Translations under genes and position numbers: made by a program
DNA from: Hypanus sabinus
Taxonomy: Eukaryota
Reading direction: 5' to 3'
NCBI RefSeq assembly: GCF_030144855.1
Contig: NC_082711.1
Span: 47,678,001 to 47,742,000 of the forward strand
Length of the DNA: 64,000 bases
The notes under the pieces: generated by a model
The model's database searches: none
What the model was told of the DNA's origin: nothing
What the model saw: the letters and a program-made list of their open reading frames with translations, nothing else
Shown: piece after piece, positions 1-64,000 of the stretch
Position numbering within the stretch: the first letter of the stretch is position 1
Layout of the letters: each line of letters opens with the position of its first letter

Positions 1-151
1 GTTTCTGAACAAAATATAATATTTCTTAAATATCTCTGTGGGAATTCACCAACCTACAGCAATTTTGTGACAATTAAAGTGCTGTTTCTTGACTTCAACT
101 ATAATCTCTTGTTTCCTAATTAACAAGATGCCCTTGGCATCTGACAGAGGC

Positions 152-666
152 TGAAACACTCTGGTTCCATCGGCTGCTTCAGTCTAGGGAAGACAATCTC
201 CTGCCTCGCCAAACATGTGAGGTTGAAGCGCAACCCCTCCAAAACCTCTTGTTTGTGTGGATACTATGTGATTCATTACCATTACAAATAAGTACCACGA
301 ATTAACAGACATTACATCACATACAATTTAAAGATTTAGTTTTATAATTCTTAATTTGACTAAAGGATTAATAAAGAAAAAGCAAAAAAAGAAAAGAGCC
401 CATTTTAATGAAACAGTCTAAGTTGGAGCTCACAGTTTCCCCTTCACCGATCCTCCTTCAATTTTCCCCGGGCTTCGTCGAATCATGGCTCCCCAATCCC
501 AACCCTAATGTCCCTCACCAGAGAAACCTTCCCTTAATCCAGCCATCCTAATTGGATGCCACACAATTCTCCTATCTCTTACCTTCAGCAGTAACCCAAC
601 CAAGCAGCTAGCACAGAACAGAACAGCACAGCATAACAGAGAAAGAATATGAACCAAGGTATTACA
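152..666 (-). mobile_element. Degenerate solo LTR-like element (same family as 61387-61943, opposite orientation)
   Basis: Reverse-complement similarity to 61387-61943 (e.g. tttataattcttaatttgacta vs tagtcaaattaagaattataaa; ttggagctcacagtttcc vs ggaaaactgtgagctccaa). Ends TG(a)AAC...ATTACA. No clear TSD. Confidence 0.55.
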
Positions 667-744
667 CTAGTATCATATTTGGGCTAGAGCTGTCTTTCTG
701 ACTGCATATCTATCCCATCACCAACCCTAGTAAATTTCACTTCC

Positions 745-2300
745 ATAACATAAGATCATTAGACATAGCAGTAGAATTAGGCCATTTGGCCCATACAGTA
801 TGCTCCACCATTCAATCATGGCTAGTCCTTTCTTTTCCCTTCTCAGCCCTGCTCCCTGGCCTTATCGCCATAACCTTTGATGCCCTGTCCAATCAAGAAC
901 CAATCAAACTCTGCCCTAAATACACCCAACAAACTGGCCTCTACGGCTGCCTGTGGTAATAAATTCCACAAATTCACCACCCTCCAGCAAAATAACTTTC
1001 TCCGTTTCTCTGTTTTAAATGGATGCCTCTTTATCCTGAGGCTGTGCCCTCTGGTTCTGGACTCCCCCACCATGGGAAACATCCTTTCCACATCTACTCT
1101 GCCTAGACCTTTCAACATTTGAAAGGTTTCAATGAGTCTCGCCCTCCAGCCTTCTAAATTCCAGTGAGTATATACCCAGAGCTAGCAAACATTATAGATA
1201 TGACAAGCCTTCTGGAATCATCCTTGTCAACTTCCTCTGAACCCTCTCCAATGCCAGCACAGCATTTCTTTGATAAGGAGCCCAAAACTGTTTACAATAC
1301 TCAAGGTGAGGCCTTGCTGGTGCCCTATAAATCCTCAGCATCACATCCTTGCTTTTGTATTCTAAACATCTTGAAATTAATGCTAACATTGCATTTGCCT
1401 TCCTCATCACTGACTCTACCTGCAAGTTAACCTTTAGGGTGTTCTGCACAAGGGCTTCCAAGTCCCATTGTATCACAGATTTTTAGATTTTTTCCCCATT
1501 TAGAAAGTAGTCTGCACATCTATTTCTTCTACCAAAGTGCATGACCATGCATTTTCCAACATTGTATTTCATTTGCCACTTTCTTGGCCAGTATCCTAAT
1601 CTGTCTAAGTCCTGTTTCCTCATCACTACCTGCTCCTCCACCAATCTTTGTATCATCTGCAAACTTGGCATCAAAGACATCTATTCCATCATCTAAATCA
1701 TTGATATGCATCATAAAAAGCAGTTTCAACATTGACCCCTGTGGAACACCAATAGTCACTGGCAGCCAACCAGAAAAGGATCTTTTTTATTCCCACATGC
1801 TGTCTCCTACCGAACAGTCAAGGCTTGAACCATGCCTGTAACTTTCCTGTAATACCATGGGCTCTTAACTTGGTAAGCATTTTCATGTATGATACCTTGT
1901 CAAAGGCCTTCTGAAAGACCAAATATACAACATACACTGCATTCTCTTTATCCATCCTACTTGTAGTCTCCTCAAGGAATTCCAACAGGTTTGTCAGTGA
2001 AGATTTCCTTTAAAGAAACCTTGTTGACTTTGTCCTGTGTCACCAAATACTCCATATCCTCATCCTTAACAATTGACTCCAACATCTTCTCAACTACTGA
2101 GGTCAGGCTAACTGGTCTATAATTTCCTTTCCGCCCCCTTCCTTTTTTCTTACAGAGTGGAGTGACATTTGCAATTTTCCAGTCATCTGGTACTATACCA
2201 GAGTCCAGTGATTTTTAAAATATCATTAAATACCTCCGCAATCTCTGCTGCTACCTCTTTCAGAACCAGTTGATCTGGTCCAGGTGATTTCTGTACCCAT
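745..2300 (-). mobile_element. CR1 LINE, 5'-truncated, degraded RT and 3' tail
   Basis: ORF fragments GVPQGS, KFADDTKIGG, KYNVGKCMVMHFG, RPHLEYC, RTRGHSL. Shark-type 3' tail at ~745-790. Confidence 0.92.
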
Positions 2301-2319
2301 AGGTCCCATGTCCCATTTC

Positions 2320-3060
2320 TACCCTTTCCTTTCCTCATATCTTGCTGAAAAGCCTTATACACACTTCTACAATCTTGGAACATGACCATTACAGCCTCTC
2401 TTGCTCTGATCTCCATTATATTGAGCTCATTTATAATTCTGTTGCTTGTGTCACTCTTCCTGCAGATTCCATTCACCCAGGTATTTGCTAGCCTTAATAT
2501 GTTTGCAGTTAATTAATACCTCAGTTTAGAAATTTGCATTCTTCTTTTCCTTCCCCAAAAAGCCTCATCATTAAGTGTTCCGCATTGATATTCACCCCCA
2601 CAATCTTCAGGATTAGGGCCATTTCTAACTAATGTGCTTCTTGAATTTAAATACTTCATCTTTGGCAAACTTCCAGCTGTCAAGGATCTTAGTTCTCCGA
2701 TTCCGTCCTCACATGGCATGATGTCAAATTTTATTTGAATGCACACATGTGAAATACCATTGACTGTTTTACCATATTAAAGCTGCTAATTGTTTTTGCC
2801 TATATATGCTCTGCTCTCTGTCTTGTTGCCAACTAGGCATCACTTACTTTAATTCAGCCCTTACTTTTCATGTTCTGGCATTATCTCTTAATCTATTCCT
2901 TGGCACAGTATCAAAAGTCTTTTGTACAAGCAAGACTTCCCCTTTTGAAACTGTGCAGGTTATTCATCACGGTATTTTTGGTTGCTGGCTGCTTTTCAAT
3001 ACTTTTTTTTTCCATGAGAGGGAAATCTCTGATTTTTCCTACAACCACTAATAATCTCAA
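2320..3060 (-). mobile_element. Ancient, highly degraded CR1 RT fragment
   Basis: Patchy nucleotide resemblance to CR1 RT segments elsewhere in the window (e.g. gtatcaaaagtcttttg, the DFQKAFD region). Confidence 0.4.
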
Positions 3061-3104
3061 ATGACAATGGTACATTGAGCATAGTCTTTCTTCATTTCTA
3101 ATTT

Positions 3105-3735
3105 CTAATTATACTTCACCTGCGAATCTACTGGGGTTGTCTATTGTGTCCAGTGTTCACGATCCTGTCTCCTCCACGTTGATGAGACCCATTGTAAATT
3201 GGGAGACCACTTTGTCAAGCGCCTCCACTCCATCCCCCAAAAGTGAACTGCCCTGTGACAAACCTTTTAATACCAATTCCATTCCCTTTCTGACATGGTG
3301 TTCCATGGCCCCCTCTTGTGCCAAGATGAGGGCACTGTCAAGGTGGAGAAGCAACACCTTCTGTACCGTCTGCATAACCTCCAATCTGATGGAATAAATA
3401 TGGATTTCTACCTCTGGTAAAAAAAAATCCTTCCCTCCTTCCCCTCTTCTTCTAGTCCTTACTCTGGCCTTTTAGCTCTTCTAACCTACCTATCACTTTC
3501 CCTCTGGATCCCCTCCTCCTATCAGGTTCCTTCCTCTCCACCCCTTTATTTTCCCTGTCCACCTGGCTTCACCTATCACTTTCTAACTATCCTGCTTCCC
3601 CTCCCCCACCTTTTTTATTCTGGCATCCCCTTTCCAGTACTGAATAGTGGTCTCGGCCGGAAATGTCGACTGTTTATTCATTTCCATAGATGATGCCTTA
3701 CCTGCTGAGCTCCTCCAGCAAATTTGTGTTGCGAA
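3105..3735 (+). mobile_element. Penelope-like element 3' part (GIY-YIG remnant + pseudo-LTR)
   Basis: FTCESTGVVYCVQCS-like remnant, homologous to 38290-38955. Pyrimidine-rich 3' region and terminal ccatagatgatgcc...ctccagca motif. Confidence 0.85.
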
Positions 3736-4364
3736 GAACACCAGTCTTTGTGTTTTTGACTAATTCACCTAATGATTCCCTTTTCCCCATTTCAAAATGT
3801 GGCAATAACAGTTCTTATCTCTCTACCTTGATCAGATCCATCTGATCTGTGACCAAGATCACTAATGAAACAAAGTACTTATTTCACATTACATCCATTT
3901 TTCCATTGATGCTCTTTGTAGTGATAGGTCTAACTTGGAGGTTGGGAGAGTCACGGTCGAATCCCACATATTGCATGGAAGGCACTTTGCTTAAGTTTTC
4001 CTTCAAGTGTCGGCACTGTGACAGATTAAAAAGCTGAAGGTATCTCATTGAACCTGCTTGCATTTTTCTGCTGTCTGTAAGCAACATCTTAGTCTACCTT
4101 TAGTTACCTCCAGTAAGTCCTCTTTTTGGAAGAAATGCATTGAAAATGGCCTAAATTCATCACCTCTGAGCAATAATCCCAGAAATTCCAATGACTCAAC
4201 AACAGGGAGTGCCAAATATTCATTGTGCAGCATGGGCTCAGCTATTCTTTGGAGGGAGTGCATCATTGGAAAAAAAATGGGTTATGAACACCACAAAATT
4301 AAAAATTGATATCATAGGGCTTTATTTTCCTGAAGCTACTGCATGAATATTAAGAGAAGTTTGC

Positions 4365-4500
4365 ATAAGTTTAGGGATGGGAAGGGTATGGTGGGCTATG
4401 ATTCAGGTGCAGGTTAATAGGTCCGGGCAGAATACAGATAGAACAGTCTAGATGGGTCGAAGGGCCTGTTTCTATAATGTAGTGCTCTTATGACTATATT
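4365..4500 (+). mobile_element. CR1 3' tail fragment
   Basis: gatgggtcgaagggcctgtttct...tatgactat, a CR1 terminal stem-loop plus tail. Confidence 0.65.
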
Positions 4501-7024
4501 GTAAATGTAAGGAAAGTGGAAGGTAGGACAGAGTGAGGGAATGCAGAGCACATTTAACATTGAATGAGGCACAAGTTTTCATTCTTTCCAAGATACAGTA
4601 CTATTAAACAAAATCTTTAACAATTTTAATCAGTTGAACAATCACAGCAACAAAATTACTTTTTACTTGCCGTAAGCTGAGTTTTTAGTTGAAAACAAAT
4701 CTCATCTTGAGACCAAAAATAAAATGAGCACATAGAACTAACATACATGGTGCTGGAAGAACTCATAGGTTAGGCAGCATCTGTGGAGGTAAATGCACAG
4801 TCGCGCTTTGGGTCAAGACCACTCCAACATCTGATACATTGCTTAGGTTTCAGCATCTACAGTCTCTTGCATCAGCCTATTTTACAGTGGAGTTGGCTCC
4901 ATGATAGTCCAATGTCTGCTGTAATAATCTCAAGCTAAACAACTAATTTTGCATTACAAAACAGCAGATCAGTGAGTGAGAATGATTTCCTTCAAAGGAA
5001 CAGACCACAGTAATTCATTTTAAACAGCCAATTCAAACCTTATTTGCAAAATTAACATTGGCTTGAGTTAAGGGTGCCAGCTTCAGATTCATAGCAAATT
5101 CGCAGGGTGTTTACGTCAAGAATTTTCACCCAAAAAAAAGCTGCAAAATGCAGCTGAAAATAAGAAAAAAAATGTAAGAGTGCTTAAGGCCACCATAAGC
5201 AAATACAAAGACCACTTTCTCATTTTTATATCAACACTTTTAGACTAATTTTTTTGGAATTCTCATCCGAGGGTGTCTGCTGAACTTCTTTCTAGCTTTC
5301 TTTACCTCTTTACCCTGTTAACTTATTTTTCATCTTTTCTCAATAAGTTTGGATCCCTGACCTCCAGTTATTAACCCATTTGCAATAGGAAATTATGTCA
5401 ATCGCCCTACCTCGATGTAAACCTCTACTGAGTCTGGTTACATTGGTACATGCCTTACAGTATTTGCTACATCCCCTGTGTTAGTCCAGTGGCCGTCGTA
5501 GATTTTTGCAGCCTTTTTGTTTCCAGTTCATTGCTACCTCAAGATCTCCACAGGGCACAGCAGTCCATTGGGCCAGAGGCAGTGGAAAGGAAGGCCCTGC
5601 ACCCACAGACTTCCCCTGATAACTCATGTACTTGCTGTCCAAGTCCTTTTCACCATTTGCAAAAGTCTCAAAGTTCAGTGGTGGATCGAGAGAAGGAGTA
5701 CAGTGCCCAGAATTATCCTATGTACTCTAGCCAAGGCCCAAGCCACAGTTCCAAACTTGCTTTCTCTACCCACTACTTATGAACCCAATTAGATTCTTAA
5801 ATTTTATGCTATCAATATCCTCTTGATTTTAGAGATTTGTATGTGGGGTCTTCAAGGTTCTCCTGCTTATCAACCTTTTCCAATACAGTATTGTTTATCA
5901 AACACTATCTTTCTCTGTTAGTTTTAGCAAAGCCCACTGCCTCAGTTTTGAAACTAAACCTCTCTCTCTCTCCTTAGACCATTCTGTCTCAGGAGGCTCT
6001 CAGATCAAGTTTCCCAGCTTGTGCAGCCTAGCAATGCTGCCCACCGCCCATCCCCCACCCCCACACACCTCAGTTTGAGTTGCTTATCAAAGTTGAAAAG
6101 AAATGATACCAGAGGGTACCACTGCTAACTAGCTCACTGTCTGAAAATGCTCTAGCTCTTTGCTTCTTGTCACTGCATGCACACCTTCATTTTCTTCTAT
6201 TTTTATTATTGACTTCAACTACATTTGGTAAAATGCTAATAGAAATGAAAGGTGCAGCCAAGAAGTAATAATGAAAAGTGCATTTCCTTACAGATGGAGA
6301 GCGAGTTGATGTCCTCAAGACAATGAGCAGTTGTAAGAGCTTAAACAGAAAGGACTATGACAAAGCAGAATACTTTATCACAGTGGATGTTAAGAGACAA
6401 AGACTGGGAGATTGGTATCCTATTGTAAAGAGAAATTGATTAGCTCATAAATAAAGCAGAACAAGGACGTCAACAGAAAAGTGGACTGTGAAACAACCCA
6501 GGTACATTTTCAATGTGGGGGAAAAATTTGGAATTCACTCCACATCAGACTCTTGCTTTAATTGACAGATTGGTTCCGTTTCGATCCATGAAGTGATCGG
6601 TAAAGACACTGTTTCACAGTCATGAGATGTTGAAATATCCTGGTTATTCCTGCACCTCCTGTTTGCGTTATTTGTTTCTCCTGAGGTCATGCCTGCCCAT
6701 GGAAAGCACATTTTTAAGTGAAGTCATTCAGAATTTCACATGGTAAAGTGTTCAAATCTTTTGAGTCATTTCTCGGATCTGCAATGTTAAGAGCTGTAAA
6801 AGAATGGAGCCTAACTCTTGCAGCTACTGCAGCCTACCAGCTATATTCCAGAGACCGCTCACCATGAGATGCCTCCTGTAATGATTGGCATCTGGCATTC
6901 CACCATTAATCAGTACATCCTGATGAAGACTACCAACAGTTATGTTCTTCCTTTAATTCTTTGATATGAATTAATAAGAACTATTTTTCTGTGTAGAAAT
7001 TCTTACTTTATAAGGATTCTATAA

Positions 7025-8140
7025 GGATACCTCAGACTGCACCCTGCCTTTTGCATCTGGATCCTGGATTACCAGCAGGTAATAAGGATGGGCTCCCTCA
7101 CCACTGCCTCTCTGTCCCTCAACACAGGCGCACCCTGGACTGTGTCCTGAGCCCCCTATACACCCATGACTCTATTGCCATGCATAGCTCTAATCTGTTG
7201 GTCAAATTTGCAGAAACACAACATTGATAGGCCTTATTTCCAATAATGATGAGACAGCCTGCAGAAGAGAAGTCAACACCCTGACTCAGTGGTGCTAAGA
7301 AAACAACCTTTCCCTCAATATTGAAAACATAAAGGAGTTGATTGTGGATTACAGGAGGAATAGAGACAGACTAGCCCCTATTGACATCAATTGGACTGTG
7401 GTTGAGAGGGTGAGTAGTTCCAAGTTCCTTGGTGTACACATCTCACCTGGACTGTACATACTGGCTGCATGGAGAAAAAAGCACAACGCCTCTTTCACTT
7501 CAGATGGCTGAAGAAGTTTGGCATGAGTACCCAAGTCCTCAGGATTCTCTACAGGCCCACCATCGAGAGCATCTTAACTGGCTGTGTCATCACCTGGTAT
7601 GGGAACTGTCCTACCTTCAATCACAGAGCTCTGCAGAGAGTAGTGTGGACAGCCCAGCACACCCGTAGATATCATCACCTGTCATCACCCCCTGGTACAG
7701 GAACTGTCCGACCTTCAATCACAGGGCACTGCAGAGAGTGGTGTGGACGGCCCAGCACATCTATAGATGTCAACTTTCCTTTATTTGGGACATTTACAGC
7801 AGCAGGTGCATAAAATGACTTGGAGGATCATCAGGACTGCATCCACCCCAACCACAAACTGTTCCAGTTGCTTCCATCTGGCAAACAGTACCACTGCACG
7901 TTAGCCAGGCCCAACAAGCTCTGGGACAGCTTCTTTCACCAGGCCATCAGATTTATCAATACACATTGATCTGATTGCATATTTGACTATATATATGAGA
8001 ATACAAAACAGTTATATATACAATTCTAGTGTTTGGACAACATCCTCCCACTCTTCCCCTTTATTGCTTGTTCAATGCGACGGAGACACAACATAGAGAT
8101 TTTTATTCTCTTGGATGTAAAAAAATAAAATGAATTAAAT
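7025..8140 (+). mobile_element. Rex1/Babar-type LINE, RT C-terminal half and 3'UTR
   Basis: ORF 7469-7813 LKKFGMSTQVLRILYRPTIESILTGCVITWYGNC and FLGVHIS motif. Internal ~95-bp tandem duplication at ~7585-7770. Confidence 0.88.
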
Positions 8141-8195
8141 AAATAAATAGATTTACGACAAAATTTATTTCTTCATCCTACATATTTCTCTATTT

Positions 8196-8287
8196 CTTCA
8201 TATTCCCAGCAGTGGTTAACATAAATCCCATTCAACTATTCAACTTCATATTCCCAGCAGCAGTTAACACAAATCCCATTCGACTAT
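8196..8287. repeat. 48-bp tandem duplication (2 copies)
   Basis: cttcatattcccagcag..gttaaca.aaatcccattc.actat occurs at 8196 and 8244. Confidence 0.9.
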
Positions 8288-8599
8288 CTTTCCTCATCTG
8301 TGCATGTTAGCATATTCATCTAGTCAGTGAACATTGGTGCTTGCTGTACCTTGGGCTCAAAATTGTGACCGATACACATTGCCTTTGCCAGTGATACCCA
8401 AATTCTATAAATGACTGTAAAATGCAGACAAATATAAAATTCATACACTAAGATAGAATACAGTTGAAAATGACAGGCTTTGATGAACAACTTAAAATGT
8501 TAACTACCTCTCTTCCTATCGAAGCTGCCTGACCTGATGTGTTTCTAGCATTTTTATCTTTTTGTCTTACTTGCCTCATACACTGGGGTGCTCTCTATA

Positions 8600-9190
8600 G
8601 TTATATGATGAGGTAACCTGTAGCCTTTGGCCAGGAGCAGACGTCGTTATGGGTGCCCAAACTTCAGAGATTGTTTCAACCCTCAAATTACTCTCTCCAG
8701 TTAGTGACTCAGCAGTGGTGGCCAAGTCACTGCCCATCTACTCCCGACTTCCAGCTCAACTCCTCTCACCTGCTCCATATCCAGCAAGAGGCACTTTCTG
8801 CTTCCTCCCCCATCCTGCCAGCTGCTTGATTCTTGTACTTTGAATCAAGACACAATGCAGACAGCAACCTCCATGCCAACCTTGTCGGGAACCCGTTACA
8901 GCCGATCTCCGCGGGGAATAGCTGCATCTGCCATCCTTTGTCCCTGTACTCCTGGACTAATGACAGGTACTTTAGGGCCTTCCTCTTGTGAGTCTCCTCA
9001 CAGCTTTCCTCCCCCCCCCCCCCCCCCATGGTACTGTGAGCTCCACCAAGATGATTTTCTTGTCTTCAGTGGAACTCAGTAGCATATCTGGTTGAAGTGT
9101 GGTTTGCACCACCTCCAGGAACTGCATCTTCCTCCCCACATCGACCTTCATCTCCCATGATTTGGCAGTTTCCAGCAGTTTGGATTGTAT
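8600..9190 (-). mobile_element. HERO-like (R2-group) non-LTR retrotransposon 3' end with restriction-like endonuclease
   Basis: Minus-strand translation WEMKVDVGRKMQF..QTTLQPDML..KKIILVELTVPW..EESCEETHKRKALKY..GW..LFPAEIGCNGF..AESASCWIW, a PD-(D/E) RLE domain. Confidence 0.8.
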
Positions 9191-10342
9191 CTAGCATTTT
9201 ATATTTTTATCTTGTATTAATAAGATAATATCATGATAGTAGATATTCATAACATGTGCTGGAGAAATGATGGTGCACATTAATGTTCCTACAAAATAAT
9301 CTAGGATTTCTACAAATTAGCCAAGATTTATTTACATGCCAGTGTCTGAAGCCCAACAAAGAAAAGTTCTTAATGAAATTTAATTATGGAGAATGCATAA
9401 AAGCAGATTTCAGAAGTAATAGCAGAAGAATATCTCATACATTATGACCATAAAATAATTGCCAGTAACTCAGCTTTTACCTGCAGCTCGTGTGACAGTA
9501 CTGTCTTCCCAGCTCTCAGGGTGTGCTTACCTGGCACATTACATCAAGGCCCATTGAAGAGCATGAGAGAAAATGGCTGCCAGGTGAAAGATCACTAGTT
9601 ATATTTTTCCTTTCAGTCGAATTTTAGTGTGTAAATAAAACTTTATTCTGTTAAATGTGTAAACCAGATGATTAACAATTTTTCCAAAACTTTTTTTAAG
9701 TAGGTTTCAAATGTTAGTGATCATTGGTGAATGTTAAAAATATTAACTGTCTTTCAAAGACTGATAACACCAGTAGCTTCAATAATTGTCAAGCTGGGAG
9801 TTGGGCTTCATTGGGTTTCAAAGTTATCACTTGGATACAGCCAAACTTTTGTGCTGAGACAATCCCTACACTGCTCTCTGGGGCACAAATGCCCCGGGAG
9901 CTGGGTTCCCAGTGGAACACTATGCTCTGGGCTGCACTGTAACAAACAGCAGGTGGTGGAAGGTGATCTGAAGTAATATTTGAGGAGGACAGAAAATTGA
10001 AAATAAATAGTTTTCAGATATGTTCGATTTTTGTTTGGGGATAGAATTTGAGAAATAAAATAGACAATAGTATTGTCAAACAGAGAAGTATTATGGAAAA
10101 AAAAGGAAGATTCCCTGTGCTTGCTGAGAAGTTGTAATGAGGAGGGAGGAATAGTCAAAATCTGATGAAAAATTATAATAGGAATAAACATGCAAAATTT
10201 GTATATCAATGACAAATGAATTTCAACATAGTTAACTGTAAGTTCAGAAAAGTAAGAATTTCACATTGATTGCATGAAAGGAATCTAAATGATGCAATAT
10301 GGAGAAACATCTGTGAGCACAAATCAGCAAGGCAGGGACATG

Positions 10343-10875
10343 CACTCAAGGACAACTTGATAGGCACACCTTAATTTGCATTAAGATATTTGTATCTTAA
10401 TGCAAATATCCAATGTGGCAGCAACTCGATGCATAAAAGTATGCAGGCATGGTCAAAAGGTTCAGTTGTTGTTAAGGATGAAATGTGATCCAAGTGATGT
10501 TGATCATGGAATAATTACTGATGCTGGATCAGAAACTGCTGATCTCCTGGGATTTTCACACATACCAGTCTCAAGAGTTTACAGAGAATGGTGCAAAGAA
10601 CAAAAAAAAACATTCAGTGAGCAGCCATTCTGTGAACAAAAATGCTTTGTTAATGAGAGAGTTCAGAGGAGAATGCCCAGGCTGGTTAAAACTGACAGAA
10701 AGACAACAGTGATTCAAATAAGCACATGTTACCGTAGTGGTATGCAGAAGAGCATCTCTGAACACACAAGATGTCAAACCTTGAAGTGCATGGGCTACAG
10801 CAACAGAAAGCCATGAACATACATTCAGTTCCACTTTATTAGGTAAAGGAGGTACCTATTCAAGTGGCCACTGTA
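10343..10875 (+). mobile_element. Non-autonomous Tc1-like element (transposase N-terminus only)
   Basis: ORF 10400-10816 SETADLLGFSH..VSRVYREW..RRMPRLVKTDRKTTV..KSISEHT..LKCMGYSNRKP. Degenerate cactcagtggccac-type TIRs. Confidence 0.85.
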
Positions 10876-10919
10876 TATAGGTAGTACAGCTATGAAAATA
10901 TCTAAGAATCTAGATTTTT

Positions 10920-11290
10920 TTAAAGTATTGAATTGGGAGTGGTTATGCTGAACTTATTTGAACTTCATAGAGAATAATGTACATCTTGTTGAATGTATTT
11001 GACGTACTTTAGAGAGAGGGAGTTTAAGGAAGGATATAATATCCTCAATGTTGTATCACTGAGAAGAGAATGAATAACCTCAGCCTCTTTACAACTGGAA
11101 AAAAGACTGAGGACATATGATATCTACAATCATCATAGATATGATGGAAGAGCTCCCCAGTTTCAAGGAACAATAAAACTAAGGACCGTCAATGAAAGTT
11201 ATCACTTAAGAAATTAATTAGGGAAGTGAGAAGCAACTTCCTTACATAGAAAGGAATAGTAATGTGTAAGCCTCTTCTTTGGGGAAAGAA
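10920..11290 (+). mobile_element. Ancient CR1 3' fragment
   Basis: Eroded similarity to the CR1 ORF2 C-terminus (ctggaaaaaagactgagg, aaaactaaggacc, gaagcaacttccttacataga). Confidence 0.4.
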
Positions 11291-11374
11291 TTGGGTGAAG
11301 CTTGGTTTAACCAAATGTTCCTGTTCTTTATTTACCACACGATTCTATGGGAGCACTTAGTAAAAGAAGCAGAA

Positions 11375-12157
11375 AAGCATAAGACATAGGAGAAGAATTC
11401 AACCATTCGGCCCATTGAATCTACTCCGCCATTCCAATCATGGCTGACTTTTTACCCCTCTCAGTCTACATCCCATAACTTATTGTACCATTACTAATTA
11501 AGAATTAATGAATTCCACAGATTCATCAGCTTCGGCAAAAGAGAGCCTCCTTGTCTCTTTGCCTAAGAAATGCCCCTATATTTTAATGATGTGCCTTCTA
11601 GACTCACCCGCTGAAGGAAGCATCCTCTCCACATCTACTCTATCCAGGTCTCCAGGGGGTAAAGGGCCAGAGCCATCAAATGCTCTTCGCACATTAATCC
11701 TTTTATTTCCAGCATCATTCTCGTGAACCACCTCTGGCCCATTAACAATTCCAGCACATCTTTTCTTAGACAGCATGCCCAAAACTGCTCGTAATACTCC
11801 ACGTGCCTTCCAAATATCCAGACCTGACTTCCACTACCTCATTTTCCCTTTTCTATTTTCTAATTATGATTTGTAATTTAAATTTTTATTATATTTACTT
11901 CAATTTGTACTCCAGGGAGCACGAAGAGCAGAATCAAATATCGCTGTGATGATTGTATGCTCTAGTATCAATTGTTTGGTGACAATAAAGTGTGTCTAAC
12001 CAATACTTTATAAAGCTTCAGCACTGCATCCTTGCTTATATATTCCAGTTCTCTCAAAGTGAATGTTAACATTGCATTTTGCTTCCTTACCACTAACTCA
12101 ACTTGCAAGTTAACCTTTAGGGAATTCTTCATGAGGACTTCCACCAAAGTGCATGAC
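11375..12157 (-). mobile_element. Older CR1, 3' part (host of the young CR1; continues at 16593)
   Basis: Tail at ~11375 and LDRVDVERM, KVNLQVELVVRK remnants. Sequence resumes collinearly at 16593. Confidence 0.88.
11812..11990 (+). mobile_element. Rex1-type LINE 3'UTR fragment inserted in CR1
   Basis: Interrupts CR1 at aatactcc...gtgtctaacc. Ends gacaataaag. Confidence 0.55.
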
Positions 12158-12228
12158 ATAGAAACATTGAAAATAGGTGCAGGAGTAGGCCATTCAGCCC
12201 TTCGAGCCTGCAGCACCATTCAGTATGA

Positions 12229-15200
12229 TCATGGCTGATCATCCAACTCAGAACCCTGTACCTGCTTTCTTTCCATACCCCCGATCCCTTTAACCACAAG
12301 GGCCATATCTAACTTCCTCTTAAATATAGCCAATGAACCGGCCTCAACTGCTTCCTGTGGCAGAGAATTCCACAGATTCACCACTCTCTGTGTGAAGAAG
12401 TTTTTCCTCATCTCGGTCCTAAAAGGCTTCCCCTTTATCCTTAAACTGTGACCCCTCGTTCTGGACTTCCCCAACATCAGAAACAATCTTACTGCATCTA
12501 GCCTGTACAATCCCTTTAGAATTTTATACATTTCAATAAGATCCCCCTTCGATCTTCTAAATTCCAGTGAGTATAAGCCTAGTCGATCCAGTCTTTCTTC
12601 ATCTGAAACTCCTGCCATCCCAGGAATCAATCTGGTGAACCTTCTCTGTACTCCCTCTATGGCAAGAATGTCTTTCCTCAGATTAGGGGACCAAAACTGC
12701 ACACAATATTCTAGGTGCGGTCTCACCAAGGCCTTGTACAACTGCAGTAGAACCTTCCTGCTCCTGTACTCAAATCCTTTTGCTATGAATGCCAACATAC
12801 CATTTGCCTTTTTCATCACCTGCTGTACCGGCACGCCCACCTTCAATGACTGGTGTACAATGACACCCAGGTCTCGTTGCACCTCCCCTTTTCCTAATCA
12901 GCCACCGTTCAGATAATAATCTGTTTTCCTGTTCTTGCAACCAAAGTGGATAACCTCACATTTATCCACATTAAATTGCATCTGCCATGAATTTGCCCAC
13001 TCACCTAACCTATCCAAGTCACCCTGAATCCTCTTAGCATCCTCCTTACAGCTAACACTGCTGCCCAGCTTCGTGTCATCTAAAGACTTGGAGATGCTAC
13101 ATTTAATTCCCTCGTCTAAATCATTAATATATATTGTAAACAACTGGGGTCCCAGCACTGAGTCTTGCGGTACCCCACTAGTCACTGCCTGTCATTCTGA
13201 AAAGGTCCCGTTTACTCCCACTCTTTACTTCCTGTCTGCCAACCAATTCTCTATCCACATCAATACCATACCCCCAATACCGTGTGCTTTAAGTTTGCAC
13301 TCTAATCCCCTGTGTGGGACCTTGTCAAAAGCCTTTTGAAAATCTAGATAAACCACATCCACTGGCTCTCCCCTATCCACTCTACTAGTTACATCTTCAA
13401 AAAATTCTATAAGATTTGTCAGACATGATTTTCCTTTCACAGATCCATGCTGACTTTGTCCGATGATTTCACTTCTTTCCAAATGTGCTGTTATCACATC
13501 TTTGATAACCGACTCTAGCATTTTCCCCACCACCGATGTCAGACTAATCGGTCTATAATTCCCTGGTTTCTCTCTCCCTCCTTTTTTTAAAAAGTGGGGT
13601 TACATTAGCCACCCTCCAATCCTCAGGAACTAATCCAGAATCTAAGGAGTTTTGAAAAATTATCACTAATGCATCCACTATTTCTTGGGCTACTTCCTTA
13701 AGCACTCTGAGATGCAGACCATTTGGCCCTGGGGATTTATCTGCCTTTAATCCCTTCAATTTACCCAACACCACTTCCCTACTAACATGTATTTCCCCCA
13801 GTACCTGCATCTCACTAGACCCTCGGTCCCTTACTATTTCCGGAAGATTACTTATGTCCTCCTTAGTGAAGTCAGAATCAAAATTGTTATTCAATTGGTC
13901 TGCCAAGTCTTTGTTCCCTATGATCAATTCACCTGTTTCTGACTGTAAAGGACTTACATTTGTCTTGACCAATCTTTTTCTTTTCACATATCTATAAAAG
14001 CTTTTACAATCAGTTTTTATGGTCCCTGCCAGCTTTCTCTCAATCTTTTTTCCCTTTCCTAATTAAGCCCTTTGTCCTCCTCCGCTGGTCTCTGAATTTC
14101 TCCCAGTCCTCAGGTGTGCCACTTTTTTTTGCTAATTTATATGTTTCTTCTTTGGACTTGATACTATACCTAATTTCCTTTGTCAGCCATGGGTGCACTG
14201 CCTTCCCTGGTTTATTCTTTTGCCAAACTGGGATGAACAATTGTTGTAGTTCATCCATGCGATCTTTAAATACTTGCCATTGCATATCCACCGTCAACAC
14301 TTTAAGTATCATTTGCCAGTCTATCTTAGCTAATTCACTTCTCATACCTTCAAAGTTACCCTTCTTTAAGTTCAGAACCTTTGTTTCTGAATTAACTATG
14401 TCACTCTCCATCTTAATGAAGAATTCCACCATATTATGGTCACTCTTACCCAAGTGGCCTCGCACGACAAGATTGCTAACTAACCCTTCCTCATTGCTCA
14501 ATACCCAATCTAGAATGGCCTGCTCTCTAGTTGGTTCCTCGACATGTTGGTTCAGAAAACCATCCCACATACATTTCAAGAAATCCTCTTCCTCAGCACC
14601 CTTACCAATTTGGTTCACCCAATCTATATGTAGATTGGAGTCACCCATTATAGCTGCTGTTCCTTTTTTGCACACATTTCTAATTTCCTGTTTAATACCA
14701 TCCCCAACCTCACTACTACTGTTAGGTGGCCTGTACACAACTCCCACCAGCATTTTCTGCCCCTTAGTGTTATGCAGCTCTACCCATATCGATTCCACAT
14801 CCTCCAGGCTAATGTCCTTCCTTTCTATTGCATTAATTTCCTCTCTAACCAGCAATGCTATCCCACCTCCTTTTCTTCCCTGTCTATCCCTCCTGAATAT
14901 TGAATATCCCTGGATGTTGAGCTCCCATCCTTGGTCACCCTGGAGCCATGTCTCTGTGATCCCAACTATATCATATTCATTAATAACTATCGGCACATTC
15001 AATTCATCCACTTTGTTACAAATGCTCCTCGCATTGACACACAAAGCCTTCAGGCTTGTTTTTACAACACTCTTAGCCCTTATACAATTATGTTGAAAAG
15101 TGGCCCTTTTTGCTTTTTGCCCTGGATTTGCCTGCCTGCCACTTTTACTTTTCACCTTACTACTTTTTGCTTCTACCCTCATTTTACACCCCTCTGTCTC

Positions 15201-15230
15201 TCTGCACTTGTGCCCATCCCCCTGCCACAT
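12229..15230 (-). pseudogene. CR1 ORF2: APE endonuclease + reverse transcriptase, broken into ~5 segments
   Basis: NARSI, GITETW, GVVYRPP, MGDSN, SDHN (endonuclease). KSCLTNL, YLDFQKAFDKVPH, GVPQDSVLGP, LDDTK (RT). Breaks near 14040, 13550, 13200 and 12890. Confidence 0.93.
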
Positions 15231-16176
15231 TAGTTTAAAGCCTCCTGAACAGCAGTAGCAAACGCTCCCCCTAGGACATTGGTTCCAGTCCAGCCCAGGT
15301 GCAGACCATCCTGTTTATACTGGTCTCACCTCCCCCAGAACTGGTTCCAGTGCCCCAGAAATTTGAATCCCTCCCCATTGCACCATTTTTCAAGCCATGT
15401 ATTCATCTGAAATATCCTCCTATTTCTACTCTGACTAGCACATGGCACTGGTAGTAATCCAGAGATTATTACCTTTGTGGTCCTACTTTTTAGTTTATCT
15501 CCTAACTCCCTAAATTCACCTTGTAGGACCTCACCCCATTTTTTACCTATATCATTGGTACCTAGGTGCACCACCACCACTGGCTGTTCACCCTCCCATT
15601 CCAGAATGTCCTGCAGCTGCTCAGAGACATCCTTGACCCTTGCACCAGGGAGGCAACATAGCATCTTGGAGTCTCGTTTGCAGCCACAGAAATGCCTATG
15701 AATTCCCCTTACAATCGAATCCCCTATCACTATAGCTCTCCCACTCCTTTTCCTTCCCTCCTGTGCCGCAGAGCCACCCATGGTGCAATGAACTCGGCTG
15801 CTTCTGCCTTCCCCTGATGAGACATCTCCCCCAACAGTATCCAAAACAGTATATCTGTTTAGGAGGGAGATGACCTCAGGGGACTCCTGCACTACCTGCC
15901 TACTGCAACGCTGTCTAGTGGCCACCCCTTCCCTTTCTGCCTGTGTAGCCTTTACCTGCGGTGTGGCCAACTCACTGAACGTGCTATTCACAACTTTCTC
16001 AGCATCGCGGATGCTCCAGTATGAATCCAATCGCAGCTCCAGACGCTCAATGCGGTCTGCCAGAAGCTGCAGCTGGACACACTTCCTGCACACATAGTCG
16101 TCAGGGACACTGGAAGTATCCCTGATTTCCCACATGCTGCAGGATGAACAAACCACGGGCTGATCTCAGCTGCCAT
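15230..16176 (-). pseudogene. CR1 ORF1: zinc finger + coiled coil + SGNH esterase
   Basis: CxxC..CxxC (CSSC..CRKC), GDS, HLGTND, and DGLH read through one TGA at 15326. Likely ATG at 16176 with a 1-nt deletion near 16158. Natural stop TAA at 15232-15230. Confidence 0.9.
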
Positions 16177-16592
16177 GACCTACCCAATACTTGCCTCAAC
16201 TTTTGAAACTTTCTCCTTTGAAAATAACTTACCCGGCCTTACCTCACTTGGAGTGAAGCTCGTCCTCAGCCTCTTCTCACCAAAGCCTCAAATCTCCACT
16301 CACTCACTGGCTGCTTTCCACAAACCGCTCTGCTTGAGGTAACCCTCTATTTATTTGTTTGAGCTTTTCAAACTGCTTGGCCACCTGACCTCGAATGCCC
16401 AATCAGCTGCTTTCTGCTGAGTCTGAGCTATTTAAATCTTGATTGTCTAATCAATGACTTTCTGCTGAGCTATTCAAATCTTGATTGACTTGATTGCACA
16501 GTCCAACTGCCAAACCTGCCAGAATCTCTCGAGCCAAAGCCTCGAATCTCCACTCCTTCACTGGCCCACTCACTCACTGGCCGCTTTCCACA

Positions 16593-17282
16593 GACCATAT
16601 AATTCTAAACATTATATTCCATCTGTCACTTTTTTGTCCATGCTCCTACTTTGTCTAATTCCTTCTGCAGACCCTCTGCTTCCTCAACATTACCTGCCCC
16701 TCCACTTATCTTCGTATCATTCACAACCTTGGTCACAAAGCCGTTAATTCATCATCCAAATCATTAATATATAATGTGAAAAGAATCTGTCCCAACACCG
16801 AACCCTGCAGAGCACCACTACCCACCAGCAGCCAACCAGAAATTCCTAATCTTTGCTTCTTTGCCAGTAGGCCAAACTTCTATCTGTGTTAGTATCTTTC
16901 CTGCAATACCAGAGATATTTATATTGTTTAGCTGTTTCATGCTCAGCACTTTCTCAAAGGCCTTCTCAAAATCCAAATAAATAACATCCACTGACTCTCC
17001 TTTGTCTATCCTGCCTGTTATTTCCTCAAAGACTTCCAACAAATTTGTCAGGCAATATTTCTCCTTAAGGAAACCATGCTGATTTTAGCCAATTTAATAT
17101 GTGCATTCAAGCACCCTGAAACCTCATCCTTAATAAAAGCCTCCAACATCTTCCTGACCACTGAAGTCAGACTGACTGGCATATATTTTCCTTTCCTTTG
17201 CTTCACTCCCTTCTTAAAGAGTGGAGTAACATTTACACCTTTCTTGTCCTCAGGAACTATTCCAGAATCTGGTGATCCCTGA
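16593..17282 (-). mobile_element. Older CR1, continuation of 11375-12157
   Basis: VDVIYLDFEKAFEK and NVTPLFKKG..PVSLTSVV remnants. Confidence 0.88.
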
Positions 17283-18169
17283 AAGAATAGAGAGAGGAAG
17301 GGAAGAAGGTCTGGCCCTGATTTTAACATGGACTGACATTGCTAACAGAGAGAAAATACTAGCTGGAAACTTTAAAACATGCATTTTCCTTGCATGATGC
17401 AGATTCTGACTCAATATCTTCTAACTTCATGATAGCAGCCCAGGGCTAGATTGGTTTTCCTGTACTGAATCCACTAGAGAAGGCTTAGATACAAGGATGT
17501 GCTTTCTAATGCCCAATAGAGAGGCTCGGTGTGTGTGAGGAAGCAAATCATGGTGCAATAGACCACAGGGGATGTAGATGGAGTGATTGCACAGAGGGTA
17601 ATTATTCCTACCTCTCCTAGCTCAACATCAGCACTTTTCTCTTTTACAAAATGGCCTTGCCTCCCTTTAGCCACCATACAATGATTAGATAGATTTCCTT
17701 GGATTACTTAGGGTTAAATCTAGAAACTAGATAACACAAGAGGTTATGGATTGTTAGATTAGTCAGCCTAACCACAGGCAGTGAATTTATTCCATATTCC
17801 TCACCGTATCTTCATTAAAACTGGAACTGAGAATTGAAGGAGGGTTGAAGTTACATTTATGAATCTTTTGAAAATTTCATACTCAACATGACACAAACAC
17901 ATGCAATCAAAAGGTTAAAATTTCCCTTCTATCTTCATCTATCAATGTGAAATTATCAGATGAGTGGAGCAAAGGAGAGTTAGAAAATCCCAAACACAGA
18001 AGCCACATGAATAATTAATCAATATGAAAGAATTAGGCTGATAATTATGGCCTGAAGCAAACTGTTTTCTTTTACTTTTCATTGTCTGTGAATAACACTA
18101 GGGGCTAAACTTTGCAGTTTTAATAGCATTGGAACAGTCGGTGTTTGCTATTAACATACAATCAAGCTG

Positions 18170-18650
18170 ATGATAATCGTAATAACAACAACTTATTTAG
18201 AGGTCTGTTTTTATACAAATGATATAGTTCAAAGTGCTTTACAATGGGATAAAGTGTAAATATTAAAATAAAAGACAAAATGATGTTAGTTGAAAGCAAG
18301 GTTAAATAAATAGTTTTAGAGCTGGTGTTTAAAAGTGTCAGCTGTGTCTGCATCCCTTTTCTTTATTGTTTTTCACAGTTTAGGAGCATAGTTTAAAAAA
18401 GTTGACCTGGCTTTTCTTTCGAGGGAGTTTGTTTACATTTAAGAGAGCCGCATAAGAAGACCTGAGAGATCAAGCAGGGTTATGAAATAAAGGAGATTCT
18501 GTGATGTGCTCTGGTCCCAGACCATTGAGGGCTTTAAAAACAAGCAGTAGATATTTAAAGTCAATTCTGAAAGATACAGGATGCTAACACGGAGCAGGTC
18601 AGATGGTTGTGGTGTGGTCCCTAATCCTGGTTTTAGTTTAAAGTCTAGCA
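18170..18650 (-). mobile_element. L2-clade LINE 3' end
   Basis: Minus strand RIDFKYLLLVFKALNGLGPEHI..SLRSS and tail tgtaaagcactttga...aaataag. Confidence 0.8.
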
Positions 18651-19082
18651 GTGCCTTTCTGAATGATAATTTATAGAACATGCACACACATAGCTGCGTA
18701 TCAAAATCCAGATGCTGCTGAGAATTGTAATTTGATCCTACACAGGGTGAGCTATTGCAGCTTTCCCCAGCACCAGCAGTGAATTGATCAGATCCTCCAT
18801 TTCTTATGAGCTATTCTTGACATGGTAAAACTAAAGCAAAATGTTTCAGTGTGTTCAACATGTTGAACTGGAGTTCTGAATAATGTACTTAACAACTACT
18901 GTTCTCTACTTCTGTAGAGAAGAAACTGAAGATGTGGGTTGTTATAATCTCTGAAAAATAGTTCAATTTTGGTACATTTGTAAAATAATGACAGTAAGCT
19001 CCCTTTTTTACATTTTCTGTTATTTGAGATAGTTCAGCTTTTTTCTCACTGACATGTATACACTCTGATCTTTACCTTTGCC

Positions 19083-19285
19083 ACAGGTGGCAGTGGAGGT
19101 CAATTCTTGGGTGTATTTAAGGCAGAGATTGACAGGGATCTGAGTAGCCAGGGCATCAAAGGTTATGGTGAGAAGGTGGGGGAGTGGGACTAAATGGGAG
19201 AATGGATCAGCTCGTGGTAAAATGGCGGTGCAGACTCGATGGGCTGAATGGCCGACTTCTGCTCCTTTGTCGTATGGCCTTATCC
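19083..19285 (+). mobile_element. CR1 3' terminal fragment
   Basis: gtatttaaggcagagattgacag...gatgggctgaatggccgacttctgctcct. Confidence 0.85.
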
Positions 19286-20459
19286 TTACAAATTATTTAA
19301 AAATTGTTCCTTTTACTTTCTTGTGTACTGTTTGTGACTGTAACCCTTCAATACCTCTGCTGGATGGCATCACTGTTGCTGGATTCCAGAGGTACTCTAT
19401 AACTATAACCTGACAGCAACAGAAGGCCATAACTAGAGAGATCTTTAACTGAGGCTGCTTCCTTCAAAATCACCAAAAACACTACGCAAAATCCCATCTC
19501 TGTTAGAATGAAATAAATTTCTTCTTCCCTTTACTATTCTTGAAGCTTGCATTTTCCATTATAAAGCATAAATCTGTAATTTATAATTACCTTGAATTAA
19601 AATATACGTACACATATGCAACAAATATTTAAGCAGCACACATAATTGCTGTGTTATCGGCAATAGTTTAACAATTAAATCTTCCATTTTCCAAAGAATC
19701 ACATTCTTTAGTGGTAGGAAAAAGTCAACTGAGCAATTTAAATTAATTATATCAACAAATGATGCACATAATTAGATCCAGTTTATCTATTAAAATATAA
19801 TGTATTTACCTAAGCTAATGTGGGAGGTAAGTGGCTATTAAATAAAATGGTGCAGGAGACTTGAAGAAATTTATAGAGGCTTAACATTGTTTCTGCATAC
19901 CTTTCATTAAAACTTCTGCACCCGTTTTGCCCTAGCTCCAATAAGTCATATTTATTCGTGGCCTCCAAGCTCACAAACTACAACAGGATGCAGACTGCTC
20001 ATGCTTCCATTTAAAACTCCTTGTTCTTATTTTCAAATCCTTCTGAGCTTGCTTCTCAGTTTACATAACCTCTTCCTGCTCTATAACCCAACAATATTTC
20101 CGTACTTTATCCAATACAAACATCATGAACATTCCTGGCTTCCACTATTCCATTATCCACAACTCTGCTTTCATAAAAAGGATCAACGTATCTACATCTA
20201 CTAAAATTTAGTGACCCAGTGAAAAAATATTTTGATAATATTCCTGGAGAAATGACAAGAGTTATTTTTGGATGAACCTATATTCAACTGCAGTTTGGAA
20301 GACTTTAAGGAAAACATAATGAGACATAGTGTTTGGCAGCACTGTATCATCAATGGATACCCCTTATCAGACAGCATCCGCCCTGGGGTCAAGCATAAGC
20401 ACATAAGCTCTATTAGAGCATATCCAGCTCTGGTCCAGGGGATACTGATATTTTCATAT

Positions 20460-20690
20460 CACAAGGCTCACTCACCTTGACAAGCCAGTAATAGTTCATG
20501 CCCTGCCCTACTCTGAGTTTCACCTTATTTCTGAACCCCTGATAGATTTCAGTGATGCTGACACCCAAAATTTTCAGGTATTTTTCTCTGAACACGTGAG
20601 ATACTGATGAGAGCCCTTCTCCACTAGCTCCTCCTCCTTCTTGCAGTTTGTCTTGTTCTGTGTGCCCTCTGTGCATTAGGCACTTCAAGG
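20460..20690 (-). mobile_element. Degraded Rex1-type RT fragment
   Basis: Minus-strand KILGVSIT motif. Confidence 0.4.
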
Positions 20691-20957
20691 GAAATGCCTA
20701 CAATTGCAGCACTTCCTTGGAGTTTCCAGTTTGAGCAGAAATCATTCATAAAGCTATTCAATATATGTAAAACCTACACAGTTAATAAACTGTAAAAGAA
20801 AACCTTGTGCTTGGTTAAGCAAAACCAAGAGATTGTTAGTTCAGCGTTAAGCTTTACAGAAGCATTGCCACATTGTTAATTCATGCCATGATCTTTTAGC
20901 TCCCTATTCTCTTGCTAGGTAGTCCCTATGTGACTGCTAACACCCTTAACACTAGTG

Positions 20958-21685
20958 CAGGGGTCGGCAACGTTTACCACTGAAAGAGCCATATGGACCC
21001 ATTTCCCACAAAAAAGGAAACACTGGGAGCCACAGAACCCGTTTGACATTTAAAATGAAATAACACTGCATACAACGTTTTTTTTTTTTGCTTTTATGCT
21101 ATGTATAAACAAACTATAATGTATTGCATTTATGAAATTGATGAACTCCTGCAGAGAAAAAAAAATTACATTTCTGCATGCAACAAAAACATTTTGAACT
21201 CCGAGAAAAAGACGTTGGGTTGAAGGTTACTCCATAGTTAGCCTACCTTGGATCGAAGAATTAAAAGAAAGCGCGCACTGGCGGGTGTCAGGCATTGGCA
21301 GTGGTGATGTATATTAATAGCGATAAAAAACACGTAGCGGTGTGCTACACGCAGCGCTAAAATAACGACACTGCAGTCAAAGATAACTTTATTCAAACTA
21401 AACAGCCTTGCTTTAAAGCCTCCCTCAACCCGCCCCCCCCGTGGGCGCGGATGCTCCAAAAGACACGTACTCACAAACCCCCATAGGCTATCTCACTATC
21501 TCCCTTAGCTGGAACGGTGGCTAATTGTGAGCCGGTTCGGATGTGCCAGGAAATGGGGTCGCCACGTTTTATTTAGATTGTACAAGATCACCATAATCTT
21601 CAAATTTCAAATTACATTTCAAAAACTAACAAACCACGGGGAGCCGCAGCACAGAGATGAAAGAGCCGCGGGTTGCCGACCCCTG
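20958..21685. mobile_element. hAT (Charlie-like) non-autonomous DNA transposon, 728 bp
   Basis: Perfect 14-bp TIRs caggggtcggcaac / gttgccgacccctg. 8-bp TSD cactagtg / cactagta. Confidence 0.93.
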
Positions 21686-23139
21686 CACTAGTACATCTAC
21701 CTGGGCTGAAACCCATTGACACCATTTTGCTATTTAAAGAACACTGCCAAGCTGACTTTCTTGTCGCAGGGATTTGGAAACGTAAACTCGAAGTAGGAAA
21801 CAACTGCTTCGTAATGGTTACATTTCTTTTCACCTCTTGCCTTCTTGTAAACTGGCCCAGATTTTCTGAGTCAACATAATTTCTCACCACTGTTTTAAGG
21901 TAATCATTTCATGCCACCTACTTTTCCATTCCGCTTCTCCTTCTCAGAAGGAAGTTCAGCTTCCGACATCAGTCAGCTCACAATATCTTTGTGATGGCTG
22001 TTATATTATGCAAATATATTTCTATTTATGCCTTCAATGTATCTATAGTAATTGTAAATGCTTCATTAATTCCAATAAAGCCTTTAATTTTCACTTATTA
22101 TTTTCCTACTTTGTTGCACTTTTCCCATTGTCAGGGTAAATTGTACATATTTCTAAATTCCTCATCATCTGAACCATGCTTCAGCTACTGACATTTTCTT
22201 CAAAATAACTAAAGAACGAGTTAATCCTCATCATTACTGACCATTTACAAAATGTACCGTGGCTATATTCTCACAGAACTTTGCAAGCCTGCAGGTTCTA
22301 CCACCAGGATTTGCATGAGAACACAAGCTCTCCATGTCATTACTTTACTCAGCTACTTCAAGACCTGATTTTGGAAATGTCTCACATACTCTTTAGCACT
22401 GCTGACTCTAACTTGAGAGACTTCCTACCCAGAAGCACCTTCACCTTGAAGAAACTGTCTTCACCACCAGCTTCTCAGCTGTAATTAGGGAGGCCTTACC
22501 AGCAATGCCCTCAATCCCCACAAATAACACTGGCATTTTTCAAAGAAAACCACAGACAGCAAAACCAAACCTGACAATCTATAAATAACATACAGTCGAT
22601 CGTGACACACAGCAGTACTCTACAAATAATATGAAAATTCCTGAATGTAATCAAAATATTTAGTGAGGTGTTATTCTAATTAGAAGAAAATTCTCATTAG
22701 ATTCAACACTTGAACTGTGCAATTATTTTGAGACACATGTAATCTGACTGAATACTCCATGCAGCAGATTTTTATTATGTTGTGCTAATTAACTTTTAAA
22801 TACATTATCTATAATTACCAAAGCTATATTCCATTTCCCTCTCCAATACTAAGCTGTTTAAATGAGATGGGCAAATAAACTTAAGGTGACTTTGGTAAGA
22901 GTAATTTGTGTTTGGGAACATAGACTACAAAGACAGTTGGGAGGAGCACTGGAAGGATTCAAGGAGATTTTTAATGGTGCTCAACAAAAGTGTATTACAA
23001 TTGTAAGCTAGAAGAGTAAGAGTGAGGAGACACAGCCTTGGATAACTCAGTAAGTTAAAGAAGGCATCACACTAAAACCTCATGCTTACAAAGTGAGTGA
23101 GAGAGAGAGAGAGAGAGAGGGAGAGTGCTGTGGTATCTA

Positions 23140-23610
23140 CTGTAAGACTTTTGTACAGTTCTATAGTAATTTTATGTATTCCTACAGTACAGTAAAAAAA
23201 CAAATTTCACCACATGTGAGTGATGATGAACTTGGTTCTGAAGTGAGTCTCTGTTGTGGACTGAGAGTGTGAAGGAGGCAGGGAAAGGGGAAATCATTGT
23301 TGGGAAAAGGAGAAGGGAAAGGGGATTTTGTAATGATCAATAAACCAATTGTTTGGAATCAAATGGTCTTACCTGGTGTCACAGGGCTGGGTGTGTCTGC
23401 ACACATGCCACCCTCCCACCCTTGGCACTACTTCTCTGCCACCTATCACACATCCCTCCCATAATGCCCTTCTCTCACCATTCCCAACATCCTTTGCTCC
23501 TGCCAGATTTACAAACTCATTCTTTGCTCCAGTTGACAAATATAGTACTGTGCAAAAGTCTTAGGCACCTTACTACATGAATGTGTTTTAAGTCTCTTAC
23601 ACAGTACAGT
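23140..23610 (+). mobile_element. Composite repeat: ~400-bp core bounded by Tc1-type mini-MITE ends (copy 1)
   Basis: Collinear in reverse complement with 60288-60785. Ends taagacttttgtacagttcta and tagtactgtgcaaaagtcttaggcac. Confidence 0.7.
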
Positions 23611-23611
23611 A

Positions 23612-24755
23612 AATGAGGGAAGATTGCAGCATGCTGTTTTGCAGAGTAACTTGAGAGTGTTTGCAATAGTTTATCATGAAGGTAAATAGAATATTGTCCT
23701 TAATTGCTAGAGGGATTGAGTTTAAGAGATGCTGTAATGGTACACAGTACTGCTAGGGCACTGCATGCAGTTCTGGGTTCTTTACTTGAGGGAACATATA
23801 CTGGCTTTGGAGGTGGTGTAGAGGAGGTACATCAGCTTGATTCCAGTAATGTGGGGTTTAGGTTATGAGGAAAGATTGAGTTGCCTGGGACTATACTCAC
23901 TGTACTTCAGAAGAACGAGGGGGATCTCATAGAAACATATAGAGTTATTAAAGGTAGAACTTATGAAAGTTCAAGGTTCAAAATAATAGGATAAATGCAG
24001 CAAAGTTGTTTCCACAGGTAAGTGAGAGGACGTAGCCTTGTAATGAGCTCTTCAGGTCTGTGTGGAGTGCTGGAGAGTGTGGTACTCCAATGTTTTTTTT
24101 TAGAACACCTGAATCATTTAAAATTGTTGTTAATGACAGTCGTTAATTGGTAAGAGTTCCTTGTGTTTTTCTCGAGTGACTCGCTCTTTGCAATGCCGTC
24201 TCCTGGCACCTTCTGTTTGAACTTGTTCAGCTTATTTTGATAGGCTCAGTGATTCTGTGTTAAGTTGTGTTATATAAGCAGATGCCCGATTAGCACTAAT
24301 CTCAAAGTTTTGAGACTGTTACTTCCCATGGTGATGCTCAGCCGAGCCACTGATGTTCTTTTGGAAGTATTATGAATAAATTCTCACTGCCGTCTCTACA
24401 TTGGATTCTATCTTTCCTCTGCAGTTGGGTTCTGATATTGCCGGCACACATCGTGTCAAGCATCAAAGATTTGGGGGTAATAGATTTAGGACACAGATGA
24501 GAAGAAACTGCTCTTTCCAGAGTAGTGAATCAGTGAGATTCTGCCCAGGGAGGCAGTCGGGGCTACCTCATTCAATATATTTAACGTACAGTTAGACAGA
24601 TTTTTGCAAAGCAGGGGAATTAAGGGCTATGAGGAAAAGGCAGGTAGCTGGAGATGAATGCATGACCAGTTCCACCATGATCTCATAAAATGGCAGAGAA
24701 AACTTAATGGAACAGATTGTCTATACTCCTGCTCTAATTTCTTAAGTTCTTATGA
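23612..24755 (+). mobile_element. CR1 3' fragment interrupted by a solo LTR
   Basis: CR1 ORF2 C-terminal remnants and tail ttcttaagttcttatg. Collinear across 24039-24458. Confidence 0.82.
24039..24458 (+). mobile_element. Solo LTR, 420 bp
   Basis: TG...CA ends, TSD agcct/agcat, TATATAA at 24271, AATAAA at 24375. Confidence 0.8.
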
Positions 24756-25034
24756 TTTTATGCAACATTTCAAGGGAAACAGATATGAAATGATCCAAAA
24801 CCACTAACAGGATTTAATACACAACTATCTGTCCGGAGCCAACTGCTACCATTTTGACAGAAGCCTAGATTTCTATGTCCAGCACAACTAGTTGGAATGA
24901 ATAGCAAGTTCTTTCGTCAATGCAGATCATGGGGGCGGGGGGGGGGGGGAATGGGTGGGCAGGCTGATATAGTCTGTAACTTAATCACCTATTTCTGAAT
25001 ACTACAGAGCTGGTCACCAGCAGGAGAAGAAAAG

Positions 25035-25200
25035 TCAAAGTAAGTTTTATGATCAGAGTACATATACATCACCACATACAACCTTGAGATTCTTTTCCCT
25101 ACGGGCATATGCAGAAAATCTATGGAATAGTAACTATAACAGGATCAAGTAGAGCAGAGAAGACAACAAACTGTGCAAATAAAGGCGAACACAATCTGAA
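25035..25200 (-). mobile_element. Rex1-type 3' tail
   Basis: Same terminal motif as 42420 and 45795 (gtacatatac/gtcaccatatacaacc.tgagattc). Confidence 0.6.
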
Positions 25201-25662
25201 ACTGAATCTGACAACTGTTGAGGAAATGCTGGCAGCGTACTCAAAGCTAGCAAAAAAAATTTGGCACAATCTACTCCAGCTTTTCCAAACCACTGGTCCT
25301 CTTCCTTTGACAGATAGTCTACCAGGTTAGGAGAATTCTATGATGTGAAAGTGGAATGGATGAAGGACAGAGTCCAGGACCATAGTGCAGGGATTTAATT
25401 GCAATGATGGTGGTTGTGAATGATGTAGCTTGGGTTAGGAGTATACGGCTAATAGGAAGGGTGTTATTTACCACTAAAAATTGATTGTACAGGTGAGGTA
25501 TGGATTAAGATTGTGTCTATGCCCATTATGTCAGATACAGCAACATATACATATATATTCAAAATCTTTTGCTTCTGGTTTGCAGTGGTCTCTTTAGGAA
25601 CTGATCTTTAATGGCACATGGATCTTTATTTCTAATCTGCCTAGTTATCTGCCTGGAATATA

Positions 25663-26243
25663 TACTCAGTGCCCACTTCATTAGGTAGACCTGTACACCT
25701 GCTCCTTAAAGCAAATACATAAACAGCTTATCATGTGGCAGCAATTCAATGCATCAAAGCATGCAGACATGGCCAAAAGGCTCAGTTGTTGTTCAGACCA
25801 AACATCAGAATGGGGAAGAAATGTGATCTAAGTAGCTTTGACCATCAAATAATTGTTGGTGTCAGATGGGGTGGTTTGAGTATCAGAGAATTTCCAGGGA
25901 TTTTCATGCACAACAGTCTCTAGAGTTTGAATATCTGAGAAACTGTTGGGTAACTGAGAATCTCCAGGGATTTTCATGTGCAACCGTCTCTAGAATTTGC
26001 AGAAAATGGTACAAAAAGCAAAACACATCCAGTGAGCCTTGTTAATGAGAGATGAGAGAGGAGAATGGCCTGAGTGGTTCAAGCTGATGGTTAGGCGCAG
26101 TAACTCAAATAAGCATGCGTTACAACAGTGGTGTACAGAAGACATCGCTGAAAGAATAATGCGTCAAGTGCTGAAGTGCATGGGCTACAGCAGAAGACAA
26201 GACTGGGTCCCACTCCTGTAACTAATAAAGCGGCCACTGAGTG
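25663..26243 (+). mobile_element. Non-autonomous Tc1-like element
   Basis: TIRs actcagtgcccacttcattagg / ctaataaagcggccactgagtg, TA flanks, MGKKCDLS and LKCMGYSRR remnants. Internal ~70-bp duplication at 25880-25995. Confidence 0.9.
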
Positions 26244-27480
26244 TATTTGCAATTCTTTTATCAAGTGTACTGCACTTACAATGGAGAAACCAAAAGCAAA
26301 CTGCTTTGTGGAGCACTGCATTCAATCCTTAGAAACAAAGCTGAGCTTTCTGGTGCATTTTACTTTAAATTCCCATCTGACTTTTCACCTTCCTCTCTAT
26401 AACATCCTGCAATATTATAATGAGACCCAATCTAACCTTGAGGAACTTCATCTTCCATATGCCTTGCTGCAGTCTTCTGCATTCAATATTGAATCCATTG
26501 TTTTCAAGTAACTCACTTTGCCTTGTTTCAGGAAAATAATCAAAATCAGGTTTAATATCACTTACATATGCAATGATATGTGTTGTTTTGTGGCTACAGT
26601 ACATTGCAATGCATAATAATAAATACTATAAATTACAATAACTATAGACATAAAAAAAATAAATAAGTAGTACAAAAACAGAGGAAAAGTAGCGAGGTAG
26701 TGCCCATTCAAAAAACTAAGGTGCTTAAGACTTTTGCACAGTACTGATGCAGAGGGGAAGAAGCTGCTCCTAAAATGTTGAGTGTGTGTTTTCAGGCTCC
26801 TGTACCTCTTGCTTGATGAGAAGAAGACATATACTGAGTGATGATGGCTCTTGCTGCCTTTTTGAAGCATTGCCTTTGAATGGTGTCCTGGATGCTGGGG
26901 AGATTAATGCCCATGATGGAATTGGCAGAGTTTATAACTTTCTGCAGGTTTTTCCAATCCTGTGCAGTGGCCCCTCCATTCTAGATGGTGAAGCAACCAG
27001 TTAGAATGCTCTGTAGAAATTTGGGATTGTCCTTGGTGACATAACAAACTTCTTCAAACTTATAATAAAATTATAGCCACTGCATGACTTACTTTGCAAA
27101 TGTATCAATATGCTGGATTCAGGACAGATCTACAGAGATGTTGACACTCAGGAACTTGAAACTGCTCACCCTTTACACTCCTGATTGCTCGATGAGGATT
27201 GGTGTACTTTCCCTCTACTTTCCCTTCCCAAAGTTCACAATCAATTCCTTGGTCTTACTGATGTTGAATGGAAAGTTGTTTGTGCAACACCACTCAATCA
27301 GCTGATCTATCCTTCTCCTGCATGCTTCCTTGTCACCATCTGAAATGTTACCAACAATAATTGTGTCATGAGCAAATTTTTTAGATGGCATTTGAGCAGT
27401 CCCTAGCCACAGGTGTAGAGAGAGTAGGACAATGGGCTAAGCATACATTCTCCCTTTCAAAGTGTGCATAAAAGGCACTG

Positions 27481-27643
27481 GGGCAACACACAAAAAATGC
27501 TGGAGGAACTCACCAGATCAGGCACCATCTATGGAAAAGAGTAAACAGTTGATGTTTCAGACTGAGACCCTTCATCAGGACAGTATCCAGCATCTGTCTT
27601 GATGAAGGAATTTCCAGGATCTGCAGATTTTCTTGTGTTTGTG
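27481..27643. mobile_element. Penelope pseudo-LTR fold-back insertion
   Basis: pLTR arm carrying the hammerhead core on the minus strand, then the opposite-orientation terminus. TSD ataaaaggcactg / ataaaaggcattg. Confidence 0.8.
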
Positions 27644-28161
27644 ATAAAAGGCATTGAGCTCATCTGGGAGTGAAGATTCACAGTGATTCGTGATGTTAGG
27701 TTTTGCTTTGTAGGAGGTAATGGCATGCATCTGATTCCATCTCTAACCTCAATTGGAATTGGGTTTTTTTCACTCTTAAGATAGTCTTCCATAAGGTGGG
27801 CCTGAGCTTTGTATAGTTCTGGATCACTTGTCTTGAATACCATCGATCTAACCCTCAGCAGACCTAGAATCTCCTGGTTCATCTATTGCTTTTGGTTTCC
27901 ATATGTCTAGTATGTTCTAGACGGCACCAACGATGAATTTGGTGACAAATGTGGCGTATTCATTCAGACTCGAAGATGAATCCTTGAATATTGTCCAGTC
28001 CACGTATTCGAAGCAGTGTTGAAAGTGTTCCTCCAGCTCCCTTGACCATACCTTCTTGCTCCTCACTACTGGTACTGCAGTCTTTTGTCTCTGCCTATAC
28101 ACTGGGAGCAAAAGTGTAGCCAGGTGATCAGACGTGTTCTTGATGGTGGTATTACAGCAGT

Positions 28162-28423
28162 GTTGTGGTGTGGCCAAGTGGCTAAGGCGTTGGTCTAGTG
28201 ACCTGAAGGTCGCCAGAGGCAGCGTGTTGAGCAAGGCACTTAACCACACATTGCTCTGCGATGACAACAGTGCCAAGCTGCATCAGTCTAGTGCCCTTCC
28301 CTTGGACAACATCGCTGGTGTGGAGAGGGAGACTTGCAACATGGGCAACTGCTGGTCTTCCATACAACCTTGCCCAGGCCTCAGTCAACATCCAAATTGA
28401 TGGACAGCCGAAGAAAAGAAGAG
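28162..28423 (+). mobile_element. tRNA-derived SINE with (GAA)-like tail
   Basis: A-box-like tggccaagtggctaagg, tail gaagaaaagaagag, perfect 11-bp TSD attacagcagt (28151-61, 28424-34). Confidence 0.85.
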
Positions 28424-28667
28424 ATTACAGCAGTCAAATGTGTTGGCTCCGCAGGTTCCACAGGTGAGATGTTGGTGCTTTATGTTCACAGACTTCAACA
28501 AGCCGGCCTAGTTGAAATCCCCCACAATGATAGAGAAGACATCAGGGTGTGCAGTTTCATGCCGCTGATTATGATGCCCAGTTCCTCCAGTACCTGCCTG
28601 AGGTTGGCCTGAGGTGCAACGTACTCCATTACCAGAATGACTCCCTCGGCAGATAAATGCATGATAT

Positions 28668-28951
28668 TTATTTATTTATTGAGCTATAGTGTGGAACAGG
28701 ACCTTCCGGCCTTTTGAGCCACACCATACAACGCCCCCATTTAAACCTGGCCTAATCATGAGACAACTTACAATGACCAATTAACCGACCAACTGGTATG
28801 TCTTTGAACTGTGGGAGGAAACAGTAGCACCTGGAGGAAACCCACACAGACATGGGGAGAACGTACAAACTCCTTACAGACAGAGCAGGAATTGAACCCA
28901 GGTCACTGATACTGTAAAGCGTTGTGCCAACCACTACACTACCGTGCTGCC
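28668..28951 (-). mobile_element. HE1/V-SINE-type tRNA-derived SINE
   Basis: Minus-strand head ggcagcacggtagtgtagtggtt..gggttcaattcc, core ggagtttgtacgttctcccc..gtgggtttcctcc, (TAAA)n tail. Confidence 0.88.
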
Positions 28952-30920
28952 TTGACCATGATGTGTTCCAGATTGGCTGGGCAGGACTGAGACAGAACCT
29001 TCATGACTGTCTCAGTCTATCTGAATACATGGGCCGGGATTGTCAGTTCAGATATAATTGACTTTAGCAAAGTAATTTGAGCTGATTCTACTCTAAAGAC
29101 TGTGGTAATGAAAAGATACAAGGGATATTGCAGAGAGAAAAGAAAACAGGTTGAGATGAGGAGATAATTGTATTAAATCAGTAAATTGTTCTGATCTGCA
29201 AACGTTTATAAAATAAATTCCCCAAGGAGTGGTGGAAGCAGATATAAGGTTAAGTTCAAAGAGTGCAATGCCTACATTTGCAAGATGGCAGGGAAGAGTA
29301 ATGGAGTTGGCAAGATTGAAAGCTCCTTTAGAAGATCTTATCAGGAACTCAGCATCATGTTGCTTGCTGTGTTATTTCATGGTTCTTTAAGCCAAGTGGC
29401 TATATGCCTTTATTTTTTACAGAATCACCACTGGTAGCAGCCAGTTTCATAATAAATGTTTCCTCCATAATAAATAGCCCAATAGTGACAACTTACTGCT
29501 CAATAATAGTGGGCACTAAGATGTCGTTATTGGGCTATTTATTATGGAGGAAAACAATTTTCACAAAAATAATAATTCCTGCGTGTATACTTACTTTGTA
29601 GAAATAATTCATTGGTAAATAAGGAAGCTACACATATATGTGCCATAAGCATCGGTTATACTGTATGTGTGTACTGTATCTTATAATCACATTACATTCC
29701 ACAAAAACTGAATAATTCAAAGTGATCATCCACATGAGTTTTGTACTGAATCCTTGTGATTTAAATTTTCTTTTCTTTAATTAGTGTCCTGCTGAATGCA
29801 TTCATATCACATTCCTGTGTGTAATTCTTTATTGAAGTCACAAACCTGTTATTTTTACTGGGTTAACACTTTATTTAATAGCACACAAAAGAATTTAACA
29901 TGAAGGCATAAGATACTGCTCCAAGGAAACCTCACCTTAAATTGCAGGCTGATTACATCCTACCCATTTTAAACCCATCTAAAATATTTTTTTTTAATTT
30001 ATTTCCTGTTCATTGCAATTCAGGAGTAAAATATATCAGTAATTCCAAAAATAATAGTCTTCTTGAAGGTTTATTGGAATGGTGAGTGAGATGGTTTCTG
30101 CCTCTTAGCAGTCCCAAGCTCAGAAGGTCACCAAGATCATCTGACCAATGGAACATCTTGGTACAAAGCTGGATTGGGAGAATGTAGTCCTCCATTCAGG
30201 AAAGGACAATAAAATGTTGAAAGGACGATGGTGATACAGTTGAAGAGAATAAAATAGCACATGTGTAGAGGGAAAGTTTTTGAAATGAGTTTCTACTGAA
30301 GGACTAAAACCATGGACGACTAAAAGAGGTGAAATATTCAATCCATCCTAAATTTTGTCTTAGACAAAGTGTATCTATCACTCTGCCCTGTTCTCTTGTA
30401 GCTCCATTTCTGTAAATTTTCAATTAACATGACTTGAGAAAACCTCTGTGATTTCCTCGGACTGTTTTGCTCGTTGATTCAAAAAGATTCATGTTGCTGT
30501 ACATTTCAATGTACTTGTGACAAATAAAACTAATGTTTTTTTGCCAGTCATTAAATATGTTAGGCTGCTTCACTACATTATCAATGCTATAAAAATGCAA
30601 ATTGTTATTGTTAACATATGCATGTTACTTGTTACTCCTGGCCATTACTTGTTTGCTTCATAAATTTCTGATGCCTGGAATGTAAATCAGTGATGAATGA
30701 TAGTGGGAGGGTGAAAGGTGGTTCTGAAAAGTTTAAACTATTCTCATCTATGATGGGGATGAATTCCAGAAGATGTTTGCTAAGGTAGCCTCTGCTCAAG
30801 TTGAATTTACCTTCAGTCACTTCTGAAGAAATCTTCATTAATCTTCATTTAATTTGTTTTATCCTGATACATTGTCCATGACAATATGTCAGTGCACAAG
30901 AAAAGTCAAACACGGACACA

Positions 30921-31134
30921 CAGATAGTTCTGCTATAATGCAGATTTTCATTTACAAATTGGTTATAATATGAATGATGGCTGAGCAAACGGCATTTGCA
31001 ATACACGGGAACTTTGCTCACAGCGAGATCAGGAATGGGAACAACTGTTTAAATCTCTACTATATGAAGGCAACTGTAATCTGTTCTGCGATAACACAAC
31101 ATTCTGTACCTTCGTGTTATAGCAAAACTACGTG
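30921..31134. mobile_element. Tigger/pogo-like MITE, 214 bp
   Basis: Imperfect TIRs cagatagttctgctataatgc / gtgttatagcaaaactacgtg (16/21), right flank TA. Confidence 0.65.
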
Positions 31135-31544
31135 TAATCTGTAATACAACAATAACAAATTATCTAAATGTCTTCAGGAAATTTTGCAAGCTGCTTTGGG
31201 AATCAGACTGGAAATTTTTCATCACCATTCACTGGTAAAAGACTGAACTGGTGCCAGTTGGAGAGAAAGCTTGCTGTATGGTGATGCTGTTAGAATGGGA
31301 CAGCAGAGGGCGAGGATAGACCTCTGGATCCACACTTTGGGTCCCCTCCATGAGCATCGCCCACCACAAGCGATTTGTGTGCAGCTTAATTCCCATCAGA
31401 GGTGAATTCACTTGATCATAATTGCTAAAAATGTCAAATTTACTTTGCGAAATTAAGTATAACTTAAATCCAAGGTTCAAGGAAATTTTGTGCAGCTTGT
31501 TTAACTCTTTCACTTCTCTGCAGAAACAGACTCAAATGGCTATT

Positions 31545-31775
31545 CATTTTATTTATTTAGAGATACCAGGCCCTTCTGATCCAAAGAGCCTACACCACCC
31601 AATTAACCTGCTAACACATCCATCTTTTGGAATGTGGGAGGAAACCGGAGCACCTGGAGGAAACCCACACAAACAACGGGAAATCACACTTACTCCTTAC
31701 AGACAACAGTGGCATTGAACCCATGTCCCTAGCACTGTAATAGTGTTACACTAATCACTACAGTACTGTGCCACC
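31545..31775 (-). mobile_element. HE1/V-SINE-type SINE
   Basis: gtgggaggaaaccggagcacctggaggaaacccac core. Confidence 0.85.
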
Positions 31776-32189
31776 TCAAATCTGACCTGATTCTGAACAT
31801 TATAACTGATTAGAGCAAATACTGAAGGTTTCATTACCACATAACCACTGAGTGATGCACAACATTTAATCAAGGCGTTAAAGTGGTGTTCATATGGTTC
31901 AGTGCCAAATTATCATCACCTGAGTGAAAAAAGAGGTTAGGGGAAACACAATGTGATGAAGGGAAAGAGCAACTTGAATCAAAGTAGGTGTGAGGGCTTT
32001 ATAGAGTAGAGAACAAACAATGCAAGTCACCTCAAAGAGAATACTGAATCTCATTCCCAACTGCAGTTATTTAAGCTGATATGCAGGGCATTCAAAGTCA
32101 GAACTGTGCTCAGGAATGTTTAAAGTGTGTGCTTTCCAGATAACAAATTGGCATCTTGTACAGCATCTCCTGGGATGTTTTATTTCCTC

Positions 32190-32630
32190 AAAATCAGGAT
32201 CAGAATCAGGCTTAATATCAGCGGCATATGTTATGAAATTTGTTATCTTTGCGGCGGAAGTACAATGAAATACAATAGAGAAAAACTGAATTACAGGAAG
32301 TATATATATATTTATAGTTAAATAAAAATAAATAGTGCAAAAATTAGAAATAAAAAGGTAGTGAGGTTGTGGTCATGGGTTCAATGTCCATTCAGAAATC
32401 GGATGGTAGAAGGGAAGAGGATATTCCTGAATCGTTGAGTGTGTACCTTTAGCTTTCTGTACCTCCTTCCTGGTGATAGCAATGAAAACAAGGCATGACC
32501 TGGGTGATGGGATTCTTAATGATGGATGCCTCCCTTTTGAGGCATCGTCCCTTGACGATGTCCTGTATACTATGGAGGCTGCTGCCCATGATAGAGCTGA
32601 CTAAGTTTACAACTCTGTGCAGAAATTCCT
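32190..32630 (-). mobile_element. Rex1-type LINE 3' end
   Basis: atcagaatcagg tail and LHSIQDIVKGRCLKREASIIK remnant. Confidence 0.8.
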
Positions 32631-33310
32631 GTTGATTCACCATCATTCACTTTACACTACTGCACAAACTCAAAAATAAGCAGTGTGTGTGCGTGTGTCA
32701 ACCCATTTTTTAAAAAAAGTATTTGTGAGGGAAACTGTATGACTGTGTGGAGTTACAGAACCATACAACACAGTGATAGTCTCATTGGCTTGCCATGCCC
32801 ATAATGATCATCAACCACTTACCTGATCTACACTGATCTTATTTACCAGCACTCAGCTCATACCTTTCTATGGATTGGCAATTCAAGCTTGTCCAGACAC
32901 TTCTTGAGCTGCCTCCATAACCCACTCAGACACTGCTTTCCAGAGTCCAACAATTCTCTGCATGAAAATATTCTTCTCCAGATTTCTTATAGTATCCTCT
33001 CTAGGATAAGATGGTTCTGCTATAGAACTAAGTTACCTACTACCTAGCCCTCTGAACAGTTAACCCTTCCCCAATTTCACCCCAATGTATCATACAGTTT
33101 GATCACACATATCTCATTCCATTGCCTCTTCATAAAATTTAGATAATACTGACTTCAACACAACCTTACAGAGTTGTATTTACAGAAATTTCCTGACCCA
33201 TTTTCAGTTTGTTGCTTTGCATTTGCATCATAGAGTCTGCAATAAACAACAAGGCCACAAATGGCTCACTCAGTTAACGGACAACCAGCTTGCAGTAAAA
33301 ACTATTTTTA

Positions 33311-33525
33311 TCTTATTTCTTGTTTAGTGATACAGTGCAGGAAAGGCCCTTCCAGCCCTTTGAGCTGCACTGCCCAGCTTCCCCCGATTTAACCGTCTTT
33401 GGACTCTGGGAGGAAACTGGAGCACCCGGAGAAAACCCGCACGTTCCACAGATATACAAACTCCTTACAATGACGTTAGAATTGAACTCTGAATTGTAAT
33501 AGTGTCGCTCTAACCATGGCACCCA
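33311..33525 (-). mobile_element. HE1/V-SINE-type SINE (internally deleted)
   Basis: gggaggaaactggagcacccggagaaaaccc core. Confidence 0.8.
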
Positions 33526-34144
33526 AAAAAAAGATTCCAGGATAATTTGCTGGATCAGGCTTGGTCAGGAAAAACTGACATTGGTGAGCCACTGTTAATG
33601 ATCATGTCTTTCCTAAGGTAGGAAGCCAGATGCCCAGCTCTTTGTAAGAACCTGGAGTAATCTCAGTGGATCAAGGAGAATCTCTGGGAAGAAAGAAATT
33701 CTCAATGTTGCATGTCAAAACTATGCATCAGGATTGCATGCTTCTCTTGCTCACTGTCCGATGATTGACTGAAATAGAGGATGATACCAGCCAATAGACT
33801 CCATTATAAAGGGAGATAGATATGAATATTTGGAACCAGTAAGAGGTTTCAGAAAGAAGAGAATAAATCAGCAAAGCACAAGAGCAATTCTGGCTGAAAG
33901 TGTAACATTTATAATAGACTTAATTATGCACAATTAAAGGAAATCATTCCAGTTCCAATTCCAATTAGTTCCTTACACTGCAATCAAAATTGTATAGATA
34001 GTTCAGAAATATCCTGCATACACCAAGGCCTGTTATTTGGTGAGATCTTAGATATTGATCAGAAGTCTCTGTCAGTAGGTACATTCAAGAGTTTGCTGCT
34101 GCTTGAACATCTTAGAGCCGTAAAACAAATGGCAGATCCCTGCA

Positions 34145-34327
34145 ACACACACAATGCTGGAGAAGCTCAACAGGCCAAGCAGCGTCTATGGAAAAGAGTA
34201 CAGTCGATGTTTCGGGCCAAGATGTCGGCTGTCCTTTTTCCATAGATGCTGCCTGGCCTGCTGAGTTCCTCCAGCATTTCGTGTGTGCTGTTCAGATTTC
34301 CAGCATCTGCAGATTTTCTCTTGTCTG
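34145..34327. mobile_element. Penelope pseudo-LTR palindrome (fold-back insertion)
   Basis: ~70-bp inverted arms centred on ggcc. Perfect 15-bp TSD tggcagatccctgca (34130-44, 34328-42). Confidence 0.88.
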
Positions 34328-35030
34328 TGGCAGATCCCTGCAGTCCACATTAACACTGTTGTAGCCAATTGGGCAACTTTAATCAGTTTTCTTGTTCCTA
34401 ATAGGAAAGACACTGAGAAACTCCTTTCTGCTATAACCACAATCATCTTCATTTTTTTGCAATTTTTTTCTTTAAGCCAAAATAGGAAAAAAGAATTACA
34501 TGTATTATTTTCCCAACATTGCAAGTGCTTCTGCTGGAATACAGGCATTAGAGCAGATCATCCTGTTCTGCACAGAAACTCAAGCATGGCTCTACACCCT
34601 CTCTTTTAAGAATGAAGTATAGAGATTAAATGCATCGCATTCAGAATCTGAACTAACATATCAATCTGAGACTTTGTTAAAAGCTGCACTCTCAATGTCA
34701 CTGACAGGAAAGAAGAACGATAATATCAAACTGACCTGTAGCAGGGAAAAGGCTCTACAGCAAATCTGTTCCAATATGGACTATAGACCATTCATCCTAT
34801 TTTGTATTCTCTCCAGATTCTTATGAATTCCAGCCACATTCACTTATTCACCTACACAATGGTGGAAAATAATCTACCACCCTCCACGTGTTTGGGATAC
34901 GGGATGAAACCAGGACACCTGGCATGTTGTCATACTGTGCGAACTCTGCACAGGCCAGGACTGATGCTGGGTCTCTGGGGCAGTGAGACAGAGACTCTAC
35001 TAAATGTGTCACTGTGCCATCCCAGAGGCA

Positions 35031-35372
35031 GAAATGAGAGGCATTGATCATGTGGAGAGTCAGAGGCTTTTTCCAAGACTGAAATGGTTGCCACAAGACG
35101 ACACAGGTTTAAAGTGCTGGGGAGTAGGTACAGAGGAGATGTCAGGGATAAGTTTTTTACTCAGAGAGTGGTGAGTGTGTGGAACGGGCTGCCGGTAACG
35201 GTGGCGGAGGCGGATAAAATAGGGTCTTTTAAGAGACTTTTAGATAGGTACATGGAGATTTGTAAAATAGAGGGCTATAGGTAAGCCTAGGAACTTCTAA
35301 GGTAGGGACATGTTCAGCACAACTTTGTGGGCCGGAGGGCCTGTATTGTGCTGTAGGTTTTCTATGTTTCTC
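35031..35372 (+). mobile_element. CR1 3' fragment (same subfamily as 62683-63207)
   Basis: HRFKVLGSRYRGDVRDKFFTQRVVSVWNGLP and tail ttctatgtttct. Confidence 0.9.
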
Positions 35373-35477
35373 TCTCAGACAAGATTGTGAGATATTTTGG
35401 ATCATTTGACAGAAGGAAGTACAAGATAGGGGACAATGATTTTATTTTATTTCTTCAGGTAATATATATGTTGTTGC

Positions 35478-35768
35478 AACACCAGCATTTATTTTCTGTC
35501 ACAAATTGCCCCTGAATTAAGAGTCAATCAGACTGGTCAGACTGGACTAGGGTGGCAGGTTTCCACTCTGAAGAGGCTAGTGGAACCAGATGGAATTTTA
35601 TAATAATCCTGTGGCTTCAGGCTTATCATTACTGAGGTTGCCTTTTGTTTTCAGAAGTACAGACTCTCGTGGTCTAATTCCCCATCATGGCATTCAAACT
35701 CATCTCTCCAAACATTTCCAGAACTTTGGCTGATAGTCGAGTATCTTAGCCATTATGCTACCATGCTC
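35478..35768 (-). mobile_element. Ancient tRNA-derived SINE (shark SacSINE/DeuSINE-like)
   Basis: ccagcatttatt..aattgcccctga, ggcaggtttcc..tagtggaaccagatgg and ccattatgctacc motifs, recalled from shark SINEs. Confidence 0.5.
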
Positions 35769-37084
35769 TATATTACTATTCTGGAATAATACTTGCAAAA
35801 TTCTGACCAATGAATAGAGGAGTAATGGTCTTCATATCATACTATCCTGTCTGGTCTCTTGTTGAGTGAGATCACACAACTGAAACAGAGTCTGGAATAT
35901 TATTATTTCAATTCATTTATACTCAACAGTAAGACTCTGAAAAGCAGGAAGCCAAGATGATGAAACTCCTGAATTTGGGGGCAGTTTTGCAAACAGTGCC
36001 ATTGGATAGGGGTTGGGACTTGGAAGTAGAGTTGGACTCTGTTCCATTCGGTTCAAATCTCTCTGCTTCTGGGGAAGGCCAGTAATGAATCCACTCATCT
36101 AGAAATACTGTGAGCAATGGCAATTTGTGAGTGCCGCAGAAGGAGTTCTGGAATATCCAGTCTTACTTTTGGGGGAGGGAAATTCATTGCAACCGTTACA
36201 GGAACAGGAGAAGTCTGGGTCCATTTTTGAGCACCCTTTCAAAACATTCATACACCAGCAGACTGCATCAATAAATGGCAGCAAAAGAAACGTCCGTCCT
36301 GCTCCTTCTTGCCTCAGGCTAGGCACTCAACTGTGCTACAAAAACTATGTACATTTCTGCTTGGGTATTTTAAGTGGTCTGATCTTACAGTGTTCAATGG
36401 ATATCACAAATTTACTCTGTTCTCCACCTACGCACTGCTGTCTCTACATAAGGCACATTCCCTGTTTCAGCTCCCCTAATTCACTCATGAATCTCATTTA
36501 CTTATGAATTCTATCTCTGCCTCCAAGAATATCCTGTAAAACAGGAAGAAATTTATTCTAACTTTGGTCATGAAAATATTCTGGCACTCTTCTTGCAATG
36601 AAACCACTGGTTCATCTCCTGACGATCCCTAGCCAAACTCATTGTACTCTTATCTTATTTGTTAGATAGATTTCTATTCACAACAGCTGAGATTCCTACA
36701 AGCTCTCTCAAGAAGTAAAAGTGCTCACTACTCAAGAGTGCGTCTCTGTTTTGTCCTGCATCAGAGTTCTTTCTATCTCCCAGCACAGCTGAATCCATGA
36801 AAAACAGACATGCAGTGCCAACTGGGAAAGCAATATAGCTGATTTGGAAATGCAAAAAAAACCCATTACAAGTAGATCTCAACTGGGTGGATTCCATTAA
36901 CAAACAGGGACATTCTCAAAAGTACCATGCAGAGTTATGTCATTTACACTCAAATCTCTGAAGTTTCAAGACTAAGAAAAGCTTGTCAAATGAAGTATCA
37001 TCATGCACATTCTGAAAATGCCAATAAGAATTTTATATTGCTTAAAATGAATGAGAACATCAATAACATAACCAGGAATTGAAA

Positions 37085-38957
37085 CACAAACGAGAGAAAA
37101 CCTGCAGATGCTGGAAATCCAAACAACACATGTACAAAATGCTGCAGGCCAGGCAGCATCTATAGAAAAACGTACAGTCAACTTTTTGGGCCGAACCCCT
37201 TCGGCAGGACGAGAACAAAAAGCTGAGGAGTAGATTTAAAAGGCAGGAGGATGGGAAAGATAAACGTAGGTGATAGGTGAAACTTGCAGGGGGATGAATG
37301 AAGTAAGGAGCTGGGAAGGCCATGGAAGAATAAAGAGGAGGAGCACCAGAGAGAGGAAATGAGTGGGCAAGGAGATGAGGTGAGAGAGGGAAAAGGGAAT
37401 AGGAAATGATGAAGGAAATGGGGGGTGGGGGGCATTACCAGAAGTTCAAGAAATCGATGTTCATCCCATCAGGTTGGAGGTTACCCAAACAGAATATAAG
37501 GGTTGTTTCTCCAAACTAAGTGTGACCTCATCAGAATAATGGAGGAGGCCACTGTCAGACGTATCGTAATGGGAATGAGAAGTGGAATGAAAATGGGTGG
37601 CCATTGGGAGATCCCCATTTTTCTGGCGGATGGAGCGTGGGCGCTCAGTGAAGCTGTCTCCCAATCTATGTTAGGTCTCACTGATTTACAGGAGGCCACA
37701 CTGAAAGTACCGGACAGTATGTGACCCCAACTCACAGGAGAAGTGCTGCCTCAGCTGGAAGGGCCCTGAATGGAAAAAAAAAACTGTAAAAATGTCATCC
37801 CTTCTCTCAATTCCTCCATCTCTGCCACATCTGCTCTCAGGATGAGGCTTTTCATTCTAGAACAAAGGAGGTGTCCTCCTTTTTCAAAGAAAGGGGCTTC
37901 CATTCCTCCACCATCAATGCTGCCCTCAACTGCATCTCTTCCATTTCATGCAAGTTTGCTCTCACCCCATCCTCCTGCCACCCCACCAGGGTTAGCGTTC
38001 ATCTTGCCCTCACCTACCACCCCACCAGCCTCCATGTTCAGCACATAATTCTCTGAAACTTCTGCCATCTCCAACAGGATCCTATCACCAAGCACATCTT
38101 TCCCTCCTGCCCCCCACAGTTTCCGCTTTCCACAGGGATCGCTCCCTATGTGACTCCCTTGTCCATTCATCCCTCTCCACTGAACTCCCTCCTGGCACTT
38201 ATCCTTGCAAGCAGAACAAGTGCTACACCTACCCTTACACCTCCTCCCTCACTACCATTCAGGGCCCTTAACAGTCCTTTCAGGTGAGGCAAAACCACAC
38301 CTGTGAATCTGTTGGGGTCATATACTGAGCCCAGTGCTCCGGTATGGCCTCCTGTATATCGGTGAGACCCGATGTAGATTGGGAGAGCAATTCACTGAGC
38401 ATCTACGTTCTGTCCACCAGAACAAGTGGGACCTCCCAGGAACCACCCATTTTAATTCCACATCTCATTCCCATTCCAATATGTCTATCCATGGTCTCCT
38501 CCACGATTATGATCAGGCCACACTTAGCTTGGAGGAACAACACCTTATATTCCATTTGGGTAGCCTCCAACCTGATGGCATGAACATCGATTTCTCAGAC
38601 TTCTGGCAATGCCCCTTCACTCCCTTTCCCCTTCACTATTTCCCATCCCCTTTCCCTCTCTTACCTTATTTCCTTATCTGCCCACCACTTCCATCTGGCA
38701 CTATTCTCCCAATTTCTTTTTTTTCCATGGCCTTCTGTCTCTTTCACCAATCAACTTCCCAGCTTTTTATTTCAACCCTCTCCCTCCAGGTTTCACCTAA
38801 GACCGTGTGTTTCTCTTTCCTCTCCCCCCACCTTTTAAATTTACTCCTCAGCTTTTTTTTTCCAGTCCTGCCAAAGGATTTCAACCCGAAACATCGACTG
38901 TACTTTCTCTATAGATGCTGCCTGGCCTGCTGTCTCTCCAGCATTTTGTGTGTGTTA
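37085..38957. mobile_element. Penelope-like element: minus arm 37085-37768 + plus arm ~37785-38957, one insertion
   Basis: GIY-YIG remnant LLYIGETRCRLGEQFTEHL..HFNSTSHS..LEEQHLIFHLGSLQPDGMNIDF on both arms. TSD caggaattgaaa / caggaattaaaa. Confidence 0.9.
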
Positions 38958-39439
38958 CAGGAATTAAAATAGATAGTTTCATGGGAATCTACCATGAAGA
39001 CCTCTCTTTGTAAATATTATCGTGTCAAAATTTCACCAGACATAAATCCTGATGTAAAAATCCACACTTCAATAATCAGAGAGGTTGCCAAATAAACCAG
39101 CAAGTGACACAATCAAGCAGGGAAAAGATCAATCATTCAAAGTTATGGAATGAAACTTATTTGCATTAACGTTTAGCGCATCACACTTGTGATGCTAAGC
39201 GACGGTACATTTTCAATAAAGCACAAAACTGAATGTAAATGTGATTGCTCCTTTTTTTTTGGATTGTATTAACACTGAGGTAGCTTTCCATAAATTAGAA
39301 AAGTGCCAACAGTGAATATGCCTCCAGGCAAGCTATTCATTAGTGTTATTCCTGTGCATAAGCAGGTTTATAGATCAAAATCATTCTTACAGAATTTACA
39401 CTGAATTATAGACTTGAATATAAATCATTAAACACTTAC

Positions 39440-39508
39440 TGGAAAGTACAGGAGTAATGCTCCAAAGAGAATTGTCTCCAACAACACCAGTCCTGATGCT
39501 CTGATACT
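39440..39508 (-). CDS. GPR158: Internal coding exon of G protein-coupled receptor 158 (ICL1/TM2 region)
   Basis: Minus strand tcttttcattctttcAG | 69 nt = SIRASGLVLLETILFGALLLYFP | GTAAGT. Near-identical to the human GPR158 peptide as I recall it (SIRASGLILLETILFGSLLLYFP). Phase 0-0, branch-like ccttac ~30 nt upstream. Confidence 0.93.
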
Positions 39509-40484
39509 CTGAAAGAATGAAAAGATTTCATACAGTAAGGATCATTTTAAAGCAACAACACCTAATTCCAGTTAATAATTTCTTAAAGACATTTAAATTC
39601 TAAACAAGGAAATGACAAATTAAGAGATCACATTCATCATGTTGCTTTAAAAATCTATCTTTCCCATTTTTTAATAGATTTTCCATTTTCTTTTAATTCT
39701 GTTGATTACTTAATTTGTTATTCAGATACAAAAATGTGCTTTCCAAAAGAAGCTGGATTAATCTAACTCCCTTTTTGAAACGTATTAACATGCTCAAGAT
39801 TTATTGAACAAGAAAAATGATATGGTGTTACTATAAAGATCAGAATACATTTGAATTATGCACATTGTAGAAGAGTGTTAACAAGCTGGGATAAAATTGG
39901 CCTTGTTCCAGGTAACAGCAATAGCATATTGACAAGCTATTTAACACCCTCCCGACATACTTTTCCATTGAAGTCAACAGAAAAGACATTCAGTCAGATT
40001 GAAAAGCAGGTTTAAAAAGACAAGGCTAAAACAGAGGAGATATCAGTTGTCAAAGTTTGTGCATGGTGAGATCATATTATAGTAAAATCAATTTGTATCA
40101 AATGTTATATTCCCCAGAATTGTTCAGAGACACACTTAGAGGAAAGGTTTTAACTCCTGAACAGAAATTTAGCTTCACTGGCCCATTTAGACTACATTAA
40201 TACAAAACACTTGTTGTTGAATTCTAGCTTCCATGGGTTTCAATTGCGATGATTAATATTAGCACAGTGCAGGTTGATTCCCTCAGCCTTATTCGTATGC
40301 ATAAGACAAGCTATAAATCAAACCATAAATCTTTAAAGATCTAGATAGTAAGTGAAAAGTAAGTTTTAGAAGCTTATACACCTCAATGCATTCAAGGTCT
40401 GTGCACAGTTGGTTGAGCCAATTACCAGCAAGATAGTTAGACTAAAATATAAAGGGAATGGTTTATAAAAAGTGAACACTTCTA

Positions 40485-40800
40485 GACCACAGAATATAGA
40501 ATACTACAGGCCCTTCGGCCCACAATGTTGCGCTAACCTTTTTAACCTACTCCAAGATCATTCTAACACTTCACTCCCACATAGCCCTCACTTTTTCTTT
40601 CATCCATGTGCCATAATTCAGAGTTTTTTCAATCTCCTTAATGCATCTAGCACTACCACAACCACTGCCAGTATATTCCATGCACTTACCACACTTTGTG
40701 TAACAAATCTACCTCTGAATTCACCCCTCCCCATTATATTTTTTTCCCATCACCTTAAAATTATGCTCTCTCTACTTGCCGTTTCCAGGCTGGAAAAAAA
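40485..40800 (-). mobile_element. CR1 3' tail fragment
   Basis: acaggcccttcggcccacaatgttg and ttccatgcacttaccacactttgtgt. Confidence 0.75.
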
Positions 40801-40914
40801 AGTCCTCAACATGAGAATTCTTAAGTGATTTCATTTCAGAAAACACTATCTGCAGAAATAAATTCCCCTAGCAGCTTAAAAGTCAATTATTACTTCACTT
40901 TACAAATAGCACCA

Positions 40915-41145
40915 TAGGATAGCTGCTAGCGAACACTATCACAGCACCAGCAACCCAGATTTAATTCTGCCAAATTCCGCTTCAGTCTGTGAGGAGTTTG
41001 TATGCTCTCTCTTTGACCACTTGTGCTTCCTCTGGGTTAGACACACAGGTCAGTAGGTTAATTGCACACATGGGTGTAATTGGGTGACATTGGCTTTTTG
41101 GGCAGGTAGGCCTGATACTGTATTGTAACTTTAAATCAAACAACA
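40915..41145 (+). mobile_element. HE1/V-SINE-type SINE (degraded)
   Basis: gtctgtgaggagtttgtatgctctc core. Confidence 0.7.
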
Positions 41146-41194
41146 TTTTTCTCATAGAATGGGAAGCACGGTATTGCACAGAGTAAAGGCCTTA

Positions 41195-42410
41195 AAGAAA
41201 AAATAAGGACAGTCAGCATGGATTTGTGTAGAGCAAGCCATGTCTAACTTAACTGAGTTTTTCAAGGAGGTAAAAGAGATGCGGATGTTGTCTACTTTGA
41301 TTTTACTAAGGTCTTTGTCAAGATCCCTCATACACATGCAGAAGATTAAGATGTATGGGATCAATGGTGACTTTGCCATTTGATTCAGAATTGGCTTGTC
41401 CGTAGAAGACAAAGTGTAGTGGTCAATAGGACCTACTCTGACTGGACGTTTGTGATGAGTGGTGCACTGCAGGGATCTGTACTGGGACCTCTGCTGTTTG
41501 TAACAGCCTGGATGGATGGGTGAGCTAGTAAGATTACACACACTGGTAGTGCTGTGTGTAGTGTAGGAGACTGCCAAAGAATACAATGGTATGTAGATCT
41601 GCTACAGATATGGGGAGAGAAATAGCAGGTGGTTTAATCTGGCCAAATGAGAGGTATTACACTTTGGGACATCAAATTCACAGGACCCTTAACAGTGTTG
41701 ATTTACAGAGGGACCTAAGGATCCAAGCACATAGCTCCATGAAGTGGCTATACAGGTTGATAGGGTGGTAAAGAAGGCACATGACATTCTTGCCTTTATT
41801 AATTGAGGCACTGAGTTCAAGAGTTAGGGAGTTAAGCTGCAACTTTATAAAACCTTTGTTCGGCCGAATCGGGAATAATGCATTCAGTGCTGCTCATCCT
41901 ATTATAGAAAGGACGCAGAGGTATTGGAGAGTGTGCAAAGTGGTGTACCAGGATGCTGCCTGGATCAGCGTGCATGTGCTATATGAAACATTTGGACTAA
42001 CTTGGATTTTTTTCTCAGGAGCTGTGGAGGCCAAGGTGAGAGCTGATAAGACTTTGTAAGAATATGAGAAGGACATAGATGGTGGAAGCATCCACCATCT
42101 TTTTTGCAAGTTAAAATGTTTACTACTGGAGGATATGCAAATAAGGTGAGAGGGTTTAATTCAAAGAAGATGTACAGGGCAAGTTATTTTTACACAGAAA
42201 CTGATGGGTGCCTGGAATGTATTTCCAGGGTGGTAGCCGAGGAAAATATGATATAGGCATTTAGAAGACTGTTGGATAGGTACATGAATGTGCAAAGAAC
42301 GGAGAGATGTAGACATTGGGCAGGCAAAAGGATTGGTTTTGTTAGCCATTTAACTTAATTAGTTTGGGATATCATTGTGGATTGAAAAGTCCTGAACTGT
42401 TCTATGATCT
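41195..42410 (+). mobile_element. CR1 RT fragment with tail
   Basis: cagcatggattt (QHGF), cagggatctgtactgggacct (QGSVLGP), QRDL and FFTQ remnants. Confidence 0.85.
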
Positions 42411-42419
42411 ACGTAAATA

Positions 42420-42890
42420 AAAGTTCAAAGTAAATTTATTACCGAAGTACATATATGTCACTATATACAGCCCTGAGATTCATTTTCTTGCAGCTATGTT
42501 CAATAAATCCAATAACCATAATAGATTCAATGGAAGACCACACCAACTAGGGTGTTCAACCAGTGTGCAAATGACAACAAACTATGCAAGTGCAAAATCA
42601 AAGAAATAATAATAATAAATTAATAAACAAGCAATAAAGAGTTCTTGAAAGTGAGCCCTTAGGTTGTGGGAACATTTCAATAATGGGGCAAGTGAACTTA
42701 TCCCCTTTGGCTGAAGAGACTGATTATTGAGGGGTAGTAACTGTTCCTGAACCTGGTGGTGTGAGTCCTGAGGCTCTTGTACCTTCTCTGTGATGGCAGC
42801 AGTGAGAAGACTACATGATCTGGGTGGTGGGAGTCACTGTAGATATGATCAGTTGTGGGGAAGGCTTTATCCATGATGGGCTGGGCCCTT
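42420..42890 (-). mobile_element. Rex1-type LINE 3' end
   Basis: aagttcaaagtaaatttatt tail, collinear with 45795-46290. Confidence 0.8.
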
Positions 42891-43917
42891 CTCCTCCTTT
42901 ACTTGGTCTCCCCCATTGAGTGGAGACCAAACCTGATGTTTCAGTTCCCCATCAATGTGAGTGAACTGGTACAGTCCCATGTGTAAGTCACATTTTTCTC
43001 AATACATAATTCTCAGTGAAAATTAAGAAGTCATGGACAATAATGCACATTGCAAATATAATATTTCCTCTCAATAAAATTCATTCCTGCATAAGTAATT
43101 GAATTAGTTTCCAAAAATGGTTTCAATTATACATGCCTGGTGATCATAATTTATTAAGCACCCACATGCCATGCCAATTTCATTAATTAGCTTTAGTTTG
43201 CCATGTAGAATTGTAAAGCCAGTTCAGAAGTCAGGAATAGTCTGGCATTTATTGTAGGCAGGAGACAAAGTTACATAGTTTCAGTGGAAATGACTGCCAT
43301 ATTCCCCTTATTGTCAGTATCTCTTTTGATTCAGATTCCCTGGCAGCTCATTAATCTATGACCATACATAAAAAAGATGTAGGCAAACAGTGAAGATAAT
43401 TGGGACCTGAGGAACCATTATTTTTCCAAGTTAAGTTTTATAGTTGAACTTTATTTGATTGTTAACCATGCTCCTAGCTCAGCATTTTGAAGAACAGTAT
43501 TGTGGAAAGATTTTACTGTGATGTATGTTGTTGATATAAATGAGTTCCAAGAAATAGCAAGTTGTTGTGCCTTAAATTCTAGTTTTTATTAATATCTGTT
43601 TAGACCAGAATAACTGCAGGAAATTTGGGTACATGCCTTTTAATTGTAATTAACCATGCTGTTTTTGAGCATACTGATTAACATGCAGCAGAGTAGAGCC
43701 AGGTCACTCCTTAGTTACTTATCCAACATAGCTATCCTCTGGTTTGCTTAATCCTACACAGGCGGCATTTTCTTTTTCCCTGGAAATTTGTTCAGCAAAA
43801 TGTTCATGGCCTATATCCCAGCGGTACGTCAGAACTTGTCTAATTATTATGGACACCCATAATTGCTATTAAATAGTTGATCCTCTTCCTTCGTTATTTC
43901 TCCACCTACTATATTTC

Positions 43918-44620
43918 CTCAGGTGGGGCAGAGTTCTACTTGAACACATACCAGGCAGTGATACAGCCAGTTAGAATGCTCTCTATGGTACGTCTGTAGA
44001 AATTTACAACTGTGTTTGGGCACATGGCAAATCTCTTCAAACTCCGAATGAACTACAGCCATTGCCGTACCTTCTTTGTAACTCATTGATATATTGGGCC
44101 CCGGATATATCCTCAGAGATAGTGAAATTGCTCCCATTTCTACTTCTGATCACTTGACAAGGACAGCACCTGTTACCCTATCTTACCATTCCTGAAGTCC
44201 ACAATCAATTCTTTGGTCTTACTGACAAGGAATGCAAGGTTGTTGCTGCGACACCACTCTACCAGCTGATCTATCAGACTCCTGTGTGCTTTTTAGTCAT
44301 CATCCGAATTTCTCCCAATTATAGTTATGTCATCAGCAAATTTATGGATGGAAGTTGAGCTCTGCCTAGGCACACAGTTGTGTGTGTAGAGAGAATAGAA
44401 TCATGGGCTAAGCACACATCCTTGAAGTACACCAGTGTTGATTGTCAGTGAGGAAGAAATGTCATTTCTGATCTGCACATACTGTGGTCTTCCAGTGAGG
44501 AAGCAAAGGATCAAGTTGCAGAGTGGGGTACAGAGGCCCAGGTTTTGGAGTTCTTTGATCAGAACTCTAGGAAATGATGGGATTAAACAATGAGTTAATA
44601 AACAGCAGCCTGGCATAAGT
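43918..44620 (-). mobile_element. Rex1-type RT fragment
   Basis: [43 protein letters not shown]. Confidence 0.88.
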
Positions 44621-44862
44621 ATTAGTATCCAGAAACTGTTCTCAAATTGCGATCAAAATTTGATTTTATTCCTCCTAGCCCAAAAGTATTGAGGTCCTGA
44701 GTTTTCTTTCAAGCCAGCAAACTGTAAACTAAACTTGGGGCCTTTTTGATTTGCAATTATCCTGAATGACAAGAATAGCCAAGAGACTCCATTTATGTCA
44801 TTACAATTATTGCTTAATAACATTTGAACAACATGGAACAAAGTGACAAAATACAATCAAGC

Positions 44863-45053
44863 CATACACACAAAATGCTGGAGGAACTCAGCAGGCCAGG
44901 CAGCATCTATGGAAAAAGTGCAGTTGATGTCTTGGCCTGAAACATCAACTGTACTCTTTACATAGATGCTGCCTGGCCTGCTGAGTTCCTCCAGTATTTT
45001 GTGTGTGTTGCTTGGATTTCCAGAATCTGTAGATATTCTCTTGTTTATGATTG
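44863..45053. mobile_element. Penelope pseudo-LTR palindrome
   Basis: Inverted arms centred on ggcc. TSD aaatacaatcaagc / aaatacactcaagc. Confidence 0.88.
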
Positions 45054-45478
45054 AAATACACTCAAGCAGTAGGTGGATAATGCAGTGACCATTAATTCAT
45101 TGGGGAGGGGTTTAAGCTAATTTGGCAGGGGGTAGGGAACGGGAGAGATAGGGCTGAGGACTGTGAGGAAGGACAGGCAGATGATAGGGCAAAATTGCAG
45201 TCAGTGGGATGAGCTGAAATATAACATGGGGGCAAAATTGAAGGGGTGGTGAATACAAGACTGAAAGTCTTATACGGAATGAAGTATATGAACTTGTAGT
45301 GCTGTTAGAGATTTGCAGGAATGACAGTGCGGGTATCACGGAGTTGTGGCTGAAAGAAGATCATCAGAGGATATACTTTGTATTGATAGGACAGGCAGGT
45401 AGGCCGGGGGGGGGGGGGGGGGTTGGTGGTTCTACTGGTAAAAAATGAAATCAAATGCTTAGAAGGAGATGACATAGG

Positions 45479-45692
45479 TGATGCACCATCAATAACTCTC
45501 TCTGAGATGTGAAGTCGAGATATCGGCTTTATTGACTGGAAGAAAGAACAAGCAGTAGTTTACCACCATACTACATCCTGGAGAATGAGGCTGGGCTCAG
45601 GCCTCGATCGCCTTTATACCGGGGCCTGTGGGAGGAGCCACAGGAGCAGTCAGCAGGGGGCGTGTCCAGACAGGTATATGTAGTTCACCACA
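45479..45692 (-). mobile_element. Solo LTR (Gypsy-like), 214 bp
   Basis: TG...CA ends, perfect 5-bp TSD atagg, minus-strand TATAAA (~45615) and AATAAA (~45530). Confidence 0.9.
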
Positions 45693-45794
45693 ATAGGATC
45701 ACAAGATGTAGAATCCTTGTGGGTAGAGTTAAGAAACTACAAGGGTAAAAAGACACTGATGGCAGTTATACACAGACTCCCAAACAGTTAAAAA

Positions 45795-46290
45795 TTCAAA
45801 GTAATTGTATTATCAAAGTACATATATGTCACCATATAAAACCCTGAGATTCATTTCCTTGTAGGCATTCTCAATAAATCCAATACCCATAATAGAATCA
45901 ATGAAAGGCTGCACCAACAGGGTGGACAACCCGTGTGCAAAAGAAAACAAACGGTGCAAGTACACAAAGGATGACAAAAAAGAAATAATGATAATAATAA
46001 TAATAATAAAATATAAATAATAAATATGGAGAACATAAGATGGAAAAGTCCTTGAAAATGAGCCCATAGATTATAGTAACAGTACAGTAATGGGCAAGAG
46101 AATGGGACATTATTCGCTCTGGTTGAGGGTAATAACTGTTCCTGTACCTGGTTGTGTGAGTCCTGAGGCTCTGGTACCTTCTTCCTGAAGGCCGCAGTGA
46201 AAAAAAGAGCATGACCTGGGTGGAAGGGGTCACTATTGATGGAGGCTGCATTCCTACAACAACGCTCTATGTAGATATGCTCAATGAACA
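45795..46290 (-). mobile_element. Rex1-type LINE 3' end nested in CR1
   Basis: PSGRRYQSLRTHTTRYRNSYYP motif and Rex tail. Confidence 0.85.
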
Positions 46291-47577
46291 GTAGCGAGGA
46301 TGAGGGATATGAATTTCTAAGGGAAATTTTAGAATAGCCATGTAAGTTTTCAATATGCAGGTAGACAGGTTGGTGCTGGATCCCAAGAGAAAGTATTTGT
46401 ACAATGCCTATGAGATGGTTTTTTAGAGCAGTTTGTGGTTGAGCCCACGAAGGGGAAGGCAATTCTGGATTGTGTAATAAACCAGATTTGATTAGGGTCC
46501 TTAAGGCAAAGGGACACTTAGAAGAAAGTGATCCTAATGTGATAGAATTCACCTTGTAGTTTGAGAGGGAGAAGTCAGATGCATCAGTACTGCAGAGGAA
46601 TTGCAGAGGCATGAGAGAGAAGCCAGCCAAAGTTGATTGGAAGGGGACACTAGCAGGAACGATGGCTTGAGTTTCTGGGGATAATTCTGAAGATGAAGAA
46701 TAGATACCTCAAAGATGAATAAGTATTCTAAAGAGAGGATGAGGCAATTTTAGCTGACAAGGGAAGTCAAAGACAACGTAAAATCAAAAGAGAGGTTATA
46801 TAATATAGCAAAAAGTGTGGGAAGTTACAAGATTTGGAAGCTTTATAAAACCAACATAAGGTAACTAACAAAAATGGTAAGCAGTGAAAAGATGAAATTT
46901 GAAGGAAAGCTAGCCAGTAATATCATAGAGAGTACCAAAAGTTTTCTCAGATATATGAAGAGTATATGTAAAGGGAGTGTGGATGTTGGTCCACTGGAAA
47001 TAACCCTGGAGACATAGTAATCGGGGACAAAGAAATAGCGGACAAACTTATTAAGTATTTTGCATTAGTTTTCACTGTAGAAAACACCTGCATTATGCTG
47101 GATAATTGAGAGTATCAGGGGGCAAAGAGAGTGTTGTTGCTATTACTAAGGGGAAGGTGCTTGAGAAGCTGAAAGCTCTGAAGGTACACAAATCATCTAG
47201 ACTAGATGGACTAAGCTCTAAAATTAGCCTGACTTTAGAGATTGGGAAGATGTTGGAGTCCATTATTAAGAATCAGGTTTTGGTGTACTTAGAGGCACAT
47301 GACAAAATAGACCAATGTCAGCATGACTTCCTTGAAGGCTGCCTAACAAGGTAAGAGCCAATGGAATTACAGGAATGTTACTAATATGGATAGAAGATTG
47401 GCTGATTGGCAGGGAACAAAGAATGATAATAATGGGGCCCTTATTTTGGTTGTCTGCTGGCAACTAGTGGTGTTCCACAGGGGTTGCTATTGGGACCACT
47501 GCTTTTCACATTATATGTCAATGGTTTGGAGATGAATTGGTGGCCTTGTGGCCAAATTTGCAGATGATACGAAGACA

Positions 47578-48432
47578 TTTGACCATAAGATAAAGGAGCA
47601 GATTCAGGCCACTCAGCCCATCGATTCTGCTCCACCATTCCATCATGGCTGATTTACTATCCCTCTCAACCTCATTCTCCTGCCTTTTCTCCATAACCTT
47701 TGATGCTCTGAATAATCAAGAAACTATCAAACTTTGCTTTAAATATGCTCCCTGTCTTAGCCTCCACAGCCGCTTGTGGCAACAAATTCTACAGGTTCAC
47801 TACCCTCCGGCTAAATAAATTCTTCCTCATCTCTTTTCTTAAGTCTGAATCACCCACTGGTCCAGGACTCACACACTATAGGAAACACCCTCCATACATC
47901 CAGTCTATCCAGTCCTTCCAATATTCGATGAGACCCCCCCTTCATTTCTGTAAACTCCAATGAGTACAGGCCCTGAGCCATCAAGTGCTCCTCATACACT
48001 AACCCTTTCATTCTCAGAATCATTCTTATAAACCTCCTCTGGACCCTCTACAATGCCATTACAACTTTTCTTAGATAAGGGGCCCAAAACTGCTGAAAAT
48101 ACTGCATGGATATTCAGACCAATACCTTATAAAGCCTCAGCATTATATCCTTCTCTTATATTCTAGTCCTCTCAAAATGAATGCTATCATTACATTTGAC
48201 TTTCTTACCGCTGACTCAACCTGCAAATTAATTTTTAGGGAATCCTGCATAAGGACTCACAGGTCTCTTTGCACTTCTTATTTTTGAATTTTCTCCACAT
48301 TTAGAAAATATTCTGCACCTTTAATCCTTCTACAGAATGCATGACCATACATTTCCCTGCACTATATTCCACCTGCCAATTCCTTGGCCATTCTCCCAAT
48401 CTGTCTGTCTTCTACAGGCTCCCTGCTTCCAC
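47578..48432 (-). mobile_element. CR1 3' fragment inserted in opposite orientation
   Basis: Tail gaccataagataaaggagcag, collinear with 745-1620. Confidence 0.88.
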
Positions 48433-48489
48433 AGGGAGGGGTAGTTCAGAGGGAGCTTGCAGAAGGACTCATACAGATTGGGAGAATCT

Positions 48490-49450
48490 GATGGTAATAA
48501 TGAGAAGAGGGCATGTCAAATGTAGTGAATGTCCTTAATGATGGATGCCACCTTCTTGAGATACTCCCTTTTGAAGGTGCCATCAACATTGTGAGACCTA
48601 TCCTGAAATGGAGCTAGATCCACAACCCACTGCAGCCTCTTGTGATCCTTCATACCAGGAGGTGATACAACCAGTCAGTCTGCTGTCCATGACCCATCTG
48701 TACCAAGTCTCCTCAAATAACTAATATAGTTTAGCTGCTCTCATGCTTTCTTTGTGATTACAGTAATATGGTGGGCTCAGGATAGATTCTTCGAGATATT
48801 AAAGCCCACAAACTTCAATTTGCTCGCCCCTTGCACTGTTGACTCCACAATGAAGACTGATGTGTGATCTTCTGACTTCCACTTTTTGAGGTCCATAATC
48901 AATTACTTGTTCTTACTAACGCTGAGTGCAAGGTTGTCAGTGTGACACCACTCAACTAGCTGATTTGCCTCACTCCTGTACACCTATTAATCACCATTAG
49001 AGATTCAGCCAACAACAGTGGTGTCACATCATTGAATTTATAGATACCACTTGAACTCTGTCTAGCCACACTGACATAGAGAGAGTAGAGCAGTAAGCTA
49101 AATACGAATGCTTGAGGTGCACCTGTAGTCAGTAGGAGATGTTACTACTGGTCCGCGCTGACTGCTGTCTCCTGATGAGGAAGCCAAGGATCCACTTGAA
49201 GAGGGAGGTACTAAGGCCAGGCTTTGAGACTTGTTAGTCATTACTGAGGTAATGATAGTATTCAATACTGAGCTGTAATCAATAATCAGCAGCCTGACAC
49301 AGGTATTGCACTTGTCCAGGTGTCCAAGGGCAGGAAGAGAGCTGACGAGATTGCGTCTGCTGCACATCTGTTGTGGAACTAGGCAACTTGCAGCGGGTCC
49401 TTGCCCTTGCTCAGTCATGAATTTATTCCCTCAAAACACCTTATCACAGC
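48490..49450 (-). mobile_element. Rex1-type RT fragment
   Basis: ALGHLDKCNTCVRLLIIDYSSVLNTII. Confidence 0.85.
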
Positions 49451-49740
49451 ATCCTACAGGCTAACCATCCTCTGAGATCTCCTCCCCATATAGGATCTCC
49501 TGCATTCCCTGCTTTAATCAATGTCAGCTACTTGATTGTTCAGCCAGCAAAGGATTACCTGCAAATTGTTGGAATCTCACTTTAAGCATCATGACCCGCT
49601 TTGGTCTTTGAATTCACTCCTTAAGCCCTCCACTTCAACCAAGCTTTAGTGCATCTGCCCTAATAACTCCTTGACTAGCTCATATTTAATTGGATAAATG
49701 CTCCATCTAAGCATCTTGGAATGATTTTGCAAAATTTAAA

Positions 49741-49945
49741 CACTCAGTGACCACTTTCTCAGGTACTGCTGTACTCAAGGTTGTTAATGCAAATTATCTA
49801 ATTAGCCAATCATGTGGTGCCAACTGAATGCATAAAAGCATGCAGACATGGTCAGGAGGTTCAGTTGTTGTTGAGAACGAACCAGAATGGTGTTTGTAGC
49901 ACTTTATTAGGTACGGGATGTACCTCATCAAGAGGCCACTGAGTG
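49741..49945 (+). mobile_element. Tc1-family MITE (205 bp deletion derivative)
   Basis: TIRs cactcagtgaccact / ggccactgagtg followed by TA. Confidence 0.85.
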
Positions 49946-52900
49946 TAAATAGTGGTTGGTGCTGCTTCAATACCCTTTGCTGATTTATCCGTCATTATTC
50001 ATGGTCCAATTGTTTTGGTTCTTCAGTGAATATAAATGACATTTGGACTCAGTGGGCATACTTTAATTCACATTTTAATGCATGTTTCCAGAATTCAAAC
50101 AAATAATTCATTACCTTAAGGGGTAGGCTTAATAGAAGGAAAGAAAACATTACTATACGATCATACTTAACAAATTCAATGAGAAGAACGCAAGAAATTA
50201 AGTGTTATGTAAGAGTACAAGAGTAATAAGGATTTGAAGGCTGTTTTAAAAATGTTTGACCAGGCGTAGCATTCCCATCTCAAAGGAAGGAATAGGTGAA
50301 ATAAACTCTTTTGGGACAGGGGTGGAGTACAGGGCATGAGTTCATTTCCTTAGAAGAGCAAACTACAGCAGGTAACAATTATAACCTGCCAAAAGAGGAA
50401 CCTAAAATTGTCACATTTCTTCGCACTCCCTTTACCATTCAGTGAACTATTGCCAGGTTTAACTTTCCATGTAGGAACAGAATTGGGCCACTTGGTTTGG
50501 TGAGTGTGCTCTGCCATTTCATCAAGTATCCCTCTCAGCCCCAATCTCCTGCCTTTTTCCCACATCCCTTCATGTCCTGACCAATTAAGAATCTATCAGC
50601 CTCTGCCTTAAATATACATAAATACTTGGCCTAAACAGCTGCCTGTGGCAAAGAATTCCACAGATTCATAACTCTCCGGCTAAAGTTCCTCCTCATTTCC
50701 ATTCTAAAAGCACACCCCTCTATTCTGAGGCTGTGGTCTCTGTCCTTAGACTCTCCCACCATAGGAAACACCCACTCTATCAAGGCCTTCCAACATTCAA
50801 TTCCTTTCATTGAGGTCACCCCTCATTTTTTTCAATCCCAGTGAATAAAGGCCTGCAACCATCAAATGCTCTTTATGTGACAAGCCATGCAAAGCTGGAA
50901 TCATTTTTGTGAAGCACCTTTGAACTCTCTCCAGTTTCAGCACATCCTTTCTAAGATAAGTTTCCCTAAACTGCTCACAATACTCCAAGTGAGGCCTCAC
51001 CATTGCCTTATAAAGCTTCAACTTTACATCCTTGCTTTTATATTCTAGTCCTCTCAAAATAAATGCTAATATTGCATTTGCCTTCCTCACCACAGACTCA
51101 ACTTGCAAATTAACCTTTATAGAATCCAGCACAAGGACTCCCAAGACCCTTTGCACCTCACATTTTTGAATTTTCTCTCCATTTAGAAAATATACAACCC
51201 TTTCATTTCTTCTACCAAATTGTGTGACCATACACTTCCTGACACCGTATTCCATCTGCCACTTCTTTGCCTATTCTCCTAATCTGTCAAAATCCTTCCA
51301 TGGCCTCTCTGCTTCCTCAGCATTACCTGCCCTTCCACAAACTTTGTATCATCCACAATCTTGGTCACAAAGCCATCAATTCCACCATCCATATCATTGA
51401 AATATAAAGTAAGAAGTAGTGGTCCCAACACAGACCTCCATAGAAAAGCACTAGTCATCGGCAGTGAACCAGAAAAAGCTCTATTTATTCCCACTCCTTG
51501 CCTTCTGCCAATTCAACAATACTCTGTCCATGCCACTATCTTTCCGTTAATATCACGGGCTCTTATCTTCCTAAGCAGTCTCATGTGTGGTACTTTGTCA
51601 AAGGCCTTTTGAAAAACCAAGTACACAACATCCACTGATTTTCCTTTGTCTTTCCTGCTTGTTATTTCCTCAACAAATTCCAACAAATTTGTCAGGCAAG
51701 ATTTTCCCTTAAGGAAATCATGCTGACTCTGGCCTATTTTGTCAAATGCCTCCAAGTGCCCTGAAACCACATTCTTAACAATTGACTCCAATACCTTCCC
51801 AACCACTGAGGTCATACTAACTGACCTATAATTGTTTTTCTTCTGCCTTTGCCCCCTTCTTGAAGAATGGAGTAATATCTGCAATTTTCCAGTCCTCAGG
51901 TACCATAGCCGTAATTGAAAGATCATTATTAATGCCTCCACAATCTCTTCAGCTAACACTTTTAGAACCCTGGAGTGTAGTCCATCTGCTCCAGGTGACT
52001 TATTGTCCTTCAGACCTCTCAGTTTCCCAAGCATCTAGTAATAGCAACGGCACTCAATTCTGCACCTTGACACTCTCAAACTTCTGGCATACTGTTAGTG
52101 TCTTTCATAGTAAAGACTGATGCAAATATATATTCAGTTCATCCACCATTTCCTTGTACCACATTACTATCTCTCTAGCAGCATTTTCCAGTGGTCCAAT
52201 ATCCACTCTCGTCTCACTATATATCTGAAAATCTTTTGGTATCCTCTTTGATATTATTGCTTAGCTTTCTTTCATATTTCATCTTTTCTCTCCTTATGGT
52301 TTTTTTGTTGCCTTCTATTGGTTTTTAAAAGCTTTGCAATTCTCTAACTTACCACTACTTTTTGCTCTATCTTACGTTGTCTCTTTGCTTTGGCTTCCCT
52401 TGTCAGCTTCCATCATCCTGCCGTTCTTCTTCTTTGGGGTGTATCTATCCTGGACCTTCCTAATTACTCCCAGATACTCCAGCAATTGCTGCTCTGCTGT
52501 CATCCCTACTAGTACCCCCTTCCAATCACCTTTGTCCTGCACCTCTCTGTAATTCCCTTTACTTAACTATAATACTGCTACACTTGACTTTAGCTTCACC
52601 TTCTCAAATAAATTCTATCACATATGATCACTGCTGCTACGGATTCCTTGACCTGAAGCTCTCTCATCAATTCCAGTTCATTGCACAATGCCCAGTTCAG
52701 AATAGCTAATCCCCTAGAGGGCTCAACCATGAGCTGCTCTAAAAGCCATCATATAGACATTCTACAAATTCCCCCTCTTGGAATCCAGTACCAACCTAAT
52801 TTTCCCCAATCTACCTGCGCATTGAAATCCCCCAGAACTATTGTAGCATCGCCCTTTGAAATTCATTTTTTATCTCCTGTTATAATTTATAGCCCACATC

Positions 52901-53282
52901 TATGCTATTGTTCAGAGGTCTGTATATAACTCCAGCAGAGTCTTTTTACCCTCACAGTTGTAACCACTACCCATAACAATTCTACACCTTCTGACCCTAT
53001 GTCACCTCTTTCCAAGGATTTGATTTCATTTATTACCAACAGAGCCACGCCACCCCCTCTGCCTTCCTGTCTCTCTCAAAACAATGTTAAGCTCCCAGCT
53101 ATATTTTTCTTTCACCCATGATTCAGTGATGCCCACAACATCATACCCGCCAATTTGTAACCGTACTACAAACTCACCTACCTTATTCAGTACACTGTAG
53201 GCCTCAAATATACCTTCAGTCCTGAATGCATCACCCCTTTTGATTTGTCTCCCTTTTACATTACTCATCCCATTGAGTGCAA

Positions 53283-53650
53283 CGGGGACACTTCTTTTCC
53301 TTTATTAGGGAGAGAGAGAGAGAGCCAGTGGTATGTTGAATTACTGGGTGAACGAGAAGTTTTTAAGGTACTGCAAATCTGTGTCTTTATTGACGCTTGC
53401 TGCATGCTTGAGTGCTTGGTAGAGGGCGTTGATGCTTTTCTGCTGGTGTGGGTGGGGGGGTCATGTCATTGCTGCTGCTTGTGCATAGGAGGGGGAGTTG
53501 TTGGCAGGTCTTTGGGATTCTAATATGTAATTGTTATTCATTCTTTGGGGCACTCCTCTGTTTTCGTGGATGTTTGCGAAAGAAAAGAATTTCAGGATGT
53601 ATATTATATACATTTCTCTGACATTAACTGTACCTATTGAACCTATTGAA
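53283..53650 (+). mobile_element. Short retroposon / LINE 3'UTR with (cctattga)2 tail, nested in CR1
   Basis: Interrupts the CR1 inter-domain sequence. Terminal aagaatttcaggatgtata..cctattgaacctattgaa resembles Rex-type tails. Confidence 0.55.
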
Positions 53651-54471
53651 TTTCGCCCTAGCGTCATCCTCTCCTTGCTAGCAGTCTCACTTCACACTGC
53701 CTCTGTTTATAAACTGACTACTCCATCCTCAGCCCTATCACTCAGGTTCCTTCCCCCCTGCCAAATTAGTTTGAACTCTCCTGAACAGCCCTTGTAAAGC
53801 TACCTGCAAGATTATTTATTCCCCTTAGGTTCAGGGGTAACCAGGTCCCTTTGGTACAGGTCATACCATCCCCAGAAGAGGTCCCAATGATCCAGAAATC
53901 GGAACCCCTGCTCCCTGCTCCAGTTCCTCGGCTACGTAATTATCTGCCAAGTGCTCCTATTCTTACGCTCACTGGCACGTGGCACAGGCAGCAATTCAAA
54001 GATTACTATCCTGGAGGCCCTGCTTTGCAGCTTTCTACTTGGCTCCCTAAAGTATCTCTTCAGGATCTCCTCTCCTTTCCTCCCTATGTCATTGGTACCG
54101 GGGTAGAAACCAACCTAGACTTCTGGCTGCTCATCCCCCCTCTTTAAAATGCCGTGGACCTGATCTGAGATGTCCCTGATCCTGGCACCTGAGCTGCAAC
54201 ATGTCCCTGTCGCGCCCACAGAATTCTTCTATGGGATTTCCTGCCACTACTGCACTCCTCCTCACCTCTCTTCTCTTCTAAGGTGAAGAGCCAGACTCAG
54301 TGCCAAAGACCTAGTTGCTACAGCTCTCCCTTGATAGTTTGTCCCCCTTGACAGCATCCTAAAAGATATATATATTATTGAGGGGAATGGCCACAGGAGT
54401 ACCCTGTAACGGTTGGCCATTTCACTTTCTTCTCCTGACAGTCACCCAGTTACCTGTCTCCTGCAACCTAG

Positions 54472-55686
54472 AGTCATAGACAAGTACAGCACAGAAACAG
54501 GCCCTTTGGCCCATTTAGTCCATGCCAAACCATGTAAACTATGTACTCCTTTCAACCTGCAGTGAGAACATAGCCCTCTATACCCCTACCGTCCATTCAC
54601 CTAATCAAACTTCCCTTAAACATTGAAATTGAGATTGCATGCACCACTTGTGCTGGCAACTCGTTCCAAACTCTCTGAGTGACAAAGTTCCCTCTCATGT
54701 TCCCCTTGAACTTTTCACCTTTCACCCTTAACCTCTACTTGTAGTCCCACACAACTTCAGTGCAAAATGCCTGCTTACATTTAACTGATCTATACCTCTC
54801 TTTATTTTGTATACCTCTATTAAATCTCCCCTCAATCTTCTACTTTCCAAGGAATAAACTCCTAATCTTTCTATATAACTCAGGTCCTCCAGTCCCAGCA
54901 ACATCCTTGTAAATTTTTGCAGTACTCTTTCAACCTTATTTACATCTTTCCTATAGGGAGATGACCAAAAGTGCACACAATACTAAAAATTAGGCTTCAC
55001 CAATGCCTTATACAATTTCAATATAACATCTAATTTTATGTACTCAGTACTTTGATTTATGAAGGCCAATGTACCATAAGTTTTTTTACAACCCTATCTA
55101 CTTGTGACACCACTTTTAATTAATTATGGACCAGTATTCCCAGATTCCTCTGTTCTACAGCACTCCTCAATGCCCTACCGTTCACTCTGTAGGACCCACT
55201 CTGGTTGGTACTACCGATGTGGAACACCTCACACTTGTCTACATTAAGTTCAGACAAAAGCTGCCTTTTTCCAGCTGCTCCAGATCCCTGTCCGGTAGTT
55301 TTCCTCGCTGTCCACTACCTCCCCTTTCATCGGCAAATTTGCTGATCCAGTTGACCACATTATCATCCAGATCATTGATACAGATGACAAACAACAAACC
55401 CAGCGCCGATCCCTGCAGCACTCCAGTAGTCAAGTCAGACAGGTAACCATCTGCTACCACTTACAAATAAGCTGGATGAACTCAGCTTATTTTCAGGCTG
55501 CTGAAAGGAGCAGTCAATGTTCCAGGCCAAGACCACTCTCTGTCTTCTCACATAAAGCCAGTGTCTTATCCAATTTACTACCTCATCTTGAATGTCGAAC
55601 TTTTTTGACCAACCTCCCTTCCAGGACCCTGTCAAATGCCTTGTTAAATTCCATGAAGCCAACATCCAAAGTCTTCCCTTCATTAT
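54472..55686 (-). mobile_element. CR1 3' fragment nested in ORF1 of the old CR1
   Basis: GVLQGSALGLLFVICINDLDD..SKFAD and RRLRGDLIEVYKI. cctag on both flanks (54467-71, 55687-91). Confidence 0.88.
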
Positions 55687-56859
55687 CCTAGGGATGACTA
55701 CCTTCAGTCTCCTCTATGAGCTGAATATCCATCGAGCTGCAGCTCCAGTTTTTTAACACTTCCTCTGAGGAGCTGCATCTTATTACACGGTGAAGATGTG
55801 GTTATCTCGAACGCTGGAGCTCTCTCAGAACTCCCACATTTCACACAAAGAACACAACACAGCCCCTGAAATCATTCTTACTGTATTAATGTGGCCTAAC
55901 AAACAAGGAATGCCTGATCTCACCTAAACGTGGTGAGCCAAAGTAACTCTAACACTCACCCAAAGTGCACTCCACTTACCCTTGTCTTTTTTTTAATTCG
56001 CTCTTTCTAATGAATCCCGTTCACTGATTGGGCACAGCTTGAACTGCTGTGAAGCGCTGCTTTTTAAATCTTCAATCGCATACCCGTGTGAAATGGCCAC
56101 TTCTTTTCATGCACCTGTTCACTGATTGGGCACAGTTCCAGCTCTGAAAACTGCCGTGAAAGGCTGCCTTTTAAATCTTCAGTTGCGGACGTGCTTGCAT
56201 TTACCCGATCTATACTCCTGGTAATTTTGATTACCTTTACCCTAACTATACCTGTGTGAAGTAGCCGTTTCTTCTTATGCTCCTATTCACTGATTGGGCG
56301 CAGTCCTAACTCCCTTGAAGCACTAGCCAGCTAACTAGCTTGCATTTTAAAAGCATTTCCAGCTTGCCAGATTTATTAATTATTATATTAGTTACTCCAT
56401 CCTCGGGGCCAATAATATGTTCTGACTGCAAATAAATCAACTAACCTCATACCATAATACAAGGTCAATGAGTGGTAATTATATTGAACTTTTAACATAA
56501 TAAAGTGCCTGAAGACACTTCACAGAAATGCTATCAAATAAAACTTGACATGGCTGTATGAGAAGAAAGGGACAGTTTTCCAGGAGCAATACAAAGAAGA
56601 ATAAAAAGAGGACATGAGGTAACGTGTGCGTAAGATACAGTGGGGTTGACATTTTTTAAAGTGCACCCAGGAGAGCTTTTTGAACTAGTGTGAAGATGGT
56701 TCGACTGGAGAAAGGGCGGTACTAGACCTTGCATTAGGGCATGTAACTGGGCAAGTGATTTAATTGTTAATAGGAGATAGTGACTATAGTCTTTAAAGTG
56801 GTTATGCAAAGGGATAAGGAAGGTCCAGAAATTAAGACCCTGAATTTCAAAATCTTATT

Positions 56860-57282
56860 ACAGGACTCACTGGAACTTAGAAGAATGTGTGGGGATCTTA
56901 TTGCAACCTACCAAGTATTAAAAGGACTAGACAGGGTGGATTTGGAGAGGATGTTTCCTACGGTGGGGGTGTCCAGAACTAGAGAGCATAGCCTCAAAAT
57001 TGAGGGGTGACTGTTCAGAAACAAAGTAAGGAGGAATGTTTTTAGCCAGACAGTAGTAAATCTGTGGAATGTTCTGCCAGAGACTGCGGTGGAGGCCAAC
57101 TCCATGGGTATACTTAAAGCAGAAGTTGATGTTTCCTGAATGGTCAGTGCTTCAAAGGATCTGGTGAGAAGACAGGTGTATGGGGTTGAGTAGGATCTGA
57201 GATCAGCCATGATGGAGTGGAAGTGCAGACTCAATGGGCTGAATGGCCTAATTCTGTTCCTATGTCTTATGGTCTTATGGAC
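56860..57282 (+). mobile_element. CR1 3' fragment
   Basis: GDLIATYQVLKGLDRVDLERMFP and tail cttatggtcttatgg. Confidence 0.9.
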
Positions 57283-57779
57283 TTGGTAACAGTAGACCGA
57301 AAGCAGTTGCTTCAAGGTAGGTCTTAATTCATTAATGGAATCTCCTTCAAGACTGAACTAATTAAAGTTATCAGAGTGAAAGTTATGGCCAATAAGCCCA
57401 AAGGACATTAAGGATTAGATAAAGGAAGATAAAAGGAAGCATGCAGCAGGCAAAATACTAAGGTTACTACCTCCTATTGACCATTCAATCACTCGCCCAG
57501 TAGGTATAGACAACTGATAACATGGGTTTCATGACTACAGAAAATAAAATAGGTACATAAGCAACCAGGATGGCAAAGAAGGAGCACAAAATTTTACTGG
57601 TGGAGAAAATTTAAAGAAAATCTCAAATCATTTTATTAGTATAAGATATCTCTGCTTCTAAGTGTGGATAGAGCTGTACATCATATTTTTTTTTATAATA
57701 ACTTCCCAACCATTGATGTTAGCCTCACAGACTTAAAATTACCTGGCTCAACCCTACTGCCTTTCTTGACTGAATGAGT

Positions 57780-59345
57780 CAAGAACGAGGGAAAGATTAA
57801 AACTCACTGAGGACAAAAATGGCAATCTGTGCATGATTGCAGAAATTACAGCAAGGTCTGAACATCTCACTGGAGAGATTGTTGGAGAATTCAGGGTATG
57901 GTAAACTTAGTAAACAGGTTATCACTAAATTGGAGGAGTCTTTGATTATCATACTAGATATAAAGGTGAATAAATCCCGTGACCTAATGAGGTATAGCCC
58001 TGTTTGCTGTGGGATGAAAGGGAGGAGATTACTAAGGCCTAAAAAAAATTATTGAAACTTTACTGGTCACAGGTGACATGGCAGAAAAATTAGAAAAAAA
58101 ATAAATGTGACTTGTTCAGTCTAGAAGGTATAAGGGTTGAGTCAGGTAATTTAAGCCTGTGAATCTAACATCAATGGTTGGGAAGTTATTGTAAAAAAAA
58201 TCTGACATATAACTCTATCCACACTTCAAAGCACAGGAAGTATTGATGAATTAATTTGTATTTTCTCTCCACTTAGAGATAACCAACCCTTTAATTTCAT
58301 CTAATTAAAGATGTCCTCATGGCCTCGTTAGGGGAAGATCCTATCTGACAAATGTGTTTGGATTTTGATTGAATTGTTTGAAAAGATGTTAAAATATATT
58401 GAAGAGCGAAGATGGATAGGTGATGCTGTATACATAGATTTCATTAAGTTCTTTGACCAAGTCACACAAAAGAAACTGCTCAAAACGGTGAGAGCTCAAA
58501 TTGGCAAAATAGTTCCAAAATTCGCTTGGTAAGAGAAGATAGAGAGTGATGATATTTGCTGAAACCCTCACGTTTTGTTATATACAGTATATTAACAATT
58601 TTAGTATGAATGGAAAAGGTATGATTAATAACTTTGCAGATTGCTAATAATGTGAACAGTCATTTGTTACAGGAAGAAATTGATCAGTTGGCAAACTGAG
58701 CTGATGGAATTTAATCCTGATTAGTGTGAGGCAATACACAGTGAGAGGATTAATGAAGATAGGACAGAGACAGTGAATAGAAGATCCTAGGGAGGACTGA
58801 GAAATAGAGAGACCTCAAATGTGCAAGGATCATTGAAGGTGGGAGTGCATTTGGATTAGGTAGTGAAAGGGCATACGAGATACTCACGTTCTTTAGCTAG
58901 GGCATGGAGTATAAGATAGGGTAGGTTTTTGCACAGCATAATGAATAATTTGTTAGGCCATAGCTGAAGTATGGTGTGCATTTCTGGTTGCAGTTTTAAA
59001 GAAAGGATGTAGTTGCATTGGAAAAAATGCGAAGGAGTTTCACCAGGAATATTATTTGGGATGAAGCATTTCAGATAAGAGGAGAACCCAGATTAACCGG
59101 GTTTGTTTTTCTTGGAGCAGGGGATGCTGAGGAAGATCCTCAGAAAATTATACAAAATTACGGGAGTATAGACAATGTAGATAATAGAAAACTTTTGCTC
59201 ATGGCAGAGGCATCTAAAACTATAGAGCACAGGGTAAGAAGTAAAATGTCAAGAGAGGATCTGAGAAAGAGCATCTCACGCAGAGTGTAGTTGACTTCTG
59301 GATTTCACTGCTGGAGGCAGGTATTCTTACAACTTCTAAGAAACA
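57780..59345 (+). mobile_element. Old degraded CR1 ORF2 fragment
   Basis: Eroded SLTSMVGK, HGLVRGRSYLTN and YGVHFW-type remnants. Confidence 0.7.
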
Positions 59346-59359
59346 TGATCACTTAAGTT

Positions 59360-60287
59360 GCTAAGGCATTGAAAATTATGGATTGATTAGGTAATTTTGA
59401 GGAAGTAGGGAGGCTACAGAAGAAAGGCAGATTCAGAGATGGGAAAAGAAATGACAGATGGAATACAGTGTTGGAAAGTGTATGGTCATGCACATTGCTG
59501 GAAGAAATGAAAGGGTCAACTCTTTTCAAAATGGAGAGAAAATACAAAAAAAACTGAGGCACAAAGAAACTTGGGAGTACTTGTGCAGGACTTTCTAAAG
59601 GTTAATTTGCAGGTTGAGTCTGTGGTGAAGAAGGCAAATGCAATGTTAGCATTCATTTCAAGAGGGCTAAAATATAAAAGCAAGGATGCAATGTTGAGAC
59701 TTTATAAGGTACTGGTGAAGCTTCACTTGAAGTATTGTGAGTAGTTTTAGGGCCCTTAATTTAGAAAGGATGTGCTGAAACTGTAGAGGGTTCAAAGGAC
59801 TTTCACAAAAATTATTTCAGGACTGAATGGTTTGTCATATGAAGAGCATTTCATGCCTCTGAGCCCGTGTTTACTGGAATTCAGAAGAATGAGGGTTGAC
59901 CTCATTGAAACCTATCAAATGGTGAAAGGCTTTGACAGAGTGGATGTGGAGAGGATGTTTCCTGTGATGGGACAGACTAAGACCAGAGAGCACAGCCTGA
60001 AAATAGAGGGGCGTTCTTTTAGAATGGGGATGAGGACGCAATTCTTCAGCCAGAGAGTGGTGAATCTGTGGAATTCTTTGCAATAGCTGTGGAGGCCAAG
60101 ATATTATGTATCTTTAAGGCAGAGGCTGATAGATTCTTAATTGGTCATTACATGAAGGGATACAGCGAGAAAGCAGGAGATTGAGGCTGAGAGGAAAATT
60201 AGCTCAGCAATGATTAAATGGCGGAGCAGACTTGATGGGCCAAATGGCCTTATTATGCTCCTATATCTTATGGTCTCATGGTCTTAT
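59360..60287 (+). mobile_element. CR1 3' fragment
   Basis: LEFRRMRVDLIETY..FFSQRVVNLWNSL and tail cttatggtctcatggtctt. Confidence 0.9.
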
Positions 60288-60785
60288 ATGTGCCTATGAC
60301 TTTTGCATAGTACGGTATTTGTCAATGTGCAGCACAGGCAGAGTTTGTAAATCTGGCGGGAGTAAATGATGTTGGGTATGATGAGGGTGCAGCACCATGG
60401 GAGGGGTGTGGGACAGGTGGCAGAGAAGGAATGCTGGAGCAGTGGGGTTGGTGGCATGCAGACATACACACATACATACCCTGTGACACAAGACAAGGTC
60501 ATTTGATTCTAAACAACTGGTTTATTGATCATTACAGAATGTCTCTCTGGTGCTTTCCTCTCCCTCCCCCCTCCCTTCCTCTCTTCGCAACCATAATTTC
60601 CTTCTCCCTGCCCCCTTTCACTCTCAGTCCAAAATGGAGACTCAGAATAAAGTTTATCATAACTCACATATGTCATGAAATTTTTTTTGTAGCAGCTGTA
60701 CAGTACAATACATAAAGTTTCTATAGTTCTGTGCAAAATTCTTAGGCACTAAGAATAAATATATATATATATGACTTTTGCACAC
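60288..60785 (-). mobile_element. Composite repeat bounded by mini-MITE ends (copy 2)
   Basis: Reverse-complement homologue of 23140-23610. Confidence 0.7.
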
Positions 60786-61260
60786 CTGCTTATTAATCTA
60801 AACAGCCAATCATGTGGCAGTAACTCACATCATTAAAATGTAATCAAGAGCTTCCATTGTTGTTCAGACCAAACATCAGAGTAGGGAAGAAATGTGATCT
60901 AAGTGACTGTTTGTGGAATAGTTGTTGGTGCCAGATGGGCTGATTTGAGTTTCTCAGAACCTGCTGATCACTTGGGATTTTCAACACAACAGTCTCCAGA
61001 GTTTAGACGGAATGGTGTGAAAAACAACAAGACATCCAGTGAGTGGCAATTCTGTGAGCAAAAATGTCTTCTTAATGAGAGTAGTCAGAGGAGAATGTCC
61101 AGACTGGTTCAAGTTGACAGGAAGGCAACAGTAACACAAATTTCAACAGTGATGTACAGAAGAGCTTCTCTGAACACACAACATGCCAAAACCTGACGTG
61201 GATGGGCTACAGCAACCACCCTGGGTTCCCTCCTGCACCTAATAAAATGGCCAGTAAGTT
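60782..61260 (+). mobile_element. Non-autonomous Tc1-like element (left TIR missing)
   Basis: GIVVGARW..ADHLGFS..RRMSRLVQVDRKATVTQI and right TIR cctaataaaatggccagt. Confidence 0.82.
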
Positions 61261-61386
61261 TAAATAGATACATGAACTCTTATGACTCACTGTCTAGAGA
61301 GGAATTTCCAAGGCTAGGCAGAATGATTGAAATCAGGAATAATCAAGAAACCAGAATAGGAAGAGCAGAGATGGTTGTAATGCTTA

Positions 61387-61943
61387 TATAATGCTCTGTA
61401 AGGTTTCACTGCTAATGTAATGGTTTCTCTGTAGCAAAAGTGTTTGGGTTATGACTAGAGATAATGGGGGCTTTGCAATGTACACCATTCGATGAGGGTA
61501 GTGTTGTTCCTTTCTTGTGTGTCTGAGAGAAGGTATTTGTGGTCTTTTTGCTGGCGAGAGATAAGGAGAGATGACGCGAGAGGAGTGAGCTGGTAGACCA
61601 CAGGATGGAGTGGACCTGGAGTGCAGGTCCAGGAGTTGATGACGCTCTGAGAAAATCGATGGGAAACCAATGGAAGGAAAACTGTGAGCTCCAATATGGA
61701 CAACAGACTGTCTCAGTAAAATGGGACTCTTTTTCTTTATGTTTTCTTCACTAACACTATAGTCAAATTAAGAATTATAAAGCTCAATCGTTTAATTGCA
61801 TGTGGTGTACTGTCTGATATTTTGTGGTACTGAGTTGTAACAGGGGAACACATCACATAGCATCCACACAAACAAGATTTCACAAGTTTGGCGGAGGCTG
61901 TCTTCCCCCAGACTAACACTGCTGGCCACACCTGGGGATTACA
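61387..61943 (+). mobile_element. Solo LTR-like element, 557 bp
   Basis: t(a)taat...attaca termini, 4-bp TSD ctta, second copy at 152-666. Confidence 0.7.
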
Positions 61944-62279
61944 CTTATTTAAATGTAGCTGTATATCGAATATTGCCAAAGAAGATTCTTCAACCCACAA
62001 AGTTTAATAGAATTAAGAAGAAAATCACATCATGATGATTCTTGACAAGGAAAGGAATGCACAAAGAAATAAACTATGCAGTGTTTATGCAGTGTTTAAA
62101 ATATGACTGTTAAAAAAAAAGTAAAACCAAACTGCACATTTAATCAAGCATTATATTCCCATCTCAAAGGCAAGAAGTGGTAAACAGATCAACTGTTCAG
62201 CACACCATGCTTGTGATCTTAGCAAGAAATGCCAGACACTTTGGGTTGTTGTCAAGGTAACCAGCAGCGTATCAGGTGT

Positions 62280-62480
62280 ACACACAAAATGCTGGAGAAA
62301 CTCAGCAGCACAGGCAGCACCTATGGAAAAGAGTACAGTTGAGGTTTCGGGCCAAGTAAGGGTCTTGGTCCAAGACGTCGACTGTCCTCTTTTCCATAGA
62401 TGCTGCCTGGCCTGCTGAGTTCCCCAGGCATTTTGCATGTGTTGCTTGGATTTCCAACATCTGCAGATTTTCACTTGTTT
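62280..62480. mobile_element. Penelope pseudo-LTR palindrome
   Basis: Inverted arms. TSD gtatcaggtgt / gtataaggtgt. Confidence 0.85.
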
Positions 62481-62682
62481 GTATAAGGTGTGATCAACAT
62501 AATACTTGTAGTCCTATACATGAAAATTTCTGCAGTTGCTGGAAATCCAAAGCAACACGCACAAAATGATGGATTAATTCAGCAGGTCCTATGTTACAAC
62601 TTCAAAAGATCAGCTCTGCATTCTTTTTAGGTATATCTGCACATGCCTTTTCAGACCTCACACTGACTTCTGGCTTGATAAT

Positions 62683-63207
62683 ACTGTGCTCAGTTCTGGT
62701 TGCCTCACTACAGGAAGGATGTGGAAACCATAGAAAGGGTGCAGAGGAGATTTACAAGGATGTTGCCTGGATTGGGGAGCATGCCTCATGAAAACAGGTT
62801 GAGTGAACACAGCCTTTTCTCCTTGGAGCGACAGAGGATGAGTGGTGACCTGATAGAGGTGTATAAGATGATGAGAGGCATTGATCATGTGGATAGTTAG
62901 AGGCTTTTTCCCAGGGCTGAAATGGTTGCCACAAGAGGGCACAGGTTTAAGGTGTTTGGGAGTAGGTACAGAGGATGTGTCAGGGGTAAGTTTTTTACTC
63001 AGAGAGAAGTGAGTGCGTGGAATGGGCTGCCAGCAACGGTGGTGGAGGCAGATACGATAGGGTCTTTTAAGAGACTTTTGGATAGGTACATGGAGCTTAG
63101 AAAAATAGAGGGCTATGGTATTAGCAATTTCTAAGGTAGGGATATATTCGGCACAACTATGTCGGCCGAAGGGCATGTATTGTGCTGTAGGTTTTCTATG
63201 TTTCTAC
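62683..63207 (+). mobile_element. CR1 3' fragment
   Basis: PHYRKDVETIERVQRRFTRMLPGL..GDLIEVYKMMRG and tail ttctatgtttct. Confidence 0.92.
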
Positions 63208-64000
63208 TAATGGCAGAGGGAGGCATATTCCAGGGCACGAGGTTTCTGATTTTGAGGGTGGACATATCCACTACGGTGCTAATACTTCCTAATCTGTTCT
63301 GAAGCTTCCCCAATTTACCATGGCAGTTACTCCACAGCTGATAACAAGGGGTCCATTGACTTTCAGGCATGTAGCAGCAGAAATACTGAGACAGAGGGTA
63401 AGAGAACATGGTGCATTAGATGTTTTGACTTTGCAAGTGGGCTTGTGACTGGAAGTAGAATCCTTAAATGGATCCAGTCTCAACGATCATAGTAGCAATG
63501 GTGAAATCATGATGATTTAACTTAAGTGGATCCAGGGTCAATTACTTGTCATAAGACCTAACTTTATTAACTGTAGTAGTTGAAACTCCCACTCCGCCTA
63601 GTTTCTACCAAACACAATATTATAGCAGAAGCTGAAATTCCCTCCTCTTTTCTTGCATATCTTTTTCATTCAGTCATTCTTTCCGAGAGAACTCCACAGT
63701 TCAGGGTGACTCACTGATTTGCATTATCATATGATTCTCCAGCTGAAGGCAGTGGAAGGTGGGTCCTCCATCTGTTCTTAAAGCACTCGAGGAAGTGCTC
63801 AGTCAGTTCAGGGTCCACTGCCTCTGCATCCTGCCCTTTTATTCATACCTGATTAATTGTACATTTAACAATTGTTTGTCAGGAAAGGCTTTACACTCAA
63901 ATTCAGTATTACCCACAACTTTTCGGTGACCTTGGTGACGCATGGCTGACAGCTGGAAGACCAGGAGCAGAACTAAATTATCAGTGGACTCTGTAATCTG

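What the first reader, a model, noticed from the sequence alone, without database searches (positions are those of the whole stretch)
15200..15245. Candidate -1 programmed ribosomal frameshift joining CR1 ORF1 and ORF2 (U_UUA_AAC + stop + G-rich tract)
Seen: on the minus strand ORF1 ends GAG GCT TTA AAC TAA. The heptamer T TTA AAC (15239-15233) is in the correct X_XXY_YYZ phase and sits directly before the stop. The -1 frame reads TTT AAA CTA ATG TGG CAG GGG, which is ORF2, and is followed by GGCAGGGGGATGGG. Two other, diverged CR1 copies keep the same junction with one substitution each at different positions: 45111-45132 TTTAAGC-TAA-TTTGGCAGGGGG and 53775-53755 (minus) TTCAAAC-TAA-TTTGGCAGGGGG. 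Both have ATT, not ATG. Established: U_UUA_AAC is the coronavirus slippery site, and LINE ORF2 is usually explained by reinitiation. Inference: the conserved feature is the slippery site rather than the TAATG overlap, so these CR1s may make a gag-pol-like esterase-EN-RT fusion. I cannot tell whether this has been published.
Basis: partly seen in the sequence, partly recalled or inferred. Interest (0 to 1): 0.8.

Follow-up and report, generated by a model that had tools for sequence, protein, structure and literature searches.

The report
Frameshift signal joining CR1 LINE genes
The end of the first gene of these shark CR1 jumping elements carries a conserved ribosome-slipping motif, which suggests that the second gene (endonuclease and reverse transcriptase) is made as a fusion by a -1 frameshift, the way retroviruses make Gag-Pol; the three copies in this window are dead fossils of that signal.

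Summary
Three decayed CR1 copies in the window share the junction heptamer, stop and G-tract (15213-15239 minus, 45111-45132 plus, 53754-53775 minus).

I fetched ten ORF1/ORF2 junctions from seven lineages with under 60% ORF1 identity (sharks, skates, a bird, unknown animals). Every one has a slippery heptamer in the X_XXY_YYZ phase, with ORF2 (EN+RT) open in the -1 frame from it.
- The heptamer is U_UUA_AAC in six and C_UUA_AAC in the bird.
- It is G_GGA_AAC and A_AAA_AAC in two related families, and A_AAA_AAC in a fourth family, 11 codons before the stop.

The terminal Leu and Asn codons never vary synonymously, unlike the 12 other invariant Leu columns. The codon before them changes amino acid but keeps its third-position U. 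Four lineages have no AUG before the endonuclease domain, and only one fetched lineage plus window copy 1 has UAAUG. A G-run starts 9-13 nt downstream in all ten, but I found no stable structure.

Best reading: programmed -1 frameshifting makes an ORF1-ORF2 fusion (about 0.7). This rests on comparison only, with no experiment. No paper I could search reports it. Four other first-reader notes on this genome say the same.

The parts
15233..15239 (-). Slippery heptamer T_TTA_AAC, the last two codons of ORF1 plus the third base of the codon before them (copy 1)
   Evidence: In phase with ORF1. Among the best-supported differences that one search lists at 5% or more of reads, none falls here; 45 further rows were not shown.
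15230..15232 (-). ORF1 stop codon TAA, directly after the heptamer
   Evidence: The stop is TAA or TAG directly after the heptamer in 9 of 10 fetched junctions.
15228..15230 (-). ATG overlapping the stop (TAATG). Not a conserved feature.
   Evidence: Position 15228 reads as ATT in 391 of 877 X21 reads. It is ATT in window copies 2 and 3. The ATG is absent in 9 of 10 fetched junctions.
15213..15226 (-). G-rich tract GGCAGGGGGATGGG; its G5 run starts 11 nt after the heptamer
   Evidence: A run of at least four G starts 9-13 nt after the heptamer in 10 of 10 lineages, and Gly codons there are GGG in 67% of cases against 31% background, p=2e-4.
15233..16126 (-). ORF1 remnant of CR1 copy 1 (Cys motif, coiled coil, GDSL esterase), with a private in-frame TGA at 15326-15328
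   Evidence: Pfam Lipase_GDSL_2; translation; tblastn 57% to the L006 ORF1; TGA to TGG in 95-100% of reads.
12307..15233 (-). ORF2 remnant of CR1 copy 1 (EN and RT), in the -1 frame relative to ORF1; the frame is broken after 396 codons
   Evidence: Pfam Exo_endo_phos; tblastn to the L006 ORF2, residues 1-958.
45111..45132 (+). Junction of CR1 copy 2: mutated heptamer TTTAAGC, TAA, ATT, G tract. The copy appears cut off at the 5' side just upstream of the junction (my reading of the sequence).
   Evidence: ORF2 fragments at 46736-47437.
53754..53775 (-). Junction of CR1 copy 3: mutated heptamer TTCAAAC, TAA, ATT, G tract
   Evidence: ORF1 at 53815-54463 and ORF2 at 50565-53208 on the minus strand.

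Best explanation
The junction is the fossil of a programmed -1 ribosomal frameshift signal used by CR1-group LINEs that carry an esterase-type ORF1.

Proposed mechanism in an active element (inferred):
- A ribosome translating ORF1 reaches the last two codons, UUA AAC. They are preceded by a U, so the site reads U_UUA_AAC.
- A fraction of ribosomes slip one base back. The two tRNAs re-pair on UUU AAA.
- Those ribosomes read CUA instead of the stop and continue into ORF2, making an ORF1p-linker-EN-RT fusion.
- The remaining ribosomes terminate and make ORF1p alone. This gives a Gag to Gag-Pol type ratio.

The stop codon directly after the heptamer and a G-run 9-13 nt downstream are conserved parts of the signal. 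How they act is inferred, not shown.

What is shown here: the sequence anatomy, its phase and its conservation. What is inferred: the slipping itself and the existence of the fusion protein.

The three window copies are dead. Copy 1 has premature stops in both ORFs. Copies 2 and 3 have mutated heptamers. Nothing is expected to frameshift at this locus today.
For: 1. Ten junctions from seven lineages with under 60% ORF1 identity all have an in-phase heptamer. It is TTTAAAC in six (L001-L006), CTTAAAC in the swallow (L013), GGGAAAC in L007, and AAAAAAC in L015 and L016.
2. L007 and L015 have 61% identical ORF1s and differ by the coordinated change GGG to AAA. This keeps X=X=X, as tandem slippage requires.
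3. ORF2 is in the -1 frame in 10 of 10 junctions, although the linker to the EN motif varies from 40 to 81 codons.
4. The -1 frame stays open from the heptamer for 31-63 codons before any AUG in intact ORF2s: L004 (over 1003 codons), L006 (970) and L007 (over 824).
5. L002, L003, L015 and L016 have no in-frame AUG before the EN domain. In L015 the first Met is at codon 132, while the Pfam EN match starts at residue 50.
6. Synonymous sites: of 13 invariant Leu columns in six ORF1s, only the terminal one uses a single codon (TTA). Of 3 invariant Asn columns, only the terminal one is always AAC.
7. The codon before them varies in amino acid (A, D, T, G, S) but ends in T.
8. At protein level, 69 of 120 ORF1 relatives with a complete C-terminus end in LN and 8 end in QGN. 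These relatives include a snake, a lizard, a turtle and a bird. Only 1 of the 69 has, before LN, a residue whose codons cannot end in U (background 16-20%, p=1e-4).
9. Within this genome, read depth peaks over the junction core and many reads match only that core. In the core, the listed variants are the ATG/ATT position and the middle base of the codon before the heptamer.
Against: - No experiment, transframe peptide or ribosome profile exists here.
- There is no significant Watson-Crick structure within 120 nt downstream (z -1.35 to +2.05). A G-quadruplex appears in the best fold in only 3 of 10 lineages. The usual 3' stimulator is therefore missing or unconventional.
- The one amniote junction read as DNA has an imperfect first position (C_UUA_AAC) and comes from a decayed copy.
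- Six of the ten lineages do have an in-frame AUG between the junction and the EN domain (L001, L004-L007, L013), so separate initiation is possible there.
- About 30% of the listed ORF1 relatives do not end in N, and I could not read their DNA.
- The title of Kajikawa et al. 2012 (cited in PMC13343379; paper not read) reports low dependency of zebrafish ZfL2-1 retrotransposition on ORF1p. A fusion may therefore not be obligatory in every relative.
- The lineages are related, so the p-values are rough.
Confidence: 0.7

Rival explanations
1. Termination-reinitiation. Ribosomes finish ORF1 at the stop. Some 40S subunits stay on the RNA and restart ORF2 nearby, at the overlapping AUG where there is one (as in SART1 UAAUG) or at a non-AUG codon (as proposed for human L1). 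The conserved junction motif and G-run would be the tethering signal.
For: Window copy 1 and L001 have TAATG, the motif shown to work in SART1 (Kojima 2005, as described in PMC3894237 and PMC3708506). The stop codon sits directly at the junction in 9 of 10 lineages. AUG-independent ORF2 initiation is the favoured view for human L1 (PMC5009743). No classical frameshift-stimulating structure was found.
Against: The AUG is missing in 9 of 10 fetched junctions and in about 45% of this genome's copies. Reinitiation does not explain five observations: the three bases before AAAC are always a triplet of one base or nearly so (UUU, GGG, AAA); the third position of a variable codon is fixed; ORF2 is always in the -1 frame; the linker stays open back to the heptamer; and in L016 the heptamer lies 11 codons before the stop.
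Confidence: 0.2
2. The motif is conserved for a reason unrelated to ORF2 translation, such as a C-terminal Leu-Asn needed by ORF1p or an RNA motif for packaging. ORF2 would start independently at a downstream AUG or an internal entry site.
For: ORF1 proteins end in LN in most families. In-frame AUGs lie shortly before the EN domain in L004-L007 and L013.
Against: A protein-level need for Leu-Asn would allow synonymous codons, yet none are seen while all other invariant Leu and Asn columns vary. LN is replaced by GN or KN exactly where the heptamer becomes GGGAAAC or AAAAAAC. Four lineages lack any AUG before the EN domain. An untranslated spacer would not stay open and in one frame across seven lineages.
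Confidence: 0.07
3. Chance or simple shared ancestry. The three window copies look alike at the junction only because they descend from one recent master copy.
For: Copies 2 and 3 belong to one subfamily and all three copies are decayed.
Against: The same architecture recurs in lineages with 22-60% ORF1 identity, where synonymous sites are otherwise scrambled: the identical-codon fraction is 0.40-0.58. An in-phase heptamer is expected at roughly 1 in 500 codon positions (my estimate).
Confidence: 0.03

Closest known systems
Canonical -1 programmed ribosomal frameshifting of retroviruses, LTR retroelements and RNA viruses (Gag-Pol; coronavirus and arterivirus U_UUA_AAC or G_UUA_AAC; astrovirus A_AAA_AAC; polerovirus G_GGA_AAC)
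   Same: An X_XXY_YYZ heptamer in phase. A downstream polymerase ORF in the -1 frame with no start codon of its own in several lineages. The expected outcome is a structural-protein-to-polymerase fusion in low ratio. The heptamer variants seen here are ones that established knowledge lists as functional.
   Different: The host is a non-LTR (LINE) element. The upstream protein is an esterase-type ORF1p, not a capsid. The 0-frame stop follows the heptamer directly in most lineages. No pseudoknot or stable hairpin was found; a short G-run 9-13 nt downstream is the only conserved 3' feature.
SART1 (Bombyx non-LTR element) UAAUG termination-reinitiation, Kojima et al. 2005
   Same: A LINE with ORF1 and ORF2 joined at an overlapping stop-start. 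Window copy 1 and L001 literally have UAAUG.
   Different: The AUG is not conserved here, whereas the heptamer is. No downstream structure like the one required in SART1 was detected. That mechanism gives separate proteins, not a fusion.
Frameshift sites with an adjacent 0-frame stop (barley yellow dwarf virus and related plant viruses; the potato virus M 'shifty stop'), recalled from memory and not checked here
   Same: The slippery sequence is followed at once by the stop codon of the upstream ORF.
   Different: Those viruses use defined local or long-range RNA structures. None is established here. One weak long-range candidate is noted under Noticed in passing.
PRRSV nsp2TF frameshifting, stimulated by a protein bound to an unstructured C-rich motif about 11 nt downstream (from memory, not checked here)
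   Same: A short linear, unstructured, conserved motif at about the same spacing downstream of the shift site.
   Different: The motif here is G-rich, and no binding protein is known or tested. This is an analogy for what the G-run might do, not evidence.

Membership tests
Canonical -1 PRF signal | Slippery heptamer X_XXY_YYZ in the phase of the upstream ORF | tested here: met
   TTTAAAC, GGGAAAC or AAAAAAC in phase in 9 of 10 lineages; CTTAAAC in the decayed bird copy.
Canonical -1 PRF signal | Downstream ORF in the -1 frame and open from the shift site | tested here: met
   10 of 10 lineages. Open for 824 to over 1003 codons in L004, L006, L007, L015 and L016.
Canonical -1 PRF signal | Heptamer conserved at synonymous positions across diverged relatives | tested here: met
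   The terminal Leu and Asn are the only single-codon cases among 13 Leu and 3 Asn invariant columns. The third-position U before them is kept under changing amino acids. Among the differences listed at 5% or more of reads, none falls in the heptamer.
Canonical -1 PRF signal | Stable RNA structure (pseudoknot or hairpin) 5-9 nt downstream | tested here: not met
   Fold z-scores of -1.35 to +2.05 for 120 nt downstream in 8 sequences. A G-quadruplex is in the best fold in 3 of 10. Only a G-run at +9 to +13 is conserved. Pseudoknots and long-range partners were not searched exhaustively.
Canonical -1 PRF signal | Transframe fusion protein made at a measurable rate | not testable with these tools
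   Needs a reporter assay, mass spectrometry or ribosome profiling.
UAAUG-type termination-reinitiation (SART1, influenza B, caliciviruses) | Start codon overlapping or within a few nt of the upstream stop, in the ORF2 frame | tested here: not met
   Present only in L001 and window copy 1. It is ATT in copies 2 and 3 and in about 45% of reads. No nearby in-frame AUG in L002-L007, L013, L015 or L016.
UAAUG-type termination-reinitiation (SART1, influenza B, caliciviruses) | Upstream or downstream RNA element that holds the post-termination ribosome | tested here: inconclusive
   No significant downstream fold. Complementarity to 18S rRNA was not tested.
CR1-group LINE with esterase-type ORF1 | ORF1 with a Cys motif, coiled coil and SGNH/GDSL esterase; ORF2 with APE-type endonuclease and reverse transcriptase | tested here: met
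   Pfam Lipase_GDSL_2 and Exo_endo_phos in the window copy. EN and RVT_1 in L004, L006, L007, L015 and L016. Relatives are named from sharks, rays, squamates, a turtle and a bird.

The most novel reading that the evidence does not exclude
A -1 frameshift that makes an ORF1p-ORF2p fusion is the ancestral and general way in which esterase-ORF1 CR1/L2-group LINEs of animals express their endonuclease and reverse transcriptase. It would run on an unusual stimulator: the adjacent stop codon plus an unstructured G-run 9-13 nt downstream. That G-run might be read by a protein (a host G-run binder or ORF1p itself) rather than by an RNA pseudoknot. This would give the first LINE group with a defined ORF2 translation mechanism, and a Gag-Pol-like particle logic outside LTR elements.
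Probability: 0.35. Interest if true: 0.9.

Novelty: new variant of a known kind. Interest (0 to 1): 0.78.

Why it matters
How LINEs translate ORF2 from a bicistronic RNA is a long-standing open question. The answers so far are SART1 UAAUG reinitiation, 2A peptides in some ORF1-less elements, and an undefined AUG-independent route in human L1 (PMC3894237, PMC5009743).

CR1-group elements are the dominant retrotransposons of most vertebrates (PMC13343379). That 2026 survey, the 2016 frameshifting review and the ORF1 evolution paper (PMC4120745) contain no mention of a frameshift at this junction.

A conserved, phase-correct heptamer with compensatory variants makes the question directly testable with a short reporter. 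If confirmed, three things follow:
- ORF2p would enter the particle as a fusion to a multimerising ORF1p.
- This would explain low ORF2p stoichiometry and cis preference in these elements.
- Annotation would change: ORF2 would have no start codon, and fused gene models would be real.

Tried and rejected
- **Local RNA structure as stimulator.** Folding 120 nt downstream in 8 sequences gave nothing beyond shuffles. I rejected it as a consistent feature.
- **G-quadruplex.** It appears in the best fold in only 3 of 10 lineages, and several lineages cannot form four G-runs with loops. I did not adopt it.
- **Long-range pairing of the G tract.** The best recurring partner is the CLPGA-coding 14-mer 426 nt upstream. 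Its duplex energies are only 1-3 sd better than shuffles. I kept it as an unexplained note, not a claim.
- **Rfam.** No family matched in the window.
- **Other collections.** Scans of bacterial genome contigs and viral contigs with the ORF1 profile returned only bacterial GDSL enzymes or nothing. The metagenome scan gave one useful locus, L007, one fragment and one bacterial gene.
- **Large assemblies.** Four look-ups (Hemitrygon twice, Hypanus, and one more) returned no DNA. No ray other than Leucoraja, and no squamate or turtle junction, could be read as DNA.
- **Literature.** Nine searches and seven papers were read for 'frameshift', 'overlap' or 'slippery'. I found no report of -1 PRF in CR1. 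Kojima 2005 and Kapitonov 2009 are not held. The original CR1 papers (Haas 1997, Kajikawa 1997, Kapitonov and Jurka 2003) and Repbase notes were not searchable, so prior mention cannot be excluded.
- **Splicing.** TAG|GTAAG after the stop in L007 and L015 resembles a splice donor. It lies after the stop and is not conserved in sharks, so I rejected it as the joining mechanism.
Full report
**What is in the window.**
On the minus strand, the window reads GAG GCT TTA AAC TAA TG TGG CAG GGG GAT GGG.
- The heptamer T_TTA_AAC lies at 15239-15233, the stop at 15232-15230 and an overlapping ATG at 15230-15228.
- GGCAGGGGGATGGG lies at 15226-15213.
- The upstream frame encodes a Cys motif, a coiled coil and a GDSL esterase (Pfam Lipase_GDSL_2).
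- The -1 frame encodes an APE-type endonuclease and continues into reverse-transcriptase-like sequence.

All three copies are dead.
- Copy 1 has a private TGA 32 codons before the ORF1 stop. Other copies read TGG there in 95-100% of reads. Its ORF2 is also broken.
- Copies 2 and 3 carry one substitution each inside the heptamer.
- The window holds more than ten further CR1 fragments.

**Whose element it is.**
The ORF1 piece finds relatives in sawshark, stingrays, skates and chimaera, so the genome is chondrichthyan. A profile search of 1.8 billion representative proteins finds 6729 relatives. Named ones include a snake, a lizard, a turtle and a swallow. This is the esterase-ORF1 CR1 group.

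**Junctions elsewhere.**
I fetched DNA for ten junctions. Their ORF1 proteins fall into seven lineages with under 60% identity.
- Six (L001-L006: a shark-like contig, two little-skate loci, two unnamed assemblies, and a contaminant contig in a bacterial assembly) end ORF1 with xxT TTA AAC followed by TAA or TAG.
- The swallow CR1 (L013/L014, decayed) has GCC TTA AAC TAG.
- Three more distant elements carry other canonical slippery heptamers in the same phase:
  - L007 has CAG GGA AAC TAG.
  - L015 has TCA AAA AAC TAG.
  - L016 has TCA AAA AAC 11 codons before the ORF1 stop, inside a true ORF1/ORF2 overlap.
- L007 and L015 are relatives (61% ORF1 identity) and differ by GGG to AAA. This is a coordinated change that keeps the three X positions identical.

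In all ten, the EN+RT frame is -1 relative to ORF1 and is open from the heptamer (Pfam). The linker to the endonuclease motif varies from 40 to 81 codons.

**Start codons.**
- Only L001 and window copy 1 have the TAATG overlap.
- L002, L003, L015 and L016 have no in-frame AUG before the endonuclease domain. In L015 the first Met is codon 132, while the Pfam endonuclease match begins at residue 50.
- In L004, L006 and L007, which have long intact ORF2s, the frame is open for 31-63 codons upstream of the first AUG, right back to the heptamer. An untranslated spacer would have no reason to stay open.

**Constraint at the nucleotide level.**
- In a codon alignment of six ORF1s, lineage pairs share only 40-58% of codons at identical residues.
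- Twelve of 13 invariant Leu columns use 2-4 different codons. The terminal Leu uses TTA in all six.
- Of three invariant Asn columns, only the terminal one is always AAC.
- The preceding codon changes amino acid (Ala, Asp, Thr, Gly, Ser) but always ends in T.
- At protein level, 69 of 120 relatives with a complete C-terminus end in LN and eight end in QGN.
- The residue before LN takes 12 identities. Only once is it one whose codons cannot end in U, against a background of 16-20% (p about 1e-4).

**Within this genome.**
I laid Hi-C raw reads of two related samples on 15050-15450 at 85% likeness or more.
- Depth over 15218-15245 is two to four times that of the flanks.
- Hundreds of reads match only the core, about 15213-15253, and diverge on both sides. 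Subfamilies that are otherwise unlike share this core.
- Among the listed differences, the core varies at two positions:
  - Position 15228 reads ATG or ATT. ATT makes up 45% of reads in one sample and 5% in the other.
  - Position 15240 is the middle base of the codon before the heptamer, giving GCT, GGT or GAT.
- Nothing is listed inside the heptamer or the stop. However, 45 weaker rows were not shown.
- A contig from an RNA library spans the junction. This does not prove transcription.

**The 3' side.**
- A run of four or more G starts 9-13 nt after the heptamer in all ten lineages.
- Gly codons there are GGG in 67% of cases, against 31% elsewhere in the same elements (p=2e-4). This points to a nucleotide-level constraint.
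- I found no consistent structure. Folds of the next 120 nt are no better than shuffles.
- A G-quadruplex is predicted in only three of ten lineages.
- The best long-range partner is weak.
- The stimulator is therefore unresolved. The adjacent stop codon and the G-run are the only conserved candidates.

**Interpretation.**
The following observations match a -1 programmed frameshift that yields an ORF1p-ORF2p fusion:
- the phase of the heptamer;
- the fixed -1 relation of ORF2;
- the open linker;
- the missing start codons;
- the synonymous conservation;
- the replacement of one canonical heptamer by others.

The main rival is termination-reinitiation, as shown for SART1 or as proposed in AUG-independent form for L1. 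It fits the adjacent stop and the lack of structure. It does not fit the heptamer rules, the fixed frame or L016, where the site lies 11 codons before the stop. I put -1 frameshifting at about 0.7, reinitiation at 0.2, and other readings below 0.1. Nothing here measures frameshifting. The claim rests on comparative sequence evidence from a limited set of lineages that are not fully independent.

**Novelty.**
- The 2016 review of frameshifting names only HeT-A and TART among non-LTR elements.
- Reviews of LINE translation call the ORF2 mechanism unknown.
- A 2026 survey of CR1-group elements and a 2014 study of their ORF1 contain none of the words frameshift, overlap or slippery.
- Older subscription papers and Repbase notes could not be searched.
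- Four other first-stage notes on this genome report the same motif. They are not independent evidence.

Noticed in passing
window 15656-15669 (minus strand, estimated: 426 nt upstream of the ORF1 stop); L001, L002, L004, L006 at the same offset: The 14-mer TGCCTCCCTGGTGC (codons for C-L-P-G-A of the esterase) is identical at nucleotide level in five lineages with about 50% protein identity. It can pair with the G tract after the stop; duplex energies are 1-3 sd better than shuffles. It may be a long-range partner or just codon bias.
   Followed up: partly
L006 (GCA_019909505.1, JADHER010000072.1, 4159 nt): A contig in an assembly labelled Pseudomonas aeruginosa holds a complete, intact vertebrate-type CR1 element (ORF1 of 294 aa, ORF2 of 939-970 aa). 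Its ORF1 is annotated in NCBI as a bacterial SGNH/GDSL hydrolase. This is almost certainly animal DNA contamination.
   Followed up: partly
window 894-2223, 16611-17296, 23753-23923, 35034-35257, 41205-42289, 46736-48405, 54591-55792, 56867-57130, 58781-60080, 62682-63095: At least ten further CR1 ORF2 fragments lie on both strands, mostly 3' parts. This is the usual 5'-truncated LINE pattern, and the window is largely CR1 debris.
   Followed up: partly
proteins P0104, P0118, P0079, P0162: Some ORF1 relatives end in ...FFR...FFH or ...FFN instead of LN, GN or KN. Their DNA might hold a U-rich slippery site (U_UUU_UUN type), or they may lack the signal. The DNA could not be fetched.
   Followed up: no
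protein P0187 (Hirundo rustica RMC19703.1, 860 aa): A swallow gene model annotated as a reverse-transcriptase protein clusters at 90% identity with the 356-aa ORF1 protein. Some annotation pipelines may therefore already emit joined ORF1-ORF2 models for CR1.
   Followed up: no
L007:1651-1660 and L015:1344-1353: The stop and the next bases read TAG|GTAAGG and TAG|GTAAAG, which resemble a 5' splice donor. The pattern is not conserved in the shark and skate elements.
   Followed up: partly
runs X1-X12: Near-identical 31-mers of this 401-nt stretch occur in runs labelled as more than ten different coded organisms (word shares 0.5-0.74). This suggests either a very slowly evolving CR1 family shared among related species or cross-sample carry-over.
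   Followed up: no
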